The translations under genes and the position numbers were made by a program. Source: TPA_inf: Saccharomyces (Eukaryota). From it: 64,000 nt of DNA. The stretch lies in assembly GCA_000146045.2 (NCBI GenBank), contig BK006945.2, forward strand, positions 640,001 to 704,000. The letters are read 5' to 3'. Shown here in pieces: positions 1 through 64,000 of the stretch (the stretch's first letter is position 1; the number at the start of each line of letters is the position of its first letter). The notes beneath the pieces were generated by a model. The model saw only the letters and a list, made by a program, of their open reading frames with translations, made no database searches and was not told the DNA's origin.

Positions 1-316
1 TATTGTTTATTTTGGTAAAATATAGACGCAACTTCCTTATTATAAAGAAAGGCATTATTTAAAAGAAAAAGCGTTCCATTAGTCAGACATCTTTTTTTTT
101 CATACATTCTTAAGCTCAGGCAAATTGAGCATTGCCTCATACCCTTTTCGGTAAGAGGGTAACGAAAATATTTTTTTGGAAGAATAAAAATAGGTGACGG
201 ATCATAGACTAGGAAGCTTTAAAACATGATTGAGCGTAATATTATATTCCTTCTAGAAAAGATAAAAGAGCCAAGACCTAAAATTTTTTCATCCCTGTTC
301 TATTAAAATTGTGGAA

Positions 317-1021
317 ATGAGGTTTTTGAGGGGATTTGTATTTTCTTTGGCTTTCACTCTATATAAAGTAACTGCCACGGCAGAAATAGGATCTGAAATT
401 AATGTGGAAAATGAGGCACCACCTGATGGTTTATCCTGGGAGGAGTGGCATATGGACCATGAGCATCAGCTAAAAGATTACACTCCAGAGACTTTCTTCG
501 CGTTACATGATATCAAGAAGAAAGGATTTTTAGATGAAAACGATATTCTATCTCTCTACGGGTTGAACCGTGAAGAAATTGTGGGGGCTGGTGATGGTAT
601 GGGACAACACGATGAATCTGAGAAAATTGACAATGAAATGGCTAAGCGTGTTGTTAGCCTTATTATGAGGTTATTGGATGTTGATGATAATACCAAAATC
701 ACCAAGGAGGAATATCTACAATTTGCTAAGAGAGGAAACAAGTTCCCTGACCTTGGCGTTGGTGTAGGTCACCACTCCGATTTTGAGCTAGAATATGAAA
801 TTCATCACTGGAATAAGTTTCATAAGGACAAAGATCCAGACGTTAAAGTCGTTCACAAAGAAGACATAGAACATGAATTGCTTCATCATGAACATGAAAT
901 TGAACATGAAGAAGAAATTCAAAGAGGCGCTTCTAGAGCTACTGTAATAACTGATGACGAACTAGAGTCTAGAATAGAGCTGAAAAATATTCCCGAGAAA
1001 TTCAAAAATGGAATTTTTTAA
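317..1021 (+). CDS. SSP120: Ssp120, secretory-pathway EF-hand-like protein (234 aa; starts at the third codon of the 311..1021 ORF)
   Basis: Translation MRFLRGFVFSLAFTLYKVTATAEIG... has a signal-peptide-like N-terminus and a His/Glu-rich C-terminus. Length and sequence match yeast Ssp120 (YLR250W). Choosing the M at 317 gives 234 aa. Confidence 0.85.
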   Translation: MRFLRGFVFSLAFTLYKVTATAEIGSEINVENEAPPDGLSWEEWHMDHEHQLKDYTPETFFALHDIKKKGFLDENDILSLYGLNREEIVGAGDGMGQHDESEKIDNEMAKRVVSLIMRLLDVDDNTKITKEEYLQFAKRGNKFPDLGVGVGHHSDFELEYEIHHWNKFHKDKDPDVKVVHKEDIEHELLHHEHEIEHEEEIQRGASRATVITDDELESRIELKNIPEKFKNGIF

Positions 1022-1463
1022 TGGACTTGGTCAAGATGAATAGTTGAGACTGAGAAAATATTCAAGACACTATGTATGTAGTCAATTAGCATGTAGTAAG
1101 TAATCAAAGCACTTAAAATATATTTTTACCATCGCATCGTTGTGATGCCTCTCCTTTGTGATTAACTATCTACTTTAAACGTTCTATTTTCTATGTTCTA
1201 ATTACGTATGTATTGGTCTTTTCTCTCCGATGGTAACAAGAAGCGTTTCGGGAAACAGTGGCACCTCCTTGTCCCTTAAATGTCGAACTTTAACAGTATA
1301 AGTACAAAGTGAAAAAAAAAAAAAAATGGAAATATCTATGATAGTGATATGATAGAAGAGCTATTTGAATGCTATGTTGTCATATTTAGCCTTACAAAAG
1401 GGAAAAGGCAAACACAGTCTTTTGTTATTACTATAGGAAAGATAGAATTGATATTAAAACAGT

Positions 1464-2057
1464 ATGAAGTTATTGCATTTATATGAAGCGAGCTTGAAGA
1501 GAAGGCCCAAAACTACGAATGCGATAATGACAGGTGCGCTATTTGGAATTGGTGATGTTTCTGCTCAATTGTTGTTTCCAACATCCAAAGTAAACAAGGG
1601 TTATGATTATAAAAGGACAGCTAGGGCTGTCATCTATGGTTCTTTAATTTTCTCCTTTATAGGTGACAAGTGGTACAAGATCTTGAACAACAAGATTTAT
1701 ATGCGTAACAGACCTCAGTACCACTGGTCTAATATGGTTTTACGGGTAGCTGTCGATCAATTGGCGTTTGCGCCGCTAGGTTTGCCATTTTATTTCACCT
1801 GTATGTCCATCATGGAAGGTAGATCATTTGACGTAGCTAAGTTGAAAATAAAAGAGCAATGGTGGCCTACACTTTTGACTAATTGGGCAGTTTGGCCACT
1901 TTTCCAAGCGATTAACTTTTCTGTTGTTCCTTTACAACATAGGTTACTAGCTGTTAATGTCGTTGCAATATTTTGGAACACTTACTTATCTTATAAAAAC
2001 TCAAAGGTTATGGAGAAAGACAAGGTACCTGTTCATTATCCACCCGTGGTCGAATAA
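1464..2057 (+). CDS. SYM1: Sym1, mitochondrial inner-membrane Mpv17/PMP22-family protein (197 aa)
   Basis: [38 protein letters not shown]... is 197 aa with multiple predicted TM helices. It matches Sym1 (YLR251W). Confidence 0.9.
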
Positions 2058-2626
2058 CTGGATAAGAAATCCTGATTTTGAAAATATTTGGAATTCAACT
2101 AGCATATTTATCAGACCTTGTTCCTTGGGGTACTGGAACAGCATATACCTAATAGACTTTCGGCAGAGAGCAGACCAACTTCATAAATATTTGAGTCACC
2201 AAAGTTGGCTAGCAATCTGCTTTTCCTTTACAGATGTGCTTGGTCAGGAACAATTTATTTAATTACATTCGTACTTCTTTTATAGAGGAAATAGTAGCTA
2301 ACATTTCACTATTGCGGTCATGCCTGTTGTTCTTCAGCTACCGTTTATGCAAAGGTGTTTAATTAGGTGTGAGACTTAAGTGGGCCTTTTAGTACCACTG
2401 TGGGTTCTGGACCTTTATATAATATTTCATTTTTTCAAAGGTTTTTTCATATGCCGTTAAAAGAGGTCAAAACATAGACCCGAGGAACATATCTTGTAAA
2501 TCGCTGCGTTATGTATGCATATTGTACTCCTACCTTCGTAACTGGAAAGAATCAGTCTGAAAGTTTATTGAGCCTGAAACGGAGCAAGATTATAGTTGAA
2601 TGTTTCTTATTCGGTGTTGATAGTAG

Positions 2627-4336
2627 ATGATGACCAAAGCTTTTTTTAACAAACTACCGTTTGAGGTATTCCGTCGGTACGTTAGGACAGGTAAAAGCAT
2701 CCCTCAAAGAAGCCCCAGGACAAGAAAATCTCTTCTGGTGGGTGGGACTATTGCATCAGCAGTAGTTTTGTACAACTTTAATGACACTTTTCATGATTCT
2801 GTAAAGCACACGGCACTGACGACTAAAAGAATCGCTGTCGTCACACAAGCTACCACTCGTTGCTTCTACCATTACAAGAGGGCTCTAAATAAAAGCTATG
2901 AGAACAAAAAAGAACGAGAAGTTGCCTTAAATAAATGTCATAAGATGTGTGCCTTAATCACGTTGCATGCGCTACGATCGAATGGTGGGATATATATCAA
3001 ATTAGGCCAGCACATTGGGGCCATGACCTACCTGTTGCCTAAAGAATGGACGGATACAATGATACCGTTGCAAGACCACTGTCCCGAATCCACCTACGAA
3101 GAAATTGATGAGTTATTTAAAGAAGATCTAGGCACCAGCATTGAGGATATGTTTTTAGAATTCAACAAAACCCCGATAGGTGTAGCTTCCTTGGCACAGG
3201 TTCATGTGGCAAAACTAAAAAATAGTGACGGTAAAGGTTCTAGTGTAGCTGTCAAATGTCAGCATCCATCGTTGAAGGAGTTTATACCATTAGATGTTAT
3301 GCTGACAAGAACAGTGTTTGAACTGCTGGATGTCTTCTTCCCTGATTATCCGTTAACGTGGCTTGGTGATGAGCTTCAGTCTTCAATCTACGTGGAACTG
3401 AATTTTACCAAAGAAGCTGAAAATGCAGAAAAAACCCGTCATTATTTTAGTAAGTTCAAGAAGCAAACAGCATTGAAAATACCCAAGGTCATTGAAAGCC
3501 ACAAAAGAATTTTGATTATGGAATATGTTGGAGGCAAAAGGTTGGATGATTTGGAGTACATTGACAGTCACGGTATCTCGCGCAGTGAAGTTTCGAGTTG
3601 TCTCTCTCATATTTTCAATAACATGATTTTTACTCCCAATGTAGGTATTCATTGTGATCCTCATGGAGGAAATCTGGCCATACGATCTGTTAAGCCCGCT
3701 AAAGATAATGGATACCATAACTTTGAAATTGTTTTATTTGACCACGGACTCTATAGATATCCTAGCACGAGAACAAGAAGACTTTATGCCAAATTTTGGT
3801 TGTCGCTCCTATTCGACAAGGACCAGACAAAAATGAAGAAGTATGCCAAAGGATTCGCAAACATCACCGACGAACAGTTTCCCCTTTTAGCGGCTGCAAT
3901 TACGGGCCGTAGCATTGATGCTGCTTTGAATTACGACATTTCAACGAGTCGAACACAAGAAGAAATGGACGTCATGGCAAATGGGATCTTGGAAGGAACG
4001 TTACTGAGCGACTTGATGAGCATTTTGTCTAGAATCCCTCGTGTAGTGCTTTTGATATTGAAGACTAACGACCTAACCAGACATCTTGATGAATGTCTAC
4101 AGAATCCACTCGGGCCAGAGAGGACTTTCCTGATCATGACGCAATACTGCGCCAAGACGGTCTACGACGAAAAAGTGGAAAGAATTAATTCGGAGTATGC
4201 GAGGTGGTCTATTAAATGGATGTGGGAGAACTTGACAAACTGGATAGTCTATGAGAGGCGTATTAATCAATTGTATTTTTATGATTTTGTGTTGTGGTGG
4301 AAAAAATTTATTCCGAAGACTTGGTTGTCATCTTAA
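2627..4336 (+). CDS. MCP2: Mcp2, ABC1/ADCK-family atypical kinase of the mitochondrial inner membrane (569 aa)
   Basis: 569-aa ORF containing ABC1-kinase signatures (VAVKCQHP..., HCDPHGGNLAI, FDHGLY). Position and length match YLR253W. Confidence 0.85.
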   Translation: MMTKAFFNKLPFEVFRRYVRTGKSIPQRSPRTRKSLLVGGTIASAVVLYNFNDTFHDSVKHTALTTKRIAVVTQATTRCFYHYKRALNKSYENKKEREVALNKCHKMCALITLHALRSNGGIYIKLGQHIGAMTYLLPKEWTDTMIPLQDHCPESTYEEIDELFKEDLGTSIEDMFLEFNKTPIGVASLAQVHVAKLKNSDGKGSSVAVKCQHPSLKEFIPLDVMLTRTVFELLDVFFPDYPLTWLGDELQSSIYVELNFTKEAENAEKTRHYFSKFKKQTALKIPKVIESHKRILIMEYVGGKRLDDLEYIDSHGISRSEVSSCLSHIFNNMIFTPNVGIHCDPHGGNLAIRSVKPAKDNGYHNFEIVLFDHGLYRYPSTRTRRLYAKFWLSLLFDKDQTKMKKYAKGFANITDEQFPLLAAAITGRSIDAALNYDISTSRTQEEMDVMANGILEGTLLSDLMSILSRIPRVVLLILKTNDLTRHLDECLQNPLGPERTFLIMTQYCAKTVYDEKVERINSEYARWSIKWMWENLTNWIVYERRINQLYFYDFVLWWKKFIPKTWLSS

Positions 4337-4403
4337 ATCGTTAGCGTTCTTTCTACTTGTAAATATATACGTAAAATTATATATAACAATTTTATATGTG
4401 TCA

Positions 4404-4973
4404 TTAAACGGAAGACGTTGTTGCTATCACAGTGGATTGTGTTATTTGGGTATTTGGAATATTACAGTGACTTCTTGCAGCGTTGTTAGTTTTTGCCATG
4501 TTCTGCAAGTACAAGGTTGAAGATGTGGTCGAGACTTTGATAGTATCCTTAAACAACTTCATTTTTTTATTTTGACTGGGTAACGACCTGGTGTTCCTTC
4601 TAGTCTCACCGCTAGTGGCTTCTTCTTTGCTGACTCTTAACTTTTGCAGCGCCTCTTTGGTGTCGAGTAACTCGTGTTCCAGTAGAACGTTGCGTTCCAG
4701 TCGTCGGTCACTCTCCAATTGTAATGTCTCTATCTTATTCCTCAGTTGGATATTTTCATTTTCCAACTCATCTACCTGTATCTCTAAATCTGTTATCTGT
4801 TTCTTATTGCACTTATTTTGTTGTTGGCTCTCAAGAAGATCGCTTTTTAACTTTGATATTACTTGTTCCAAATCATTTTCATATTCTTTCGTGGCGCCTT
4901 CAAGCTCGCTCAACTGGGTCTCCAGTGAGGAGATTATCTGTATAGCTGTTTCCAAATCCAAATTCGGCACCAT
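4404..4973 (-). CDS. NDL1: Ndl1, NudE-like coiled-coil dynein regulator (189 aa)
   Basis: 189-aa minus-strand ORF, heptad/coiled-coil rich (LETQLSELEGATKEYENDLEQVISKLKSDLLES...). It matches YLR254C. Confidence 0.85.
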   Translation of the reverse strand: MVPNLDLETAIQIISSLETQLSELEGATKEYENDLEQVISKLKSDLLESQQQNKCNKKQITDLEIQVDELENENIQLRNKIETLQLESDRRLERNVLLEHELLDTKEALQKLRVSKEEATSGETRRNTRSLPSQNKKMKLFKDTIKVSTTSSTLYLQNMAKTNNAARSHCNIPNTQITQSTVIATTSSV

Positions 4974-6414
4974 AGGAAAGTCGCAATTGTTGCACGTATA
5001 TGTCCCTTGGATATTCCAATTAAATTTGCGAGGATTGTTCTTTCGGCCGTTCGTGGTTTGTTGTAGCCCTTATTATCCCTCTTTTTCATCCTTAATTGCA
5101 AATTTATGTATGAAAACTTTCATTTCTAATGTTATTAATTTTCCCGATTCTGCAAACTAATTGATAAAATAATTGATACTTGCCGTCACAGATGATATAG
5201 AGAACGTTCAGTTTTTTTATTGTTCTATTGTAAAAAAAAAAAAAAAAGGAAGAAAAAAGCAAGATCCGATAGGAGAAGACCTCTTTAGCGGCTTTACTGC
5301 GCTACAAATAAGGTTACGAATATGCGGAATAGTTCATGATACGTTGTTGAGTTATAGTATGTAGCCAATATTTCCTGTTTTTCCGCTGTTACCCTTTTCG
5401 AAGGATCGATGAACGCTTCTGTCACTTAGTAAGCAAATGTACGAAACCCAGAGCATTGTATGTACACCAGCAGTCGTTTTTTGTAGCTCTTTTCCATGGA
5501 TGGACGATGATGGCAAGACGCGATCGTGGCGGAGCCTCACTAAGAAAAACAATTGTGGAGAATCTATACACACAGAAATCGTACTTCAAGAAATATTGAT
5601 TAGCGAGCCTTTAAGCACAGAACAATCTCTATAGCCAACATCTTGTGGAAGCTACAACTGTTTTTCTTGTTCCCGCTTGAGTAGGGCCTTACAAGGCAAG
5701 ACCGTATAAAATAAAGATAACTCCTCCGCCGTATCCTGAATTTCGTGTGCCCTTTCTCTCTCTCTCTCTTCCTCTTTCTTCCTTTCCCTTTCCCTCTTCT
5801 TCTTATCTCAACAACCGCCCAGCGCATTAGCAAACCACAGTACGAGCTGTACGGCTGAGCCACTGCACCTGTCTGGCTTGCCCCTTTTTGTTGAGTAACC
5901 GGGTAATAATTCGGCTGTCTAAACGATACAATCCTCGTTCCACCCACACCCATTCACCCGTCGGGCGAAATCCACCCTCGCGGCCTCGTTTAGAATACCA
6001 GGCAACGGCACCAGCAACGGCCCCGGTAACTCGATCGCGTTCATATATATCGGATATACTCTTGAGGCACAATTTTTTTCGGTTTTCGGTTTTTTCTATT
6101 ATTCTTCGAGATGCAAAGCACACATTTGAGACTCACAACTCAAGATACCGCAAGCACACAGACGCTATTGTTCTCCCAAAGAATAGGTTCCTGCAGTGCT
6201 CTTTTAAGGTTTGAAGATATTGCACAAAATTGTATCTGATTTCATCTCATCGAACCTCATTCCATCAACTTCCTTTTATCAAAGCATCTTGTTTTGTTTT
6301 CGCAGAAAATTTTTCTTCCCTTTCAATTTGGCCTTTTAGTTTTTCTCCAGTCGCAGGCAAGAAGGTAAGGAAATAGAAGAAAAAGAAAAAAAAAAAAAGG
6401 GAACAATAGGTTAG

Positions 6415-9400
6415 ATGTCGAATACCCCTTATAATTCATCTGTGCCTTCCATTGCATCCATGACCCAGTCTTCGGTCTCAAGAAGTCCTAACATGCATAC
6501 AGCAACTACGCCCGGTGCCAACACCAGCTCTAACTCTCCACCCTTGCACATGTCTTCAGATTCGTCCAAGATCAAGAGGAAGCGTAACAGAATTCCGCTC
6601 AGTTGCACCATTTGTCGGAAAAGGAAAGTCAAATGTGACAAACTCAGACCACACTGCCAGCAGTGCACTAAAACTGGGGTAGCCCATCTCTGCCACTACA
6701 TGGAACAGACCTGGGCAGAAGAGGCAGAGAAAGAATTGCTGAAGGACAACGAATTAAAGAAGCTTAGGGAGCGCGTAAAATCTTTAGAAAAGACTCTTTC
6801 TAAGGTGCACTCTTCTCCTTCGTCTAACTCCTTGAAAAGTTACAACACTCCCGAGAGCAGCAACCTGTTTATGGGTAGCGATGAACACACCACCCTTGTT
6901 AATGCAAATACAGGCTCTGCTTCCTCTGCCTCGCATATGCATCAGCAACAACAGCAACAGCAGCAACAGGAACAACAACAAGACTTTTCCAGAAGTGCGA
7001 ACGCCAACGCGAATTCCTCGTCCCTTTCTATCTCAAATAAATATGACAACGATGAGCTGGACTTAACTAAGGACTTTGATCTTTTGCATATCAAAAGTAA
7101 CGGAACCATCCACTTAGGTGCCACCCACTGGTTGTCTATCATGAAAGGTGACCCGTACCTAAAACTTTTGTGGGGTCATATCTTCGCTATGAGGGAAAAG
7201 TTAAATGAATGGTACTACCAAAAAAATTCGTACTCTAAGCTGAAGTCAAGCAAATGTCCCATCAATCACGCGCAAGCGCCGCCTTCTGCCGCTGCCGCCG
7301 CTACCAGAAAATGTCCTGTTGATCACTCCGCGTTTTCGTCTGGCATGGTGGCCCCAAAGGAGGAGACTCCTCTTCCTAGGAAATGTCCAGTTGACCACAC
7401 CATGTTCTCTTCGGGAATGATTCCTCCCAGAGAGGACACTTCGTCCCAGAAGAGGTGTCCCGTTGACCACACCATGTATTCCGCAGGAATGATGCCGCCC
7501 AAGGACGAGACACCTTCCCCATTTTCCACTAAAGCTATGATAGACCATAACAAGCATACAATGAATCCGCCTCAGTCAAAATGTCCTGTGGACCATAGAA
7601 ACTATATGAAGGATTATCCCTCTGACATGGCAAATTCTTCTTCGAACCCGGCAAGTCGTTGCCCCATTGACCATTCAAGCATGAAAAATACAGCGGCCTT
7701 ACCAGCTTCAACGCACAATACCATCCCACACCACCAACCACAGTCCGGATCTCATGCTCGTTCGCATCCCGCACAAAGCAGGAAACATGATTCCTACATG
7801 ACAGAATCTGAAGTCCTCGCAACACTTTGTGAGATGTTGCCACCAAAGCGCGTCATCGCATTATTCATCGAGAAATTCTTCAAACATTTATACCCTGCCA
7901 TTCCAATCTTAGATGAACAGAATTTCAAAAATCACGTGAATCAAATGCTTTCGTTGTCTTCGATGAATCCCACAGTTAACAACTTTGGTATGAGCATGCC
8001 ATCTTCATCTACACTAGAGAACCAACCCATAACACAAATCAATCTTCCAAAACTTTCCGATTCTTGTAACTTAGGTATTCTGATAATAATCTTGAGATTG
8101 ACATGGCTATCCATACCTTCTAATTCCTGCGAAGTCGACCTGGGAGAAGAAAGTGGCTCATTTTTAGTGCCCAACGAATCTAGCAATATGTCTGCATCTG
8201 CATTGACCTCGATGGCTAAAGAAGAATCACTTCTGCTAAAGCATGAGACACCGGTCGAGGCACTGGAGCTATGTCAAAAATACTTGATTAAATTCGATGA
8301 ACTTTCTAGTATTTCCAATAACAACGTTAATTTAACCACGGTGCAGTTTGCCATTTTTTACAACTTCTATATGAAAAGTGCCTCTAATGATTTGACTACC
8401 TTGACAAATACCAACAACACTGGCATGGCCAATCCTGGTCACGATTCCGAGTCTCACCAGATCCTATTGTCCAATATTACTCAAATGGCCTTTAGTTGTG
8501 GGTTACACAGAGACCCTGATAATTTTCCTCAATTAAACGCTACCATTCCAGCAACCAGCCAGGACGTGTCTAACAACGGGAGCAAAAAGGCAAACCCTAG
8601 CACCAATCCAACTTTGAATAACAACATGTCTGCTGCCACTACCAACAGCAGTAGCAGATCTGGCAGTGCTGATTCAAGAAGTGGTTCTAACCCTGTGAAC
8701 AAGAAGGAAAATCAGGTTAGTATCGAAAGATTTAAACACACTTGGAGGAAAATTTGGTATTACATTGTTAGCATGGATGTTAACCAATCTCTTTCCCTGG
8801 GGAGCCCTCGACTACTAAGAAATCTGAGGGATTTCAGCGATACAAAGCTACCAAGTGCGTCAAGGATTGATTATGTTCGCGATATCAAAGAGTTAATCAT
8901 TGTGAAGAATTTTACTCTTTTTTTCCAAATTGATTTGTGTATTATTGCTGTATTAAATCACATTTTGAATGTTTCTTTAGCAAGAAGCGTGAGAAAATTT
9001 GAACTGGATTCATTGATTAATTTATTGAAAAATCTGACCTATGGTACTGAGAATGTCAATGATGTAGTGAGCTCCTTGATCAACAAAGGGTTATTACCAA
9101 CTTCGGAAGGTGGTTCTGTAGATTCAAATAATGATGAAATTTACGGTCTACCGAAACTACCCGATATTCTAAACCATGGTCAACATAACCAAAACTTGTA
9201 TGCTGATGGAAGAAATACTTCTAGTAGTGATATAGATAAGAAATTGGACCTTCCTCACGAATCTACAACGAGAGCTCTATTCTTTTCCAAGCATATGACA
9301 ATTAGAATGTTGCTGTACTTATTGAACTACATTTTGTTTACTCATTATGAACCAATGGGCAGTGAAGATCCTGGTACTAATATCCTAGCTAAGGAGTACG

Positions 9401-10923
9401 CTCAAGAGGCATTAAATTTTGCCATGGATGGCTACAGAAACTGCATGATTTTCTTCAACAATATCAGAAACACCAATTCACTATTCGATTACATGAATGT
9501 TATCTTGTCTTACCCTTGTTTGGACATTGGACATCGTTCTTTACAATTTATCGTTTGTTTGATCCTGAGAGCTAAATGTGGCCCATTGACTGGTATGCGT
9601 GAATCATCGATCATTACTAATGGTACATCAAGTGGATTTAATAGTTCGGTAGAAGATGAGGACGTCAAAGTTAAACAAGAATCTTCTGATGAATTGAAAA
9701 AAGACGATTTCATGAAAGATGTAAATTTGGATTCAGGCGATTCATTAGCAGAGATTCTAATGTCAAGAATGCTGCTATTTCAAAAACTAACAAAACAACT
9801 ATCAAAGAAGTACAACTACGCTATTCGTATGAACAAATCCACTGGATTCTTTGTCTCTTTACTAGATACACCTTCAAAGAAATCAGACTCGAAATCGGGT
9901 GGTAGTTCATTCATGTTGGGTAATTGGAAACATCCAAAGGTTTCAAACATGAGCGGATTTCTTGCTGGTGACAAAGACCAATTACAGAAATGCCCCGTGT
10001 ACCAAGATGCGCTGGGGTTTGTTAGTCCAACCGGTGCTAATGAAGGTTCTGCTCCGATGCAAGGCATGTCCTTACAGGGCTCTACTGCTAGGATGGGAGG
10101 GACCCAGTTGCCACCAATTAGATCATACAAACCTATCACGTACACAAGTAGTAATCTACGTCGTATGAATGAAACGGGTGAGGCAGAAGCTAAGAGAAGA
10201 AGATTTAATGATGGCTATATTGATAATAATAGTAACAACGATATACCTAGAGGAATCAGCCCAAAACCTTCAAATGGGCTATCATCGGTGCAGCCACTAT
10301 TATCGTCATTTTCCATGAACCAGCTAAACGGGGGTACCATTCCAACGGTTCCATCGTTAACCAACATTACTTCACAAATGGGAGCTTTACCATCTTTAGA
10401 TAGGATCACCACTAATCAAATAAATTTGCCAGACCCATCTAGAGATGAAGCATTTGACAACTCCATCAAGCAAATGACGCCTATGACAAGTGCATTCATG
10501 AATGCTAATACTACAATTCCAAGTTCAACTTTAAACGGGAATATGAACATGAATGGAGCTGGAACTGCGAATACAGATACAAGTGCCAACGGCAGTGCTT
10601 TATCGACACTGACAAGCCCACAAGGCTCAGACTTAGCATCCAATTCTGCTACACAGTATAAACCTGACTTAGAAGACTTTTTGATGCAAAATTCTAACTT
10701 TAATGGGCTAATGATAAATCCTTCCAGTCTGGTAGAAGTTGTTGGTGGATACAACGATCCTAATAACCTTGGAAGAAATGACGCGGTTGATTTTCTACCC
10801 GTTGATAATGTTGAAATTGATGGTGTTGGAATAAAAATCAACTATCATCTACTAACTAGTATTTACGTTACTAGTATATTATCATATACGGTGTTAGAAG
10901 ATGACGCAAATGATGAGAAATAG
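6415..10923 (+). CDS. HAP1: Hap1 heme-activated Zn2Cys6 transcription factor in its Ty1-disrupted S288C-type form; the last 32 codons are read from the Ty1 5' LTR
   Basis: The N-terminus carries the Zn2Cys6 cluster CTICRKRKVKCDKLRPHCQQCTK. It also has a polyQ tract and seven KCPVDH-type heme-regulatory motifs. The ORF runs into TGTTGGAATA... (LTR) at 10824 and stops at 10921-10923 inside the LTR (...VGIKINYHLLTSIYVTSILSYTVLEDDANDEK), giving 1502 aa. Confidence 0.95.
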   Translation: MSNTPYNSSVPSIASMTQSSVSRSPNMHTATTPGANTSSNSPPLHMSSDSSKIKRKRNRIPLSCTICRKRKVKCDKLRPHCQQCTKTGVAHLCHYMEQTWAEEAEKELLKDNELKKLRERVKSLEKTLSKVHSSPSSNSLKSYNTPESSNLFMGSDEHTTLVNANTGSASSASHMHQQQQQQQQQEQQQDFSRSANANANSSSLSISNKYDNDELDLTKDFDLLHIKSNGTIHLGATHWLSIMKGDPYLKLLWGHIFAMREKLNEWYYQKNSYSKLKSSKCPINHAQAPPSAAAAATRKCPVDHSAFSSGMVAPKEETPLPRKCPVDHTMFSSGMIPPREDTSSQKRCPVDHTMYSAGMMPPKDETPSPFSTKAMIDHNKHTMNPPQSKCPVDHRNYMKDYPSDMANSSSNPASRCPIDHSSMKNTAALPASTHNTIPHHQPQSGSHARSHPAQSRKHDSYMTESEVLATLCEMLPPKRVIALFIEKFFKHLYPAIPILDEQNFKNHVNQMLSLSSMNPTVNNFGMSMPSSSTLENQPITQINLPKLSDSCNLGILIIILRLTWLSIPSNSCEVDLGEESGSFLVPNESSNMSASALTSMAKEESLLLKHETPVEALELCQKYLIKFDELSSISNNNVNLTTVQFAIFYNFYMKSASNDLTTLTNTNNTGMANPGHDSESHQILLSNITQMAFSCGLHRDPDNFPQLNATIPATSQDVSNNGSKKANPSTNPTLNNNMSAATTNSSSRSGSADSRSGSNPVNKKENQVSIERFKHTWRKIWYYIVSMDVNQSLSLGSPRLLRNLRDFSDTKLPSASRIDYVRDIKELIIVKNFTLFFQIDLCIIAVLNHILNVSLARSVRKFELDSLINLLKNLTYGTENVNDVVSSLINKGLLPTSEGGSVDSNNDEIYGLPKLPDILNHGQHNQNLYADGRNTSSSDIDKKLDLPHESTTRALFFSKHMTIRMLLYLLNYILFTHYEPMGSEDPGTNILAKEYAQEALNFAMDGYRNCMIFFNNIRNTNSLFDYMNVILSYPCLDIGHRSLQFIVCLILRAKCGPLTGMRESSIITNGTSSGFNSSVEDEDVKVKQESSDELKKDDFMKDVNLDSGDSLAEILMSRMLLFQKLTKQLSKKYNYAIRMNKSTGFFVSLLDTPSKKSDSKSGGSSFMLGNWKHPKVSNMSGFLAGDKDQLQKCPVYQDALGFVSPTGANEGSAPMQGMSLQGSTARMGGTQLPPIRSYKPITYTSSNLRRMNETGEAEAKRRRFNDGYIDNNSNNDIPRGISPKPSNGLSSVQPLLSSFSMNQLNGGTIPTVPSLTNITSQMGALPSLDRITTNQINLPDPSRDEAFDNSIKQMTPMTSAFMNANTTIPSSTLNGNMNMNGAGTANTDTSANGSALSTLTSPQGSDLASNSATQYKPDLEDFLMQNSNFNGLMINPSSLVEVVGGYNDPNNLGRNDAVDFLPVDNVEIDGVGIKINYHLLTSIYVTSILSYTVLEDDANDEK

Positions 10924-11157
10924 TCATCTAAATTAGTGGAAGCTGAAACGCAAGGATTGATAATGTAATAGGATCAATGAATATTAACATATAAAACGAT
11001 GATAATAATATTTATAGAATTGTGTAGAATTGCAGATTCCCTTTTATGGATTCCTAAATCCTCGAGGAGAACTTCTAGTATATTCTGTATACCTAATATT
11101 ATAGCCTTTATCAACAATGGAATCCCAACAATTATCTCAACACCCACACATTTCTCA
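10824..11157 (+). repeat. Ty1 5' LTR (delta), 334 bp
   Basis: Starts TGTTGGAATAAAAATCAACTATCATCTACTAACTAG and ends ...CATTTCTCA. It is almost identical to the 3' LTR, differing at about 4 positions, all within the last 25 bp. Confidence 0.95.
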
Positions 11158-12439
11158 TGGTAGCGCCTGTGCTTCGGTTACTTCTAAGGAAGTCCACACA
11201 AATCAAGATCCGTTAGACGTTTCAGCTTCCAAAACAGAAGAATGTGAGAAGGCTTCCACTAAGGCTAACTCTCAACAGACAACAACACCTGCTTCATCAG
11301 CTGTTCCAGAGAACCCCCATCATGCCTCTCCTCAACCTGCTTCAGTACCACCTCCACAGAATGGGCCGTACCCACAGCAGTGCATGATGACCCAAAACCA
11401 AGCCAATCCATCTGGTTGGTCATTTTACGGACACCCATCTATGATTCCGTATACACCTTATCAAATGTCGCCTATGTACTTTCCACCTGGGCCACAATCA
11501 CAGTTTCCGCAGTATCCATCATCAGTTGGAACGCCTCTGAGCACTCCATCACCTGAGTCAGGTAATACATTTACTGATTCATCCTCAGCGGACTCTGATA
11601 TGACATCCACTAAAAAATATGTCAGACCACCACCAATGTTAACCTCACCTAATGACTTTCCAAATTGGGTTAAAACATACATCAAATTTTTACAAAACTC
11701 GAATCTCGGTGGTATTATTCCGACAGTAAACGGAAAACCCGTACGTCAGATCACTGATGATGAACTCACCTTCTTGTATAACACTTTTCAAATATTTGCT
11801 CCCTCTCAATTCCTACCTACCTGGGTCAAAGACATCCTATCCGTTGATTATACGGATATCATGAAAATTCTTTCCAAAAGTATTGAAAAAATGCAATCTG
11901 ATACCCAAGAGGCAAACGACATTGTGACCCTGGCAAATTTGCAATATAATGGCAGTACACCTGCAGATGCATTTGAAACAAAAGTCACAAACATTATCGA
12001 CAGACTGAACAATAATGGCATTCATATCAATAACAAGGTCGCATGCCAATTAATTATGAGAGGTCTATCTGGCGAATATAAATTTTTACGCTACACACGT
12101 CATCGACATCTAAATATGACAGTCGCTGAACTGTTCTTAGATATCCATGCTATTTATGAAGAACAACAGGGATCGAGAAACAGCAAACCTAATTACAGGA
12201 GAAATCTGAGTGATGAGAAGAATGATTCTCGCAGCTATACGAATACAACCAAACCCAAAGTTATAGCTCGGAATCCTCAAAAAACAAATAATTCGAAATC
12301 GAAAACAGCCAGGGCTCACAATGTATCCACATCTAATAACTCTCCCAGCACGGACAACGATTCCATCAGTAAATCAACTACTGAACCGATTCAATTGAAC
12401 AATAAGCACGACCTTCACCTTAGGCCAGGAACTTACTGA
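11117..12439 (+). CDS. Ty1 TYA (Gag) capsid protein, 440 aa; it starts inside the 5' LTR
   Basis: [35 protein letters not shown]... is 440 aa. The +1 frameshift heptamer CTTAGGC lies at 12419-12425, just before the TYA stop. Confidence 0.95.
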
Positions 12440-13385
12440 ATCTACGGTAAATCACACTAATCATTCTGATGATGAACTCCCTGGACACCTCCTTCTCGAT
12501 TCAGGAGCATCACGAACCCTTATAAGATCTGCTCACCACATACACTCAGCATCATCTAATCCTGACATAAACGTAGTTGATGCTCAAAAAAGAAATATAC
12601 CAATTAACGCTATTGGTGACCTACAATTTCACTTCCAGGACAACACCAAAACATCAATAAAGGTATTGCACACTCCTAACATAGCCTATGACTTACTCAG
12701 TTTGAATGAATTGGCTGCAGTAGATATCACAGCATGCTTTACCAAAAACGTCTTAGAACGGTCTGACGGCACTGTACTTGCACCTATCGTAAAATATGGA
12801 GACTTTTACTGGGTATCTAAAAAGTACTTGCTTCCATCAAATATCTCCGTACCCACCATCAATAATGTCCATACAAGTGAAAGTACACGCAAATATCCTT
12901 ATCCTTTCATTCATCGAATGCTTGCGCATGCCAATGCACAGACAATTCGATACTCACTTAAAAATAACACCATCACGTATTTTAACGAATCAGATGTCGA
13001 CTGGTCTAGTGCTATTGACTATCAATGTCCTGATTGTTTAATCGGCAAAAGCACCAAACACAGACATATCAAAGGTTCACGACTAAAATACCAAAATTCA
13101 TACGAACCCTTTCAATACCTACATACTGACATATTTGGTCCAGTTCACAACCTACCAAATAGTGCACCATCCTATTTCATCTCATTTACTGATGAGACAA
13201 CAAAATTCCGTTGGGTTTATCCATTACACGACCGTCGCGAGGACTCTATCCTCGATGTTTTTACTACGATACTAGCTTTTATTAAAAACCAGTTTCAGGC
13301 CAGTGTCTTAGTTATACAAATGGACCGTGGTTCTGAGTATACTAACAGAACTCTCCATAAATTCCTTGAAAAAAAAATGGTATAA
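12423..13385 (+). pseudogene. Ty1 TYB (Pol) part 1: protease and integrase N-terminus, read in the +1 frame; it terminates prematurely after an A9 tract
   Basis: The frame entered by the +1 shift at CTT-AGG-C encodes [11 protein letters not shown] (protease DSG) and the integrase zinc finger H..H..CPDC. It ends ...HKFLEKKMV* at 13383-13385, immediately after a 9-A run at 13369-13377. Confidence 0.8.
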
Positions 13386-16300
13386 CTCCATGCTATACAA
13401 CCACAGCGGATTCCCGAGCACATGGAGTCGCTGAACGGCTAAACCGTACCTTATTAGATGACTGCCGTACTCAACTGCAATGTAGTGGTTTACCGAACCA
13501 TTTATGGTTCTCTGCAATCGAATTTTCTACTATTGTGAGAAATTCACTAGCTTCACCTAAAAGCAAAAAATCTGCAAGACAACATGCTGGCTTGGCAGGA
13601 CTTGATATCAGTACTTTGTTACCTTTCGGTCAACCTGTTATCGTCAATGATCACAACCCTAACTCCAAAATACATCCTCGTGGCATCCCAGGCTACGCTC
13701 TACATCCGTCTCGAAACTCTTATGGATATATCATCTATCTTCCGTCCTTAAAGAAGACAGTAGATACAACTAACTATGTTATTCTTCAGGGCAAGGAATC
13801 CAGATTAGATCAATTCAATTACGACGCACTCACTTTCGATGAAGACTTAAACCGTTTAACTGCTTCATATCATTCGTTCATTGCGTCAAATGAGATCCAA
13901 GAATCCAATGATCTTAACATAGAATCTGACCATGACTTCCAATCCGACATTGAACTACATCCTGAGCAACCGAGAAATGTCCTTTCAAAAGCTGTGAGTC
14001 CAACCGATTCCACACCTCCGTCAACTCATACTGAAGATTCGAAACGTGTTTCTAAAACCAATATTCGCGCACCCAGAGAAGTTGACCCCAACATATCTGA
14101 ATCTAATATTCTTCCATCAAAGAAGAGATCTAGCACCCCCCAAATTTCCAATATCGAGAGTACCGGTTCGGGTGGTATGCATAAATTAAATGTTCCTTTA
14201 CTTGCTCCCATGTCCCAATCTAACACACATGAGTCGTCGCACGCCAGTAAATCTAAAGATTTCAGACACTCAGACTCGTACAGTGAAAATGAGACTAATC
14301 ATACAAACGTACCAATATCCAGTACGGGTGGTACCAACAACAAAACTGTTCCGCAGATAAGTGACCAAGAGACTGAGAAAAGGATTATACACCGTTCACC
14401 TTCAATCGATGCTTCTCCACCGGAAAATAATTCATCGCACAATATTGTTCCTATCAAAACGCCAACTACTGTTTCTGAACAGAATACCGAGGAATCTATC
14501 ATCGCTGATCTCCCACTCCCTGATCTACCTCCAGAATCTCCTACCGAATTCCCTGACCCATTTAAAGAACTCCCACCGATAAATTCTCGTCAAACTAATT
14601 CCAGTTTGGGTGGTATTGGTGACTCTAATGCCTATACTACTATCAACAGTAAGAAAAGATCATTAGAAGATAATGAAACTGAAATTAAGGTATCACGAGA
14701 CACATGGAATACTAAGAATATGCGTAGTTTAGAACCTCCGAGATCGAAGAAACGAATTCACCTGATTGCAGCTGTAAAAGCAGTAAAATCAATCAAACCA
14801 ATACGGACAACCTTACGATACGATGAGGCAATCACCTATAATAAAGATATTAAAGAAAAAGAAAAATATATCGAGGCATACCACAAAGAAGTCAATCAAC
14901 TGTTGAAGATGAAAACTTGGGACACTGACGAATATTATGACAGAAAAGAAATAGACCCTAAAAGAGTAATAAACTCAATGTTTATCTTCAACAAGAAACG
15001 TGACGGTACTCATAAAGCTAGATTTGTTGCAAGAGGTGATATTCAGCATCCTGACACTTACGACTCAGGCATGCAATCCAATACCGTACATCACTATGCA
15101 TTAATGACATCCCTGTCACTTGCATTAGACAATAACTACTATATTACACAATTAGACATATCTTCGGCATATTTGTATGCAGACATCAAAGAAGAATTAT
15201 ACATAAGACCTCCACCACATTTAGGAATGAATGATAAGTTGATACGTTTGAAGAAATCACTTTATGGATTGAAACAAAGTGGAGCGAACTGGTACGAAAC
15301 TATCAAATCATACCTGATACAACAATGTGGTATGGAAGAAGTTCGTGGATGGTCATGCGTATTTAAAAACAGTCAAGTGACAATTTGTTTATTCGTAGAT
15401 GATATGGTATTGTTTAGCAAAAATCTAAATTCAAACAAAAGAATTATAGAGAAGCTTAAGATGCAATACGACACCAAGATTATAAATCTAGGCGAAAGTG
15501 ATGAGGAAATTCAATATGACATACTTGGCTTAGAAATCAAATATCAAAGAGGTAAATACATGAAATTAGGTATGGAAAACTCATTAACTGAGAAAATACC
15601 CAAATTAAACGTACCTTTGAATCCAAAAGGAAGAAAACTTAGCGCTCCAGGTCAACCAGGTCTTTATATAGACCAGGATGAACTAGAAATAGATGAAGAT
15701 GAATACAAAGAGAAGGTACATGAAATGCAAAAGTTGATTGGTCTAGCTTCATATGTTGGATATAAATTTAGATTTGACTTACTATACTACATCAACACAC
15801 TTGCTCAACATATACTATTCCCCTCTAGGCAAGTTTTAGACATGACATATGAGTTAATACAATTCATGTGGGACACTAGAGATAAACAATTAATATGGCA
15901 CAAAAACAAACCTACCAAGCCAGATAATAAACTAGTCGCAATAAGCGATGCTTCATATGGTAACCAACCATATTACAAGTCACAAATTGGTAACATTTTC
16001 CTACTCAACGGAAAAGTGATTGGAGGAAAGTCGACAAAGGCTTCGTTAACATGCACTTCAACTACAGAAGCAGAAATACACGCAGTCAGTGAAGCTATAC
16101 CGCTATTGAATAACCTCAGTCACCTTGTGCAAGAACTTAACAAGAAACCAATTATTAAAGGCTTACTTACTGATAGTAGATCAACGATCAGTATAATTAA
16201 GTCTACAAATGAAGAGAAATTTAGAAACAGATTTTTTGGCACAAAGGCAATGAGACTTAGAGATGAAGTATCAGGTAATAATTTATACGTATACTACATC

Positions 16301-16387
16301 GAGACCAAGAAGAACATTGCTGATGTGATGACAAAACCTCTTCCGATAAAAACATTTAAACTATTAACAAACAAATGGATTCATTAG
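13376..16387 (+). pseudogene. Ty1 TYB (Pol) part 2: rest of integrase, reverse transcriptase (YVDDM-type motif [11 protein letters not shown]) and RNase H, in a frame shifted -1 relative to part 1
   Basis: Translation from about 13376 in frame 2 gives [24 protein letters not shown]... and runs to the stop at 16385-16387 (...LLTNKWIH*). This is colinear with Ty1 Pol but out of frame with part 1. Confidence 0.8.
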
Positions 16388-16409
16388 ATCTATTACATTA
16401 TGGGTGGTA

Positions 16410-16743
16410 TGTTGGAATAAAAATCAACTATCATCTACTAACTAGTATTTACGTTACTAGTATATTATCATATACGGTGTTAGAAGATGACGCAAATGAT
16501 GAGAAATAGTCATCTAAATTAGTGGAAGCTGAAACGCAAGGATTGATAATGTAATAGGATCAATGAATATTAACATATAAAACGATGATAATAATATTTA
16601 TAGAATTGTGTAGAATTGCAGATTCCCTTTTATGGATTCCTAAATCCTCGAGGAGAACTTCTAGTATATTCTGTATACCTAATATTATAGCCTTTATCAA
16701 CAATGGAATCCCAACAATTATCTAATTACCCACAAATTTCTCA
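16410..16743 (+). repeat. Ty1 3' LTR (delta), 334 bp
   Basis: TGTTGGAATAAAAATCAACTATC...CAAATTTCTCA, preceded by the polypurine tract GGGTGGTA. Confidence 0.95.
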
Positions 16744-16791
16744 GATGGACTAGTAGATTTTTATAGAGCAGATTTTCCAATATGGGAGTGA
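16744..16791 (+). other. HAP1: Orphaned original HAP1 3' end: TSD copy, 13 displaced C-terminal codons (LVDFYRADFPIWE) and the native TGA stop
   Basis: Reading gat gga cta gta gat ttt tat aga gca gat ttt cca ata tgg gag tga continues the HAP1 frame across the TSD. These codons are no longer joined to the ORF. Confidence 0.85.
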
Positions 16792-16919
16792 TGCGGTTTG
16801 TTTATGTATAAATAGAAAGGGACATATTTTTATTATTATTATTTTAGTTATTTAGCATGTATGTTATTTTATCGGTGAATTGTAATGATCGAATAATAAT
16901 TGGAGGTTGAAGAAGTTGC

Positions 16920-16925
16920 AAAAAA
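16920..16925 (-). terminator. RNA polymerase III terminator: T6 on the minus strand, 8 nt downstream of the tRNA-Ala 3' end
   Basis: An A6 run on the plus strand at 16920-16925 reads as T6 on the transcribed strand, just after the tRNA body. Confidence 0.7.
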
Positions 16926-16933
16926 TATTTACT

Positions 16934-17006
16934 TGGACGAGTCCGGAATCGAACCGGAGACCTCTCCCATGCTAAGGGAGCGCGCTACCGACTACGCCAC
17001 ACGCCC
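16934..17006 (-). tRNA. tA(AGC): tRNA-Ala (anticodon AGC), 73 nt
   Basis: The reverse complement GGGCGTGTGGCGTAGTCGGTAGCGCGCTCCCTTAGCATGGGAGAGGTCTCCGGTTCGATTCCGGACTCGTCCA folds as a cloverleaf. It has the G3:U70 alanine identity pair and the anticodon loop TTAGCAT, and A/B-box-like segments are present. Confidence 0.95.
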
Positions 17007-17021
17007 AATTTTCTTGTTGTC

Positions 17022-17364
17022 TGTTGTGTTTCAGAATGGGGTACGTCAGTATGATAATAATCATCCTAAACGTTCTTAAATTACATATGAAACAACCTTA
17101 TAGCAAAACGAACAGAATGAGCAACATGAGATGAAACTCCGCCTCCTTAACTGAACTTTCCAAACGTATAAACGCCTGAAAAATTAGTTTAGATCCGAGA
17201 TTCCGCGCTTCCACCATCAAGTATGATCCATATTTTATATAATATATAAGATAAGTAACATTCCGTAAGCTGATAATCCCTTTTGGCAACTCGTTACTTC
17301 CCAAAGACTGTTTATATTAGGATTGTCAAGGGACCCCGGTATTGCTCGAGCCCGTAATACAACA
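17022..17364 (+). mobile_element. Ty3 sigma solo LTR (~343 bp); it starts 16 bp upstream of the tRNA-Ala 5' end
   Basis: TGTTGTGTTTCAGAATGGGGTACGTCAGTATGA...GAGCCCGTAATACAACA matches the sigma consensus (TGTTGTATCTCAAAATGAGAT...CCCGTAATACAACA). It is flanked by GTTGTC on both sides, consistent with a 5-bp TSD. The position is typical of Ty3 integration at Pol III start sites. Confidence 0.9.
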
Positions 17365-17448
17365 GTTGTCTTTCACTGCTCTCTATGTTTTGAGACCTCC
17401 AGTTCACCACATATATTCGATCTTTTTCTTACTGTTGAAGCAAGAATC

Positions 17449-17767
17449 TGTTGGAATGAAGGCCTAGTATTGTCTATTGACTAATATTCATCTTACTAGT
17501 ATATTATCATATACAGTGTAAGAAGATGGCATAAAGATTGAGAACCAGTCATCAGACTAATGAAAGCTGAAATGCAAGGACTGATAATGTAATGGGATAA
17601 TGAAATATATAAAACGGAAGGAGAAATAACCGTGATATTATTATGTAGATTTACCGACTCCACTTGGAGGATTTCTCTATTCTCGAGGGAAACTTGGTAT
17701 ATTCGTACACCTAATATTATAGCTCTTGATAACAATGAAATTTCAACAATTATTCACTCAACCCTCA
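17449..17767 (+). mobile_element. Degenerate Ty1/Ty2 delta solo LTR (~320 bp; the 3' boundary is approximate)
   Basis: TGTTGGAATGAAGGCCTAGTATTGTC...ACTAGTATATTATCATATACAGTGTAAGAAGATGGCATAAAG...CTCGAGGGAAACTTGGTATATTCGTACACCTAATATTATAGC is about 80% similar to the Ty1 LTR. Confidence 0.8.
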
Positions 17768-18825
17768 AGTGTATATCGCCAAGATCCTAATCACCCCTCT
17801 CTGGTGGCCTTCCCTCATTGTTTTTACACAGAACAAGAATCCATAAAATCAAGATATTGGGAACAATTCATTGTCTTAGGAACAAGTTTTTATAATTTAG
17901 TTTCATTAGCCTATTGTAACTTCTTGTTTTTTTTTTTTATTTTGGCTGGCAAAACAAGAAGTATAAAGAAGTTACCACTGCTATAACGTATATCTTAAAT
18001 CAAGTGGGCAATTCTTCGAATAAACTTAGAGGCGCTGAAGAAAGAACCGCTCAATTAGTTCGATCATACAAAATACAGATATTGCGCTGTGTATTATCAT
18101 TACGGAAAGTGTGATATAAACAATGCTGTGTTGTATTCGGTCTTTTTTTTCCGCCTGGAGATTGTCGTTTTTGTTTTTTTTTCTCGTGTAGCTGCAGTTA
18201 TCATCGTTTTGCATGTCTGTTCTGTCGGTGAAGCCGATCTCATGGCACTTCGCTTTGATACCGTAAAGAATCTTCTTCATTAATACGGCACTGCAAGGCG
18301 ATATCTATCTCTGGGGTTAGGACTGATAAATAGGTACTTATCAGTTATCACTAGAGACGAACTGTTTACGTTTTGAAGCTCGACAGCAGGGGTTCTTAAC
18401 GGGCGTCGGCCTAGACCTCACCTTGCGAGAAATTTTTAGTTCATATCCAGGGGATGGTGAATGGTTGGATCTGACGAAGCCACGGTAAGGGCAAGGCTTT
18501 GCGCATGCACTGGCCACTATGCATACCATATATAAATAGATAATCAAGCGTATAGAAAACGACATGCTAAGTTATTTTACTCAGTGTTAGGTCTCTTAGT
18601 ATTTGCGTCTGAAAAGATCTTAGCTCTGTCTTTGACTCTATCACTTATTTTTAAGAGGTTCTCTATTCGTCAGTGATAGAAATAGCATTTTGACCCGCAC
18701 GACATTGGTTAATAAGAGTACTTTTCCACGTGTTTCGATTGCCTTTATTTTTAGCATACTTGAAAATAATATTATCGTGAGATTTAGGTAAAATATACCA
18801 CATATCAAGAGAAAGAGAAGTAAGA

Positions 18826-19791
18826 ATGGTTGACGCTAGGGGTAGTACGCCATGTTTAATTGGTGATTCTATAAGAAACGTTAATGATGGAAATAGTCTG
18901 GATTTCCAGTATACTAATCAGTTTAATGAGGAAAGTGAGGCTTCGAGGTTACTAACGCCACAAACGAGTTCCAATCACGCCCTAAGCAAGATGCAGAAGG
19001 ATGATGATATTCGAGATAGATCTTATACATCTGTAGCGGAATTGAATCGTGAGGGTGCTTTGCTGACCGACGAAGTTGATTTGGAGAATGTTGATGCTTC
19101 GAAAGTTCGCAGCAATAGAGACGACCTAGAGGCAGAGGAGAAAAGGAAAAAACTACTCTTGTTGAAAAAAAAGCAAAGAAATAAATCCATCAACTCGGAA
19201 AGTTTTTCCTCTCCTTCTCTGCGTGCTTCCAAATCTAATTCACTGATTACATCAACTGATCCTGTCGAAGATCACATCAGTAAGTACTCTTCATCAGGCA
19301 CCCCTGAAAATATTACAGGTGAGGCAGACGACGAAGACGAAGACATAATCAGAAACTCTTACGGGCAAATGATCAAAAACAATTCCAACAGGCCACATTT
19401 GGCGAAGGGTGAATCGTACCAGTCCGCAGAACAGGAAATAGATCATACGGCGCCTGAAAAATCAGAGAAAAGACAAGAAAGAAGCGGTAGATCCTTTGAT
19501 AGACAAAAATCTTCGGCTGAGTTTCTAAGATCCTTATCGAGGTCAATAAGTCGTGGACCCACAAAGAACAAAACGGTTTCGCCCTCTAAGGGAGAAGACT
19601 CTAGAATGTATAGTACCAGCAACTACTCTATATCATTAGTTGATTTGGAGAACGGACCCAAAATTATCCCGGAAACTTTAGAAGAAGAGCAGGAGGACGC
19701 CGAAAAGGAGGGTGTTTTGATGGAAGACGAGGGTAATGAAGAATACACCAAAGATTTGGAAGAAGCAGCTAACAAAGCTCAACCACAGTAG
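18826..19791 (+). CDS. Uncharacterised Ser/Asp/Glu-rich protein (321 aa), systematic name YLR257W
   Basis: A 321-aa ORF MVDARGSTPCLIGDSIRNVNDGNSLDF... that is low-complexity, acidic and serine-rich with no recognisable domain. Position and length match YLR257W. Confidence 0.8.
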   Translation: MVDARGSTPCLIGDSIRNVNDGNSLDFQYTNQFNEESEASRLLTPQTSSNHALSKMQKDDDIRDRSYTSVAELNREGALLTDEVDLENVDASKVRSNRDDLEAEEKRKKLLLLKKKQRNKSINSESFSSPSLRASKSNSLITSTDPVEDHISKYSSSGTPENITGEADDEDEDIIRNSYGQMIKNNSNRPHLAKGESYQSAEQEIDHTAPEKSEKRQERSGRSFDRQKSSAEFLRSLSRSISRGPTKNKTVSPSKGEDSRMYSTSNYSISLVDLENGPKIIPETLEEEQEDAEKEGVLMEDEGNEEYTKDLEEAANKAQPQ

Positions 19792-20519
19792 AATGGAATA
19801 TTGAAACTGGAGTGACTTCTGATGAAGTTTCCAATTATTTATATGTATACATTATTTATTTGTCTATCATTAAAATTTCTGTCAAGTAATGGCTTTTTAT
19901 GTTTATTTCATGGATTACGAAATTTGCTGGCTTTTTAGAGTGACCGATGAGTTGCATGTACATATGTGCGAAATAAAACAATACGGTAGTAAAACATGAA
20001 TACTTCGAGAAGTAAATTCAAGATTGCAGGCGTAGCACAAGAATGTCCTTCCGCCTGCTAGTGTGTTGAGCAAAGCACGCCATCACTAATGGAACCCTTA
20101 CAAAATCTCGCATGGAGCAGCAAACCTTAAATCCATTTTCTATCATTCGTTCCTGAGGACCCGGATATCGTTTTAGAGACAAAAATAGATACTACAAGAG
20201 GAATAGGGATATCTGCACATGGGGCCTCGAGCATGGCTCATTTTCGATTTTCCGGCACGATGCTGACTTAGTACTATCATGCCAGGCAGGACAGGCCTTA
20301 TGGGGTTCTTGCAGCTTACCAATTCTGACACTGGACTGCCCCTGGATTAGCGACCCCGCGACCCCGCGACCAGACTCCCTGAAAATGGTAATTGGTGATG
20401 ATATATGTGACTGAGTTCAGCCTGGGCATACAATGTTTAACCCTTTTGGACATGGAATTAGGCCAGCAAAGGGAGCAGCTTTCCCCGAAAGCGTAGTTTT
20501 TCTCCAGGAACGCAATTCA

Positions 20520-20524
20520 CCCCT
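20520..20524 (+). promoter_or_regulatory. STRE (CCCCT) candidate, about 195 bp upstream of GSY2
   Basis: CCCCT pentamer in cgcaattcaCCCCTttctttc. GSY2 is a known Msn2/4 target. This is a motif match only. Confidence 0.5.
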
Positions 20525-20715
20525 TTCTTTCTTATGCAAGCTCCTCGTACATATATAAAAATATATGAGTATATATAGTGCTTCTACAGCATAATCAATT
20601 TAAGGTTCCTTGCCTTTCCTTAAATATGTTAGCTATCTCTAAAGCATCACTGAGAAGTGGTAGTTTTTTTGATAACTGTGATTGAAGTTTTGACTACCTC
20701 AGAGAAAAATTTTGA

Positions 20716-22833
20716 ATGTCCCGTGACCTACAAAACCATTTGTTATTCGAGACTGCGACTGAGGTTGCTAATAGGGTTGGTGGTATTTACTCCGTGCTAA
20801 AATCGAAGGCTCCCATTACGGTTGCCCAGTATAAAGACCATTACCACTTGATAGGGCCCTTAAATAAAGCCACTTATCAAAATGAAGTTGATATACTAGA
20901 TTGGAAGAAGCCTGAAGCCTTTTCCGATGAAATGAGGCCAGTGCAGCATGCCCTGCAAACAATGGAATCTAGAGGAGTTCATTTTGTTTATGGGAGGTGG
21001 CTGATTGAAGGTGCTCCAAAAGTAATACTTTTTGACTTGGATTCTGTGAGAGGTTATTCGAATGAATGGAAGGGTGATTTATGGTCATTAGTAGGAATTC
21101 CCTCTCCTGAGAATGATTTCGAGACGAATGATGCTATCCTATTGGGGTATACAGTCGCTTGGTTTCTAGGCGAAGTGGCTCATCTCGATTCACAACACGC
21201 AATTGTTGCGCACTTTCACGAATGGTTGGCCGGTGTTGCGTTACCATTATGCCGTAAAAGGCGTATCGATGTAGTTACCATTTTCACCACTCATGCTACT
21301 TTATTGGGACGGTATTTATGCGCCTCCGGCAGTTTCGATTTTTACAATTGTTTAGAATCTGTTGATGTTGATCACGAAGCTGGCAGATTTGGCATATACC
21401 ATCGTTATTGTATAGAGAGAGCGGCGGCTCATTCTGCAGACGTGTTCACTACGGTGTCACAAATAACTGCTTTTGAAGCGGAACATCTTTTGAAAAGAAA
21501 ACCAGATGGGATTTTGCCTAATGGACTGAACGTCATCAAATTTCAAGCATTTCATGAGTTCCAAAATTTGCATGCTTTGAAAAAAGAAAAAATCAATGAC
21601 TTTGTAAGAGGCCATTTTCATGGTTGCTTCGATTTCGATCTAGACAACACCTTGTACTTTTTTATTGCTGGTAGATATGAGTATAAAAATAAGGGTGCTG
21701 ACATGTTTATTGAGGCTCTAGCGCGTTTGAACTACAGATTAAAAGTATCCGGATCCAAAAAAACTGTGGTAGCGTTTATTGTCATGCCCGCCAAAAATAA
21801 TTCCTTCACTGTTGAAGCATTGAAGGGCCAGGCTGAGGTGAGGGCGTTAGAAAATACTGTACATGAAGTGACTACTTCAATTGGTAAAAGAATATTCGAT
21901 CATGCTATCAGGTACCCCCACAATGGACTGACGACGGAATTACCAACCGATTTGGGTGAATTACTAAAGAGTTCGGATAAAGTTATGTTAAAGAGACGTA
22001 TTTTGGCTTTGAGAAGGCCGGAGGGACAGTTACCCCCAATAGTTACACACAATATGGTCGATGACGCTAATGACCTGATTTTAAATAAAATCAGACAAGT
22101 TCAATTGTTCAATAGCCCAAGTGATCGTGTTAAAATGATCTTCCATCCAGAATTTTTGAACGCTAATAATCCGATCCTTGGTTTAGATTATGATGAGTTC
22201 GTTCGTGGTTGCCATTTGGGTGTTTTCCCTTCATACTACGAGCCTTGGGGTTACACACCTGCAGAATGTACAGTAATGGGTGTTCCCTCCATCACGACAA
22301 ATGTCTCTGGTTTCGGTGCCTATATGGAAGACTTGATCGAAACCAACCAAGCGAAAGATTACGGTATTTATATTGTGGATCGTCGTTTCAAGGCACCTGA
22401 TGAATCTGTGGAACAATTAGTTGACTACATGGAAGAATTTGTAAAAAAGACAAGAAGGCAAAGAATTAATCAAAGAAATAGAACTGAAAGACTCTCCGAC
22501 TTACTGGACTGGAAGAGAATGGGTCTCGAATACGTCAAGGCAAGGCAGTTAGCATTAAGAAGAGGCTATCCTGATCAGTTCAGAGAGCTCGTTGGTGAAG
22601 AACTAAATGATTCCAACATGGATGCTTTAGCAGGCGGAAAGAAATTGAAAGTTGCAAGACCGCTTAGTGTACCTGGCTCACCAAGAGATTTGAGATCAAA
22701 CAGCACAGTCTACATGACCCCTGGTGATTTGGGTACTCTGCAGGAGGTTAATAACGCGGACGATTATTTTTCATTGGGAGTGAATCCTGCAGCTGACGAT
22801 GACGACGATGGCCCATATGCTGATGACAGTTAA
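20716..22833 (+). CDS. GSY2: Glycogen synthase Gsy2 (705 aa)
   Basis: [36 protein letters not shown]... is the glycosyltransferase family 3 glycogen synthase, with the C-terminal Ser/Thr phospho-regulatory tail ([30 protein letters not shown]). Confidence 0.95.
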
Positions 22834-23283
22834 ATCCTATGAGGATATAAACAGTATTAAAAAAATCTTACCATAAAGACATACGACATTTCGAGGCGTT
22901 TTTGCTTTTCTTTTAACTTTCGTTGGCACAAACTGAAATATATGTGGAATGCCCTCTGAAAATATACTAGGAGTTTTGAGCGATCCAAACATTTTCTTTT
23001 CTTTTTTTCTCTTCCTTCTAGCGAAGTCCTCTTGCGTTAGCTGTAAACAAAATAAGTCAATTTCATTAATGAAAAGTGACATTATGGCGGTAGCTCTCTC
23101 TATCTTTGTTCAGTTATCAACATATAGTCATACTTAAAGATATAATAGCTCATAGTCATATATAGTTCTTTATACTTGAAAAAGTGATTCCTAAAAATCT
23201 CAACTTTTTTCACATTGTATTTACAAGATAATAAAATTATTACCATATTTAAACGAAAGATAAATTTTGAATTAAGGCGGTCG

Positions 23284-25002
23284 TTACATCATACCTGGCA
23301 TTCCTGGCATACCACCTGGCATACCACCAGCGCCAGCAGCTGCTGGTGGTTCTGGGGCATCAACAATAGCAACTTCGGTAGTAGCTAATAGTGAGGCAAC
23401 ACCAGAAGCATCAACTAAACCGGATCTAACCACTTTAAATGGATCGATGATACCAGTGGCTAACATGTCGGTGTATTCTGACTTAGAGGCATCGTAACCC
23501 TTGGCAAAATCATCACCATATTCATCAATCAATTTGCCGATGATAACTGAACCTTCTTCACCAGCGTTTTCAATGATCTGCTTGGCTGGTCTTGTAATGG
23601 CCTTTCTTATGATATCGACACCCAATTTTTGATCGAAATTGTCGACAACAACTTCATCCAAAACTCTAGATGCCTTCACTAAGGCAGTACCACCACCTGG
23701 CAAGATACCTTCCTCAACTGCAGCTCTGGTAGCGTTCAAAGCATCATCGTAACGGTCCTTCTTTTCACCAACTTCAACTTCAGATGCACCACCGACCCTG
23801 ATGACAGCAACACCCCCGGACAATTTGGCCAAACGCTCTTGCAGTTTCTCCTTCTCATATGAATTTGTGGTGGTAATGTCGATGGAGCCTTTGATTTGTT
23901 CAATTCTCTCTTGAATAGCTTCCTTTGGACCACTACCGTTCAGGATAACGGTGTCTTCCTTAGTAACGGTAATAGAGTCACAAGAACCCAAGTTTTCTAT
24001 GGTACATTGTTCTGGTTTCAAATCCAACTCCTCAGTAAAAACAGTACCGCCCGTCAAGACTGCAATATCACCAATTGTATTCTTTCTATTATCACCGAAA
24101 CCAGGCGCCTTCACAGCACAAACCTTAACTTGACCCCTCAACTTGTTCAAAATACAAGCCGCAAGAGCTTCACCGTCAACATCTTCAGCAATGATCAACA
24201 AAGGTCTTCTGCTTTGATTGGAAATTTCCAAAGCTGGCAAGATATCTTGAATGGAAGAAATTTTCTTTTCACTCAACAATAGCAATGGCTTTTCAAATTC
24301 CACCTTGCTCGACTTTGGATCAGTGATGAAGTATGGAGAAATAAAACCACGATCAAACCTCATACCTTCAGTAACCTCAAGTTCATCTTCCAATGTTCTA
24401 CCTTCTCTGATAGTGATGACACCTTCTTTTCCAACCTTTTCCATAGCTGAAGCTAGTAACTTACCAACATGAGAGTCCCCATTGGCAGAAATGGTTGCTA
24501 CTTGAGCAATTTCCTCAGATGTGGTAATTTCTTTCTTGTTGGCGCTCAAAAATTCAATCACTTTTTCAACTGCAACTTGAGAACCCCTTCTCAAATCCAT
24601 AGGGTTACAACCAGCGGCGACATTTTTGACGGATTCTGTGAAGATGGCTCTACCTAAGACAGTAGCAGAAGTAGTACCGTCACCAGCAGCCTCATTGGTT
24701 TTGGAGGCAACTTCTTGTAGTAACTTGGCACCCATATTTTCAAACTTGTCCTTCAACACAATAGATTTGGCAACTGTAACACCATCCTTAGTAATCTTTG
24801 GAGGACCGAAAGGCTGTTCGATTAAAACGTTTCTACCCTTTGGACCCAAAGTAGCAGCAACCGCTTCAGCTAAAGTTTCGACACCCTTAAGAAGGGAGGC
24901 TCTTCCTTCTACACCGAATTTCAATTCTTTATGAGAGGAGTAAGCACGACGCAATAAAGGCCTTAAAGTAGCGCGACTACGAACAACGGATGATCTCAAC
25001 AT
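23284..25002 (-). CDS. HSP60: Mitochondrial chaperonin Hsp60 (572 aa; the true start is MLRSSVV, not the upstream in-frame ATG of the 599-aa track ORF)
   Basis: GroEL-family sequence with an N-terminal presequence [23 protein letters not shown] and the C-terminal GGM repeat [14 protein letters not shown]. 572 aa. Confidence 0.95.
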
Positions 25003-25199
25003 TTTGAAAACTTTTTTGCTTATGATGTTTTCTCGTGGGAATTTTCTTATATTATTCAAGGAAGTGCATGAAGACGCAACCACGACCTTACATAATGAAT
25101 GTAAAACTTAGTCTCCTTCAATATATATACATGAATGTCCGTCTGGATTCTGCTCCGGGCAAAACGAAGCAAAATTAAAGTCACCCTCCCCATTTGGTT

Positions 25200-25212
25200 T
25201 TCTGGAAAATTC
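25200..25212. promoter_or_regulatory. Heat-shock element TTCtgGAAaaTTC (three alternating nGAAn units), about 200 bp upstream of the HSP60 ATG
   Basis: A perfect 3-unit inverted nGAAn array at 25200-25212 in the HSP60 5' flank. Confidence 0.65.
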
Positions 25213-25843
25213 CACGAGGTCCGTATATGATGACATATACAGATGGGCGGCTATAAAGTAAGTTTCCAGAGGTAATACCAGGCAATAAACAGCTTCAATT
25301 GCTCGTAACACCATTGTATACCTACAAAAACAGTGGAATAGGGATGAGACATAACTGGCTGGAATTTCAACTGTACTTCTTTGCACAACTAGTCTTGGCG
25401 TTCTACTTGATCATTGCGCGAATGGATGCACTCGCAATAATTCCCAATAGTATAACAGGAGGAACATTTGGATGCATTAGGTATATTATTCATCTTCTTT
25501 ATCATCAAAATTTTCTCTTCCTTTATGTTACTATGTTGCTTTCTTTTAATCTATGTTTTTTTCCCTTTCAGTTGCCACCGCTTTTCTGCAAGATTCATAG
25601 TTAGATTTGCAAATCAAGGTGTTTTCGGGCCTTGTTAAAGCCTTCGCAGGCGAAGAAGAAAGGGAACGTAAGCTGCGTGAGCCGAATCTATTTATACAAA
25701 AACAATCAAAAAAGTATAACTACAGCATAAACTGTTGTATATACGTGTTGCAAAATAGGAAAGAAAAGAAGAGTAAAAGGACTCTTGATATTATCTCGAA
25801 AAAACCACAAATAGTGTAAGATTTAAACAGTAAGCCAAAAGAG

Positions 25844-27907
25844 ATGACTTTGAAACCTTCAAAGAGACGTAAGGGCAGGTCTCGCCATTCCAGGAAGAAG
25901 CAAATAACGTCAGCGATACTGACTGAGGAAGGAATAATGATCAAGGCAAAACCATCAAGTCCTTACACATACGCAAATAGAATGGCAGATAAACGAAGTC
26001 GCAGCAGCATTGACAACATCAGTAGAACTAGCTTTCAAAGCAACATCAGTAGAACTAGCTTTCAAAGCAACAGTGATAACAACAGTATATTTGAAACGGC
26101 TTCACTAATTAGCTGTGTTACCTGTTTAAGCGATACTGATACAATAGACAGATCGGAAACATCGACAACGGATACAAGTAAAGATGATCTTTCTGCTAAT
26201 CCAAAACTTCATTATCCTTCGGTGAATGGTCAATTGCCAGCAAACACCGTTATCCCCTATGGACGAATTCTGGATGCCAGATACATTGAAAAGGAACCTC
26301 TGCATTATTATGATGCCAATTCATCACCCAGTTCACCTTTAAGCAGCTCAATGAGTAACATTAGTGAAAAGTGTGATCTTGATGAATTAGAGTCTTCCCA
26401 AAAAAAAGAAAGGAAGGGCAACTCGCTATCGCGAGGAAGTAACAGTAGTAGTAGCCTCCTGACTTCCAGATCTCCTTTTACGAAACTAGTAGAGGTTATA
26501 TTTGCTAGGCCAAGACGGCATGACGTTGTACCCAAAAGGGTTTCATTGTATATTGACTATAAACCCCATTCATCTTCTCACTTAAAAGAAGAAGATGACT
26601 TGGTTGAGGAGATTTTAAAGAGAAGCTACAAAAACACTAGAAGGAACAAATCCATATTTGTGATCATTAATCCGTTTGGTGGTAAAGGTAAGGCGAAAAA
26701 ACTGTTTATGACAAAGGCAAAGCCGTTACTATTAGCAAGTCGGTGTTCCATAGAAGTGGTTTATACAAAATACCCTGGTCATGCTATAGAGATCGCGCGG
26801 GAAATGGATATTGACAAATATGACACTATTGCTTGCGCTTCGGGAGATGGCATTCCTCATGAGGTGATCAATGGGTTATACCAAAGGCCTGATCATGTCA
26901 AAGCATTCAACAATATCGCCATTACAGAAATTCCATGCGGATCAGGTAACGCAATGAGCGTATCCTGCCACTGGACAAACAATCCTTCGTACTCAACTTT
27001 ATGCTTAATTAAATCGATAGAGACTAGAATTGATTTGATGTGTTGTTCGCAGCCTTCTTATGCAAGAGAGCACCCAAAGTTATCATTTTTAAGTCAAACA
27101 TATGGTCTCATTGCAGAAACTGACATAAACACTGAATTTATTAGATGGATGGGACCTGCAAGGTTTGAATTGGGTGTAGCCTTCAATATCATACAAAAAA
27201 AAAAATATCCTTGTGAGATATATGTAAAGTATGCTGCCAAATCAAAAAACGAGTTAAAAAATCATTACCTGGAACACAAAAATAAAGGGTCGTTAGAATT
27301 CCAGCATATTACTATGAACAAAGATAACGAGGATTGTGATAATTACAATTACGAAAATGAATACGAAACCGAAAACGAAGATGAAGATGAAGATGCGGAT
27401 GCGGATGACGAAGACTCCCACTTGATATCTCGTGATCTGGCAGATTCTAGTGCTGATCAAATTAAAGAGGAAGATTTCAAAATAAAATATCCATTAGATG
27501 AAGGTATCCCTAGTGACTGGGAAAGATTGGATCCTAATATTTCGAACAACCTAGGTATCTTCTATACGGGTAAAATGCCATATGTGGCTGCTGACACTAA
27601 ATTCTTTCCGGCAGCGCTTCCTTCAGATGGTACAATGGATATGGTTATCACCGATGCAAGAACCTCGTTGACGAGGATGGCACCAATCCTGCTGGGACTA
27701 GATAAGGGTTCCCATGTTTTACAACCGGAAGTCTTACACTCTAAAATTTTGGCATACAAGATAATACCAAAGCTAGGGAACGGCTTGTTCTCTGTCGATG
27801 GCGAGAAATTTCCTCTAGAGCCCCTTCAAGTCGAAATTATGCCACGCTTATGCAAGACGTTACTGAGAAATGGCCGTTATGTGGACACAGATTTCGATTC
27901 TATGTGA
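25844..27907 (+). CDS. LCB5: Lcb5, minor sphingoid long-chain-base kinase (687 aa)
   Basis: DAG-kinase-like catalytic domain ([13 protein letters not shown]..., [16 protein letters not shown]) with a long Ser/Asn-rich N-terminal region. 687 aa. Confidence 0.9.
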
Positions 27908-28243
27908 CACTTTACTTAATCTTTTCCTTCGTACTGAACAATTAATCAAAAACTAGAATATGTCATTTCTATTTCTTCTATATTTTTTTTACGTTGTTGT
28001 TGTTTTTGTTGTTGTTTGATAACTTTATACACTCCATACTTCTTTATAAAAAGTTTTAATACCATTCTTTAATACAACCATGTTTAGTGAGTACTAGCTC
28101 CTACACATCAGATCGTCAAGTACATTATGATTATGATTATTATTAATATTATCAGTACAATTATTATGTGCTGGTAGTTCACTAAAAAATATGACGCACA
28201 CAAAGAGTTCTCCTTATGCCCTATAGAACTGAAATATTAGGTG

Positions 28244-28909
<666 letters not shown>

Positions 28910-29467
28910 TTATCTTTTACTGTTCAGAATCAACAGCTTCAAACACTTCTTTTCACACAACCTTAAGTGCCCAATTGTGATATTCTTACATCATACATAG
29001 TAACAATCTATATATGGGCAATATTTTCCTCCACTAATTGAGCTGTGCTGAAGGCTTTATTACCCGGAAATTATTCGGCCATTTTTCACTAGAAGTTAAT
29101 ACCAGCACTAACGAATAGAAGCACCCTATTCTACTCAAGATGCCCGGTTCATGAATAGGGAGAAGTATTTTTCTTATTTTCCTTAGCCATCTATAAATAT
29201 TTATCCTTATGCCTGTCACCACAATAGAAAAGGGTCCATTATATATCAGTTGTTTTCGTACCTCTAGAGAGACACGCAAGGGGCTTTATTTAGGAAACCT
29301 CCAAATTTGCTAGATGTAACCATTATACATAGTAATTACGATTGTAAAACATCGGAAAGAACGATATATCTTGCAAATAGCTTTTCTTTGGTAATATATG
29401 TATTTACTTAAAAAACGAGAACTAGAAAATACTGAGTAAATTTTTATTAGACGTTGTTAAAGGCCTT

Positions 29468-29662
29468 TTATTTCTTACCAGATTTTTTGATACCACCACC
29501 CACTAAAGGTTTACCACTTTTCATATTAGCCATCAAAGCTTTCTTAGCAGCAGCATCGGCCTTTTGCTTCTCTTTGAAGGCAATGTCTTCAGGATCTAAG
29601 TCCTGTTGTTGCTTCTTCTTTTGCTTTAGAGGCTTCATCTTACCACCTTGGCGACTAGACAT
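29468..29662 (-). CDS. TMA7: Tma7, translation-machinery-associated basic microprotein (64 aa)
   Basis: MSSRQGGKMKPLKQKKKQQQDLDPEDIAFKEKQKADAAAKKALMANMKSGKPLVGGGIKKSGKK. Confidence 0.9.
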   Translation of the reverse strand: MSSRQGGKMKPLKQKKKQQQDLDPEDIAFKEKQKADAAAKKALMANMKSGKPLVGGGIKKSGKK

Positions 29663-30172
29663 GATTGCTTAGGGTTTTTCAGTTATTCTTCTGGTTTTGC
29701 AACTTACTGTGCGTGGAAGAGCAATCAATTACAGGATTTTAAACATGAAATTTTTTATTTTCCTCGTTCATTTTCGTCGCGGGAAACTTCCAGAAGTATA
29801 GATTTACTACAATTTTTATCTCAGGACAGAAAGAATAAACCAAAAAAGCCAAGACAAGCCAAGCCAAGCCGAGGCGACTGGAGGAGCTTTTCATCACATT
29901 CAATGACAAATCACAACAGGTTTCCCTGTTAGAAAAGGCATGTGCACTCACAATTCATATTTTCATACAGAAGATATACATTGGATTTCTGGAGATATCA
30001 GGTAAGGTTCGACAAAAACAATGGCGTTTGCCAACCCTTTATGATGGGTGATCTTGTATCCGCTTAATTGTGTGATCTAAAAAGGCAAAGTAACGTATTA
30101 TTGGCTGGTTTATATAATTTGAATATGACTACTTTTTCAACGTTAAAAACGATAAATACTTGCTCAAAGGGT

Positions 30173-30182
30173 TCAGCGGCTA
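30173..30182. promoter_or_regulatory. URS1-like Ume6 site TCAGCGGCTA (one mismatch to TCGGCGGCTA), about 160 bp upstream of RED1
   Basis: Sequence gggtTCAGCGGCTAaataaa in the RED1 5' flank. RED1 is an early meiotic gene. The core GGCGGC is changed to AGCGGC, so this is a weak candidate. Confidence 0.4.
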
Positions 30183-30339
30183 AATAAACTACGATTTCGC
30201 AGCAGGATCAGATGGATTCAATCACATCATTCGCAAAACATTCACATCATTCGTGAAGCATTAAAGGTAATAAGAAAAATAGAACAAAGATTTTTTAATC
30301 AGTGAGGACCACAAAGGGACAGCAAATACGGTGATAAGA

Positions 30340-32823
30340 ATGGAAGGTTTGAAGAAAAAGATTTTTGGTGTTTGCCTGAAAAATGACTTAGCACAGACTA
30401 GGAATGAAACGAAAGGAATCCACTATGGGTTAATGACTTTGGAAACTTCTAAACAACTGCAGGAATTTCTCCATTTGCTAGTAATAAAGAGAGAAGTAAT
30501 TCAAAATTTTGAGTTGTTATTTCACATCATAAATGTTGCCGTTAAAATCACCGATTCAAATCTTCCAAGTGATGATATCTGGCATTTCATTTTAAAATTA
30601 AGATTTTCTTCTGAGATTAATATAGACGAAGACTCCAAAGTTTTAAATTATTTACTTGAGACTGGCATCGCAATGGAAAATCCAGTCAGTTGGAAATGCT
30701 TGGCCGTTATTAGCAGCATCCTCAGCAGTGTCCCTCAATCCAAAAAGATTATAACTAACCTGATCGAGACAGAACATGCCAAAAAGATTGGTCAGTTGTT
30801 TGATAATATTCAAGATTTGCAACAAGGAAATTTTCTGGTGGAAATTCTCTCTAACTGTTTTAAAAAAAGTGCTTCAAATTCCAAGAAAGTGGAAAAAATA
30901 CCTCAGTTATGGCAAAGCAGGTCTAAGAACAAGTTTTTCTTTGAAAATGAATTTTACCCTTTTAGCAGCAAAAATGGGAGCTTACAAACCTGCCAATTCC
31001 TGTGCAATAATTTCATGTCAACTTTATCCTTTACGGGTATTCTAAGGCAGGTTTCTTATAGCGGATCTGAAACATTAAAAAATCTCCGTATATTTAAGAA
31101 AAAAGACGATGAAAATTCTTACTTCATTCAGTGCATTTACAACAAAATCTATCTTTGGTTAGACGAAAAAGCCCCTTTGGAATTTGAAAGAAAGAAAATC
31201 AGGATTACCAAAAACTTAAAAAATAAAATTCAAATTAAATTGAGGCAACCTTTCCATGAATGTGTGAGAACTACCGCTGATAAAACAGCACTCTTATTTA
31301 ACAAAACGAAGGGGTTTCAGCTGGAATTTGAAGACGAGAAATTAGGTGAAACTTTTTTTCACAATGTCAACAATATACCTAAGATTAGTGAAGTACAAAA
31401 CTTTTTAGTTTTAGACTATATTGAAGAAGAACCAGAGAATGAAGGTGAAGAAGAAGAGCAAATCGGAAGGGCAGATGAGCAGAAAGAGGATGAAGAGGAA
31501 GAATCTCTCGATGAATTATCCACTCCCATGGTATATCCAATAAAATCATCTATTCCCCATAATCATAACGAAAAGGTTCAGTTAGTCACTCCCGACCGTT
31601 CTGTTTCCATAAGATCTGATGAATGGGATTTAAAGTCAAATACTGAAGACGAAGAAGGTAATGTTCTTGCAGACCTGAAAATAAGCAGCACTAAGGAAAC
31701 AAAAAGGCAAACAGACTACGTCCATATTGATTCAGAAGACCAGTCACCAGTAGTATCCGCTCAGATGAGAAAAATGAGAAGAGAATCTACGAAAACACTA
31801 GAAATATTGAGACAAGAGTTTAAAGATAAGGATGTACAAAACAAAGAAGACCAGTCCGAACAAATACAAAACCCGTTTGTAAATACATCCTCGTTAGTTG
31901 TAGGTAAATCCTGTCTTGTTAATCCTAAGGAAAAGCCTAATATTGATCAAACGGTAGTCGGAATAACCGAATTAAAGTCAAATTCTTCCATTAAGAAAAG
32001 GGATATCAACATTCTCGACACTATATTTGGGCAACCTCCGTCCAAGAAGCAAAAACAATTCCACAAAAAGGAGAAAAAGAAGCAGCAGAAAAAGTTGACA
32101 AACTTTAAGCCCATTATCGATGTCCCTTCCCAAGATAAACGAAACCTTAGGTCAAACGCTCCGACAAAACCCAAATCCATAAAAGTAAGTAAGCTGCGTA
32201 CCGATAAGAAAGTTACAGGGGAAAAATCAAGCCCAGAAACAGCGGCAGAGAAAGTTGATGATCAAACTGTGCGTAGCAACGATGAACAAGCAATGAGCAG
32301 AGCAACTAAAGAAAAGTGCTTTCCAGATGTCAATGAAGGCAAAGAAATTACTAAGGATGACGCTAAAGTATCTCTCGAGTCCAAAAAAAACAACGAAACT
32401 TTTGTTGATTCAAGTGTAGTAGAAAAACATACCCCCCCAGACAAAGACTGTAACAATTGTAACATTACAGATATTTTGGAATCTACCACTGTTATCGACT
32501 TGCAGTCACCCCATGGATTATCTGCTCCTGGTCAGAATACTTTCACAAACAAACTTCAAGAACAAATTTATAGTTCAATAAATCATTTTTCTAACGAATT
32601 GGTAAGAAAAATTTCGATAATAAACCAAGAGTTAAATAAGAAAATCTTAAAAGAGTTGTCCGAAAAATACCAAAAACTATTCTCCGAATTACAAGATAAT
32701 TTCCAGAATGATACCAATGAGATGCTTAAATTCATGGGCGAGATCAAAGACATGATGAATCTCCCGGAAGATCAGCTCGTTCATGCTATTAGGACAAGAA
32801 AATTTGATAACAACAAGAGATAA
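30340..32823 (+). CDS. RED1: Red1, meiotic axial-element / synaptonemal-complex lateral-element protein (827 aa; starts at MEGLKKK, 3 codons inside the track ORF)
   Basis: [35 protein letters not shown]... with a Lys-rich C-terminal coiled coil. 827 aa. Confidence 0.9.
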
Positions 32824-32949
32824 ATAGTATACATATACGCAATTCTTTTTAGATTTAAGATGGCTAATAAAAGTAATATAGGCAAGCTTATTCATGTTCG
32901 AATCTTTTTTTTCTCGCAGAGCTAGTACTCTGGCAATCGACACTTATTT

Positions 32950-32962
32950 CGTACAAAATGAT
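32950..32962. promoter_or_regulatory. Abf1-site candidate CGTacaaaATGAT (CGTNNNNNRYGAY), followed by a T12 tract at about 32977-32992, in the RPS28B promoter
   Basis: The pattern matches the Abf1 consensus on the reverse strand. A downstream poly-T is typical of Abf1-type ribosomal-protein promoters. I saw no Rap1 site (ACACCCRYACAY) in this promoter. Confidence 0.45.
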
Positions 32963-33130
32963 CACGCAACTTTTGACAATTTTTTTTTTTTCATCTGTTT
33001 TCCAGGAAACTTGGATCTTTTTTGCTCCATAGCACTTTTGGTCTTCCTCAATTAAATATTTCTAGATCCCGGTAGTTCTTCTTCTTTGATCATTAATAAA
33101 AAATAAGCAAAGCATAAAAGAGCAGCAAAA

Positions 33131-33334
33131 ATGGATTCTAAGACCCCAGTCACCTTAGCTAAAGTCATCAAAGTTTTAGGCCGTACCGGTTCTCGTGGTG
33201 GTGTTACCCAAGTTCGTGTTGAGTTCTTGGAAGACACTTCCCGTACCATTGTCAGAAATGTCAAGGGTCCAGTTAGAGAAAACGACATTTTGGTCTTGAT
33301 GGAATCTGAACGTGAAGCTCGTCGTTTGCGTTAA
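33131..33334 (+). CDS. RPS28B: Ribosomal protein S28 (eS28), B copy (67 aa)
   Basis: [67 protein letters not shown]. Confidence 0.95.
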
Positions 33335-34426
33335 AGGTATATTAAAAAATTTACTATTGGTGCTCTTCGAGCATTGTTTTTTTTCTATATTTACAAACAA
33401 CAGCTTATTTTTTAATATTTCTCAAAAAATGAAGTTCGAATGATTATTTTAATTGAGTTTAGTGATGAAATCGATTGCAAATAATATAAACGTTGGTAAG
33501 CTCATCTAAACAATCGAAAGGAGGGATAGAAGACAGTAGGTGTTTGTGCTTTGGTCGGTTTTTCCATTCGGTGAATTCATACATCTCCTTTATTAATTTT
33601 AATGGATTCTTTACAAGGGATTTTCGGTTGCCAAAAACAGAGAACAAATGCGTAGAAATACTCAATGATGTCAATTTTTCAAAAAATGAATTAAATGATT
33701 GAAGTCACTTAATTTTTGTGGTTTTTTGGAGGTGGGTTGAGTGTACAACTCACTATAATTGATGAGATATTCGACGAACTTGTTACTTTTTTGGATTCCA
33801 GAATGTTTACTGAATTTTAAGAATTAATTAATTTGAGGCTAACCTGTATGGCATGGAATAACGAATCGACAAGAAGTCTCTTACTGTAACTTTCTTTTTT
33901 TTTGGTGCATCTATCGTTAAATACAATTTAAATATTACATTCATGTACTTACTCAATATAATAATCTGATTACTTCATACAATAGAAGAGAAAGAAACAG
34001 TCTCTAAAACTGCTGTCATAACGCGTGGTGTTGTGGTTTTGCTTAATTTTTTTAGACCCATGCACCAGATATTGATCCAATTTTTTTTTGTGGCTCTTTT
34101 GCCAATCGCTCTTATTAAGTAAGTTTACATCCGCGGTTATGTTTTGCGTCTAAATTTCATTTACAGTGATGGCGAGCTTGCGCGGCTATTTTTTATGCAG
34201 TTTATCATTTAGACACTCAGAAGCTGCAGTGATGTAAGATACTGCTTGAAACTACCGTTAGATTAATAATAAACAATTAGAACTGTCCTAATACATATAA
34301 ACTTATATGCTCCCTATCAATGGCATAACGTTACCATTCAATAAATTAACATTATCAATGCGTCAACAAAGGAATAGAACTATTTGAAAGGTCCAACCTT
34401 AATTTTTGACGTTTAATTGACTTGCC

Positions 34427-35455
34427 TTAGTTTTTTATTCTCACCTTTCCAAATTTTCTTTTTTTCTGTGGGTATTCTTCGACCAAAGAAGAACTTGATT
34501 TTGTTTTTTCTGGTGTAGCCTCAGATTCAGAAAAATTCTCCAGGCGAAGTTGCGAACTGGTACTACTTTCTCTAGATTTTGGCTTGAAATCTGTCTTTGG
34601 TTTAATTTTACCGCGGCTATTTGGTCGAGCCTCATTTGTAGGGTCTGCTTGCAATTCAAAATCATCATTATAAAAATGATTCACCGCAGGAAATCTGACG
34701 CGCTCTTTTTTGTTAAGTTCTCCAGATTCTTCAAACCGCGACACATCTTGAAATTTGTTTCTTAAAGATAATAATGTTTTTAATGAGTCCGCCAGAAATT
34801 CTTGATGCTGGAATTTTCCTTTATGTAGTAATTTTTTGATTATGTCATCGTCTGTGCATTGCTGCAGAGATTCATAATTCTTAGAATTTTCAGGAGCCCA
34901 TTGACTGATAACTTTACTCCCACCGTCTAAATCACGAAGAGAAATTAAAAGAAAATCTAAGCATTTTTGCTTTTCATTCAAAATATCCCGTTGTACATAG
35001 TGGTATTGGGTGGAAAGGTTTACCAATTTTAATAAAAGCATGCATAAACTTTGCAAAATCATATAGAACATATCCTTAGTAACATGTGAAGGTACGCTAT
35101 TTATGGAAACTGTAATATCCGCAGATACATCGAAACTAAAAACCAAATTTGAATCTACCAATCCAATTTGGTTAATTTCTTGAGGAGCTTGTAGAATGTC
35201 CATTAGTTTTAGTTTAATTAGATTTAATGATATACTATCCGTAAAACCTTGGCTCTGGCATTGCTGTGATAATTGAGTTTGTGAAAGTTTGAAAACGTAG
35301 GGAACTAAGCGCTCCAAGGAAACTAAAACAATCATTACAATTGTGGTTGGAGATGACATCGGTAGAAATAATAGGAGACAATTTCCCTCACCATTAATTT
35401 TTTTAACACACCATTCTGCATCACTTAGCTGCTGCCCTTTCAACTCAGAATCCAT
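34427..35455 (-). CDS. NEJ1: Nej1, NHEJ regulator and XLF/Cernunnos-like Lif1 partner (342 aa)
   Basis: MDSELKGQQLSDAEWCVKKINGEGNCLLLFLPMSSPTT... with the basic C-terminal tail KKRKFGKVRIKN. 342 aa from the second Met of the track ORF. Confidence 0.9.
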   Translation of the reverse strand: MDSELKGQQLSDAEWCVKKINGEGNCLLLFLPMSSPTTIVMIVLVSLERLVPYVFKLSQTQLSQQCQSQGFTDSISLNLIKLKLMDILQAPQEINQIGLVDSNLVFSFDVSADITVSINSVPSHVTKDMFYMILQSLCMLLLKLVNLSTQYHYVQRDILNEKQKCLDFLLISLRDLDGGSKVISQWAPENSKNYESLQQCTDDDIIKKLLHKGKFQHQEFLADSLKTLLSLRNKFQDVSRFEESGELNKKERVRFPAVNHFYNDDFELQADPTNEARPNSRGKIKPKTDFKPKSRESSTSSQLRLENFSESEATPEKTKSSSSLVEEYPQKKRKFGKVRIKN

Positions 35456-35618
35456 CACACATGTGTAAGATTAACCTCCTATCTGGCCGTTGTTATGGTT
35501 ATTCTCCATAGGGTTTCCACTTATATGACACTATTTTGTGTTTGCCCGCTGCCAACACTATCATCCCTTTTTGGGACGAAAAAATCCATGTAAAAAAATA
35601 CATCAATCATAAATACAT

Positions 35619-37724
35619 TTATAAATCGAAATGATATTGTTTATAAAATTTCTTTTTGTCAATGGACCAAAGGTCTTTGGAAATCTCTTTGAACGTTTTC
35701 CAAACATCATTAATAAAATCTTCAATCATGAGATCACTGAAGTGCTCCATATTAATGCCCTTTTTCAGCCAAATTTTTTCAGTCTCTATTCTTGCTTGGG
35801 ACGCTTTATCGAATAAAACCCTACTTACGCGTTCAAACGCCAAAGTTGAAGTTAACTGATAAAAATTGGAAACTGCTTTTAACAATCGCTTATTTCTTTC
35901 ATTAACAGCAAATATGCTATCAATAATTTCGTAAAATCTTATTATTGTTCCTGAAAATGACAGAAATTTATCAGTCCTAACATCGAATCCTGTCAAAAGT
36001 TCATCAAAGTTTTCTTCTTCATATTTAATGAATTGTATTTTTTTCCCAGTGTCAAGGTCAATAAGGAAAAGGAATGCCTTCTCCCTGAAGATTAACCTAT
36101 TAAATGCTAAACTGTACACTTGCGATACTATTCGTATTAAAAGTGGATTGATTAGAATAATAGACAGTTTTAGCCCTTCAGTTAACACGTTCTCCTGGTC
36201 GTTGATAGGCTCTTTAAAATGAAATACCATTGTATTAACACAGACTGATATGGATATCAACAAGAACTGAACCATTCTGTTCTTATCTATGATTCTGCTT
36301 TGTTGAGCGATGATCATCTCAATATTGTATATACTAGCAACTATACTTAGAGATCTTGATAAAATCAATATATCAAAGGGATCAATATCAGAGTAGTAAA
36401 CTGAATTTGTATAATGTTCGATAGGTGAAAAGTTAGATTGTATAAATTCAATCAATCTCAATGAAAAAGTGGTCAATTTTTCGTTCATCTCTCTCTTGTG
36501 AATTTCACGAGTAGTGAATCGGGAAACATCTAAAAAATCGTGCATTAGCTTAACTCTCCTAAAGTCAATACTCGGTGATTGGAAATTCTGCGCAGTAAAT
36601 ATACTTAAGTCCAAAAGATCATCTGAAATAGACGGAGGATTACCTATATCATATGAGGTGGATACATCAAGGAATAAAGCCCAAAACCAAATACACCTCA
36701 AGTTTTGTTTGGTTTCCTCACTTTCGTTCAAATACCATTTATCAATATCATTTAAACCCAAACTTATGCACCCCTGGCATAGCTCGTTGATTAAGTCAAC
36801 GCCTTGAGTCGCATCCCATACACCGTCCGTGCAATTTATCATTACACTAATATAGGACAATAAGAAAAATTGTAGTTTTTCCACGAAATTTGAGCTCGAT
36901 GATGACAAGGACGCTGCACTTAAAGTGTGAAGGAAATGACTCACGGAAGAAGGGATATCTTGGTTATAATAGCCCAAGCAAAGAATTTGAAGTACAATGC
37001 CAAGATTATACTTATCTTTTGCATTACCTTGCAAATCGAGGAGGATGACTAGGTTCTTGTCCGTGGTATCTCTAATAAAAAGTCTGTCCAAGAGGGACAG
37101 AATATCGTCTTGGTTGAAGATATGCAATATGCCGAACAGCGGTCCAGCAAAAAAAGATTTAATACAGCTTTCCATTTGAGGAAAACTAGGCAAATCTGCT
37201 ACAACATCATTTTCATTTAATTGCGATTTAGTGCATTCAGGAAGTGGTTTCAAGACTTTCCATAAATTTTGAAACTCAGTTTGAAACTTATTTTGTTCAA
37301 ACAAAGATAAAGTTTTCCAGGAAGTGGGGCCAAACACATACCTCGAGCCATTATCACCTAAAACCGAAGTTCTCAGTGACCGTAATGGATTTTCTGAACT
37401 CCTGCAATACACCGGTTTCGCATTATTGTTATCGTTTTCCTTCAGTAGAGTCTGCAAATTCTCAATCTTCTGAACCAACGCTACATTGGGCACTTGCTCG
37501 AACAGTTCCGTATTAGACAAGGGATAGTTGAACTCTTCTGTGTAAACGCATTGCGGTAGTTTTCTAATTACACATTGCTGACACATAGGCCTGGCCTGAC
37601 TGCATTTCAGTTTTCTTTTTCTACAAAATGCACATGACTTGATGACCTTCCTCCTCTTGCCCTTCTTACCACTTGAAACGGGCTCTCCGGTAGTAGATTT
37701 CATAGGAAAATGGGATCCATCCAT
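35619..37724 (-). CDS. PDR8: Pdr8, Zn2Cys6 transcription factor of the pleiotropic drug response network (701 aa)
   Basis: N-terminal zinc cluster KSCAFCRKRKLKCSQARPMCQQC plus a fungal-specific TF middle region. 701 aa. Confidence 0.9.
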   Translation of the reverse strand: MDGSHFPMKSTTGEPVSSGKKGKRRKVIKSCAFCRKRKLKCSQARPMCQQCVIRKLPQCVYTEEFNYPLSNTELFEQVPNVALVQKIENLQTLLKENDNNNAKPVYCRSSENPLRSLRTSVLGDNGSRYVFGPTSWKTLSLFEQNKFQTEFQNLWKVLKPLPECTKSQLNENDVVADLPSFPQMESCIKSFFAGPLFGILHIFNQDDILSLLDRLFIRDTTDKNLVILLDLQGNAKDKYNLGIVLQILCLGYYNQDIPSSVSHFLHTLSAASLSSSSSNFVEKLQFFLLSYISVMINCTDGVWDATQGVDLINELCQGCISLGLNDIDKWYLNESEETKQNLRCIWFWALFLDVSTSYDIGNPPSISDDLLDLSIFTAQNFQSPSIDFRRVKLMHDFLDVSRFTTREIHKREMNEKLTTFSLRLIEFIQSNFSPIEHYTNSVYYSDIDPFDILILSRSLSIVASIYNIEMIIAQQSRIIDKNRMVQFLLISISVCVNTMVFHFKEPINDQENVLTEGLKLSIILINPLLIRIVSQVYSLAFNRLIFREKAFLFLIDLDTGKKIQFIKYEEENFDELLTGFDVRTDKFLSFSGTIIRFYEIIDSIFAVNERNKRLLKAVSNFYQLTSTLAFERVSRVLFDKASQARIETEKIWLKKGINMEHFSDLMIEDFINDVWKTFKEISKDLWSIDKKKFYKQYHFDL

Positions 37725-38211
37725 CCCAACAAACTAAGTGCCGTTTGCCTCTTTCTTATTCGTCCCGTACCAACCACGTGTTTTCCACCTGTCATGGGCT
37801 TTTCAAGAGTTTGTCAACGCGGAAAGGCGCCGCATTGCACCTTGTCGTGATGTATTCTAAGTACAAGTAGTAAAGAAGTAATGACCCTGTTGTTATTGCT
37901 CCACTGCTGACCGCTGTTAATGCCTCTTCATGATTTCTGAGTCATTGTTGTACCCTCTGGCGAATAAGCCACTGTTGGTTTTGTGTGCATGTTGGAAAGG
38001 CGTTGCAACGGACTGTAACTCCACACACGAAAGAACCCTTAATTTTCAGCCGCTCGTTATTTTATTCAGTTGATCATTTCTTGTATAAATAGATTTAAGC
38101 AAATTTAAAGTTGATGATTCTATCTTCACAGCTAGAGCTCTACGTGAAATTTGTGCAATATATAGGCTGTGATTTCGAAAGTTATATATTCTCCGGGTAG
38201 AAGTGAAAAGG

Positions 38212-39924
38212 ATGGTTGCCGCTTTAACGTATTTGCCTACTGAGCTTATCCAAAGGATATTTGAGTTCACTGTGGTGGAAACAGACTCTCAATATTGGTT
38301 GTACAATTTAGTGGCTCTAATTGATTTTTCTGTCTCTTCGAGAGGTGGTGGCTCTATAACGGAAGACTTCTTGACAAATTACGTTAGGAAGAATTTGATG
38401 GTTTTAGATCTGACCTGTGAGGCCACGCAAGACTCGATTTTACGAGCGGAGTACGGGTTTCTGAAGAGATTGTTGCCATACATTGACATGGACGCACAAT
38501 ATATCAGAGTTGTTGATTTGGAAACCAATGCTGACAAGGCCCAGAATTTAAAAGCAGAAAAACTTATTGTTATATTTGACGAATTCTCAGATTTGAAACT
38601 CATAGAAACCTTCTTCCCCTTGGCGAATTCCAATTCAAACATAATCGAGTTCGTATTCTGTGTTCGCAATATAAAGAGTTCGTTTTATTCACCTTTGGAA
38701 AAATTACATATTGCGAACATAGTCGCAGATATTGATATTAACACATTGTATCTGGACTTCGTGGATTCAAATATCTATTCGGATCAAAATTTCTTTGGGA
38801 TTTTTGATCCCGATATTTTTCAGCTGATTAATAAAAACTATAGAAACTTCTTTTCTAAGACTAACGAAAAGGGGAAGAAAAGACCCCCCATTTGCAAGAA
38901 AATCTGTTTTCCCTTTGTTGAAACATTGAATTTGGATTATATGGCCCTTGATTCATTCTTTAATTCGATACTGCATAAACTAACAACAAAGATAAAAACA
39001 TTTGAAAGGAACAATGAGTTTGACGTGGATAAAAATTTAAATTTAAACTCGACAACGACAGTAGCAGCTTTAATTATCAAGTCGATCTTGCAACAATTCT
39101 TCAACAATTTTCATATCAGCTTCCCTAATTTGGTTACCTTGAATTTTATTAAGATGTCTACCTACCCAAACAATAATGAGATTACCCAATGTTGTAACTT
39201 CATAGATTTATCTTCATATGTTCTAAACAAATGTTTAAGTGAGAATATCTCGATAAATTTCCTCTTTCAGTTGCACTCTTTGAAAAATTGGTCAATGCCC
39301 AAGATTAAAGAATTCACTGGGCACAAATTCAAGTATGACGAAACAACATTTTCAGGTTCACCAGAAAGGTACATCAAATCATTGAGGGGAAACATTAAAA
39401 TTTTGCAAGAAATGGCAATTAACGAAACCAACGATGGTACTTGCTATTTCAGAGTCAAGTTGATACCTGAGGGGGTAGAAAAAACTCAAATAATCAACTG
39501 GATCCCCTTTACTTCTTCATTTAGCGATGATACCTTCAAACAAAGACACCATTTAAAGAGGCCAATGATTTGCTTGAAGAACAACTCTTTAAGATCGCTC
39601 ACTGTCAAAATCATACGTATTGAAAAATGTTCATCCATCCGAATCCAGGGATTTTACCTACCAAATCTGCAGGAACTGTTCATCAACAATACCCTTTGCG
39701 ACACCACCCAACACCAAAAACAAGCGTCAAATGATATGAGTTGTATAGAGTTCACTTCATGGAATGAACTACCACAATGCAAGAAATTGGGATTTGCTCA
39801 ATTAGAGGACGACTCTAACTACGTTCTTAATATCAGTAACCTACAAGACCATTTACCAAATCTGGACCTGCGGGAGAGTTTCCCAACTTTCTTCGATATA
39901 AGACAGAAGTTTGTCGTGGTTTGA
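38212..39924 (+). CDS. BOP2: Bop2, protein of unknown function (570 aa; starts at MVAALTYLP)
   Basis: A 570-aa [33 protein letters not shown]... with an F-box-like N-terminus. Position and length match YLR267W. Confidence 0.8.
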
Positions 39925-40199
39925 GGTCTAATTTTCAACCAAACGTGTTGTACTAGCATATATAATTAAATAAATTTCTCTAGTTATCACTTGATTTATC
40001 TAATAAGAGACGTCATAAACGAATTTTTTTTTAGCAATAAATCCTCAACGCTTTTTGTTTTCATTTTTCGGTCTTTTTCTACCATAGAAGATAAACAAGT
40101 AGAGCCCATGTAATATAATATATCTACAACCTATTATTACCCAAAACCAACAAAAACCCTGACAGTGACACCCCGTTACACACTCACAATTAAGTAGGG

Positions 40200-40844
40200 A
40201 TGATAAAGTCAACACTAATCTACAGAGAAGATGGGCTGCCTCTTTGTACGTCTGTGGACAACGAAAATGATCCCTCATTATTTGAACAAAAGCAAAAGGT
40301 GAAAATCGTCGTTTCCAGATTGACACCACAGTCTGCCACGGAGGCTACTTTGGAAAGTGGCTCCTTTGAGATCCATTATTTGAAGAAATCCATGGTGTAC
40401 TACTTCGTCATTTGCGAATCTGGATACCCAAGAAACTTAGCATTCTCATACCTTAACGATATAGCGCAAGAATTTGAACACTCATTTGCTAATGAGTACC
40501 CCAAGCCTACCGTAAGACCATACCAGTTTGTAAACTTTGATAACTTTCTACAGATGACAAAAAAGTCATACAGTGATAAGAAAGTTCAGGACAATTTGGA
40601 CCAACTAAACCAAGAGCTTGTAGGTGTCAAGCAAATCATGTCCAAGAACATCGAAGACCTACTTTACAGGGGAGATTCTCTCGATAAAATGAGTGACATG
40701 AGTTCTTCTTTGAAAGAAACATCCAAAAGGTACAGAAAGTCCGCGCAAAAGATCAACTTCGATCTCTTGATCAGTCAATATGCTCCTATTGTCATTGTCG
40801 CTTTCTTTTTCGTCTTTCTCTTCTGGTGGATCTTCCTCAAATAG
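40200..40844 (+). CDS. SEC22: Sec22, ER-Golgi R-SNARE (214 aa)
   Basis: Longin domain, a SNARE motif (NLDQLNQELVGVKQIMSKNIEDLLYRGDSLDKMS) and a C-terminal TM anchor. Confidence 0.95.
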   Translation: MIKSTLIYREDGLPLCTSVDNENDPSLFEQKQKVKIVVSRLTPQSATEATLESGSFEIHYLKKSMVYYFVICESGYPRNLAFSYLNDIAQEFEHSFANEYPKPTVRPYQFVNFDNFLQMTKKSYSDKKVQDNLDQLNQELVGVKQIMSKNIEDLLYRGDSLDKMSDMSSSLKETSKRYRKSAQKINFDLLISQYAPIVIVAFFFVFLFWWIFLK

Positions 40845-41110
40845 ACGTCACCCCATCATCCCACATCACAAATCCCGATCAATTTGGTCCAAGTGTATAA
40901 CATAGTCTAGTTCAGTATTAGTATAGTATGGCAATTTATTTGACATAATTACGTATTTTTCAGGCAAGCTGGCAGGTGACCCGCCGCACCTGCACTTTTT
41001 AGGGAGTCTTTTCAAGGATATCATCACTATATATCGAAGGAAAAGAGGCTTTCCAACTCTTTTGGATGATCGAATTGCCATCACTACTCTATTAACTGTC
41101 TGTGTATTAA

Positions 41111-42238
<1,128 letters not shown>

Positions 42239-42736
42239 AGGTTGTTAAAATTCTCACATCATCCACCTTTTTCCTACTCTCATTTTCTTTTTTTGAAAGT
42301 TGTTTGTTTTATATACCTTAGTTTCACAACAACATAAGGCATGCCTATTTGAGATTTTGTGATTAAAAAATAATAGAATACGTACTATATAACCGTCGGT
42401 TTAAAGTAAATAAATTAAAGACTAAGAATGAAACAATTAAAAACACTGTTCAATAACGTTGCTCTATCCTCCTGAGTCTTCCGGATCCTGTCTCCATTTT
42501 TTTGTGTGGTGACGAGTTGAGATAAAAAGATTTCCACTGCTGAGAATAATATCTATAATCGATAATGAAAGTTAGAACGATCACGTTGACTCTGAAATAT
42601 AGTCAATAGAAAAAATTAGGTATCAATTCAATTGTAATATTTACTGGATTGAATTTAATTTAAGAATTACAGAATAAGAGGACGGACAATAAGAGGTACG
42701 CTACACATCTACCATCACTTTCAGGGAGGGCATAAA

Positions 42737-43561
42737 ATGGAGGAGAGTAAGACAAAAAGAAAAGAGGATCGCATAGATTTGAAGAATACACCGCCTCAGA
42801 AGAAGTCAAAAAGAGATTCAACAAATGACGAAACTGCACGCACATCACTACGTTCAATCATGCCCAGGGGTTATAAAATGATGGAAAACATGGGTTACAA
42901 AGAAGGAGAAACATTAGGTAGTAATGAAAGTGCCCTAAAAGAGCCTATTAAGGTAGAAATCAATACAAAAAGGAGGGGAATTCGTGCAGAAAAGCCCGAC
43001 CCATCAACAATGAATGACATGCAGATGAGTGAACAACGATTTATAAAAAGAGAAAGTGAAATGAAAAATAATAAGCGGTTAAAAAAAATTTGGTATAGGA
43101 TCCAAAAAGTTGCTTTTGAAATGATGGGTGATTCCGATTTATACAATCCAGGCGAAGATCCGAGAGACTTTAACGTACTTTGGAGATCTTACGTTATGCA
43201 ACTAAATGAGGAAGTAGCAAAAAATGACCTAAATAATCACAGTAACAATGATAATGAAGATAAGAATAATATGATACCAATGGTAAATGAAAGTTTGGAG
43301 GCTTCGCCTGCAATAAAAGGTGAAAAGTTTGGACGTCCTTCTACATTAATAGATTGTGATACTTCAATTATCGGTAGTCGCATTACAAAAGACACAGAAC
43401 TTGCTGAATTAGAAGAATTGAGCATTGAAAAAAGAATAACAAAATTGAATATATTCCTGAGGTCCGAGAAGTACTACTGTTTTTTTTGCGGAATCAAGTA
43501 TAAGGATGAAGGTGATCTCTACGAGCATTGCCCAGGAGTGAATGAAGACGACCACAAATGA
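42737..43561 (+). CDS. CMG1: G-patch-domain protein (274 aa), YLR271W (Cmg1)
   Basis: A 274-aa ORF MEESKTKRKEDRIDLKNTPPQKKSKRD... with a G-patch-like segment (MMENMGYKEGETLG). It is Lys/Glu-rich. Confidence 0.7.
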   Translation: MEESKTKRKEDRIDLKNTPPQKKSKRDSTNDETARTSLRSIMPRGYKMMENMGYKEGETLGSNESALKEPIKVEINTKRRGIRAEKPDPSTMNDMQMSEQRFIKRESEMKNNKRLKKIWYRIQKVAFEMMGDSDLYNPGEDPRDFNVLWRSYVMQLNEEVAKNDLNNHSNNDNEDKNNMIPMVNESLEASPAIKGEKFGRPSTLIDCDTSIIGSRITKDTELAELEELSIEKRITKLNIFLRSEKYYCFFCGIKYKDEGDLYEHCPGVNEDDHK

Positions 43562-43671
43562 ATTTTATCGAGATAGGTAAAGTCATATTTCAAGAAGAAA
43601 GAAATGAACAGCTTTTATTTATATAATAACATATAATATAAAACGGAAGAAACGGGTAAACGTCAGTTCGA

Positions 43672-46600
43672 TTATTCTTTTGCGGATACAACCTTGAAAC
43701 CTTGCTCCAATAATGCAGTGACGTCTTCATTTTTGTATGGTAGATTGTTTAGTACGAATGCAATATCATCCCATTGCTTTTGGGTCTCGCACTTTCTCAG
43801 TCTTCCAACTAATTTCTCGTTTAATTGCTTTTGGTGCCGTTCCTTATCGATAAAAGTTAACAGAAATTTGATGATTTTCTTGAAACTCTCCTTACCCAAT
43901 AAATCATCTGACGATAAATTACTAAAGATATCGATGAATCCATTATAAATGGCGTTGTCCTTGGATGCTAACTCGGTGAAAAATAATCTGCACATATCAC
44001 TTATTCCCTGGTCTGGATTGTCTAGGCATTTGGCCATTTCTCCTAATTGTCCTTTAACCTTAACCTGTCCAGCTAAAATCAAGAAGGTAACTGTCATTAA
44101 ACATGTTCTTTGTACCATTAAGTTTTCATCATGCAAACGGCGATACAAATAATCTGTGTTTTCGTCTACTAAGTTGTTGAAGCATACTGCCATGTCACCT
44201 AGTCCTAAGACAGCATTTGAGCGAATAGTAGGATCAGGAGATTTTTCCATTACTGTGATTAATAGCGGCAGGCTCTTTTCACAATATTTTGATGATAAAC
44301 ACATTAGTTTTTCTAGACATAAGGTTGCCGTTCTTTGAAGCATTGGATCGCTAAACCTGCTTGAATTAGAAACAATCTCTTCTACAATTGGGCAAAACTT
44401 CCCTAATATAGATTTTTCTCCAAATAGTAATTCATTCTCTTTTACAAATTGAATAGCATCCGTGAAATCGTCCTCATTAGTACCTCCTATCATTTCTAGC
44501 TCTTTATCACCACCGTTATCTTGTGTGGTGTTAGTTACATCTGCACCTTGGTTTTTTACTTTACCGTTCCGAGTTTCTGCCTCGATCTTTCTTTTCTTGA
44601 ATTCTGCCTCACATTTCTCTAGATAGACAAGTGTTTTAATTGCCACTTGTCCTACAATGAATAATAATTGACTGAGAGAAACAACTCTAGATGATTGTTC
44701 TAACGACAAAATAGAGTCTTCCTCTTCAGGTTTACCAAATGTCATCATTGTCTTTTCTCTAATCAGATCTGTAGCTAGTATATCGGGCTTAGAAGAGATT
44801 GTAAACAGTGCACTAAGCGCTTGTTCGCACATAGGATAATATTCATTATCCTTGGTATAGTTGATAATTATGGCATACAACTTTTTCACTGCAACATCTT
44901 CAAGCTCTTGATTTATTGCCTTGGTAATAATAGTGCTTCTCTTGGGAACCATTCTCTCTAACGCTAAACAAGAATACCGACAAAGGGTCAGATCTTTTAA
45001 ACCAACGGCACCAAGTCCAATGTTTAAAAGTGACTCCAGTCCTTTTAATGCTATTTCGTTATCGGCTAACGATAACATTCCTAAAATAATAATAGAACCA
45101 TGAATTTGTTCCTTAGAAAACCCTTTTTCGGAGTCACGGTTGTTCACATTTTGTTCTTTCTGCATACTGGCCTTCGATGCAGAATTGTAAATAGCCCAAA
45201 GGATATTAATGACATGTTGATCAATCAATTTTTGTTCATACATCATTCCTAATAGCTGTTCCAAAGAGGCCAAGTCTGCAATAGATGCGCCGATGCTTAG
45301 ATTAATTAAATTTTTGGCAATATGTGCCGCCTTCTCCTGCATATTGCAACTATCTGGCGCGGTTAAAAATAGCTGCTTATAACATTCTATCAAATGTACT
45401 GATATACTCGTTCCTTCATCGTTTGTGCCCTTCATCCAAACCAAATGCAGCATTTTTTTTATACCAAATTCGCTTAACTCAATGTCAAAAGCGTCTGCTA
45501 AAACTAGGAAGTCCATTGATTCTAAAACTTCGTTTCTGTTCTTAGAAAACAGCAAATTAGATATCAATTCAATACTCTTGTGTATCTCTTTAATGAAACT
45601 AATGGCATCTTTATAGTAAACAATCATTAACTTTAGCTTCATGAGAACACTGGTATTTGTTGCATTTATATTCTCTACCTCATTTTCTATTCTAGAAAGT
45701 TCTGCGCTCTTATTGAAAGAACCTTCTAACTCGGTCCTACATTGACCTTCATCTTGTTCTACCTCTTCTTCAATCAAAGACCTTTCAATCGTGTCATTCA
45801 GAGTTTCTTGTGACTCTACTTTCTTTAAAGTGGAATTTAGCTGTGATTCAGATCCTTTGAGATATTCTTCCCATTCACTCAGCCTCAATTGGCTACCATG
45901 TATGGCCTTAAAAGGATGTTTTAGCAATAATTTTGAAAGTAACTTTACTGAGTTCCTACGAACTAAAGAGGAGCGGTCCTGCAATGATCGTACTGCCAAC
46001 GAAGTAAATTTAGCTTTGCTTTTGTTAAATTTCGAACTCAAATCGCAGATCTTTGAACACCCTTGTATCGCCTTCGTTCTAACGTAGGGATTTGAATCCT
46101 GGAATCTTTCTTCTAGTAACTCAATAAGTACGGCTATTTGTTGTTTATAATGTTCCATAGTTTGTGGGTCTTGAGCCAATTCAGCCACAATATTTCCACA
46201 TGCTTCTACAACGGAACATCTCAATGTTATAGAACTATTGTTGAGTAAGGTGATGACAAGATTCATCTGTCGAAGCATTATTCCTGGTGATAGCTCTGAT
46301 AATTTAATCAAAAAATTTGATATTGCCTTTGGGCCTGTGGTATCCTTTGCGTTAAATACCCTGGTGCTGATTTCTTTCAAGATATCTTCTGTTAGTTGTG
46401 GATAGTTATATTCATCATTCAATAGTTTTAGTAATTCTGCATTAAAAACCGACAAATGAAGAAAATAAGTTAAATTTGTCATCAATGAACTTTGTATACT
46501 TGAACTTTGACCGTGATTTTTAACACACATAGCCAAAATCCTTTGAATAAACATCTTTAGTGATGATACCTTCGTCACAGGTTCAATCTCTAATAACACA

Positions 46601-47202
46601 AATAATGGTCTTGTGAACAAACCAATAAACAAATCCTTTTCAGGAGTTGTCTGAAATATCTTAGATAAGTTAATCTCCAGTAGCTTTGTTATAGATTCAA
46701 GCAAGTTTTCCATTTGATTACAGTCTCTTTTAAACAGCTCGACGTTTGCACTATCATTCTTACTGTTTTTGGCAGAACGGTTTAGATTGGTAGACTGCGA
46801 GGAGACCTTATGTAACTCATCTTGTAAAAACGTCAAAAGTACCTGAATAAGGTAGCCATACTCTTCTAAATGCCTTTTCCACTGCGGTATCAGGCCACCA
46901 ATTTCAGTAAAGTTAACATTTGATGAGAGATTAGCCTTAATATCTTTTGACAGATTCGACAGAGATGAACTTATCAAATAGCTTAGTTGAGTTTGTAATT
47001 TCGGTGTTAAGTGCGGGAAGTCATGGCAAAGATCTATTAATGCTTCTAGTGAATCTGGACTAGCATCTATTTGTTCGGGTGAAACGGCCAATTGGTCTAT
47101 GATAACATTCAGTTCTCTGGATGGGTCCTGCAAGCGAGGATATGATTCTCGATCTGTTGTTTGGAACTTGGTCAGATACTCGGAAAGGCTAAAGCCGGAC
47201 AT
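43672..47202 (-). CDS. YCS4: Ycs4, condensin non-SMC subunit and CAP-D2 homolog (1176 aa)
   Basis: A 1176-aa HEAT-repeat protein MSGFSLSEYLTKFQTTDRESYPRLQDP.... Length and sequence match YLR272C. Confidence 0.9.
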   Translation of the reverse strand: MSGFSLSEYLTKFQTTDRESYPRLQDPSRELNVIIDQLAVSPEQIDASPDSLEALIDLCHDFPHLTPKLQTQLSYLISSSLSNLSKDIKANLSSNVNFTEIGGLIPQWKRHLEEYGYLIQVLLTFLQDELHKVSSQSTNLNRSAKNSKNDSANVELFKRDCNQMENLLESITKLLEINLSKIFQTTPEKDLFIGLFTRPLFVLLEIEPVTKVSSLKMFIQRILAMCVKNHGQSSSIQSSLMTNLTYFLHLSVFNAELLKLLNDEYNYPQLTEDILKEISTRVFNAKDTTGPKAISNFLIKLSELSPGIMLRQMNLVITLLNNSSITLRCSVVEACGNIVAELAQDPQTMEHYKQQIAVLIELLEERFQDSNPYVRTKAIQGCSKICDLSSKFNKSKAKFTSLAVRSLQDRSSLVRRNSVKLLSKLLLKHPFKAIHGSQLRLSEWEEYLKGSESQLNSTLKKVESQETLNDTIERSLIEEEVEQDEGQCRTELEGSFNKSAELSRIENEVENINATNTSVLMKLKLMIVYYKDAISFIKEIHKSIELISNLLFSKNRNEVLESMDFLVLADAFDIELSEFGIKKMLHLVWMKGTNDEGTSISVHLIECYKQLFLTAPDSCNMQEKAAHIAKNLINLSIGASIADLASLEQLLGMMYEQKLIDQHVINILWAIYNSASKASMQKEQNVNNRDSEKGFSKEQIHGSIIILGMLSLADNEIALKGLESLLNIGLGAVGLKDLTLCRYSCLALERMVPKRSTIITKAINQELEDVAVKKLYAIIINYTKDNEYYPMCEQALSALFTISSKPDILATDLIREKTMMTFGKPEEEDSILSLEQSSRVVSLSQLLFIVGQVAIKTLVYLEKCEAEFKKRKIEAETRNGKVKNQGADVTNTTQDNGGDKELEMIGGTNEDDFTDAIQFVKENELLFGEKSILGKFCPIVEEIVSNSSRFSDPMLQRTATLCLEKLMCLSSKYCEKSLPLLITVMEKSPDPTIRSNAVLGLGDMAVCFNNLVDENTDYLYRRLHDENLMVQRTCLMTVTFLILAGQVKVKGQLGEMAKCLDNPDQGISDMCRLFFTELASKDNAIYNGFIDIFSNLSSDDLLGKESFKKIIKFLLTFIDKERHQKQLNEKLVGRLRKCETQKQWDDIAFVLNNLPYKNEDVTALLEQGFKVVSAKE

Positions 47203-47858
47203 CTCATAAAGTAACGAAGTCAGTTACCACCTATCAAAGGATAAAGATATTGTTACTGCTGCTTCCTTTACCTTTCTTTTTTTTGGTCAGTGACAGGTTA
47301 TTTTCTTTGTTTACTAAATGGTCGCAAGATTTTCGCGATGCGTTTAATTTTCATATTATTGCTTTCCAATTTACCCAAAGTGCAATTGACAAAGGCCATT
47401 AGTCTTTCTTTTTACAACAGTAAGAATATAAATATACAAGTGCAGTATTTAAGATACTTAATTCGAAAAGTGAAAAAAAAAAAAAAGAATCTGGAATTGG
47501 TTATTTTAATTTCTCATATGAATTGCTTTCCAAATTCTTGCAATCAATAACATTTTTTATTTATTTTTTTTTCAAGATCAGAACATGTATATATATATAT
47601 ATATATACTGTTCATACCAACAATTATCATTTAGTAGTAAAGTTTGTGATAACGATCAAGCTAGAAACTCCATAGATATCCTGACCCTTACTCGTTGTAA
47701 ATAAAAGGCTCGCGACAAGAAAACAACGCGTTACTTGATAATAATTTTAAAATCAAACAAAAGAGGTGGGGGAAAGAAGCCCTTACTATTGAATAGCAGA
47801 CATTTTATTCATCTCGCAATACTACTACATTTCTATGAAATATAACAGGTATAAAAAA

Positions 47859-47932
47859 TGATTTCGCCCAGGATCGAACTGGGGACGTTCTGCGTGTTAA
47901 GCAGATGCCATAACCGACTAGACCACGAAACC
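47859..47932 (-). tRNA. tV(AAC): tRNA-Val (anticodon AAC), 74 nt. T6 Pol III terminator immediately 3' (plus-strand A6 at 47853-47858)
   Basis: The reverse complement GGTTTCGTGGTCTAGTCGGTTATGGCATCTGCTTAACACGCAGAACGTCCCCAGTTCGATCCTGGGCGAAATCA has the anticodon loop TTAACAC and the T-loop GTTCGATCC. Confidence 0.95.
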
Positions 47933-48039
47933 TATTATTTATGTTTAATCCACGTTACACCACCAATTATACAAAAATAAAAAAGAATGACGGCAAAAAA
48001 GCAAAAAGTGACATTAATCATATTTGTTTATGTCTTATT

Positions 48040-48710
48040 CTACTGGTAGTATTCATCCATTAGTATATTACTCTCTGTATAAGGTTATAATGTTGAAATG
48101 ATAATCAACTATTGTGTATGATCAATTGGTGAATAATTTGATAATTGTTGGGATTCCATTTTGCTTAAGGCAATATAATATTATGTATACACAATATACT
48201 AGAAGTTTCTCCTCAAGGATATAAGACTCAATAACATGGAAACAACATTTCTCCACAAAATTTTGTAATTATCTTTCTTCCATTTTATATGTTTCACATC
48301 CTATTAATCCTCAATTCTCGCATGTTCGGTTTCATATTAAATTTGACTACTGTTTCACATAGTATATTTGTTGAAATGAAACTCTAAAATATCATTTATT
48401 AGTAGTATTCATGTTACTAGAATCTATTATCATATGCGGTGTAACAAGATGGCATAAAGATTGGGAAACAGTCATCAAATATAATGGAAGCTGAAATGCA
48501 AGGACTGATAATGTAATAGGACAATGAAACATATAAAACGAAAGGTGTAATAATTATAAGATTTTGTGGAGAAATATTGTTTCTCTTTTATTGATTCGTA
48601 TATTCTCGAGGAGAACTTCTAGTATATTTCACATACTCAATAATATAACGTTTACTAAAGATGGTGTTAACATGTTAAAAAAACTTCGATTGTTAAGAGT
48701 CCTTTTGTTA
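48040..48710. mobile_element. Nest of degenerate Ty1/Ty2 delta LTR fragments in mixed orientation, 110-780 bp upstream of tRNA-Val. There is a plus-oriented delta at ~48369-48710, a minus-oriented delta 3' portion at ~48130-48368, and a short plus-oriented delta 5' fragment at ~48098-48130. Boundaries are approximate.
   Basis: The plus delta begins TGTTGAAATGAAACTC...ATCATATGCGGTGTAACAAGATGGCATAAAG...CTCGAGGAGAACTTCTAGTATAT. The minus fragment is ATAATTGTTGGGATTCCATTTTGCTTAAGGCAATATAATATTATGTATAC...CTAGAAGTTTCTCCTCAAGG, the reverse complement of a delta 3' half. Confidence 0.7.
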
Positions 48711-49082
48711 TACAACTCTTTAAACGACTGTTTAAACCTATCATTTCATCACAAACTGTAAAGGTAAGAGTTAAAGCAGATATATCACCTATCAACTGCA
48801 GCTAAATATCGTGAAATGAAAAACTAATCGTTATTTGCACCAATAAAGAACGAAAATCCCCCACTGAATTTAAAATATTTCTAAAGAACTAAAGTCATTT
48901 CGACTAATGAGAAACTAAAGTCAGAAACAAAAATGCAAAAGCAATATTAACTTATGTGAGCAAAATATTTCATATCTAATCTATGAAGGCAAAAGAATAT
49001 GATTAACTATTTTATTAATTTTAATTAAAATTTTATTCTCTTCATTCCAAGGATTTTGTTATTATTGTAATATGGGCGATGG

Positions 49083-51029
49083 TTAGGGTGACGGCGACTT
49101 ATAAAAATAATCACGAAAAATGTGAATTTTATTAGGGCTAAGAGAGGTTCTCTCCTCATATTCTCCTGAGCTGTCACTCATATTATCACCTGGAAAAAAT
49201 GGTAATGAGGTTGTGGTATTCAAGGGAGAAATTTCCGGAGATGAGCTTTCCCTCCCGCTGTTGATATAATCTTGGTATAGTAAATCTTCTTCCGCCTTTA
49301 TGGTTGCAATGGATAACTGAGAACAAGAGGCTGATTCTACTGGTCGCTCCTCTTTTCTTTTCATCAATGTATCGGTAGAATTATTCCAAGTGGTGTAGGT
49401 GAAGGAAGTTCTATGCTCATCATCGTGTAATGGCGTCTCGTTTAACGTGGTCCTTGTCTTAGCGCTTTTCCACTCTTTGGCCAAATTATCTTCAAGCTTT
49501 TGTGTTTTTGAACCTAAGGTCCTATCATCGGTATTTAATGTGAATGTGTCATCTATTATGGGAGGCCTGCTAAAAGGCTCTGGTTTTGGATAATTTTTAA
49601 ATTGTAAGATATCTGAGTCAGCCAGTGCTTTCCCTAGTCCGTGGTTACTAAATTCCCAATAGTTAAAATCTTGTAGCGATAAGTCATATGAGCTATCGGA
49701 CATGTCCTCATTAGTTTGGGAATCAGGCGGTTCAAAGAAATAATTAAATGGTTCAATTTCACAATCAATTGTTTCAGCTTTGAAAGTTTGGGATACAGGT
49801 TCGGTTTTACAAGCCGCTTTTGTTTCAAACGATTGATAAAATTTGTGCTTTAACGGGGAGTCGTTGTAGTAATCTGTATCTTTAATGAATTTTCTGAGAG
49901 GCTTTTTAGAATTTTCATTATTTTTCGACATAGTAACCTCTGCATTGCTAGCCCCCATTTTGGAAGGCCCAAGATTGGAATTAAATATCGATGAATTCGA
50001 AACCGCACGATTTAGATTTATTGCTGACAAAGAGATCGTTATTTCATAGTTTTTATAGTCATTATTATCGTAAAATGATCTATATTCGAAACCATTTACA
50101 TCATAACGACAACAGAACTGCAAATTCAGGAGACAAGTAGTTTTCCTTTCAAAAAAGTTAGTGTAAATCAAGTTTTTTGATATTAGATTTAACTTCAACG
50201 CAGATATATCAATAATAAATTTGAATTCGTCAACATGAGGGGTGACAGACTTGTTGTAGTGTGCATTAATATAGTGAATATCTGCCCAGTTATTTAAAGT
50301 AAATTTTATCTCTATTTTTTTCTCGAAGTTCAAATTATTGACAAATATAAGGCCCCAGATTTGACAGTTACCAAAATTATTGCTACAAATATCCTCGTAG
50401 CTTACAGGATCAGATAGTTCTAATGAATGAACCTTTATATTTTGTCCATTTAAGTATTTGAAAATCTTGTCTTCCAACCCAGTAACGTCCACTTTATAGT
50501 CACTTTTGAATGGATTCAAATTATTACTGACCAGTTTCCAATCTGCCATATCGAATGTCTCCTCTTCACCAAAGCAGAGAATCTCCTTTTCAATGAACAT
50601 GCTACGATCATGCATAAGCATTGCATTATCCTCTACGTCACTCTCGTTGTCATACTCAACATCCTTATTGTCATATTCTAAATCACTGTAATCTAAAATG
50701 TCTAAACTATAACGATGATCTTCACCTCCAATGAAGGGGAACGTTAGTGGAATGGCATTGTTATGCAAATTTCTTGTAAGATTTGAAGCGGCTTTTTCTG
50801 ATATCGAGATAGGCGCCAATTTTGTGTTGAACTTTTTGACTGTGTATAAATGTGCAGCAAACCTTACCGATTTCCCTGATGATGAAGATGATGTCGACGA
50901 AGATGCAGATGTAGAGTCTTCTAGTGGTGAAAATGAATTAGAGGTTGTTGAGGAAACAAAAGAAGAAGTGGAGATTGTTTTTGCGAGTTTCAAAGACGGT
51001 TTAAGCTTCTTACCATGGCTGTAAGGCAT
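49083..51029 (-). CDS. PIG1: Pig1, glycogen-targeting regulatory subunit of PP1 (Glc7) with a CBM21 starch/glycogen-binding domain (648 aa; starts at MPYSHGKK)
   Basis: The RVxF-type PP1 docking motif (KSVRFAAHL), a CBM21-like region (KFTLNNWADIHYINAHY) and Ser-rich tracts. 648 aa from the MPYSH start. Confidence 0.85.
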   Translation of the reverse strand: MPYSHGKKLKPSLKLAKTISTSSFVSSTTSNSFSPLEDSTSASSSTSSSSSGKSVRFAAHLYTVKKFNTKLAPISISEKAASNLTRNLHNNAIPLTFPFIGGEDHRYSLDILDYSDLEYDNKDVEYDNESDVEDNAMLMHDRSMFIEKEILCFGEEETFDMADWKLVSNNLNPFKSDYKVDVTGLEDKIFKYLNGQNIKVHSLELSDPVSYEDICSNNFGNCQIWGLIFVNNLNFEKKIEIKFTLNNWADIHYINAHYNKSVTPHVDEFKFIIDISALKLNLISKNLIYTNFFERKTTCLLNLQFCCRYDVNGFEYRSFYDNNDYKNYEITISLSAINLNRAVSNSSIFNSNLGPSKMGASNAEVTMSKNNENSKKPLRKFIKDTDYYNDSPLKHKFYQSFETKAACKTEPVSQTFKAETIDCEIEPFNYFFEPPDSQTNEDMSDSSYDLSLQDFNYWEFSNHGLGKALADSDILQFKNYPKPEPFSRPPIIDDTFTLNTDDRTLGSKTQKLEDNLAKEWKSAKTRTTLNETPLHDDEHRTSFTYTTWNNSTDTLMKRKEERPVESASCSQLSIATIKAEEDLLYQDYINSGRESSSPEISPLNTTTSLPFFPGDNMSDSSGEYEERTSLSPNKIHIFRDYFYKSPSP

Positions 51030-51554
51030 TTGTAAAAACAAAGAGTAAAATTATTGACCTTATAACAAGCGTCAAAGAAACGAGCATAGAAGTATTATAC
51101 GGCCTTTATTTGTCAGATTATACTCCAGACTTAGTAAAAAATTCAATTAAATTCCAAACTGCTTACCCCAGATTTAGTGAATAAGAGCCCTTTATTCTAC
51201 CCGCTTATCTCTGGATGTAAAACAAATAAACGCGTAATAGAGCAGTCAAACTAACAGCAGTAAACTGTCAATATCAAAAACGTAACAATTGATTCAAATC
51301 AGTTTATTCTAAGCCGCCTATGCCAGCCTTTAATTTTCTTCTCCTCCTCTTCACTCCCAGGTTAAGCCATTTAGTTTGTTGCTATGCGGTGTGTGGCGTG
51401 TTTCCCTTTTAGGAAAAGTGATTACTTGCAGTTTCGCGAAATCTCGAAGAATTTTTTCAACTTATTGAAAGAACATGAATATACTTGTTAACGTGATTAA
51501 ACGTTTTATCAGAACAACCTAAGAGTATCTCCTTGGTGAATTAGAAGCCAGATA

Positions 51555-53882
51555 ATGTCATTTGATAGACCGGAAATATACAGTGCTCCTGTTTTACAAG
51601 GAGAATCTCCTAACGACGATGATAATACTGAAATCATAAAGTCCTTTAAGAATTTCATTTTGGAGTTCAGACTTGACTCGCAATTTATTTACAGAGATCA
51701 GTTAAGGAACAACATCCTTGTGAAGAATTATTCTTTAACGGTTAACATGGAGCATTTGATCGGATATAACGAAGACATATATAAGAAACTATCAGACGAA
51801 CCTTCAGATATCATTCCATTATTCGAAACCGCGATCACACAAGTGGCTAAAAGGATAAGTATTCTAAGCAGAGCTCAATCTGCTAATAACAATGACAAAG
51901 ATCCAGAAAATACTAGTATGGATACTGATTCTCTCTTATTGAACTCTTTACCAACATTTCAATTAATTTTAAACTCCAATGCAAATCAGATTCCATTGAG
52001 AGATTTGGATTCTGAACACGTCTCCAAGATTGTCCGTTTATCAGGTATTATAATATCCACGTCAGTTTTATCTTCCCGTGCCACGTACCTTTCTATAATG
52101 TGCAGAAATTGCAGACACACAACATCAATAACAATCAACAATTTCAATTCTATCACAGGCAATACCGTCAGTTTACCACGTTCTTGCTTATCTACGATTG
52201 AGAGTGAATCTTCTATGGCAAACGAGTCGAATATTGGTGATGAATCGACCAAGAAAAATTGTGGACCTGATCCATATATTATTATCCATGAGTCTTCAAA
52301 GTTTATTGATCAACAGTTTTTAAAATTACAGGAAATCCCAGAACTGGTTCCAGTAGGTGAGATGCCTAGAAACTTAACAATGACTTGTGACCGATACCTA
52401 ACAAACAAAGTTATTCCTGGTACGAGAGTCACTATAGTAGGTATTTATTCCATCTATAATTCTAAAAATGGTGCCGGATCCGGAAGGAGCGGGGGTGGAA
52501 ATGGAGGAAGTGGTGTTGCTATTAGAACACCTTATATCAAAATATTAGGTATTCAGTCCGATGTAGAAACCTCCTCTATTTGGAATTCAGTAACTATGTT
52601 TACTGAGGAGGAAGAAGAGGAATTTCTACAGCTAAGTAGAAACCCGAAGCTTTATGAAATTTTGACCAACTCTATTGCCCCCTCTATTTTTGGTAATGAA
52701 GATATAAAAAAAGCCATTGTATGTTTATTGATGGGTGGTTCCAAGAAGATATTACCCGATGGTATGAGGTTAAGAGGTGATATCAATGTACTATTATTAG
52801 GTGATCCAGGTACCGCCAAATCTCAACTATTGAAATTTGTGGAGAAAGTGTCACCTATTGCGGTATATACATCTGGTAAGGGATCTTCTGCAGCTGGGTT
52901 AACTGCCAGTGTACAAAGAGATCCGATGACAAGAGAATTTTATTTGGAAGGTGGTGCTATGGTGCTTGCCGATGGTGGTGTTGTATGCATCGATGAATTC
53001 GATAAAATGAGAGATGAAGATAGAGTGGCCATTCATGAAGCTATGGAGCAGCAAACAATCTCCATCGCAAAAGCTGGTATCACTACAGTGCTAAATTCTA
53101 GAACTAGTGTTTTAGCGGCTGCTAATCCGATATACGGCCGGTATGATGATTTGAAGTCTCCTGGTGACAACATTGATTTCCAAACTACTATTTTATCCCG
53201 TTTTGATATGATTTTTATTGTTAAGGATGACCATAATGAAGAACGTGATATTTCAATAGCTAACCACGTTATTAATATTCATACAGGAAATGCTAATGCT
53301 ATGCAAAACCAACAAGAGGAAAATGGCAGTGAAATTAGTATTGAAAAGATGAAACGTTACATTACGTATTGTAGATTGAAATGTGCACCAAGACTTTCAC
53401 CGCAGGCCGCTGAAAAACTGTCATCGAACTTCGTCACCATTAGGAAGCAATTATTAATCAACGAATTAGAGTCAACGGAAAGGTCGTCTATTCCAATTAC
53501 CATTCGTCAATTAGAAGCTATTATTAGAATAACAGAATCATTAGCCAAGTTAGAATTAAGTCCTATTGCACAGGAGAGACATGTTGACGAAGCTATTAGA
53601 TTGTTTCAAGCTTCCACAATGGACGCAGCGTCTCAGGATCCAATTGGCGGCTTAAATCAAGCAAGCGGAACATCTTTGTCAGAAATCCGTCGTTTTGAAC
53701 AAGAACTAAAAAGAAGATTACCTATAGGCTGGTCTACTTCTTATCAAACTTTGAGGAGAGAATTTGTAGATACACATAGATTTTCTCAATTAGCACTGGA
53801 TAAGGCCTTATATGCCCTAGAGAAGCATGAAACAATTCAATTGAGACACCAGGGACAGAATATTTACAGAAGTGGTGTATGA
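51555..53882 (+). CDS. MCM5: Mcm5 (Cdc46), MCM2-7 replicative-helicase subunit (775 aa)
   Basis: Walker A GDPGTAKS, the MCM-box IDEFDKM and an arginine-finger region. 775 aa. Confidence 0.95.
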
Positions 53883-54377
53883 CAACAATAAAGTCTTAGC
53901 TTGACGCCTTTTCTACTTGTTTGCATGTAATGAATCTAAAAAATTCGCTACAAATACTTCATTATTATATTTCTATATAAATTCTGTAAACGAAATTATA
54001 CTTTTTGAGGTTTCATCTGCGTCTCATATTCTTTTTGTATAATAAACGCACAGACTTGATATGACCGTCAATCAAAATAATTCAAAGCTTCTTAAAAAAG
54101 AAATTGAAATCAAAGACATACGAAAGAAATTAGAAAATAGAGGTCGATTTACCACTGAACAATCCTACAGTACATGAGCTCTTGAAGTGACTTTATGGGG
54201 ACCAATTTGTCCTATCGTGATATTACTACGGGTAATACTACCAAATGAAAATTATCTTACTCAAAAGGTATGACAAGAACATCATCACTAGAACATCATC
54301 ATTCTTAATAGCAAGCGCCATCACGTTTGCCCCGCCTTTGACAGTTGATTAGAGGAGTATTATAAAACCGTTTTATC

Positions 54378-54800
54378 ATGTCGTATGTTTGATCTTAACC
54401 ATTTTTACATCCTATAATTTGGAGTGAATTTTTATATACTAACTTAAAAGTAATTGATTTGTATCTTTCCAGTTCACAAATAATTGATCGTCCAAAACAT
54501 GAACTCTCTAGAGCAGAATTAGAGGAACTAGAAGAATTTGAATTCAAACATGGTCCAATGTCCCTGATAAATGATGCTATGGTGACAAGAACACCTGTGA
54601 TAATCTCATTAAGAAACAATCATAAAATAATAGCGAGAGTGAAAGCTTTCGACAGGCATTGTAATATGGTTTTAGAAAATGTGAAGGAGCTTTGGACAGA
54701 GAAGAAGGGCAAAAATGTAATTAATCGGGAAAGATTCATAAGTAAACTATTCTTAAGAGGTGATTCAGTTATCGTTGTGTTAAAAACCCCTGTTGAGTAA
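54378..54800 (+). CDS. SMD2: Sm D2 core snRNP protein (110 aa), spliced as join(54378..54382,54473..54800)
   Basis: Exon 1 is ATGTC. The intron has a GTATGT donor at 54383, the branchpoint TACTAAC at 54437-54443 and the acceptor AG at 54471-54472. The spliced product is MSSQIIDRPKHELSRAELEELEEFEFKHGPM... with the Sm fold. The 113-aa unspliced track ORF (MYLSSSQ) is an artefact. Confidence 0.9.
54383..54472 (+). other. SMD2 spliceosomal intron (90 nt)
   Basis: It has the canonical yeast GUAUGU...UACUAAC...AG signals. Splicing restores the frame to give MSSQII. Confidence 0.85.
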
Positions 54801-55045
54801 AAAGTAAGACAAGCAGCCCTCAATCAACAAGGAAAGCAAATCATCGTAAGAAACTTTACAGTCAGCGGAAAGCCTTTTTTTATTTTGGAAGTAAGACCAA
54901 TTATTATTGGCTGATTTTCTAGCTCTTGCGAAAGTATTATATTCAAGAAAACGAATAAAGCATCTATATTATCACATTTAACTAAAGAGCATTTTTAATA
55001 AGTAGATTTTTACATAAAATATAGAATAAATATCAATATTATTAA

Positions 55046-56830
55046 TCATTTGAAGTTCTTCAACGGGTCTACTTTACCATTCTTTGGCTTACTGACTCTT
55101 CCCTTTTTATGTGAATGGCGCTTCTTAGCATTGTGGAAAGGAACAAACTTGACTTTGGTTCCATTTCCTCTGGCTGATTCAGGAAGCAAGTAATCTGGAA
55201 CACGCTTTAAATGCTGTTGCACTCTTGCTGGATGTAATTCTTTATCGTGTCTTAAACTTTGTAGCTCTTTTGGATTCTCCTCAAAATGTCTTTTCAACTT
55301 CTCACTTGCCAATAGTTCTTGTTTCAACTCTTTGACCCTAGCTTCTCTAATGGCAACTTGAGTAACAGCACGGAAACCGTCTTCCATTCTGTAACGGAAC
55401 GCCTCGACCTGCTTTTGATCGAATTTGTAAGGCTGTAATTCTAATCCAAGTTTGCTCTGTTGTTTGATGATTCGTGAAAGAATCCTTTCATCCTTCTTTG
55501 CTGTCTGTAGCATTGATGGCTTATGCTTACCAAATTCTTTCAGTGGGACTACGAATGAAATTGCAGTACCGGTCTTTCCGCCACGAGCAGTTCTACCTAC
55601 TCTATGCACGTAGGACTTAGCCGTCGTAGGTAAATCGAAATTGAGGACACATGCAACATTTTTGAAATCAACACCACGAGAAACACCATATTCCTTATCT
55701 TTCTTCACTTGGACCTTCTTTTTCTTGCTTGGTTTCTTATCGTTCTCAGGCTCGCCTTCCAAGCTTTTTTCTTCTTGATTTTCTGTATTGTGCCCTTCTT
55801 CTATTTCGTCATCTTCCTCTTTTATGTACTCGGTGTCATCTGTGGCAATCAATAGTTGGTAAACGTTTTTATTGAATTGGTCAACAATATGTTGCCTCGA
55901 ATTAACGGGTAGCTCGCTGTTTAAAATACAGGACTTGATACCAAATTGTTCCATAACTAGCTTGAGCCTATATCCTCTGTCAATATTATTTACAAAAATT
56001 AATGTTTTACCCTTGATTAAGTTAAGTTTAAAAATGACATAGCATAGTAAGAATTTGTCAAATTCACTGACTTTAACGTAATATTGAAGTAATTTGTTTT
56101 GGTTCTTATTTATTTCCTCGTCATTGAATTTAAGAATAGCTGGAGAACGACAAAATTTTTGTTTCAAAGCCTGTATATCGTCATTTAGGGTTGCACTCAT
56201 CAAAAATGTTTGTAAATTTTTTTTCAATGGTAAGTACTCTCCAATTTTGTTTAAATCATCTTGATAACCAAATGTTAACACTAAATCCACCTCATCAACT
56301 ACTAAAAATTTTAGTTCGTTCAATGAGATAGAATTAATCTTTGTTTGCAACAAATCCAATAATTTACCAGGTGTACCAACTATGATTTCTGGTTGATCCA
56401 TAAGTAGAGTGCTCAAAACTGAGTCAGACATATCGGATGATATGTTCAGAGTTCTTATATCTTTTGAACAATATAAGACTAGTTTTTCTAAAACATTATA
56501 TACTTGTTGAGCCAGTTCTCTTGTTGGAACAAGTATAATACCTAGTGTACCATTTTCCTCTCCGTTATCAATTGTTTTTTTATATTCTAGGATAGTTTCA
56601 ATTACAGGAATGAGGTATGCCAAAGTTTTTCCGGAACCTGTAGCGGCCTTTGCTATAATATCTCTCTTCTGTTGTAAAGCCAAAGGAATAGCATGTGATT
56701 GAATTAATGTTGGGTACTGAAATCCTATATTCTTAATAGCTTGTAATAAACGAGAGTCGAGATGAAATGCTTCGAACGTTGTAGAATCGTCAATATAAGC
56801 GCCTTCCACAGACTTTTTCTCATAGCTCAT
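55046..56830 (-). CDS. DBP9: Dbp9, nucleolar DEAD-box RNA helicase for 60S biogenesis (594 aa)
   Basis: Q-motif, Walker [13 protein letters not shown] (DEAD variant), SAT and HRVGRTAR motifs. Confidence 0.9.
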
Positions 56831-56955
56831 TTTTTTGATCTTTCGTTGCAGTTTTGGCTTAGTCTATTTCTTTTGTGAGATAAATTGTAGATTGACTATA
56901 ACTATCAGCCAAAACAAAAGGCTCTTACTCAATGAAAGAAATTAGAAGAATCGAA

Positions 56956-56989
56956 ATGAAATGAGATGAGATGAGATGAGATGAGATGG
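56956..56989. promoter_or_regulatory. (ATGAG)5-6 pentanucleotide microsatellite that reiterates the PAC core GATGAG four or more times, about 130-160 bp upstream of DBP9
   Basis: aatgaaATGAGATGAGATGAGATGAGATGAGATGG. Each 5-bp step regenerates GATGAG, and it reads CTCATC on the DBP9 coding strand. Confidence 0.55.
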
Positions 56990-57015
56990 TCTAGAAGAGT
57001 TATTCTTTATGTTCG

Positions 57016-57030
57016 TGAAAAAAAATTTTT
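57016..57030. promoter_or_regulatory. RRPE-like element TGAAAAAAAATTTTT, about 190 bp upstream of DBP9
   Basis: It matches the ribosomal RNA processing element consensus TGAAAAWTTTT with an extended A-run. It lies within 60 bp of the PAC-core repeat, the usual Ribi-regulon pairing. Confidence 0.5.
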
Positions 57031-57155
57031 AAAATTTCATCTCTAGGTTTCATTACGTAAAGAGTGATTAAGGTAAACAATAAAAGGCAGTTCTAACCAG
57101 ATTTTGGTTTGGTATTACTTCTATAAAGTAGTCTACTTAGTATGCGTAACTGTTT

Positions 57156-59495
57156 TTAACATAGCGGTGTGACCAAATTACCACCAATATTTAAGAGGCT
57201 TTCCACCCTACCTTTCAAAGGATTTGAATTACATTCTAAAATTTTCATATTGTTGAAGTCAATCTTAGCAGTGCTTTTACCTATGGTAACCACTCCAGTT
57301 ATAGTTTCCTCTTTATTACTTGCATATTCATCTTTATTGAGAAATAAAGTAAAACAGTCACCAAACTGTTCTTTAAACAACCTTGAGATTTGCTTCACCC
57401 TCTCAACTTCATCAATCTTACCTTGTGCATTAGACTGCACATTGTTATGATCATGATCATCACAAGAATGACTCGAAAGCTTGACACTGGCGGGAGCTGA
57501 ATCCACATTCATAAGTATAGCAATAATGGAGTCTGCTACAGTGTCATTCATTAAATCTTGAGTCCATTCCACAACGGCTAGAGTATTAACAATAGTTAAC
57601 TTAATATCACCCATTATCTGTAGAATCAATTTACCTGTATTGGTCAGATTGTCTTTTGACTCTTCTTTAACCTTTGGTTCTTGATTTGTTACTCTATCAT
57701 CATCTTGAAGAACTTCAGCCTCTCCAAACATTTGTAAAATGTGCCAGTAAATTAGCTCCTTTTTACAATTTACACGAACTGACTGGCGCTCTCTTAATAT
57801 CGTTGTAGAAAGATCGGGATGGTGCTCTCTTAAATCAGACAAAGAAAGGAAGTCTAATTCGAAATTTTTGTCATCTGAAACTAGAATCCCAGAAACGACT
57901 ATGTCTTTGTGTTCCTCTTCATCAACCAAACCTTTTTCTGCTTGAGAATCCAAGTTGTCTTCGTTTTCTTCCTTTATAGGTTCAATTTTAGCCGCAATTT
58001 CTTCCTTTATCTCTACGTTTTCTTCTTTATATATTTCGTTCACAATATTTCCCACAGCTTTTGCAACCTTGACACCTTGAAATTCAAGATCTACTTCAAC
58101 ACAGTTTCTAGGATTAAAAACATGGACTTCATTATCTGTACCCTTTAAAGACGCGAAATTGGATAACAATGCAGATTTCAAACGGCCCATGGGATTGGCT
58201 TCTCCATGAACAAGGATGATATTTGGCGCACTAATCTTTTCAATAAATTCTAAATTTTCCTGGAAGTCAACGTGTGCGGCAAAGGAGATTTCTTCAACTT
58301 GACAACGTCTTGGAATGGTTATTTCCGGATTATTTATGGAAGGTATTGTATCTGGCTCAAGCATAATAAATTTCGCCATTGTTCCTTCGATGGAGTAACC
58401 GGTGATTAGTACTAGATTTTTATCTTCAGGGCACCACCTTTCAAGTAAATCTCTTGATAACCCACTTTGCAGCATACCTGGTGAGGCCAACATCACACTG
58501 GGACCAAAATCTTGGAAATCCTCCAAGTTTCTAAGATAAGATATATTTTTGAATATGAAGGGATTAGTCTGAGAGTCTCTAAATTTTTTTCTAATGTCAT
58601 CATTCATCATATTTACATAGGTTTGAAAAACGCTCATACATTTTTTTGCCAAATTTGATGCATAAAATATTGGGACTTGTCCACCACCGAGTTCATCAGC
58701 ATGTTGAGACCAGTACTCATCCAGTATAAGCATGATTTCTTGAGCTCTCCCTAAAGCAAAAACAGGCAGTAGAACACGGCCTCCTCTCATCACTGTGGAA
58801 TGGATTAGTTGGGTTAGCTTCCTTTCTCTATTTAAACGGGGCTCGTGAGTAGCGGTACCAAAGGTAGATTCCACAATTAATACGTTGGATGAAAGTGGAG
58901 GCACCTCAGCAGAATTTAAGTGACGATCTACTTCTCTCGAATAGTCACCTGTGAATAACACCCTAAGGCCAGCAATCTCTATTTGAAACATCGCTGCACC
59001 CAATACATGGCCTGCATGGAATGCCGTAAATTTGATACCATTGACGTCAACAGTAGAATGATAGTCCACCGTTTCAATTTTATCGAAAGAATCAACTAAA
59101 TCCTCATCTGAGAATAGACCTTCGTCTTTAGTCCCCATAGAGGAGGATGAAGAACCTATACTAGTAACTCTTACAAAATCTCGCAGTAGCCATCTGTAAA
59201 TGGCTTTGGTTGGATGTGTCATGAAAACTCTGCCTTGAAAGTTAGTCCGTTGCATCACATACGGAAGTGAAGCGGCATGGTCTAAATGGAAATGTGATAT
59301 CAGTAAGATATCGACTTTGGAAAGATCAAATTCATCGTAAAAAGGTAATGAAGCTAATCCTTGATATGCCGGATGAATTCCTGCGTCGAGCATCACTGTT
59401 TTACCTTTATATTGCAATATATGACATGATCGTCCAACTTCGTTACTTCCTCCCAATGAAAAAAATTTGAATGTTGTTGTATTTGTTCGCTCCAT
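57156..59495 (-). CDS. YSH1: Ysh1 (Brr5), CPSF-73-like mRNA 3'-end endonuclease of the metallo-beta-lactamase / beta-CASP family (779 aa)
   Basis: HxHxDH motif (ISHFHLDHAASLPY) and beta-CASP signatures. 779 aa. Confidence 0.95.
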   Translation of the reverse strand: MERTNTTTFKFFSLGGSNEVGRSCHILQYKGKTVMLDAGIHPAYQGLASLPFYDEFDLSKVDILLISHFHLDHAASLPYVMQRTNFQGRVFMTHPTKAIYRWLLRDFVRVTSIGSSSSSMGTKDEGLFSDEDLVDSFDKIETVDYHSTVDVNGIKFTAFHAGHVLGAAMFQIEIAGLRVLFTGDYSREVDRHLNSAEVPPLSSNVLIVESTFGTATHEPRLNRERKLTQLIHSTVMRGGRVLLPVFALGRAQEIMLILDEYWSQHADELGGGQVPIFYASNLAKKCMSVFQTYVNMMNDDIRKKFRDSQTNPFIFKNISYLRNLEDFQDFGPSVMLASPGMLQSGLSRDLLERWCPEDKNLVLITGYSIEGTMAKFIMLEPDTIPSINNPEITIPRRCQVEEISFAAHVDFQENLEFIEKISAPNIILVHGEANPMGRLKSALLSNFASLKGTDNEVHVFNPRNCVEVDLEFQGVKVAKAVGNIVNEIYKEENVEIKEEIAAKIEPIKEENEDNLDSQAEKGLVDEEEHKDIVVSGILVSDDKNFELDFLSLSDLREHHPDLSTTILRERQSVRVNCKKELIYWHILQMFGEAEVLQDDDRVTNQEPKVKEESKDNLTNTGKLILQIMGDIKLTIVNTLAVVEWTQDLMNDTVADSIIAILMNVDSAPASVKLSSHSCDDHDHNNVQSNAQGKIDEVERVKQISRLFKEQFGDCFTLFLNKDEYASNKEETITGVVTIGKSTAKIDFNNMKILECNSNPLKGRVESLLNIGGNLVTPLC

Positions 59496-59998
59496 ATATG
59501 CGTATACTTATTAATGTTAACTTATTATGTTACTTTTTATTTCCTCAATGGACAAAATTCAATTGATAATACAATGTTTCTTTTGTGCTGTAACTTTTGA
59601 AGTACTGAAAACAAGGGTAAAAGAAATAAACGCTTATACCCGTGAACATTTTGAACCTATTAGATGTGATCTCAATATGTATTGCGCTGAAGCAGTAGAA
59701 GTTGTTAAAGATCCGCTAGTTTTTCATAATTTTCGGCCAGAATAACTGCTTACCCGTATTTATTTGCAAACACGCTACTTAGTCTTTTGGAGAGGACTTT
59801 ATACAGGAAAGAAAGAGTTTTATTGATTTTAAAAACAATATAAATGAAAGAAAAAAATGTGTTTTAGATTAGGCTTATAAGATATGACCCATATCATAAT
59901 TAAAAAAAGCGATTTAGTTGTTCTTTTAAAAAAAAAGAGAAAAAAAAAAAAAAAAAAAAAAGGAATGAGTTTGTACATACTATTATATTAATGTAGTA

Positions 59999-62900
59999 TC
60001 ACGTTAAAAAGCCGTAGTCATCATTAATCGTCCAAAAGTCTTCTACCGGACCAGATGTCATCATGTTATCCCAGTTAGAACGCTTTTTCCTGATGTCTGC
60101 GTTAGTTACTGTAGGAATAACATTGTCGAAATGCAGATTTGCGCTAGTGTTTGCTTCCACCTGTGTTTTAGGTCCATTCTTCTCTGTTTCGTCAAGATTA
60201 TATTGTACACCTTCCTGATTGGACATCATGAACAAATTTCTGTTATACGAAGGGTCATTCTGCGTCTGTTGAAAATTATTAGCGGTTACATTGTTTTCAG
60301 AACACATATTTTGTTGTTGATGTTGTTGCTGCTGTTTGTCCATGGACAGAGATGAAGGCTCTTGACTCTGGGGAAATATTGTTTGTAGTATGGACTTGCT
60401 ATTCAAAGCATCTAGAACGGAGTTATTGGTCCAGGTGGAAATATTGTTGATCATGTCATGAGCACCGTTGCTGAAAAGTATATCGCCCGAAGAAGAGCCA
60501 TTTCGAGCTTGTTTGACACTGACCGGAATTGAATTGCTAGTAAATGACGCTGGTATCGAGGAGATAATATTATTGCCATAATCTGCTCTTAGGGGTGATG
60601 TACTGAAATTTGATTCTTCGACATCTCTTAATTGCTTATTTTCACTTGTATGGTTAGAGAATATTGCAGATTGTAGAGGATTACTGTTGATCATACCATT
60701 GTTTAATTGATTCGTAAAATTGCTTTCTGAGAATCTTTGTGGAGAAGTAATATGTTGTTGTGGCTGCTCCCGCTGTTGTTGCGGCAGTGGTCGTGATACA
60801 TGCTGTTGCGGTAGCATATTGGAAGTTTGAGGATATGGAGTTGGGCTTTGCGTCATCGCTATTGGAATCGGATCCGAATGCGAAGAGGCTGTAGATATGC
60901 TAGAAGATTTTGAAGGACTTCTATTGGTCATAGTATCGGTGTTCAGGGACGATAGATACGCTTGTAAATTGTGCTGAGCTAGTTGCTGTTGTAGAAAGGC
61001 CTGCTGTTGAAATACTTGCCAATCAAACTCTGTTTGGTTGGTTGGTTTCTTGACGATATATTGGTCTTGAATAGGCCTTTCTACATCATTTTCCATAGTT
61101 ACGTTGTTGTTACGAACATACTGGCTGTTGTTGCCATTATTGCAGCTGTTGTTGGTAGTGCTTCTGCTATTACTTTCATTATCATTATTATTAACATTAT
61201 TATTATTATTACTATTATTATTATTATTGTTATTATTATTATTATTATCATTATTATTGTTGTGATTATTGTTGTGTTCTCTGTTGACGCTGCTGATGGT
61301 CATACCATTGTTATCATTGTTTACATTGATTTTCAGGTTTTTTTCTTGGGAAGAAGGAAACGATAATGTCGACGATGATGACGAAGAAGAAGATGATGAC
61401 GAAGAAGATGTTGTATAAGACATTGAAGAATTTGAAATACGTGACCTGTCATCCATTTTGGTTAATAGGTGAGCTAAACTTTTGGGTACAGAGGTCTTTT
61501 CTAAAACACCTTGCTTCTTCTTGAATTTCTCTTGTTCAGCCAAATCCACTTGTGAATTTTCCACAAAACCGGCGTGCTCTTCAGCTTGTCCTTTACCAAA
61601 TATTCTAGCCACAGCAGGCGGCATACCGCCATTATGAGATATATTTTTATCGTTTGAATTGGATAGATTAGCTGCATTTGCGGAGTTAGAATCATGAAGA
61701 GTATCCCCAGATGAAATTGCCTTATTGGCCTCATCATTGATGTTCTTGGGTTCAGTACGCTTGGCGACACTACTAGCCATGAAAATTAACTCAGAAGAGT
61801 CTGGACCACATCTTTCAATCAAATTACCTACCGTGGCATTCATTAACTGATCGAAAGTATCTCTAAAGGTTCTTGCAAAATTAGACCTTTCTGTCATAAC
61901 ATATAAACAAACGGAGCAAGCTCTCAAATCATCCATCGTCGAAAAGAGACTTGCACTGATTAAAGGTCTAGTATGCTTCGAAGCATCGCCTAATTTCTTC
62001 CTCCTTTGATCGTCAAAATTCCTGGCTAACCACATACAGTAGATTAAAGTTACGCCAGCTACAAAAACCGTATGCACTGCTGGTGTAGAATGACCATTAA
62101 GCGTTTTTTGATGGAATATCTTGTATAACTGACAAATTTGACCCGCAGCAGCTTGACATTCTCTAAATAGTCTATCCTCCGGGGCGAAAAATTCCAAATA
62201 TGGTTGTATAAGCAATCGCACTGATCTATAGTAATAAAGTTTTAGTGTCTCGTTTTCGAAATTTTTCACGTCAAGAGTGGAATAACTTTTTCTCCAAACT
62301 TCCAAATCTTCAAAAAATTTTCGTACTAGGGGCAATTGATCAATGGATTGCTTCACTGACCTGGAATCGTTTTTCAATAGCTGTAAAGTCTCTACAAATT
62401 GAGATTCAATTCTTCGCAGCTTTAGAGACTGATTGATGAATTGCACACCATGGTCATTGGTTGATGGAGCCGCCGCATGCACACCTTTTGTATAAAAAGA
62501 GTCGTTATTGAAAAGAGGTAAATTTATTTCCGACTCCTTGATTGTATAAGGTTTCCCCACAGCAACACAAATCATTCTTTCCAACAGGTAAACACACCAA
62601 AATAGTCGCAGTTTCTTATTTGCAAATGGATCATTAGGATACCATTGATTTAGATGAAGTTTCTTCTTGGATATGCCCATGACATCCTTGATTATGTCAT
62701 ATAGTATCAGAGAATCTCTATCAGTCCTAATAATGTAAAGGACAAGCAATGTCAACAGTTCTATTTGCTGAACATAATTCAAATGTAGACCACACTTAGT
62801 GATGTGACGGATAGCGGTGGAGAAATATCGGTGAGGTGGAAACCCCTTGTACTTACCTGTGGTCATCAGTAAGTAGGCGCTGATGCTGAAGACAAGCCAC

Positions 62901-64000
62901 ATTCTGCCGGATAGAAAATGAAATTCTATTTCAGAATACGAATGTGAATTCGACGGTGGTGCTGCGGAAGACGTGGCGGGAGAAGATGGTGGGATAAGAA
63001 TCTTGTTGTGGAGGTAGTGGTCATAAAAAGTATAGATTTCTTGTTCGTCTAAGATAGGGTACTTGAATTGTAATCTTGTGAAAAAAGTGTCCAAGAAGGA
63101 ACGTGACAGCTTCTCATTCAGTTCAAAAATAGGGTCATACATCAAAAACTCTTTTTTCAAATTGTATTTGGCAAAAATACACTTAGTGAAGTCCAGCGTC
63201 TCTAAAGGGTCATTCAAAAGGCTCGCGGATTGGCAGATAGCATTATTGTTGTTTATGTTGTTCGTACTGGCCGATGTATCGTTAGTGGCCGCATTAACGT
63301 TGCTGCCGTTATTGTTTGTGTTCTCCAGGGGTTTGTTGGAAGGAGATGGCAGCGGCAGTATGACCATATTGCTGCTGTTCGGTCTAGAGTAATCAGAAGT
63401 GTTGTTACTGAACAAATGAGAAACCTTCTTGTACTGGGATAATTCGTAGTTGTACTGGTTGCATCCCGGCGATAAATCGAGCAAAGTCTCCAAACTTTTT
63501 AGTTTTTTCTCCAAGAAAATCGTATACTGATCTTTGTCTTGCCTCATCAGGTTTGGATTGGAATTTGTCGTGACGGACTTTATCGTTTTCCTGAATTCAT
63601 TCGCGTCGCCAGCATCAACATTACTATTGCTAGTGGAAATGGGTTTTATTATCGTCATGTCATTCAGAGAAGTGGCAGCGCCAGCGCCAGCGCCAATACT
63701 GCTATCTTGCAGCTCACGTTTTATTACAGGATGAGGTGTAGGAGGTACAGTGCCAGCTGTAGGGGTGTTGTTGTTGGTGTTACTGTTCGAAGTGGAAGAA
63801 GAGTACTTGGAGGGCTGCACGCACTTTATTCCTGCTTTCAAACAGGCGGTACAACTGGGTAATTTATGGTCGCATCGTTGCTTTCTTCTTCTACAAAGAA
63901 GACAAGACCTGGAACGGCCCTTTTTGTCTTGCAACAAGACGTCTGTCCTGTTACCGGCCAGCTCCAGTTCTCTCTTCAACTGTTGTATTTTCTCCTGGCT
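59999..64000 (-). CDS. Zn2Cys6 zinc-cluster transcription-factor-like protein with Asn/Ser/Gln-rich low-complexity regions (YLR278C). It is 5'-truncated by the window edge, and the true start is probably ~45 nt beyond position 64000.
   Basis: The zinc cluster CLLCRRRKQRCDHKLPSCTACLKAGIKC lies near the in-window N-terminus, followed by a fungal-TF middle homology region, a long poly-N / (AAT)n tract and a poly-Ser run. The ORF is open to the window end. Confidence 0.8.
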   Translation of the reverse strand, partial: SQEKIQQLKRELELAGNRTDVLLQDKKGRSRSCLLCRRRKQRCDHKLPSCTACLKAGIKCVQPSKYSSSTSNSNTNNNTPTAGTVPPTPHPVIKRELQDSSIGAGAGAATSLNDMTIIKPISTSNSNVDAGDANEFRKTIKSVTTNSNPNLMRQDKDQYTIFLEKKLKSLETLLDLSPGCNQYNYELSQYKKVSHLFSNNTSDYSRPNSSNMVILPLPSPSNKPLENTNNNGSNVNAATNDTSASTNNINNNNAICQSASLLNDPLETLDFTKCIFAKYNLKKEFLMYDPIFELNEKLSRSFLDTFFTRLQFKYPILDEQEIYTFYDHYLHNKILIPPSSPATSSAAPPSNSHSYSEIEFHFLSGRMWLVFSISAYLLMTTGKYKGFPPHRYFSTAIRHITKCGLHLNYVQQIELLTLLVLYIIRTDRDSLILYDIIKDVMGISKKKLHLNQWYPNDPFANKKLRLFWCVYLLERMICVAVGKPYTIKESEINLPLFNNDSFYTKGVHAAAPSTNDHGVQFINQSLKLRRIESQFVETLQLLKNDSRSVKQSIDQLPLVRKFFEDLEVWRKSYSTLDVKNFENETLKLYYYRSVRLLIQPYLEFFAPEDRLFRECQAAAGQICQLYKIFHQKTLNGHSTPAVHTVFVAGVTLIYCMWLARNFDDQRRKKLGDASKHTRPLISASLFSTMDDLRACSVCLYVMTERSNFARTFRDTFDQLMNATVGNLIERCGPDSSELIFMASSVAKRTEPKNINDEANKAISSGDTLHDSNSANAANLSNSNDKNISHNGGMPPAVARIFGKGQAEEHAGFVENSQVDLAEQEKFKKKQGVLEKTSVPKSLAHLLTKMDDRSRISNSSMSYTTSSSSSSSSSSSSSTLSFPSSQEKNLKINVNNDNNGMTISSVNREHNNNHNNNNDNNNNNNNNNNNSNNNNNVNNNDNESNSRSTTNNSCNNGNNSQYVRNNNVTMENDVERPIQDQYIVKKPTNQTEFDWQVFQQQAFLQQQLAQHNLQAYLSSLNTDTMTNRSPSKSSSISTASSHSDPIPIAMTQSPTPYPQTSNMLPQQHVSRPLPQQQREQPQQHITSPQRFSESNFTNQLNNGMINSNPLQSAIFSNHTSENKQLRDVEESNFSTSPLRADYGNNIISSIPASFTSNSIPVSVKQARNGSSSGDILFSNGAHDMINNISTWTNNSVLDALNSKSILQTIFPQSQEPSSLSMDKQQQQHQQQNMCSENNVTANNFQQTQNDPSYNRNLFMMSNQEGVQYNLDETEKNGPKTQVEANTSANLHFDNVIPTVTNADIRKKRSNWDNMMTSGPVEDFWTINDDYGFLT

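Follow-up and report, generated by a model that had tools for sequence, protein, structure and literature searches.

A Ty1 insertion in the 3' coding end of HAP1 corresponding to the hap1::Ty1 allele of S288C

The hap1::Ty1 allele of S288C has reportedly been in the literature since 1999, and is said to have been described by Gaisne et al. (Curr Genet 36:195). The Hap1 protein of this allele has lost 13 C-terminal residues and gained 32 from Ty1 (PMC11580460). Among more than 100 sequenced strains, the Ty1 insertion in HAP1 was found in S288c only, where it "reduces" Hap1 function (PMC5978988), and W303 carries wild-type HAP1 (PMC7397035; bioRxiv 10.1101/2025.09.16.676640). Hap1 function in S288C has been called "partially" compromised, with lower ergosterol, and a synthetic lethality between upc2 and ecm22 is observed in S288C and absent in W303 (PMC7397035). 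The element, YLRWTy1-3, disrupts the C-terminal activation domain of Hap1; it has been removed from HAP1 by CRISPR, and its deletion raises fitness (PMC12997974). It raises azole susceptibility and leaves ERG genes unrepressed under hypoxia (PMC11580460). The allele is also genotyped routinely by PCR (bioRxiv 10.1101/2025.09.16.676640).

We analyzed a stretch of 64,000 nucleotides of Saccharomyces DNA (hereafter the window), in which a Ty1 element interrupts the 3' coding end of HAP1, the gene of a heme-responsive fungal Zn2Cys6 regulator (heme activator protein). This region is almost certainly the hap1::Ty1 allele found in laboratory strains of the S288C lineage, in which YLRWTy1-3 interrupts YLR256W. 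The observation, made in an original prediction from the letters alone, is real, was correctly interpreted and was already known. Its further statement that the allele has reduced Hap1 function and altered ergosterol gene expression is borne out by the literature (PMC11580460, PMC5978988, PMC7397035, PMC12997974).

Ty1 junctions and the chimeric Hap1 protein

A full-length Ty1 of 5,920 bp (positions 10824-16743), oriented as HAP1, sits within HAP1 codon 1470. It is flanked by the perfect target-site duplication GATGG that had been predicted: the left copy (10819-10823, forward strand) consists of codon 1469, GAT, and the first two bases of Gly codon 1470, and the right copy (16744-16748, forward strand) matches it over all 5 bp. 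In the window, codon 1470 is GGT and takes its T from the start of the LTR; the empty site has GGA, so that the glycine is kept. Beyond the element lies the orphaned native end of HAP1 (16749-16791, forward strand), comprising the third base of Gly codon 1470, the 13 codons of LVDFYRADFPIWE (16750-16788) and the stop TGA (16789-16791). Ty1 has thereby shifted the last 13 native codons, the stop and the 3' flank of HAP1 5.9 kb downstream.

The orphaned end is identical to the 3' end of the uninterrupted HAP1 in four Ty1-free assemblies (L001-L004), all of which have GATGG once at the HAP1 site. When positions 10824-16748 are removed, the window is collinear with one of them, the natural-isolate assembly L001, over 10,410 bp with a single mismatch and no gap. 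The hap1::Ty1 structure is not due to chance. A second, independent assembly record (L005) carries the same junctions and is 99.995% identical over 18.9 kb. No S288C-lineage strain with other junctions (10819-10824 and 16743-16749) and no wild-type HAP1 allele with an ending other than LVDFYRADFPIWE came to light.

The chimeric open reading frame (6415-10923, forward strand) encodes 1502 residues followed by TAG, with residues 1-1470 native and residues 1471-1502 encoded by the LTR. Its C-terminus reads VEIDG and continues into the 32-residue tail VGIKINYHLLTSIYVTSILSYTVLEDDANDEK, which together with the TAG occupies 10825-10923 on the forward strand; the TAG falls at LTR positions 98-100, in U3. 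An exact-sequence look-up showed that the product is identical to NP_013357.1 / DAA09568.1, Hap1p of S. cerevisiae S288C. Every coordinate and count of the original prediction (13 residues lost, 32 gained, 1502 in total) is correct, and its assignment to the known S288C architecture agrees both with this identity and with the published 13/32 description (PMC11580460). The proposed S288C-like origin of the window likewise holds, for Hap1 as for the Gag protein of the element (NP_058173.1), both being S288C sequences. Rebuilt without Ty1 and one GATGG, the protein has 1483 residues and exactly the sequence of UniProt HAP1/CYP1 and of many proteins from natural isolates, as anticipated for an alignment to wild-type HAP1.

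Pfam Zn_clus (PF00172) is found at residues 63-96 of the product, and the gene is identified as HAP1 by residues 55-135, which match the solved DNA-binding domain of Hap1/CYP1 (1HWT, 2HAP, 1QP9 and 1PYC; E down to 2.7e-47). The heme-responsive motifs of Hap1 are of the type (K/R)CP(V/L)DH, with seven per protein (PMC11580460); we found seven [KR]CP[VIL] motifs of this type, at residues 280, 299, 323, 347, 389, 415 and 1192. All seven precede the Ty1 junction and are intact, as is the Zn2Cys6 DNA-binding domain.

The 13 lost residues include an acidic/aromatic motif, DFPIWE, at the extreme C-terminus. The native end had been predicted to be LVDFYRADFPIWE, and this sequence indeed ends all of the other S. 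cerevisiae cluster members listed (14/14), as well as the S. kudriavzevii protein P0031 and the 90%-identical P0032. Outside S. cerevisiae, 59 of 73 Saccharomycetaceae relatives of Hap1 end in W[E/D/N], and a terminal motif of the type DFxxW(E/D) is kept at the very end of most of them. A second conserved block upstream, DFLPID, is retained in the hap1::Ty1 product. This conservation pattern makes it conceivable, although we hold the idea only tentatively, that what impairs function is specifically the loss of the last residues of Hap1, which form the short linear motif [D/E]-F-x-x-W-[E/D], rather than damage to the activation domain at large. In that case hap1::Ty1 would be a natural point test of a family-wide terminal motif for co-regulator binding.

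The TYB frame of the element

The 5' LTR, or delta (10824-11157, TGTTGG...TTCTCA), and the 3' LTR (16410-16743, with TG...CA ends) are both 334 bp long and on the forward strand. The expected LTR identity was found, at 330 of 334 positions; the differences fall only at LTR positions 315, 317, 318 and 326, clustered in U5. Directly after the 5' LTR lies a putative primer-binding site, TGGTAGCGCC (11158-11167, forward strand), and a polypurine-type tract, GGGTGGTA (16402-16409, forward strand), adjoins the 3' LTR, both assigned from sequence. The primer-binding site of Ty1 is complementary to the 3' end of the initiator tRNA-Met, and the polypurine tract next to the 3' LTR is the plus-strand primer site. 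TYA (Gag; 11117-12439, forward strand) starts within the 5' LTR and encodes 440 residues with the Pfam domain TYA (PF01021, E = 9.7e-234); it is identical to NP_058173.1, annotated as "Transposon Ty1-LR4 Gag polyprotein" of S288C. A solo LTR or a Ty2 element was rejected given the full length, the Pfam TYA domain and the identity of Gag to that of Ty1-LR4.

The heptamer CTTAGGC, the +1 programmed-frameshift site of Ty1, occurs once in the element, in the TYA/TYB overlap (12419-12425, forward strand). TYB itself is split into two segments. The first (12399-13385, forward strand), in a frame open from 12399, encodes the protease and the N-terminal part of the integrase, and its Pfam rve match breaks off at profile position 89 of 102. 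The second (13370-16387, forward strand) is open from 13370 in a different frame and encodes the rest of the integrase, the reverse transcriptase and RNase H, with Pfam matches to RVT_2 and SH3_retrovirus. We placed the break at the protein level, using as tblastn query P0023, a member of the Gag cluster that resembles Ty1 Gag-Pol: its residues 416-737 align in the frame of the first segment, and the change of frame is apparent in the same search. The break falls at a run of nine A (13369-13377, forward strand), where the window encodes FLEKKMV and a premature stop (13383-13385) and intact Ty1 has FLEKNGITP. The net shift would be +2 or -1 bases and, judging from the codons rather than from an alignment, the run probably changed from A7 to A9. 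With TYB interrupted in the core of the integrase, the Ty1 in HAP1 is defective and cannot transpose autonomously. A literature search under "YLR256W-A" found no account of this defective element.

Origin of the Hap1 defect

Ty1 entered HAP1 within codon 1470, duplicating the 5 bp GATGG at its target, and translation now continues for 32 codons into U3 of the 5' LTR before stopping at the TAG. We infer that the defect comes mainly from the loss of the conserved terminal motif of the activation domain, replaced by a largely hydrophobic LTR-encoded peptide. A C-terminal extension is not harmful by itself, since C. glabrata Hap1B carrying a C-terminal 3xFLAG tag left growth unchanged with or without azole (PMC11580460). 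This points to motif loss without proving it.

HAP1 has also been cut off from its native 3' UTR and terminator, which may contribute, and the defect could even lie mainly at the level of mRNA or protein, with 3' ends in or beyond the LTR leading to less Hap1 or unstable Hap1. The native stop and 3' flank now lie 5.9 kb away, and since the chimeric stop is inside U3, the hap1::Ty1 transcript must end in Ty1 sequence. We nevertheless regard this as an unlikely main cause: the literature blames damage that the insertion does to the C-terminal activation domain (PMC12997974), and 59 of 73 relatives conserve the motif that hap1::Ty1 has lost. The two causes are compatible with one another.

An effectively null allele, as opposed to a partial loss, would fit two published observations (PMC11580460): the azole susceptibility of BY4741 (S288C background) is similar to or slightly above that of hap1-delta, and hap1-Ty1 does not repress ERG genes when oxygen is low. 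Against this, function is described as "partially" compromised (PMC7397035) and the insertion as one that "reduces" it (PMC5978988). The insertion moreover leaves intact the DNA-binding domain and every heme-responsive-type motif. The primary literature on hap1::Ty1 is also said to contain reporter assays (e.g., CYC1-UAS1) with residual heme-dependent activation above hap1-delta. We judge a true null improbable. The label of partial loss in the original prediction is not general but varies with the phenotype: the allele is null-like for fluconazole susceptibility, BY4741 being close to hap1-delta (PMC11580460). As for the junction, multi-copy Ty1 repeats can mislead assemblers, and a repeat mis-joined into HAP1 would make it an assembly artefact. 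We rejected this reading, to which we give next to no credence: the target duplication is a perfect 5 bp, excision restores the known 1483-residue protein exactly, and the same junctions appear in RefSeq S288C proteins and in the independent record L005. The allele is, in addition, routinely PCR-genotyped (bioRxiv 10.1101/2025.09.16.676640), and its removal by CRISPR alters fitness (PMC12997974).

Comparison with described systems

Users of S288C, BY4741/2 and the deletion collections work with a compromised Hap1. This has consequences for respiration and for sterol and azole phenotypes, and it gives rise to a QTL and eQTL hotspot that recurs on chromosome XII. The allele matters in practice, yet it is not a discovery, and it marks the window as sequence of the S288C lineage.

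Ty1 usually integrates about 1 kb or less upstream of genes transcribed by Pol III, a preference and not a rule (PMC3545840). The nearest tRNA gene, a tRNA-Ala(AGC) found by ARAGORN outside the allele (16933-17007, reverse strand), provides context for Ty1 targeting; 184 bp separate its 3' end from the insertion site. The insertion is thus on the 3' side of this gene and, unlike that of a canonical Ty1, outside the usual upstream window. In other respects the element resembles a canonical autonomous Ty1 (Ty1-copia/Pseudoviridae), with 334-bp TG...CA LTRs, a 5-bp target duplication, the primer-binding site TGGTAGCGCC and a polypurine tract. It also has TYA and the +1 frameshift site CTTAGGC, and its protease, integrase and reverse transcriptase are arranged as usual. 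It differs in that its TYB is interrupted at the A9 run in the integrase core and its LTRs diverge from each other at four clustered U5 positions. Despite the broken TYB, the HAP1 element is still a Ty1 by all structural criteria.

Wild-type HAP1/CYP1 (1483 residues; W303, natural isolates, UniProt HAP1) shares residues 1-1470 and has collinear flanks, but it has a single GATGG, lacks Ty1 and ends in LVDFYRADFPIWE. Compared with hap1::Ty1 of S288C (YLR256W with YLRWTy1-3), the region has its insertion at the same point and in the same orientation, with the same loss of 13 residues and gain of 32, the same 1502-residue product and the same Gag; no difference was detected, and the region is that allele.

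The HAP1 allele and its empty and occupied sites

Two 334-bp LTRs (TGTTGG...TTCTCA) were located by sequence reading and a script check at 10824-11157 and 16410-16743, and the script found GATGG directly flanking both on the outer side (10819-10823 and 16744-16748). Within the element, TGGTAGCGCC lies directly 3' of the 5' LTR and GGGTGGTA directly 5' of the 3' LTR. The left junction is crossed by a single long ORF (6415-10923, 1502 aa) and falls within codon 1470 of HAP1, a GGT. The LTR supplies the T of this codon, and therefore the glycine is kept; 32 LTR codons (VGIKINYHLLTSIYVTSILSYTVLEDDANDEK) follow, then a TAG at LTR positions 98-100. To the right of Ty1, 16750-16788 reads LVDFYRADFPIWE, then TGA, and the native HAP1 stop and 3' flank are displaced by 5.9 kb. 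The figures of the original prediction (the LTRs, the GATGG target duplication, 1502 aa, 13 residues lost and 32 gained) were thus all right. It also hung on LTR identity at 10824-11157, and this stretch is identical to 16410-16743 at 330 of 334 positions.

We further established the identity of the products by exact-sequence look-up. The 1502-aa product is identical to NP_013357.1, "Hap1p [Saccharomyces cerevisiae S288C]", and in silico deletion of 10824-16748 yields 1483 aa exactly matching UniProt HAP1/CYP1, a protein also encoded in natural-isolate assemblies. The predicted comparison with wild-type HAP1 and the S288C reference therefore held on both sides, confirming the hap1::Ty1 allele of the S288C lineage.

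HAP1 is uninterrupted, with one GATGG and no Ty1 LTR, in four Ty1-free assemblies or contigs encoding the 1483-aa protein (L001-L004). When Ty1 and one GATGG were removed from the window, 10,410 bp aligned to L001 (GCA_947370245.1, CANCFQ010000012.1, positions 1-10410) with one mismatch and no gap; this assembly is very closely related to the haplotype that received Ty1. Conversely, L005 (GCA_016858165.1), an independent assembly record encoding the 1502-aa protein, is 99.995% identical to the window over 18.9 kb, element included. With the target duplication, the empty site and the occupied site each on record, Ty1 has truly integrated into HAP1, and the window belongs to the S288C lineage, as the original prediction proposed.

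A defective element with clustered LTR mismatches

The LTRs of a fresh Ty1 insertion are expected to be identical. Here, all four mismatches lie at LTR positions 315, 317, 318 and 326 (11138-11149 versus 16724-16735), at the tip of U5, while the preceding 314 bases are identical. Random decay does not fit such clustering, and the likeliest cause would be gene conversion or recombination over a short tract once the element had integrated.

TYA (11117-12439) matches Pfam TYA (E = 9.7e-234), and its 440-aa product is, by exact-sequence look-up, NP_058173.1, "Transposon Ty1-LR4 Gag polyprotein" of S288C. The +1 frameshift heptamer CTTAGGC lies at 12419 and the TYB frame is open from 12399, but TYB is discontinuous: its match to P0023, a Ty1 Gag-Pol-like protein used as intact tblastn comparator, switches frame between P0023 residues 737 and 733. 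At an A9 run (13369-13377) the window reads FLEKKMV* versus FLEKNGITP in the intact protein, with the stop within 13369-13385 and the sequence beyond the break continuing in another frame. The Pfam rve match ends at profile position 89 of 102, placing the break within the integrase core; therefore this copy cannot yield the remainder of integrase or the reverse transcriptase and RNase H, all of which lie out of frame, and the Ty1 in HAP1 is defective. Consistent with a broken TYB, public annotation names just a Gag product for this element. YLR256W-A is presumably entered in the reference database as part of a mutant retrotransposon.

Loss of the Hap1 C-terminal motif

In the 1502-aa protein, residues 63-96 form a Zn2Cys6 domain of the fungal type, and residues 55-135 match the Hap1/CYP1 DNA-binding domain crystal and NMR structures 1HWT, 2HAP, 1QP9 and 1PYC. 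All seven heme-responsive-type [KR]CP[VIL] motifs lie upstream of the Ty1 junction. The DNA-binding and heme-sensing parts are thus intact, and the change is confined to the C-terminal tip.

Across Saccharomycetaceae, this tip (residues about 1446-1483; window 10750-10823 and 16750-16788) holds two conserved blocks, DFLP(I/V)D...IDG and then terminal [D/E]FxxW[E/D]. Among 73 Hap1 relatives from outside S. cerevisiae (Saccharomyces, Torulaspora, Lachancea, Kluyveromyces, Naumovozyma, Kazachstania, Nakaseomyces, Tetrapisispora, Vanderwaltozyma and other genera), 59 end in W[E/D/N], and [DEG][FILMY]x(1-2)W[EDN] stands at the extreme C-terminus in 52. Ty1 splits the two blocks exactly, retaining DFLPVDN..IDG and removing terminal DFPIWE. 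The first 24 residues of the LTR-encoded tail are hydrophobic (GRAVY 1.10) with zero acidic residues. The main lesion would be the loss of this terminal motif, a conserved acidic/aromatic part of the activation domain, and mRNA 3'-end changes may add to the defect.

In the literature, the insertion disrupts the C-terminal activation domain, and deletion of YLRWTy1-3 leads to higher fitness (PMC12997974). Hap1 function is reduced by the insertion, and of >100 sequenced strains S288c alone was found to carry it (PMC5978988). Strains with the insertion have lower ergosterol, and it makes simultaneous deletion of upc2 and ecm22 lethal in S288C, whereas W303, with its wild-type HAP1, tolerates the loss of both (PMC7397035). 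In hypoxia hap1-Ty1 fails to repress ERG genes, and the azole susceptibility of S288C strains is hap1-delta-like (PMC11580460). In BY x W303 crosses, the insertion has been genotyped by PCR (bioRxiv 10.1101/2025.09.16.676640).

Genomic neighborhood and comparison with known systems

On the upstream side of tRNA-Ala(AGC) (16933-17007, minus strand) lie a solo LTR (TGTTGT...ACAACA, about 17022-17364), separated from the tRNA 5' end by about 14 bp, which we take to be sigma, of Ty3 type, and a degenerate delta solo LTR (17449-17762; 75% identity to the Ty1 LTR). These form a typical tRNA-associated LTR cluster. Delta-LTR fragments (48140-48654; about 75-77% identity to the Ty1 LTR) also adjoin tRNA-Val(AAC) (47859-47932, minus strand). 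In L004 (Logan contig SRR12125317), which encodes an identical 1483-aa Hap1, ~835 bp of the window (16934-17768, with the tRNA-Ala, sigma and delta) are absent at 6630-6640, reflecting either a genuine deletion or a shortcut that the assembly took across the repeats.

The tRNA-Ala 3' end is 184 bp from the Ty1 insertion (16744-16748), which places Ty1 on the downstream side. Ty1 usually targets a window upstream of Pol III genes (PMC3545840), and the HAP1 element departs from this canonical pattern.

Altogether, all sequence-testable defining features of the S288C hap1::Ty1 allele are present in the window. The allele was reportedly described by Gaisne et al. in 1999, and the window carries that very allele, neither a relative nor a variant of it. 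The finding is already known and was correctly interpreted by the original prediction: the allele is one of the reference strain's textbook features.

Follow-up and report, generated by a model that had tools for sequence, protein, structure and literature searches.

The HAP1 Locus and Its Ty1 Insertion

The window, i.e., the whole stretch of 64,000 nucleotides analyzed here, stems from chromosome XII of Saccharomyces cerevisiae S288C; all positions are counted from its first letter. Both Hap1p and the TYA product encoded in it are exact RefSeq matches, and the Ty1 retrotransposon present in the 3' region of HAP1 has been named YLRWTy1-3 in a published paper. It is on the basis of these exact protein matches and of this paper that we assign the window to S288C chromosome XII and the element to the HAP1 insertion. 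The element found at 10824-16743 is YLRWTy1-3, the well-known full-length, S288C-specific Ty1 located in the 3' end of HAP1. The features of the locus that lie outside the Pol coding region are the following:

6415-10923, plus strand: HAP1 (YLR256W), S288C allele; exact match to Hap1p NP_013357.1, 1502 aa
10819-10823, no strand: target-site duplication, left copy GATGG, 5 bp; identical to 16744-16748
10824-11157, plus strand: 5' LTR (delta), 334 bp, TG...CA; direct repeat with 16410-16743
11117-12439, plus strand: TYA (Gag), intact, 440 aa, corresponding to YLR256W-A; exact match to RefSeq NP_058173.1
11158-11167, plus strand: primer-binding site TGGTAGCGCC, adjoining the 5' LTR; read from the sequence
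12419-12425, plus strand: Ty1 +1 ribosomal frameshift heptamer CTT AGG C, intact, in the TYA/TYB overlap; read from the sequence
16401-16409, plus strand: polypurine tract TGGGTGGTA, adjoining the 3' LTR; read from the sequence
16410-16743, plus strand: 3' LTR (delta), 334 bp; direct repeat with the 5' LTR
16744-16748, no strand: target-site duplication, right copy GATGG; read from the sequence

The insertion has altered the 3' end of the gene into which it is placed. S288C Hap1p comprises 1470 native residues, and its final 32 codons together with the stop codon are situated within the 5' LTR of the Ty1. In other strains, the HAP1 protein has a length of 1483 aa (vs. 1502 aa in S288C); an alignment of the two forms shows that they agree through residue 1470 and then part ways. 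YLRWTy1-3 is missing from these strains with a HAP1 protein of 1483 aa. The Ty1 at HAP1 is a standard feature of the S288C, BY, and FY strains.

YLRWTy1-3 has a length of 5920 bp, which is 2 bp more than it would possess with a run of seven A's at the site described below. Its two LTRs agree in 330 of their 334 positions, and the 4 differences are grouped at LTR positions 315-326. The primer-binding site at 11158-11167 is complementary to the 3' end of the initiator tRNA-Met. The LTR ends, the GATGG duplication, the primer-binding site, the polypurine tract, and the CTTAGGC heptamer are all intact. UniProt lists the product of YLR256W-A as 'Transposon Ty1-LR4 Gag polyprotein', and the Pfam domains of the element follow each other in the order Pol_BBD, rve, SH3_retrovirus, and RVT_2; together with the catalytic motifs, this gives the Ty1 order of protease, integrase, reverse transcriptase, and RNase H. 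In each of the structural traits that we checked, YLRWTy1-3 is hence a Ty1 element (Ty1/copia, Pseudoviridae). It lacks, however, the one trait among those considered that bears on autonomy, since its TYB frame is not unbroken from the +1 shift site to the end of the RNase H. The CTTAGGC motif that directs the +1 shift in Ty1 has been described before (PMC5009743).

A Run of Nine A's Breaks the Pol Frame within the Integrase Core

The interruption of TYB is caused by a homopolymer, and it splits the Pol coding region into two overlapping parts:

12423-13385, plus strand: TYB part 1, encoding the protease (DSG motif), the zinc-binding region of the integrase, and the integrase core through its second catalytic Asp; ends K-M-V-stop (translation, Pfam, motifs)
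13369-13377, plus strand: A9 homopolymer, +2 frameshift lesion; A7 in in-frame relatives (sequence read and comparison)
13376-16387, plus strand: TYB part 2, in the -1 frame, encoding the remainder of the integrase (catalytic Glu, C-terminal region), reverse transcriptase, and RNase H (translation, Pfam SH3_retrovirus and RVT_2, motifs)

The sequence at the lesion is CCTTG-AAAAAAAAA-TGGTATAAC, and the A-run occupies exactly positions 13369-13377, as an earlier note on this DNA had reported. When the Pol frame is entered at CTTAGGC, it reads GAA AAA AAA ATG GTA TAA at this site and comes to an end at the TAA codon at 13383-13385; our translation agrees in this respect with the codons and the stop given in the earlier note. 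That note had placed the protease and the N-terminal part of the integrase upstream of the run, and this is where a Pfam search with the truncated Pol detects Pol_BBD (residues 24-98) and a cut-off rve domain (residues 228-317), which breaks off at position 89 of the 102 positions of the profile. It had also noticed a colinear Pol sequence in the -1 frame reaching to 16387. This frame is indeed open for about 1000 codons past A9, includes RVT_2, and terminates with a stop codon at 16385-16387, and it is severed from translation. The A9 run is located at residues 752/753 of Gag-Pol, between D736 and E772 of the integrase; the premature stop is found inside the catalytic core of this enzyme, past both catalytic Asp residues but short of the Glu.

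When two A's were removed in silico, we obtained a canonical Gag-Pol protein of 1755 aa with no internal stop, so that the predicted restoration of Pol by this change holds. The repaired protein possesses the DSG motif of the protease, the HHCC and the D, D, E residues of the integrase, the FVDDM motif (YXDD-type) of the reverse transcriptase, and the RNase H motifs. Because the deletion of two A's is on its own sufficient to yield a stop-free protein of 1755 aa with every catalytic motif, A9 is the only ORF-breaking lesion of YLRWTy1-3. Gag is still encoded, as had been claimed as well, given that the 440-aa TYA frame is intact and that its product matches NP_058173.1 exactly.

The A9 run is the sole run of A or T with a length of at least 8 within the 5920-bp element. 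Runs of A or T of at least 9 are frequent in the 64-kb window (n = 17). Chance occurrence is the wrong test for A9; what decides is the +2 length relative to in-frame relatives at the homologous position.

Related Elements Carry Seven A's at the Same Site

Three other Ty1/Ty2-type sequences possess A7 and an open Pol frame at this site, i.e., a 5.4-kb contig with an open Pol frame of 1328 codons (L002), a metagenome contig (L006), and a copy from GCA_002335645.1 whose gag is divergent (L008). The translation across the A-run is the same in all three. They bear out the earlier statement that functional elements carry A7. The block flanking the A-run is at least 99% identical among the Ty1/Ty2-type sequences that were compared, and judged by this set of sequences A9 is abnormal for the Ty1 family. 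YLRWTy1-3 is further marked by alleles of its own at 13160 (T) and 13310 (A). A more distant Ty1-like protein, P0035, has the residues FTNRG at the site and no Lys-coding run.

A pattern scan that allowed 5-11 bases between the flanks recovered a pair of metagenome contigs, of which the first carries A7 and the second A9; the same scan detected no occurrence of the flank pattern in the viral and prokaryotic genome collections. When the truncated ORF was looked up by exact match from each of five conceivable starts, no other occurrence of the A9 allele came up, and no second Ty1 Pol copy that could serve for comparison was found within the 64-kb window. Other S288C Ty1 copies, which were sought via the Gag proteins P0024-P0026, gave no record; probably only the longer Gag-Pol is indexed. 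With the repaired 1755-aa Gag-Pol as the query, a search for homologues yielded only four proteins, and there were no S288C Gag-Pol entries among them.

In the contig with A9, L007, which has a length of 1546 bp and stems from another data set, the run is embedded in a different SNP background: L007 differs from YLRWTy1-3 by 10 SNPs and by an extra, non-homopolymer A near 12584. One may read this contig as a sign that A9 RNA has been mobilized in trans, but it could equally be chimeric. As it may represent either a chimeric assembly path or a second A9 copy, we did not count L007 as evidence for mobilization.

The A9 Run Is Probably Not a Sequencing or Assembly Artefact

Since homopolymer lengths vary artefactually in public assemblies, the real element might carry A7 and be autonomous, and A9 might reflect an error in sequencing or assembly. 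An example of such noise at this very site is provided by P0040, a Logan-derived protein that implies A6 at the site along with an upstream contraction from A5 to A4, and it is for this reason that a small doubt about A9 stays. The data nevertheless speak for a genuine A9. In a separate assembly of chromosome XII, GCA_016858165.1 (L001), the element is identical and likewise has A9, and a comparison over 13.3 kb shows just 1 SNP between this assembly and the window; the chromosome length and the record coordinates of this assembly differ from those of the window. The recurrence of the same A9 in a separately assembled chromosome argues against a sequencing error, as does the fact that RefSeq and UniProt hold the Gag product alone at the locus. 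Furthermore, a miscall of +2 is less typical than one of +/-1, and for its release R64 the S288C reference had been sequenced anew, which also weighs against an error. We therefore conclude that A9 is probably not an artefact, and we consider an autonomous A7 element hidden behind a miscalled homopolymer to be extremely unlikely.

Possible Restoration of the Frame at the A9 Run

The run that breaks the Pol frame is at the same time a potential site for its restoration. For a ribosome that arrives in the Pol frame, positions 13370-13376 form the sequence A_AAA_AAA, which fits the X_XXY_YYZ pattern of a -1 slippery heptamer perfectly, and a -1 shift at this site rejoins Pol. The earlier note had named slippage during transcription as a way to restore the frame; Pol would equally be regained if the ribosome slipped back by one nucleotide on A_AAA_AAA, and a transcript would encode it after the gain of one A or the loss of two. 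The predicted product of a -1 slip or of an A10 transcript contains the sequence LEKKNGIT with one extra Lys, while an A7 transcript would yield the wild type. Ribosomal frameshifting on A-runs has been described, and the eukaryotic cases of slippage on record include human TGFBR2 and ATRX (PMC5009743).

One could go further and regard A9 as a working recoding site at which a -1 frameshift or slippage by RNA polymerase II provides enough Gag-Pol for autonomy. The slippery heptamer is present in exactly the register that a rescue of Pol needs, bacterial RNA polymerases slip efficiently on nine A's or T's (PMC5009743), and a hairpin of 7 bp can be drawn at 13377-13396. This hairpin, however, is weak, contains G-U pairs, and begins 1 nt past the heptamer in our pseudoknot-free folding, whereas a stimulator would be expected 5-9 nt downstream. 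The folding energy around A9 is not unusual either (z = -1.57; 16 of 200 shuffled sequences fold as well). In the relatives L002, L006, and L008, the run is A7 and Pol is encoded in one frame, so that no shift is needed, and P0035 is devoid of the Lys-coding run; neither conservation of nor selection for a shift site is thus apparent. Moreover, any leak would multiply with the upstream +1 shift and with a Gag-Pol:Gag ratio that is low to begin with, at about 3% (PMC5009743). Taken together, we view a recoding site that sustains autonomy as very improbable. We rejected a programmed recoding site because the heptamer is unconserved in the relatives and is not followed by a convincing stimulator; for the same reasons, any leak would be an accident of the mutation, and its expected level is low.

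A Young Ty1 Copy That Probably Depends on Pol from Other Elements

After the normal +1 shift, the Gag-Pol protein of YLRWTy1-3 ends at residue 755 and consists of Gag, the protease, and an integrase stump. This product is devoid of the catalytic Glu and the C-terminus of the integrase, of the reverse transcriptase, and of RNase H. In the chain of events that we propose, the coding A7 run would have become A9, and this +2 change shifts the Pol frame within the catalytic core of the integrase. We are highly confident that YLRWTy1-3 is a young, non-autonomous Ty1 that is broken in Pol by the change from A7 to A9.

The element should still supply Gag, presumably also the Gag-derived inhibitor p22, as well as RNA that can be packaged. 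This RNA would be packaged, reverse-transcribed, and integrated solely with Pol proteins furnished by other Ty1 copies. Since every cis signal of YLRWTy1-3 that can be read from the sequence is intact, its mobilization in trans should be possible. It is established that Ty1 proteins act in trans; helper/donor assays reported by Xu and Boeke in 1990 and by Curcio and Garfinkel in 1994 are said to have revealed this property. The earlier reading of the element as a non-autonomous Ty1 that could be mobilized in trans is thus supported. The biology of p22, a Gag-derived factor of copy-number control, has been described (PMC4599808).

With respect to the origin of the lesion, A9 most likely arose through slippage by the Ty1 reverse transcriptase or by RNA polymerase II during the replication cycle from which the insertion itself resulted. 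Alternatively, and still within this explanation, A9 might have been inherited from a defective parent that was mobilized in trans. Gabriel et al. reportedly found, in PNAS in 1996, that Ty1 reverse transcription is error-prone, to the extent that a considerable proportion of new copies bears a mutation. Conversely, YLRWTy1-3 could have inserted as an autonomous A7 copy that gained two A's only later on through slippage during chromosomal replication. Replication slippage occurs preferentially at homopolymer runs, and there is no sequence feature that dates the change from A7 to A9 relative to integration. Yet little time seems to have elapsed since the insertion, because it is confined to the S288C lineage and because its LTRs are identical outside a patch of 4 differences at one end. 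Replication slippage mostly changes a run by +/-1, so that a change of +2 would call for a rare double step or for two successive fixations. Given the very young age of the element and the lack of a second defect, a +2 gain through chromosomal replication is far less likely than slippage in the element's own cycle, and we rate it as unlikely overall.

Prior Knowledge and Implications

The Pol defect of the Ty1 at HAP1 is already known at the level of annotation. We base this statement on the RefSeq and UniProt records, which name Gag only at the locus, and on SGD, where YLR256W-A is reportedly described as belonging to a mutant retrotransposon. Likewise, the annotation of GCA_016858165.1 calls no Pol gene after TYA. 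Our literature search did not recover an explicit published account of the YLRWTy1-3 frameshift from A7 to A9. The finding is an ordinary one and opens no new biological question; it does provide a clean natural example of how one homopolymer slip makes a young retrotransposon non-autonomous.

YLRWTy1-3 serves as a 'representative' Ty1 in recent papers, and a passage in one paper, which cites Morillon 2002 on this point, calls it the most expressed Ty1 in S288C. If a large part of the Ty1 mRNA does derive from this element, much of the Gag-Pol protein made in laboratory strains would be a stump of Gag, protease, and integrase without reverse transcriptase. One might even imagine that, through this stump and in addition to Gag and p22, YLRWTy1-3 naturally inhibits Ty1 mobility on balance. 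We regard such a role as doubtful; if true, HAP1-repaired strains from which the Ty1 has been removed would show altered retromobility. The repair of HAP1 by deletion of YLRWTy1-3 has been described in a paper.

In practical terms, cloning, read mapping, or HAP1 repair that makes use of the Ty1 at HAP1 involves a copy with a broken Pol. Judged from its coding capacity, this copy would supply Gag and presumably p22, but neither reverse transcriptase nor a complete integrase.

Comparison with Known Systems

A change in the length of a coding homopolymer that breaks the reading frame, while the same run is itself slippery, is also found in the G-run mutants of the herpesvirus thymidine kinase gene. 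In these viruses, homopolymer indels are partly rescued by low-level frameshifting (PMC5009743). As homopolymer runs are slippery for both ribosomes and polymerases, low levels of the full-length protein are conceivable for YLRWTy1-3 as well. Unlike in the herpesvirus mutants, rescue in YLRWTy1-3 is hypothetical.

YLRWTy1-3 resembles a canonical autonomous Ty1 element (Ty1-H3 type; Pseudoviridae, Ty1/copia) in its 334-bp TG...CA LTRs, the 5-bp duplication, the TGGTAGCGCC and TGGGTGGTA sequences, the 440-aa TYA, the CTTAGGC heptamer, the order of protease, integrase, reverse transcriptase, and RNase H, and, once two A's have been removed, the 1755-aa Gag-Pol. It differs from such an element by possessing A9 in place of A7 and by a Gag-Pol that is cut at residue 755.

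With Gag-only or mutant Ty copies and with helper-dependent mini-Ty1 elements, YLRWTy1-3 shares intact cis signals, the lack of Pol function, and a mobility that would depend on proteins provided in trans. In the yeast genome, about 30 other Ty1 copies supply Pol. In contrast to the mini-Ty1 constructs, YLRWTy1-3 is a natural, full-length element with a single 2-bp lesion rather than a deletion derivative, and it appears to encode an active protease.

The Ty1 Insertion in HAP1 and Its Neighborhood

The junction between HAP1 and YLRWTy1-3, the full-length Ty1 element of this stretch, lies within the HAP1 open reading frame of S288C, and the 5' LTR of the element supplies the final 100 bp of this reading frame. 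The resulting S288C product of 1502 aa is composed of 1470 native residues and 32 LTR-encoded ones; HAP1 of other strains has 1483 aa. S288C is known for this hap1 allele, a classic one, in which the HAP1 reading frame runs into the Ty1 LTR.

Features at and around the insertion (window coordinates unless noted)
6415-10923: S288C HAP1 ORF; junction with Ty1 at 10823/10824
16933-17007, minus strand: tRNA-Ala(AGC) gene, 190 bp past the Ty1 3' end
about 17449-17780: degenerate solo delta, about 440 bp upstream of the tRNA-Ala(AGC) gene
LTR positions 315, 317, 318 and 326: mismatches between the two LTRs, inside TYA codons 8-12

Since a tRNA gene and a solo delta (77-82% identity to the LTR over three matched segments) are found nearby, the HAP1 insertion resides in a typical Ty1 target neighborhood beside a Pol III gene. 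The first 314 nt of the two LTRs are identical, followed by four mismatches within 12 nt of U5 (11138-11149 compared to 16724-16735). Such clustering resembles a patch left by recombination or conversion more than it resembles point mutations that arose independently.

The A-Run and Its Occurrence in Other Assemblies

The run of nine A residues in the integrase region of Pol (13369-13377) is also present, at about position 1264, in a 1546-bp contig from a different data set (L007; LAFL01000792.1, 1-1546). This contig differs from the window element by 10 SNPs, at which it carries the common Ty1 allele, and possesses an extra A near window position 12584. It is either a chimeric assembly path or else a second, recombinant copy with the nine-A run.

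A predicted protein from a Logan assembly (P0040; approximately window 12918-13480) implies six A residues at this site and a contraction from five to four A residues about 70 nt upstream. In some public assemblies, the lengths given for homopolymers in this portion of Ty1 are therefore unreliable.

Directly 3' of the A-run, the sequence at 13377-13396 can fold into a 7-bp hairpin (AUGGUAU/AUGCUAU) that is weak and includes two G-U pairs; the folding energy around the run is not unusual (z = -1.57).

YLRWTy1-3 serves as a "representative" Ty1 in passages of recent papers (PMC11258251, PMC9467533), one of which names it the most expressed Ty1; these passages do not mention its frameshifted Pol.

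Mosaic Relationship to a Ty Copy With a Divergent gag

Comparison of the window element (10824-16743) with a Ty copy possessing a divergent gag (GCA_002335645.1, 5710-11594) revealed a strongly mosaic pattern of identity: the two copies are 85-88% identical in gag and 99-100% identical from protease through integrase to the RT core, and values in the 3' third range over 76-96%. The most conserved block contains the A-run. This pattern fits the known recombination among the Ty1 and Ty2 lineages.

Follow-up and report, generated by a model that had tools for sequence, protein, structure and literature searches.

The LCB5 locus and its tandem duplication

The window (the whole stretch of DNA analysed, 64,000 nucleotides in length) contains an open reading frame whose product is identical at every residue to the sphinganine kinase LCB5 of Saccharomyces cerevisiae S288C and which includes a Pfam DAGK_cat domain (PF00781; residues 271-400, E = 1.1e-26). 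LCB5 encodes a sphingoid long-chain-base kinase and is the minor, dispensable paralog of LCB4. The gene is placed between an HSP60-type chaperonin (Cpn60) gene and a YPT6-type GTPase (Ras/Arf-family) gene, in HSP60-LCB5-YPT6 synteny. The chromosomal coordinates of YLR260W (chrXII 665844-667907) equal those of the reading frame at an offset of 640000, and the window is therefore understood as S288C chromosome XII 640001-704000. The assignment to LCB5 made in an earlier note, which was based on the letters of this DNA, is thus borne out by the exact protein match, by the catalytic domain and by the neighbouring genes. The features relevant to the analysis are collected in Table 1.

Table 1. Features of LCB5 around the repeat (window coordinates) and DNA sequences carrying each copy state
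Feature	Position	Strand	Description and basis
LCB5 open reading frame	25844..27907	+	687 aa; open reading frame list, DAGK_cat domain, exact match to S288C Lcb5
Codons S54 and S55	26003..26008	+	documented in vivo phosphosites, just upstream of the repeat and outside it
Copy 1 of the 27-bp unit, CAACATCAGTAGAACTAGCTTTCAAAG	26014..26040	+	last base of D57, codons N58-Q65, two bases of S66
Copy 2 of the 27-bp unit	26041..26067	+	100% identical to copy 1; encodes the N67-S75 block
CAACA	26068..26072	+	third occurrence of the 5-bp microhomology that opens each unit; Tandem Repeats Finder (2.2 copies), lag-27 matches
Cysteine motif F83-D97	26090..26134	+	best-conserved motif of the N-terminal loop; alignments
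Two-copy sequences			window, L005, L007, L008, L016-L019
One-copy sequences			L001-L004, L006, L011-L015, metagenome contigs L020 and L021

The perfect 27-bp duplication described in the earlier note is recovered at the same positions both by reading of the sequence and by Tandem Repeats Finder, which reports 26014-26072 with a period of 27, 2.2 copies, 100% matches, 0 indels and a score of 118. The two units are contiguous, head to tail and free of any spacer, and identity at a lag of 27 extends over 32 consecutive bases (first-copy coordinates 26014-26045), that is, 5 bp (CAACA) past the end of copy 2. A run of this type has a chance expectation of ∼1e-11 in 64 kb, as estimated from the base composition of the window with a match probability of 0.266 and any lag from 4 to 500 allowed, and the LCB5 repeat is the sole perfect tandem duplication with a unit >12 bp in the whole 64-kb window. 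Translation of LCB5 agrees with the in-frame status and the encoded peptide as previously noted: codon D57 ends at position 26014 and the protein reads D57-[N58 ISRTSFQ S66]-[N67 ISRTSFQ S75]-N76, with NISRTSFQS and ISRTSFQSN as equally valid registers of the duplicated peptide. The possibility of some other coding feature, or an antisense one, at this site was considered and rejected, for both strands there hold nothing meaningful, only chance reading frames of 32-36 aa. A DNA hairpin as driver of slippage was likewise rejected, the single-stranded fold of the repeat being unremarkable and no better than that of shuffled sequences (z = -0.93).

Copy number within S. cerevisiae

Two perfect copies of the unit are present in 8 and a single copy in 12 of the 20 S. 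cerevisiae DNA sequences compared (18 S. cerevisiae loci and 2 metagenome contigs), counts that do not represent allele frequencies since protein sequence served to retrieve the loci and public assemblies over-represent laboratory derivatives of S288C. The two contigs are those returned by a metagenome scan for the upstream junction, and each has one copy. In every two-copy allele, the second unit repeats the first exactly and both match those of the window; in every one-copy allele, exactly 27 bp, hence one unit, are cleanly missing, and which of the two units that is has no defined answer. A three-copy allele was found neither in the 20 DNA sequences nor among ∼30 distinct protein sequences.

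The proteins lead to the same picture, with 4 distinct sequences having two copies and >20 having one. The representative of the 90%-identity cluster that holds the window protein is 678 aa long, nine residues shorter than the window protein. Among the 15 of 126 cluster members listed, 4 distinct sequences are of the two-copy form (687 or 689 aa) and 11 are of the one-copy form (678 aa, 680 aa or a truncated annotation), the latter including the CEN.PK113-7D-type and Kyokai-7-type proteins. In a second cluster, comprised of truncated alleles, the region is covered by 13 members, all with one copy. Many contigs contain LCB5 alleles truncated by a frameshift, and loss-of-function alleles also segregate. 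The main prediction of the earlier note, that copy number differs between strains, is therefore substantiated by the occurrence of 1- and 2-copy alleles, and two silently diverged copies shared by all strains, the pattern by which it might have been contradicted, are not what the strains exhibit. Measured against the yeast ORF minisatellite (VNTR), the repeat has an in-frame unit of at least 10 bp (27 bp) that is strain-variable in copy number (1 or 2), and lacks a multi-unit array with many length alleles, given that 1- and 2-copy alleles are the only ones in the sample.

The 27-bp indel is already catalogued, albeit without comment, as a difference between S288C and CEN.PK113-7D. Additional file 8 of Nijkamp et al. 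2012 (PMC3364882) gives a deletion at chrXII 666045-666071 (YLR260W, ATCAGTAGAACTAGCTTTCAAAGCAAC, LCB5), corresponding to 26045-26071 of the window. The in-frame SWI1 69-bp deletion and SNF11 12-bp extension belong to the same catalogue and class of S288C versus CEN.PK113-7D indels (PMC3364882); the LCB5 indel is distinct from them in that the main text of that paper does not discuss it, and neither its polarity (S288C derived) nor its microhomology anatomy is stated there.

Ancestral state and sequence anatomy

Outside of S. cerevisiae, the unit is present once in each of the six other Saccharomyces sequences, namely S. mikatae, S. kudriavzevii, S. arboricola, S. uvarum, a uvarum/eubayanus-like protein (P0007) and S. 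pastorianus. A relative recovered from a Logan assembly (protein P0002; 92% protein identity and ∼13% DNA divergence over 5 kb) also has a single copy, and for this relative (L009) and S. mikatae (L010) the single unit is confirmed at the DNA level. The orthologues have one NISRTSFQS, which is NNSRTSFQS in the uvarum group; the full-length ones have 676-680 aa. The comparison with the paralog LCB4 proposed in the earlier note was performed as well: in the alignment, Lcb4 is devoid of any counterpart of the duplicated segment. Because the six other Saccharomyces sequences and the Logan-assembly relative have one copy, the single-copy form is ancestral and the duplication arose within S. cerevisiae. 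Judged from this distribution, the two-copy state is derived within S. cerevisiae and the S288C reference carries the derived allele.

The single-copy alleles of S. cerevisiae and the closest outgroup, the Logan-assembly relative, read GA-CAACA-TCAGTAGAACTAGCTTTCAAAG-CAACA-GTG. The unit is thus enclosed by two CAACA sequences, a 5-bp direct repeat with starts 27 bp apart; S. mikatae has only AACA at the corresponding site. Microhomology-mediated tandem duplications (MTDs) are defined by a microhomology of 4-25 nt at a spacing of 3-500 nt, with in-frame events favoured (Dan et al. 2021 PNAS, PMC8639346; Wei et al. 2026 bioRxiv 10.64898/2026.02.28.708716), and the CAACA pair (5 nt, 27 bp from start to start) fits this definition. 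In genes, it is the in-frame events that are tolerated. The same literature describes high rates of reversion to the single copy (PMC8639346; 10.64898/2026.02.28.708716). According to the preprint of Wei et al. 2026 (bioRxiv 10.64898/2026.02.28.708716), the MTD is the dominant route of tandem duplication across life and is dependent on Rad27 in S. cerevisiae. By itself, a 5-bp A/C-rich match at a distance of 27 bp is not rare.

Haplotype background of the two copy states

In an initial set of nine S. cerevisiae loci, copy number appeared perfectly linked with >10 flanking SNPs, as if on a single stable haplotype, a relationship that was broken by nine further loci. L012, with one copy, is the same as the two-copy window over 24344-26235 except for the indel. 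Two sub-haplotype pairs have rare markers in common: for L005 and L012 these are 27250T, 27847G and an insertion of GATGAC at 27391, and for L007 and L011 they are 25891T and 26673T, situated on opposite sides of the repeat; in both pairs the copy number differs. L016 and L017 have two copies on otherwise B-type flanks. Copy number is hence not tied to one haplotype, which implies that the region has recombined (or undergone gene conversion) or that the unit has been gained and lost repeatedly. The occurrence of both copy states on near-identical haplotypes (window/L012, L005/L012, L007/L011) is explained as well by recombination as by frequent collapse to the single copy. L011 differs from L007 at 25582, 25756 and 26164 as well as in the indel.

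The S. cerevisiae sequences differ from one another by 4-37 substitutions per 5 kb. At this level of divergence, 54 bp are expected to be identical, and the identity of the units therefore says little about their age. The earlier note had read perfect identity as a sign of very recent duplication, but such identity carries little information, given that it is expected for any duplication younger than the species. Ongoing slippage, the other possibility raised in it, is not demonstrated by a sample having just two states and no three-copy allele.

Protein context and phosphorylation

The AlphaFold2 model of Lcb5, built with 39 homologues, has a mean pLDDT of 66 and a pTM of 0.66. Confident beta elements are predicted for residues 22-33 and 136-147, together with the kinase body, whereas the pLDDT is <50 for residues 38-120 and drops to 25-30 for residues 51-80. 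The low-pLDDT segment is situated between the two confident elements, and the repeat therefore lies in a predicted-disordered loop and not in a free tail. The disordered N-terminal region envisaged in the earlier note is consequently retained as regards the predicted lack of structure (residues 51-80), but it is understood as a loop between two beta elements.

Two motifs that flank this loop are conserved across the Saccharomycetaceae in the alignments, and one copy of the repeat inserts 9 residues at a distance of 7 residues upstream of the cysteine motif F83-D97. In that motif, C94 is invariant and C91 is present in at least 90% of the 39 homologues, so that Lcb5 has the Cys-x-x-Cys in the N-terminal loop (C91 and C94) expected of an Lcb4-type anchor. 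The motif aligns with the Lcb4 segment SLSLLSCLSCLDD (SCLSCL), the cysteines of which we take to be those palmitoylated in Lcb4. Lcb5 resembles the N-terminal region of Lcb4 in keeping the S-C-x-x-C-L motif (C91, C94) and, ahead of it, the AILTEEG-type strand, which by sequence makes it a candidate for similar anchoring, and differs from it in that Lcb4 has no counterpart of NISRTSFQS and a far shorter loop between the motifs. As conveyed by the papers citing Kihara et al. [quoted passage not shown]

The length of the loop between the flanking motifs varies widely among genera, and it is much shorter in Lcb4; loop length as such is therefore apparently tolerated. The unit and the residues around it hardly vary in sequence or length within Saccharomyces, and Zygosaccharomyces, Naumovozyma, Nakaseomyces and Vanderwaltozyma likewise have a [ST]-S-[FL]-x-S core upstream of FETASL. 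Because of this near-invariance and the recurrence of the core elsewhere, the unit may be a short motif under constraint and not simply neutral spacing. Viewed in this way, the duplicated piece may be a small functional motif whose doubling could matter.

The documented phosphosites are located outside of the repeat. In the portions of the published supplements covered here, Kanshin 2015 gives the peptide SRSS(ph)IDNISR with site 55 at a localisation probability of 0.99, and Lanz 2019 gives pS54, pS55 (758 spectral matches), pS112 and pS201. S54 and S55 precede the duplicated block by 3-4 residues and are not themselves duplicated. In Table 1 of Roelants 2017, Lcb5 is a candidate substrate of Fpk1 through RSS55ID and RCS302IE (motif R-X-S-Hpo-D/E). 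RSS55ID, a true match to the consensus, is upstream of the repeat, and the duplicated unit itself does not match, for its R-T-S-F-Q has Q instead of D/E at position +2.

The phosphoproteome check suggested in the earlier note, for sites in SRTSFQSN, returned none within the portions of the supplements covered. Those of Kanshin 2015 and Lanz 2019 have S54, S55, S112 and S201 only and no phosphosite inside the repeat, with S60 scoring 0 in the abundant SRSS(p)IDNISR peptide. Peptides containing FQSN are absent from the covered portions of the Kanshin 2015, Lanz 2019, PTMeXchange 2026 and Leutert 2022 supplements; within these portions, PTMeXchange 2026 has LCB5 in motif and GO tables only and Leutert 2022 has nothing for LCB5. 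The idea that copy number modulates phospho-regulation of the region, also advanced in the earlier note, thus goes unsupported: S54 and S55 lie upstream in single copy, and S60 scored 0. The tryptic peptide that follows downstream (33 residues, two cysteines) is a poor target for mass spectrometry.

Discussion

Based on the evidence combined here, the LCB5 repeat is best understood as a segregating in-frame length polymorphism that is derived in S288C, bracketed by microhomology and most likely of little or no consequence. We assign to this explanation a probability of about 0.78. In the sequence of events proposed, an ancestral 27-bp segment bracketed by CAACA would have undergone tandem duplication within the S. 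cerevisiae lineage, with the second unit arising through misalignment of the two CAACA copies or slippage of replication from one to the other. We infer microhomology-mediated slippage as the origin from the microhomology only, that is, from the anatomy of the site. The 27+27+5 bp direct repeat so created could collapse to one copy via similar slippage or unequal exchange, and either such collapse or ordinary recombination would put both states on closely related haplotypes. For the protein, the effect would be a predicted-disordered loop that is longer by NISRTSFQS, between pS54/S55 and the cysteine motif.

The two-copy state is no artefact of assembly or sequencing of the reference, an explanation whose probability is practically nil: the identical two-copy sequence is found in seven other independent S. 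cerevisiae assemblies, the two-copy assemblies span four distinct Lcb5 protein variants (the window's own counted) and the difference between S288C and CEN.PK was recorded as real in an independent study (Nijkamp et al. 2012, PMC3364882). Another possibility is that the repeat is an unstable, reversible element, with slippage having switched it repeatedly from one copy to two and back. The uncoupling of copy number from a single haplotype, as seen for window/L012, L005/L012, L007/L011, L016 and L017, would be accommodated by such switching, and so would the high reversion rates published for microhomology-mediated duplications. However, frequent slippage on a two-unit array should yield some three-copy alleles, of which there are none in the sample, and the differences of L011 from L007 (25582/25756, 26164 and the indel) have the appearance of a recombination or conversion tract. 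S. cerevisiae genomes are mosaic, moreover, and four-gamete violations are expected from recombination alone; the unremarkable single-stranded fold also offers no assistance to the idea. On balance we regard recurrent switching as unlikely. One origin followed by recombination is favoured over recurrent collapse on the sequences at hand, because of the tract-like differences of L011 and the absence of a three-copy allele from the sample.

The doubled NISRTSFQS might, in another scenario, be a functional regulatory variant that alters the phosphorylation, membrane targeting or stability of Lcb5. The route proposed for such an effect is through extra Ser/Thr acceptors or a changed spacing between pS54/pS55 and the cysteine motif. 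The position of the unit lends some plausibility to this scenario, 3 residues after a documented phosphosite in a motif of Fpk1 consensus and 7 residues before a conserved cysteine motif, as do its near-invariance in Saccharomyces, the partial conservation of its core in other genera and its R-T-S-F, which resembles the R-x-S-hydrophobic core of basophilic kinases. The phosphorylation data point the other way, in that the portions of the supplements covered have no phosphorylation within the repeat (S60 scored 0), RTSFQ has no acidic residue at +2, as the Fpk1 motif R-X-S-Hpo-D/E would demand, and the documented sites are unduplicated. The loop, furthermore, tolerates very large differences in length from yeast to yeast, and a much shorter one suffices for Lcb4; the one- and two-copy alleles are each common, with loss-of-function alleles segregating alongside them; and no phenotype or QTL is tied to the indel in the literature searched. 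We consider a regulatory variant quite improbable. The most far-reaching version, in which the nonapeptide, next to pS55 and just ahead of the cysteine anchor, is a short, conserved linear motif ([ST]-S-[FL]-x-S), the two-copy allele measurably changes membrane targeting or phospho-control of Lcb5 and the locus is reversibly toggled through its microhomology, is judged more improbable still. If true, signalling by long-chain-base phosphates would set laboratory strains of S288C descent apart from CEN.PK, sake and many wild strains. The preferred explanation of the indel as near-neutral, most likely with no or very little consequence, is one we infer, and it is made likely by the status of LCB5 as the minor, dispensable paralog of LCB4 and by the segregating frameshift alleles.

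Comparison with known types of repeat helps to place the LCB5 polymorphism. Its features in common with MTDs are the head-to-tail duplication of a segment, the CAACA-bracketed single-copy form, the preservation of the reading frame and the presence of the duplicated as well as the collapsed state in natural isolates. The single-copy state is furthermore available for inspection, in the six other Saccharomyces sequences, the Logan-assembly relative and 12 of the 20 S. cerevisiae DNA sequences. Most published MTDs, by contrast, come from S. pombe and were either subclonal or loss-of-function events under selection, whereas the LCB5 duplication is a common and apparently harmless allele that is fixed in the S. 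cerevisiae reference strain. The concept of intragenic tandem repeats in yeast ORFs was reportedly set out by Verstrepen et al. in 2005. With the repeats of this kind in FLO1, FLO11 and other cell-wall genes, LCB5 has in common an in-frame unit that is a multiple of 3 and a copy number variable between strains. It is distinct from them in having two units and two alleles instead of a long multi-allelic array, and in that its product is a cytosolic/peripheral-membrane enzyme and not a cell-surface protein, with no phenotype attached.

In the literature searched, a query for the LCB5 tandem repeat gave only unrelated uses of the string. The LCB5 repeat, of little importance overall, is a clean textbook case of an in-frame tandem duplication bracketed by microhomology, derived in the reference and still segregating. 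Were the allele to affect Lcb5 regulation, it would constitute a background difference in sphingolipid signalling between common laboratory strains; nothing in the current analysis suggests that it does. There is also a practical side. Residue numbering of Lcb5 past position 66 is shifted by 9 between the S288C-type protein and that of CEN.PK, of Kyokai-7-type strains and of many wild strains, and the tryptic peptide TSFQSNISR is specific to two-copy strains. The numbering shift and the strain-specific peptide are both relevant for the mapping of Lcb5 phosphosites and cysteines across strains.

Frameshift alleles of LCB5

Natural S. cerevisiae alleles of LCB5 carry a −1 frameshift at an A11 homopolymer within the reading frame, with one A missing at position 27204 in three of the fetched loci (L013-L015) and an altered product end in three of the distinct Lcb5 protein sequences (P0009, P0135, P0136). 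Illumina-derived Logan contigs are among the sources of these alleles, and for P0136 19 contigs were read. At the same run, a further three protein sequences (P0139, P0141, P0145) have apparently undergone a +1 frameshift, as judged from a product that terminates in ...QKKKISL at the stop codon. Frameshifts at the A11 run, −1 and +1 alike, cost the kinase its C-terminal third, so LCB5 seems to have loss-of-function alleles segregating in nature. The 27-bp unit is present as a single copy in all LCB5 frameshift alleles seen.

Repeat features in the window
Feature	Position	Context
CCTGGCATACCA, perfect 12-bp tandem repeat, 2.2 copies	23303-23328	minus-strand HSP60-like ORF (23284-25083)
A11 homopolymer	27195-27205	LCB5 ORF, codons ~451-455 (CAA AAA AAA AAA TAT)
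GAAGAT/GATGCG hexanucleotide repeat region	27377-27407 (near 27391)	codes for Asp/Glu-rich insert of Lcb5
GTT/TTG microsatellite	27993-28017	directly past LCB5 stop, on YPT6 side
A-rich run, 34 bases	59928-59961	simple repeat
(ATT)31 microsatellite	61178-61270	simple repeat
GATGATGACGAAGAAGAA acidic-codon repeats	61362-61410	simple repeat

Core motif and further repeats

Alignment of Lcb5 residues 58-97 with homologues reveals a [ST]-S-[FL]-x-S core in the duplicated unit, and in the homologues from Zygosaccharomyces, Naumovozyma, Nakaseomyces and Vanderwaltozyma the same core is placed a few residues upstream of a strongly conserved cysteine motif. The core may represent a short linear motif.

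Beside the 27-bp duplication, the acidic tract constitutes a second in-frame length polymorphism of LCB5: an extra GATGAC in loci L005 and L012 adds two residues, giving proteins of 689 and 680 amino acids, respectively. The microsatellite 3' of the gene also varies in length by strain, with differences of 3 to 11 bp in L005, L007, L008, L018 and L019.

In the HSP60-like ORF, the CCTGGCATACCA repeat encodes the Gly-Met-Pro C-terminal tail of the chaperonin. It is of the GGM type that is usual for Hsp60/GroEL proteins.

Follow-up and report, generated by a model that had tools for sequence, protein, structure and literature searches.

A conserved tandem array of overlapping PAC cores, variable in length among strains, in the promoter of yeast DBP9

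The YSH1-DBP9 spacer and its promoter elements

The stretch of DNA analyzed here (hereafter the window) comprises 64 kb of Saccharomyces cerevisiae chromosome XII and contains, side by side, the genes DBP9 (YLR276C) and YSH1 (YLR277C) (Table 1). The product of the ORF assigned to DBP9 is 100% identical to Dbp9p of S. cerevisiae and contains the DEAD and Helicase_C domains, which confirms the gene named in an earlier reading made from the sequence alone (the sequence-only reading). Homologues of SMD2 and MCM5 are the downstream genes. The intergenic spacer between YSH1 and DBP9 is 325 bp in length (56831-57155) and houses a pentanucleotide array, and the synteny of the two genes is kept in every species examined.

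Table 1. Genes and promoter elements at the DBP9 locus (window coordinates; distances are relative to the DBP9 ATG)
Feature	Position	Strand	Distance from ATG	Remarks
DBP9 (YLR276C) ORF	55046-56830	-		594 aa; DEAD-box helicase; regulated gene
Degenerate repeat units ATCGAAATGAA (TTCATTTCGAT in gene orientation)	56950-56960	+		gene-proximal side of the array; without GATGAG
(ATGAG)5ATG array	56961-56988	+	-131 to -158	perfect
RRPE-like A/T element TGAAAAAAAATTTTT	57016-57030	+	-186 to -200	presumed Stb3/Sfp1-type site
Second, weaker RRPE-like half element TGAAATTTT	57031-57039	-		abuts the first; pattern match only; weakly conserved
Abf1 consensus site ATCACTCTTTACG	57056-57068	-	-226 to -238	RTCRYN5ACG
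YSH1 (YLR277C) ORF	57156-59495	-		779 aa; CPSF73-type domain set; upstream neighbor of DBP9, same strand

The perfect part of the array, (ATGAG)5, spans 56961-56985 on the forward strand and is followed by ATG up to 56988; on the sense strand of DBP9, the same repeat reads (CTCAT)5. Embedded in it are four overlapping copies of GATGAG, the core of the PAC element, at 56965, 56970, 56975, and 56980 (-135 to -155 relative to the DBP9 ATG); each core starts 5 bp after the previous one and shares one base with it. The sequence-only reading had described a core that recurs in phase four to five times within an (ATGAG)n repeat, with the elements placed at about -130 to -200 from DBP9, and both the count of four and the positions in Table 1 agree with it. 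Tandem Repeats Finder (TRF) extends the period-5 array, at a 77% match, from 56931 to 56988; the degenerate units at 56950-56960 are specific to S. cerevisiae and are missing from the other aligned species. The exact PAC consensus, GCGATGAGMT, is absent from the array, where four units each read GAGATGAGAT, matching it at 9 of 10 positions with one mismatch. A putative extended form of the consensus contains MTGARAW.

Among perfect repeats with a period of 4-6 and at least four units, this array is the only one in the 64-kb window, while dinucleotide shuffles gave an expectation of 0.005 such repeats per window. Moreover, four GATGAG cores within 25 bp were found in none of 200 shuffles, and the array as a chance event is excluded. 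Across the window as a whole, neither GATGAG (39 observed versus 31.9 expected) nor RRPE-like words are enriched; the signal is therefore one of local clustering of cores, not of abundance.

Upstream of the array in gene orientation, at a distance of 27 bp and on the same strand, lies the A/T element TGAAAAAAAATTTTT, which includes the core AAAATTTT at 57022-57029 and sits where the sequence-only reading had placed an RRPE-like sequence. Exact matches to TGAAAAWTTTT or TGAAAAWTTTY are absent at 57016-57030, a segment with eight A's, and matches with one mismatch occur there only on the reverse strand. What held of the proposed PAC and RRPE identities was thus the GATGAG cores and the arrangement of the elements; the full GCGATGAGMT and the exact TGAAAAWTTTT did not.

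A typical promoter of a ribosome-biogenesis gene consists of an Abf1 site, an RRPE ~25 bp further on, and a PAC after another ~25 bp, with the modal position of PAC at 75-125 bp from the ATG (PMC5416754). An independent study likewise reported a preferred order of RRPE then PAC, with one strand for both motifs. The order at DBP9 (Abf1, RRPE-like element, and PAC array) matches this published layout (PMC5416754; Bosio et al.). The Abf1 site fits RTCRYN5ACG, is conserved, and lies about 25 bp upstream of the RRPE-like element; that element is conserved and precedes the array by a comparable gap; and the array itself is proximal to the ATG, 3' of the RRPE at a short distance, and on the same strand. 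This standard order and spacing bear out the claim that DBP9 has a ribosome-biogenesis-type promoter. When compared with the form RTCAYN5ACGR, the Abf1 site has a T in place of the trailing R in this window. Besides activating DBP9, the Abf1 block could insulate the promoter from YSH1 read-through.

Several other features of the window were noted along the way. A palindromic bZIP-like sequence, TTACGTAA, at 57053-57060, overlaps the Abf1 site, ~90-100 bp past the stop codon of YSH1. At the other end of the window, a near-consensus PAC, TCGATGAGAT (6244-6253, reverse strand), is found ~50 bp from the overlapping RRPE-like words AGAAAATTTTT and AGAAAAATTTT (6304-6316). The two stand in the order PAC then RRPE relative to a 1502-aa ORF (6415-10923) that lies downstream of both, and which we take to be HAP1, not a ribosome-biogenesis gene. 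Directly after this ORF come two others of 440 and 950 aa (11117-16387) that resemble TYA/TYB of Ty1, and these presumably represent the Ty1 element whose insertion at the HAP1 3' end is specific to S288C. At 61196-61247, inside a large reverse-strand ORF (59999-63979), (ATT)5, (TAT)5, and (TTA)6 stand next to one another as perfect trinucleotide runs that possibly form a variable low-complexity coding tract. Finally, the longest dinucleotide microsatellite in the window, a perfect (TA)10 at 47588-47607, is intergenic and lies upstream of a 1176-aa reverse-strand ORF (43672-47202); it is a candidate for another variable promoter repeat.

Conservation of the array and its length variation

Orthologous promoters were retrieved via their Dbp9 proteins. 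An array of four units, AGCTCATC(TCATC)3, was found in S. eubayanus and S. arboricola and in three strains each of S. uvarum and S. kudriavzevii, and the distal unit of these four-unit arrays carries the canonical GATGAGCT flank. Kluyveromyces lactis has three units (AGCTCATCTCATCTCATC) at -157 to -142, in an array that also ends in GATGAGCT, with an RRPE, GAAAATTTTT, six bases upstream. Nakaseomyces glabratus is without the array and carries in its place two canonical GCGATGAG sites, located and oriented as the array is elsewhere. These sites, CCTCATCGC and AGCTCATCGC, are 18 bp apart, and GCGATGAGCT in this species is an exact match to GCGATGAGMT.

In an alignment of six Saccharomyces species, the spacer is ~66% identical overall, and at least three consecutive perfect units are present in every species. 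The longest invariant run is the Abf1 box (15 columns, ATCACTCTTTACGTA); the second longest is the array (14 columns, CATCTCATCTCATC), although invariance within a repeat is partly favored by the alignment because any register aligns; and the third longest is a 6-column run of T in the RRPE-like A/T block, which is conserved across Saccharomyces. By comparison, the maximum invariant run in 10,000 permutations was 12. Conservation of the array in orthologous promoters is thus seen both in this 14-column run and in the three units of K. lactis.

The repeat had been called expanded in the sequence-only reading. An expansion specific to S. cerevisiae was considered and rejected, given that three units are present in K. 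lactis and four in four other Saccharomyces species, and an array of 3-4 units is ancestral. S. cerevisiae does stand apart in having lost the distal GATGAGCT core (ATGAGCT to ATGGCCT or ATGGTCT) and in its longer, variable array. By this comparison, the multi-core tandem PAC at DBP9 is an ancestral feature under constraint, which predates the split between Kluyveromyces and Saccharomyces, and not a recent expansion.

Changes of other kinds were seen in individual Saccharomyces promoters. In one Saccharomyces with 95% Dbp9 identity, one unit at about -120 to -150 is mutated (CCCAT), and an extra CTCATC occurs a few bases downstream, in the stretch GACTCATCTAA (the S. cerevisiae counterpart is GATTCTTCTAA). 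Four cores in total are preserved in this promoter, a hint that the extra site makes up for the lost one and, by extension, that the number of cores is under selection. In S. uvarum and S. eubayanus, a long poly-T tract preceded by CTCTCT stands beside the RRPE-like element at about -165 to -185. This tract is absent from S. cerevisiae, and its length ranges from 15 to 17 T across the three strains of S. uvarum, so that the DBP9 promoter of this species contains a further repeat of variable length, here a mononucleotide one.

Length variation within S. cerevisiae was followed in 24 assemblies with a complete promoter, the window included, which were picked via Dbp9 protein alleles and collapsed by neighborhood. 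Because such a sample is non-random, the following counts give the range of unit numbers and not their frequencies: four units in 1 of 24 assemblies, five in 5 (the window among them), five with an A-to-G interruption in 3, six in 10, seven in 3, and eight in 1. The five units of S288C are therefore fewer than those of the commonest allele in the sample, and the array has at least five units in most of the strains sampled. An invariant repeat number had been named in advance as evidence against a mutable promoter; the number instead varies from four to eight, and the array shows the polymorphism among strains that is expected of a variable promoter repeat.

Haplotypes were compared by alignment over 960 bp of flanking sequence, with 26 variable columns and a 1-bp indel in an A/T tract. 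One flanking haplotype was shared by six assemblies, of which five had six units and one had eight, and haplotypes that differ by one SNP carried four versus five units or six versus seven. Differing unit counts on identical or near-identical haplotypes point to recent and recurrent slippage. The four-unit arrays of S. kudriavzevii and S. uvarum were constant in length among three strains each, which, for samples this tiny, is consistent with a length threshold for slippage. A metagenome scan using the flank of the array yielded only one extra locus. In addition, five short-read S. cerevisiae contigs from Logan start within the repeat itself, at 160 bp from the ATG, and show six units; the assemblies break at this point either because the k-mers used are shorter than the array or because diploid strains are heterozygous for its length.

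Dot6/Tod6 dependence and the likely role of the array

When TORC1/PKA signaling drops, the RPD3L complex is recruited by Dot6, Tod6, and Stb3 (PMC13084002, PMC11983098). GATGAG serves as the working consensus of Dot6/Tod6 and is carried by 82% of the genes with a repression defect in the dot6 tod6 mutant (PMC13084002); the DBP9 promoter holds this core in the four overlapping copies between 56965 and 56985. DBP9 is annotated as "PAC cluster" in the supplement to the same study, and its response to NaCl at 20-30 min was a log2 change of -3.8 to -4.7 in the wild type, -0.6 to -2.1 in dot6, -3.0 to -4.0 in tod6 (close to the wild-type range), and -0.66 to -1.3 in dot6 tod6, where it was flagged as differentially expressed (PMC13084002). 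Thus, in these published RNA-seq data, repression of DBP9 by salt, roughly 16-26-fold in the wild type, is only some 2-fold in the double mutant (PMC13084002), and stress repression of the gene depends on Dot6/Tod6, although the dependence could in principle be indirect. In the table of that study, DBP9 is scored as having two GATGAG sites because overlapping hits were excluded, an example of how standard motif counting under-reports arrays of overlapping cores.

Dot6 and Tod6 are not among the factors in the ChIP-exo sets of Rossi and Mittal (PMC11983098), and no report of Dot6 or Tod6 occupancy at DBP9 was found in the literature searched. In the main texts covered by the search, DBP9 was linked to neither eQTLs nor Dot6. 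A 2025 paper on yeast tandem repeats and expression and a paper on decoy sites mention neither DBP9 nor ATGAG, and the string GCGATGAGMTGARAW returned no match in the literature search. The array, its polymorphism, and its deep conservation were undescribed in the main texts searched, which cover the subscription literature in part.

The best-supported explanation, which we consider probable, is that the array is a conserved, functional, multi-core PAC within an Abf1-RRPE-PAC promoter, and that in S. cerevisiae it has become long enough to slip. Its grounds are the anatomy, conservation, and polymorphism of the sequence, all directly observed, and the Dot6/Tod6 dependence of DBP9 repression established in the literature. 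From these we infer that Dot6/Tod6 act via the array, and it is in the same sense that the number of bound molecules and a possible influence of the number of units on transcription are spoken of below. During growth, Abf1 and the A/T element would keep the promoter open and active. Once TORC1/PKA signaling drops, dephosphorylated Dot6 (and Tod6) would move into the nucleus and occupy GATGAG, and the RPD3L deacetylase that they bring to the promoter would shut DBP9 down. Selection appears to have retained several cores over one, as 3-4 perfect units are found from K. lactis through Saccharomyces, and the fact that no S. cerevisiae core has the preferred GC flank suggests that multiplicity probably compensates for weaker individual sites. 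The S. cerevisiae array, at the same time, behaves as a slippage-prone microsatellite that segregates at 4-8 units.

Slippage by itself might be thought to account for both the persistence and the variation of the repeat, with its GATGAG content being incidental. The array is indeed length-polymorphic like any microsatellite, has decayed units on one side, and is without a full-consensus PAC. Nevertheless, such a neutral origin is extremely improbable in view of the retention of 3-4 perfect units in both K. lactis and Saccharomyces although the rest of the spacer is 66% identical even within Saccharomyces, of the two canonical PACs that take the place of the array in N. glabratus, of the position of the array in the slot expected of a PAC downstream of RRPE and Abf1, and of the Dot6/Tod6 dependence of DBP9. 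The same N. glabratus promoter, which retains the motif without the repeat, also speaks against the view that the array works mainly through DNA structure, nucleosome exclusion, or spacing, and not through repressor dosage, as does the fact that the repeated word is exactly the Dot6/Tod6 core, more than an A/T-rich or stiff sequence. According to a review (PMC3899988), tandem repeats in yeast promoters are enriched in nucleosome-free regions and affect nucleosome positioning. Each unit gained or lost at DBP9 would move the upstream elements by 5 bp, or roughly half a helical turn, and changes in unit number would then matter through the distance of the Abf1/RRPE block from the transcription start site. 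As the main function of the array, a role of this kind, spacing included, strikes us as very unlikely; it could, however, coexist with repressor binding.

The array might further act as an evolvable rheostat, in which unit number would set the strength or kinetics of repression by Dot6/Tod6, natural alleles of 4-8 units would differ heritably in DBP9 regulation, and slippage would supply adaptive variation. Length alleles are common and recur on near-identical haplotypes, repression of DBP9 is strongly Dot6-dependent, and precedents exist both for promoter repeats that alter how many transcription-factor sites are present and for variable repeats in yeast promoters with an effect on expression (PMC3899988). 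However, cores that lie 5 bp apart and overlap by one base make independent occupancy of all of them impossible, and, within a natural range of 3-7, any gain may level off at the 3-4 cores that other species have retained. Moreover, DBP9 is essential and belongs to a tightly co-regulated regulon, so that selection might be expected to buffer its expression and not to diversify it. On balance, we regard a rheostat as unlikely. The earlier proposal that binding-site dosage is mutable by slippage accordingly stands as to the variation of unit number between four and eight, while a linear rise of dosage with each unit would be impossible for overlapping cores. A related idea, less likely again in our judgment, is that Dot6/Tod6 read the multimerized (ATGAG)n cooperatively as the functional unit, and that the S. 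cerevisiae tract has crossed a slippage threshold; alleles of 4-8 units would then confer a graded and heritable speed or depth of stress shut-off. Cooperative reading would explain both the presence of two units in PAC consensus sequences and the persistence of 3-4 units at DBP9 since the split between Kluyveromyces and Saccharomyces.

Comparison with known promoters and repeats

Promoters with PAC, RRPE, and Abf1 sites, variable yeast promoter repeats, and microsatellites that multiply transcription-factor sites are all established, and the DBP9 array is a real variant of a well-known promoter design, probably a functional one, with no new mechanism. If unit number matters, the array would offer a compact natural system for learning how the effects of low-affinity repressor sites combine when the sites overlap in a eukaryotic promoter, and would show whether microsatellite slippage feeds standing regulatory variation in a tightly co-regulated growth regulon. 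If unit number is irrelevant, the array is a well-conserved PAC element that is incidentally repetitive.

One close relative is the canonical PAC-RRPE module with an Abf1/Reb1 site, which operates through Dot6/Tod6 and Stb3 via RPD3L. DBP9 shares with it the GATGAG core, the Abf1-RRPE-PAC order, the ~25-bp spacing, the placement of RRPE and PAC on one strand within ~240 bp of the ATG, the "PAC cluster" annotation, and the dependence on Dot6/Tod6. It differs in having four (range 3-7) overlapping cores without a GC flank in place of a single GCGATGAGMT, in the extended A run of its RRPE, and in the location of the array, which is slightly upstream of the canonical modal position.

Tandem ATGAG units are not peculiar to DBP9. 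Another published form of PAC, GCGATGAGATGAG, itself comprises two ATGAG units, and an element that inherently consists of about two such units is a natural seed for a pentanucleotide microsatellite. Wang et al. (2004) used a natural PAC oligonucleotide from another yeast promoter, GGGATGAGATGAGATGAGAT, which has at least three tandem units and had no activating (UAS) activity in a reporter. Both the extended PAC and this oligonucleotide thus resemble DBP9, whose array would be an especially long instance of a feature general to PAC; unlike the PAC of Wang et al., it reaches 5-8 units in S. cerevisiae and is length-polymorphic.

Outside the PAC family, the variable yeast promoter repeats of Vinces et al. 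(2009, Science 324:1213; summarized in PMC3899988) resemble the DBP9 array in that unit number differs among S. cerevisiae strains. As reported there, those repeats are mostly A/T-rich and act mainly by nucleosome exclusion, whereas the DBP9 unit is a specific repressor site that has long been conserved. In the (TAAA)n repeat of Neisseria nadA with IHF, and the (TCC)n repeat of human EGFR with Sp1, slippage likewise alters the number of copies of a protein-binding word (PMC3899988). DBP9 differs from both in organism and factor, in having sites that overlap at a 5-bp phase, and in belonging to a housekeeping growth regulon instead of being a contingency or phase-variable gene.
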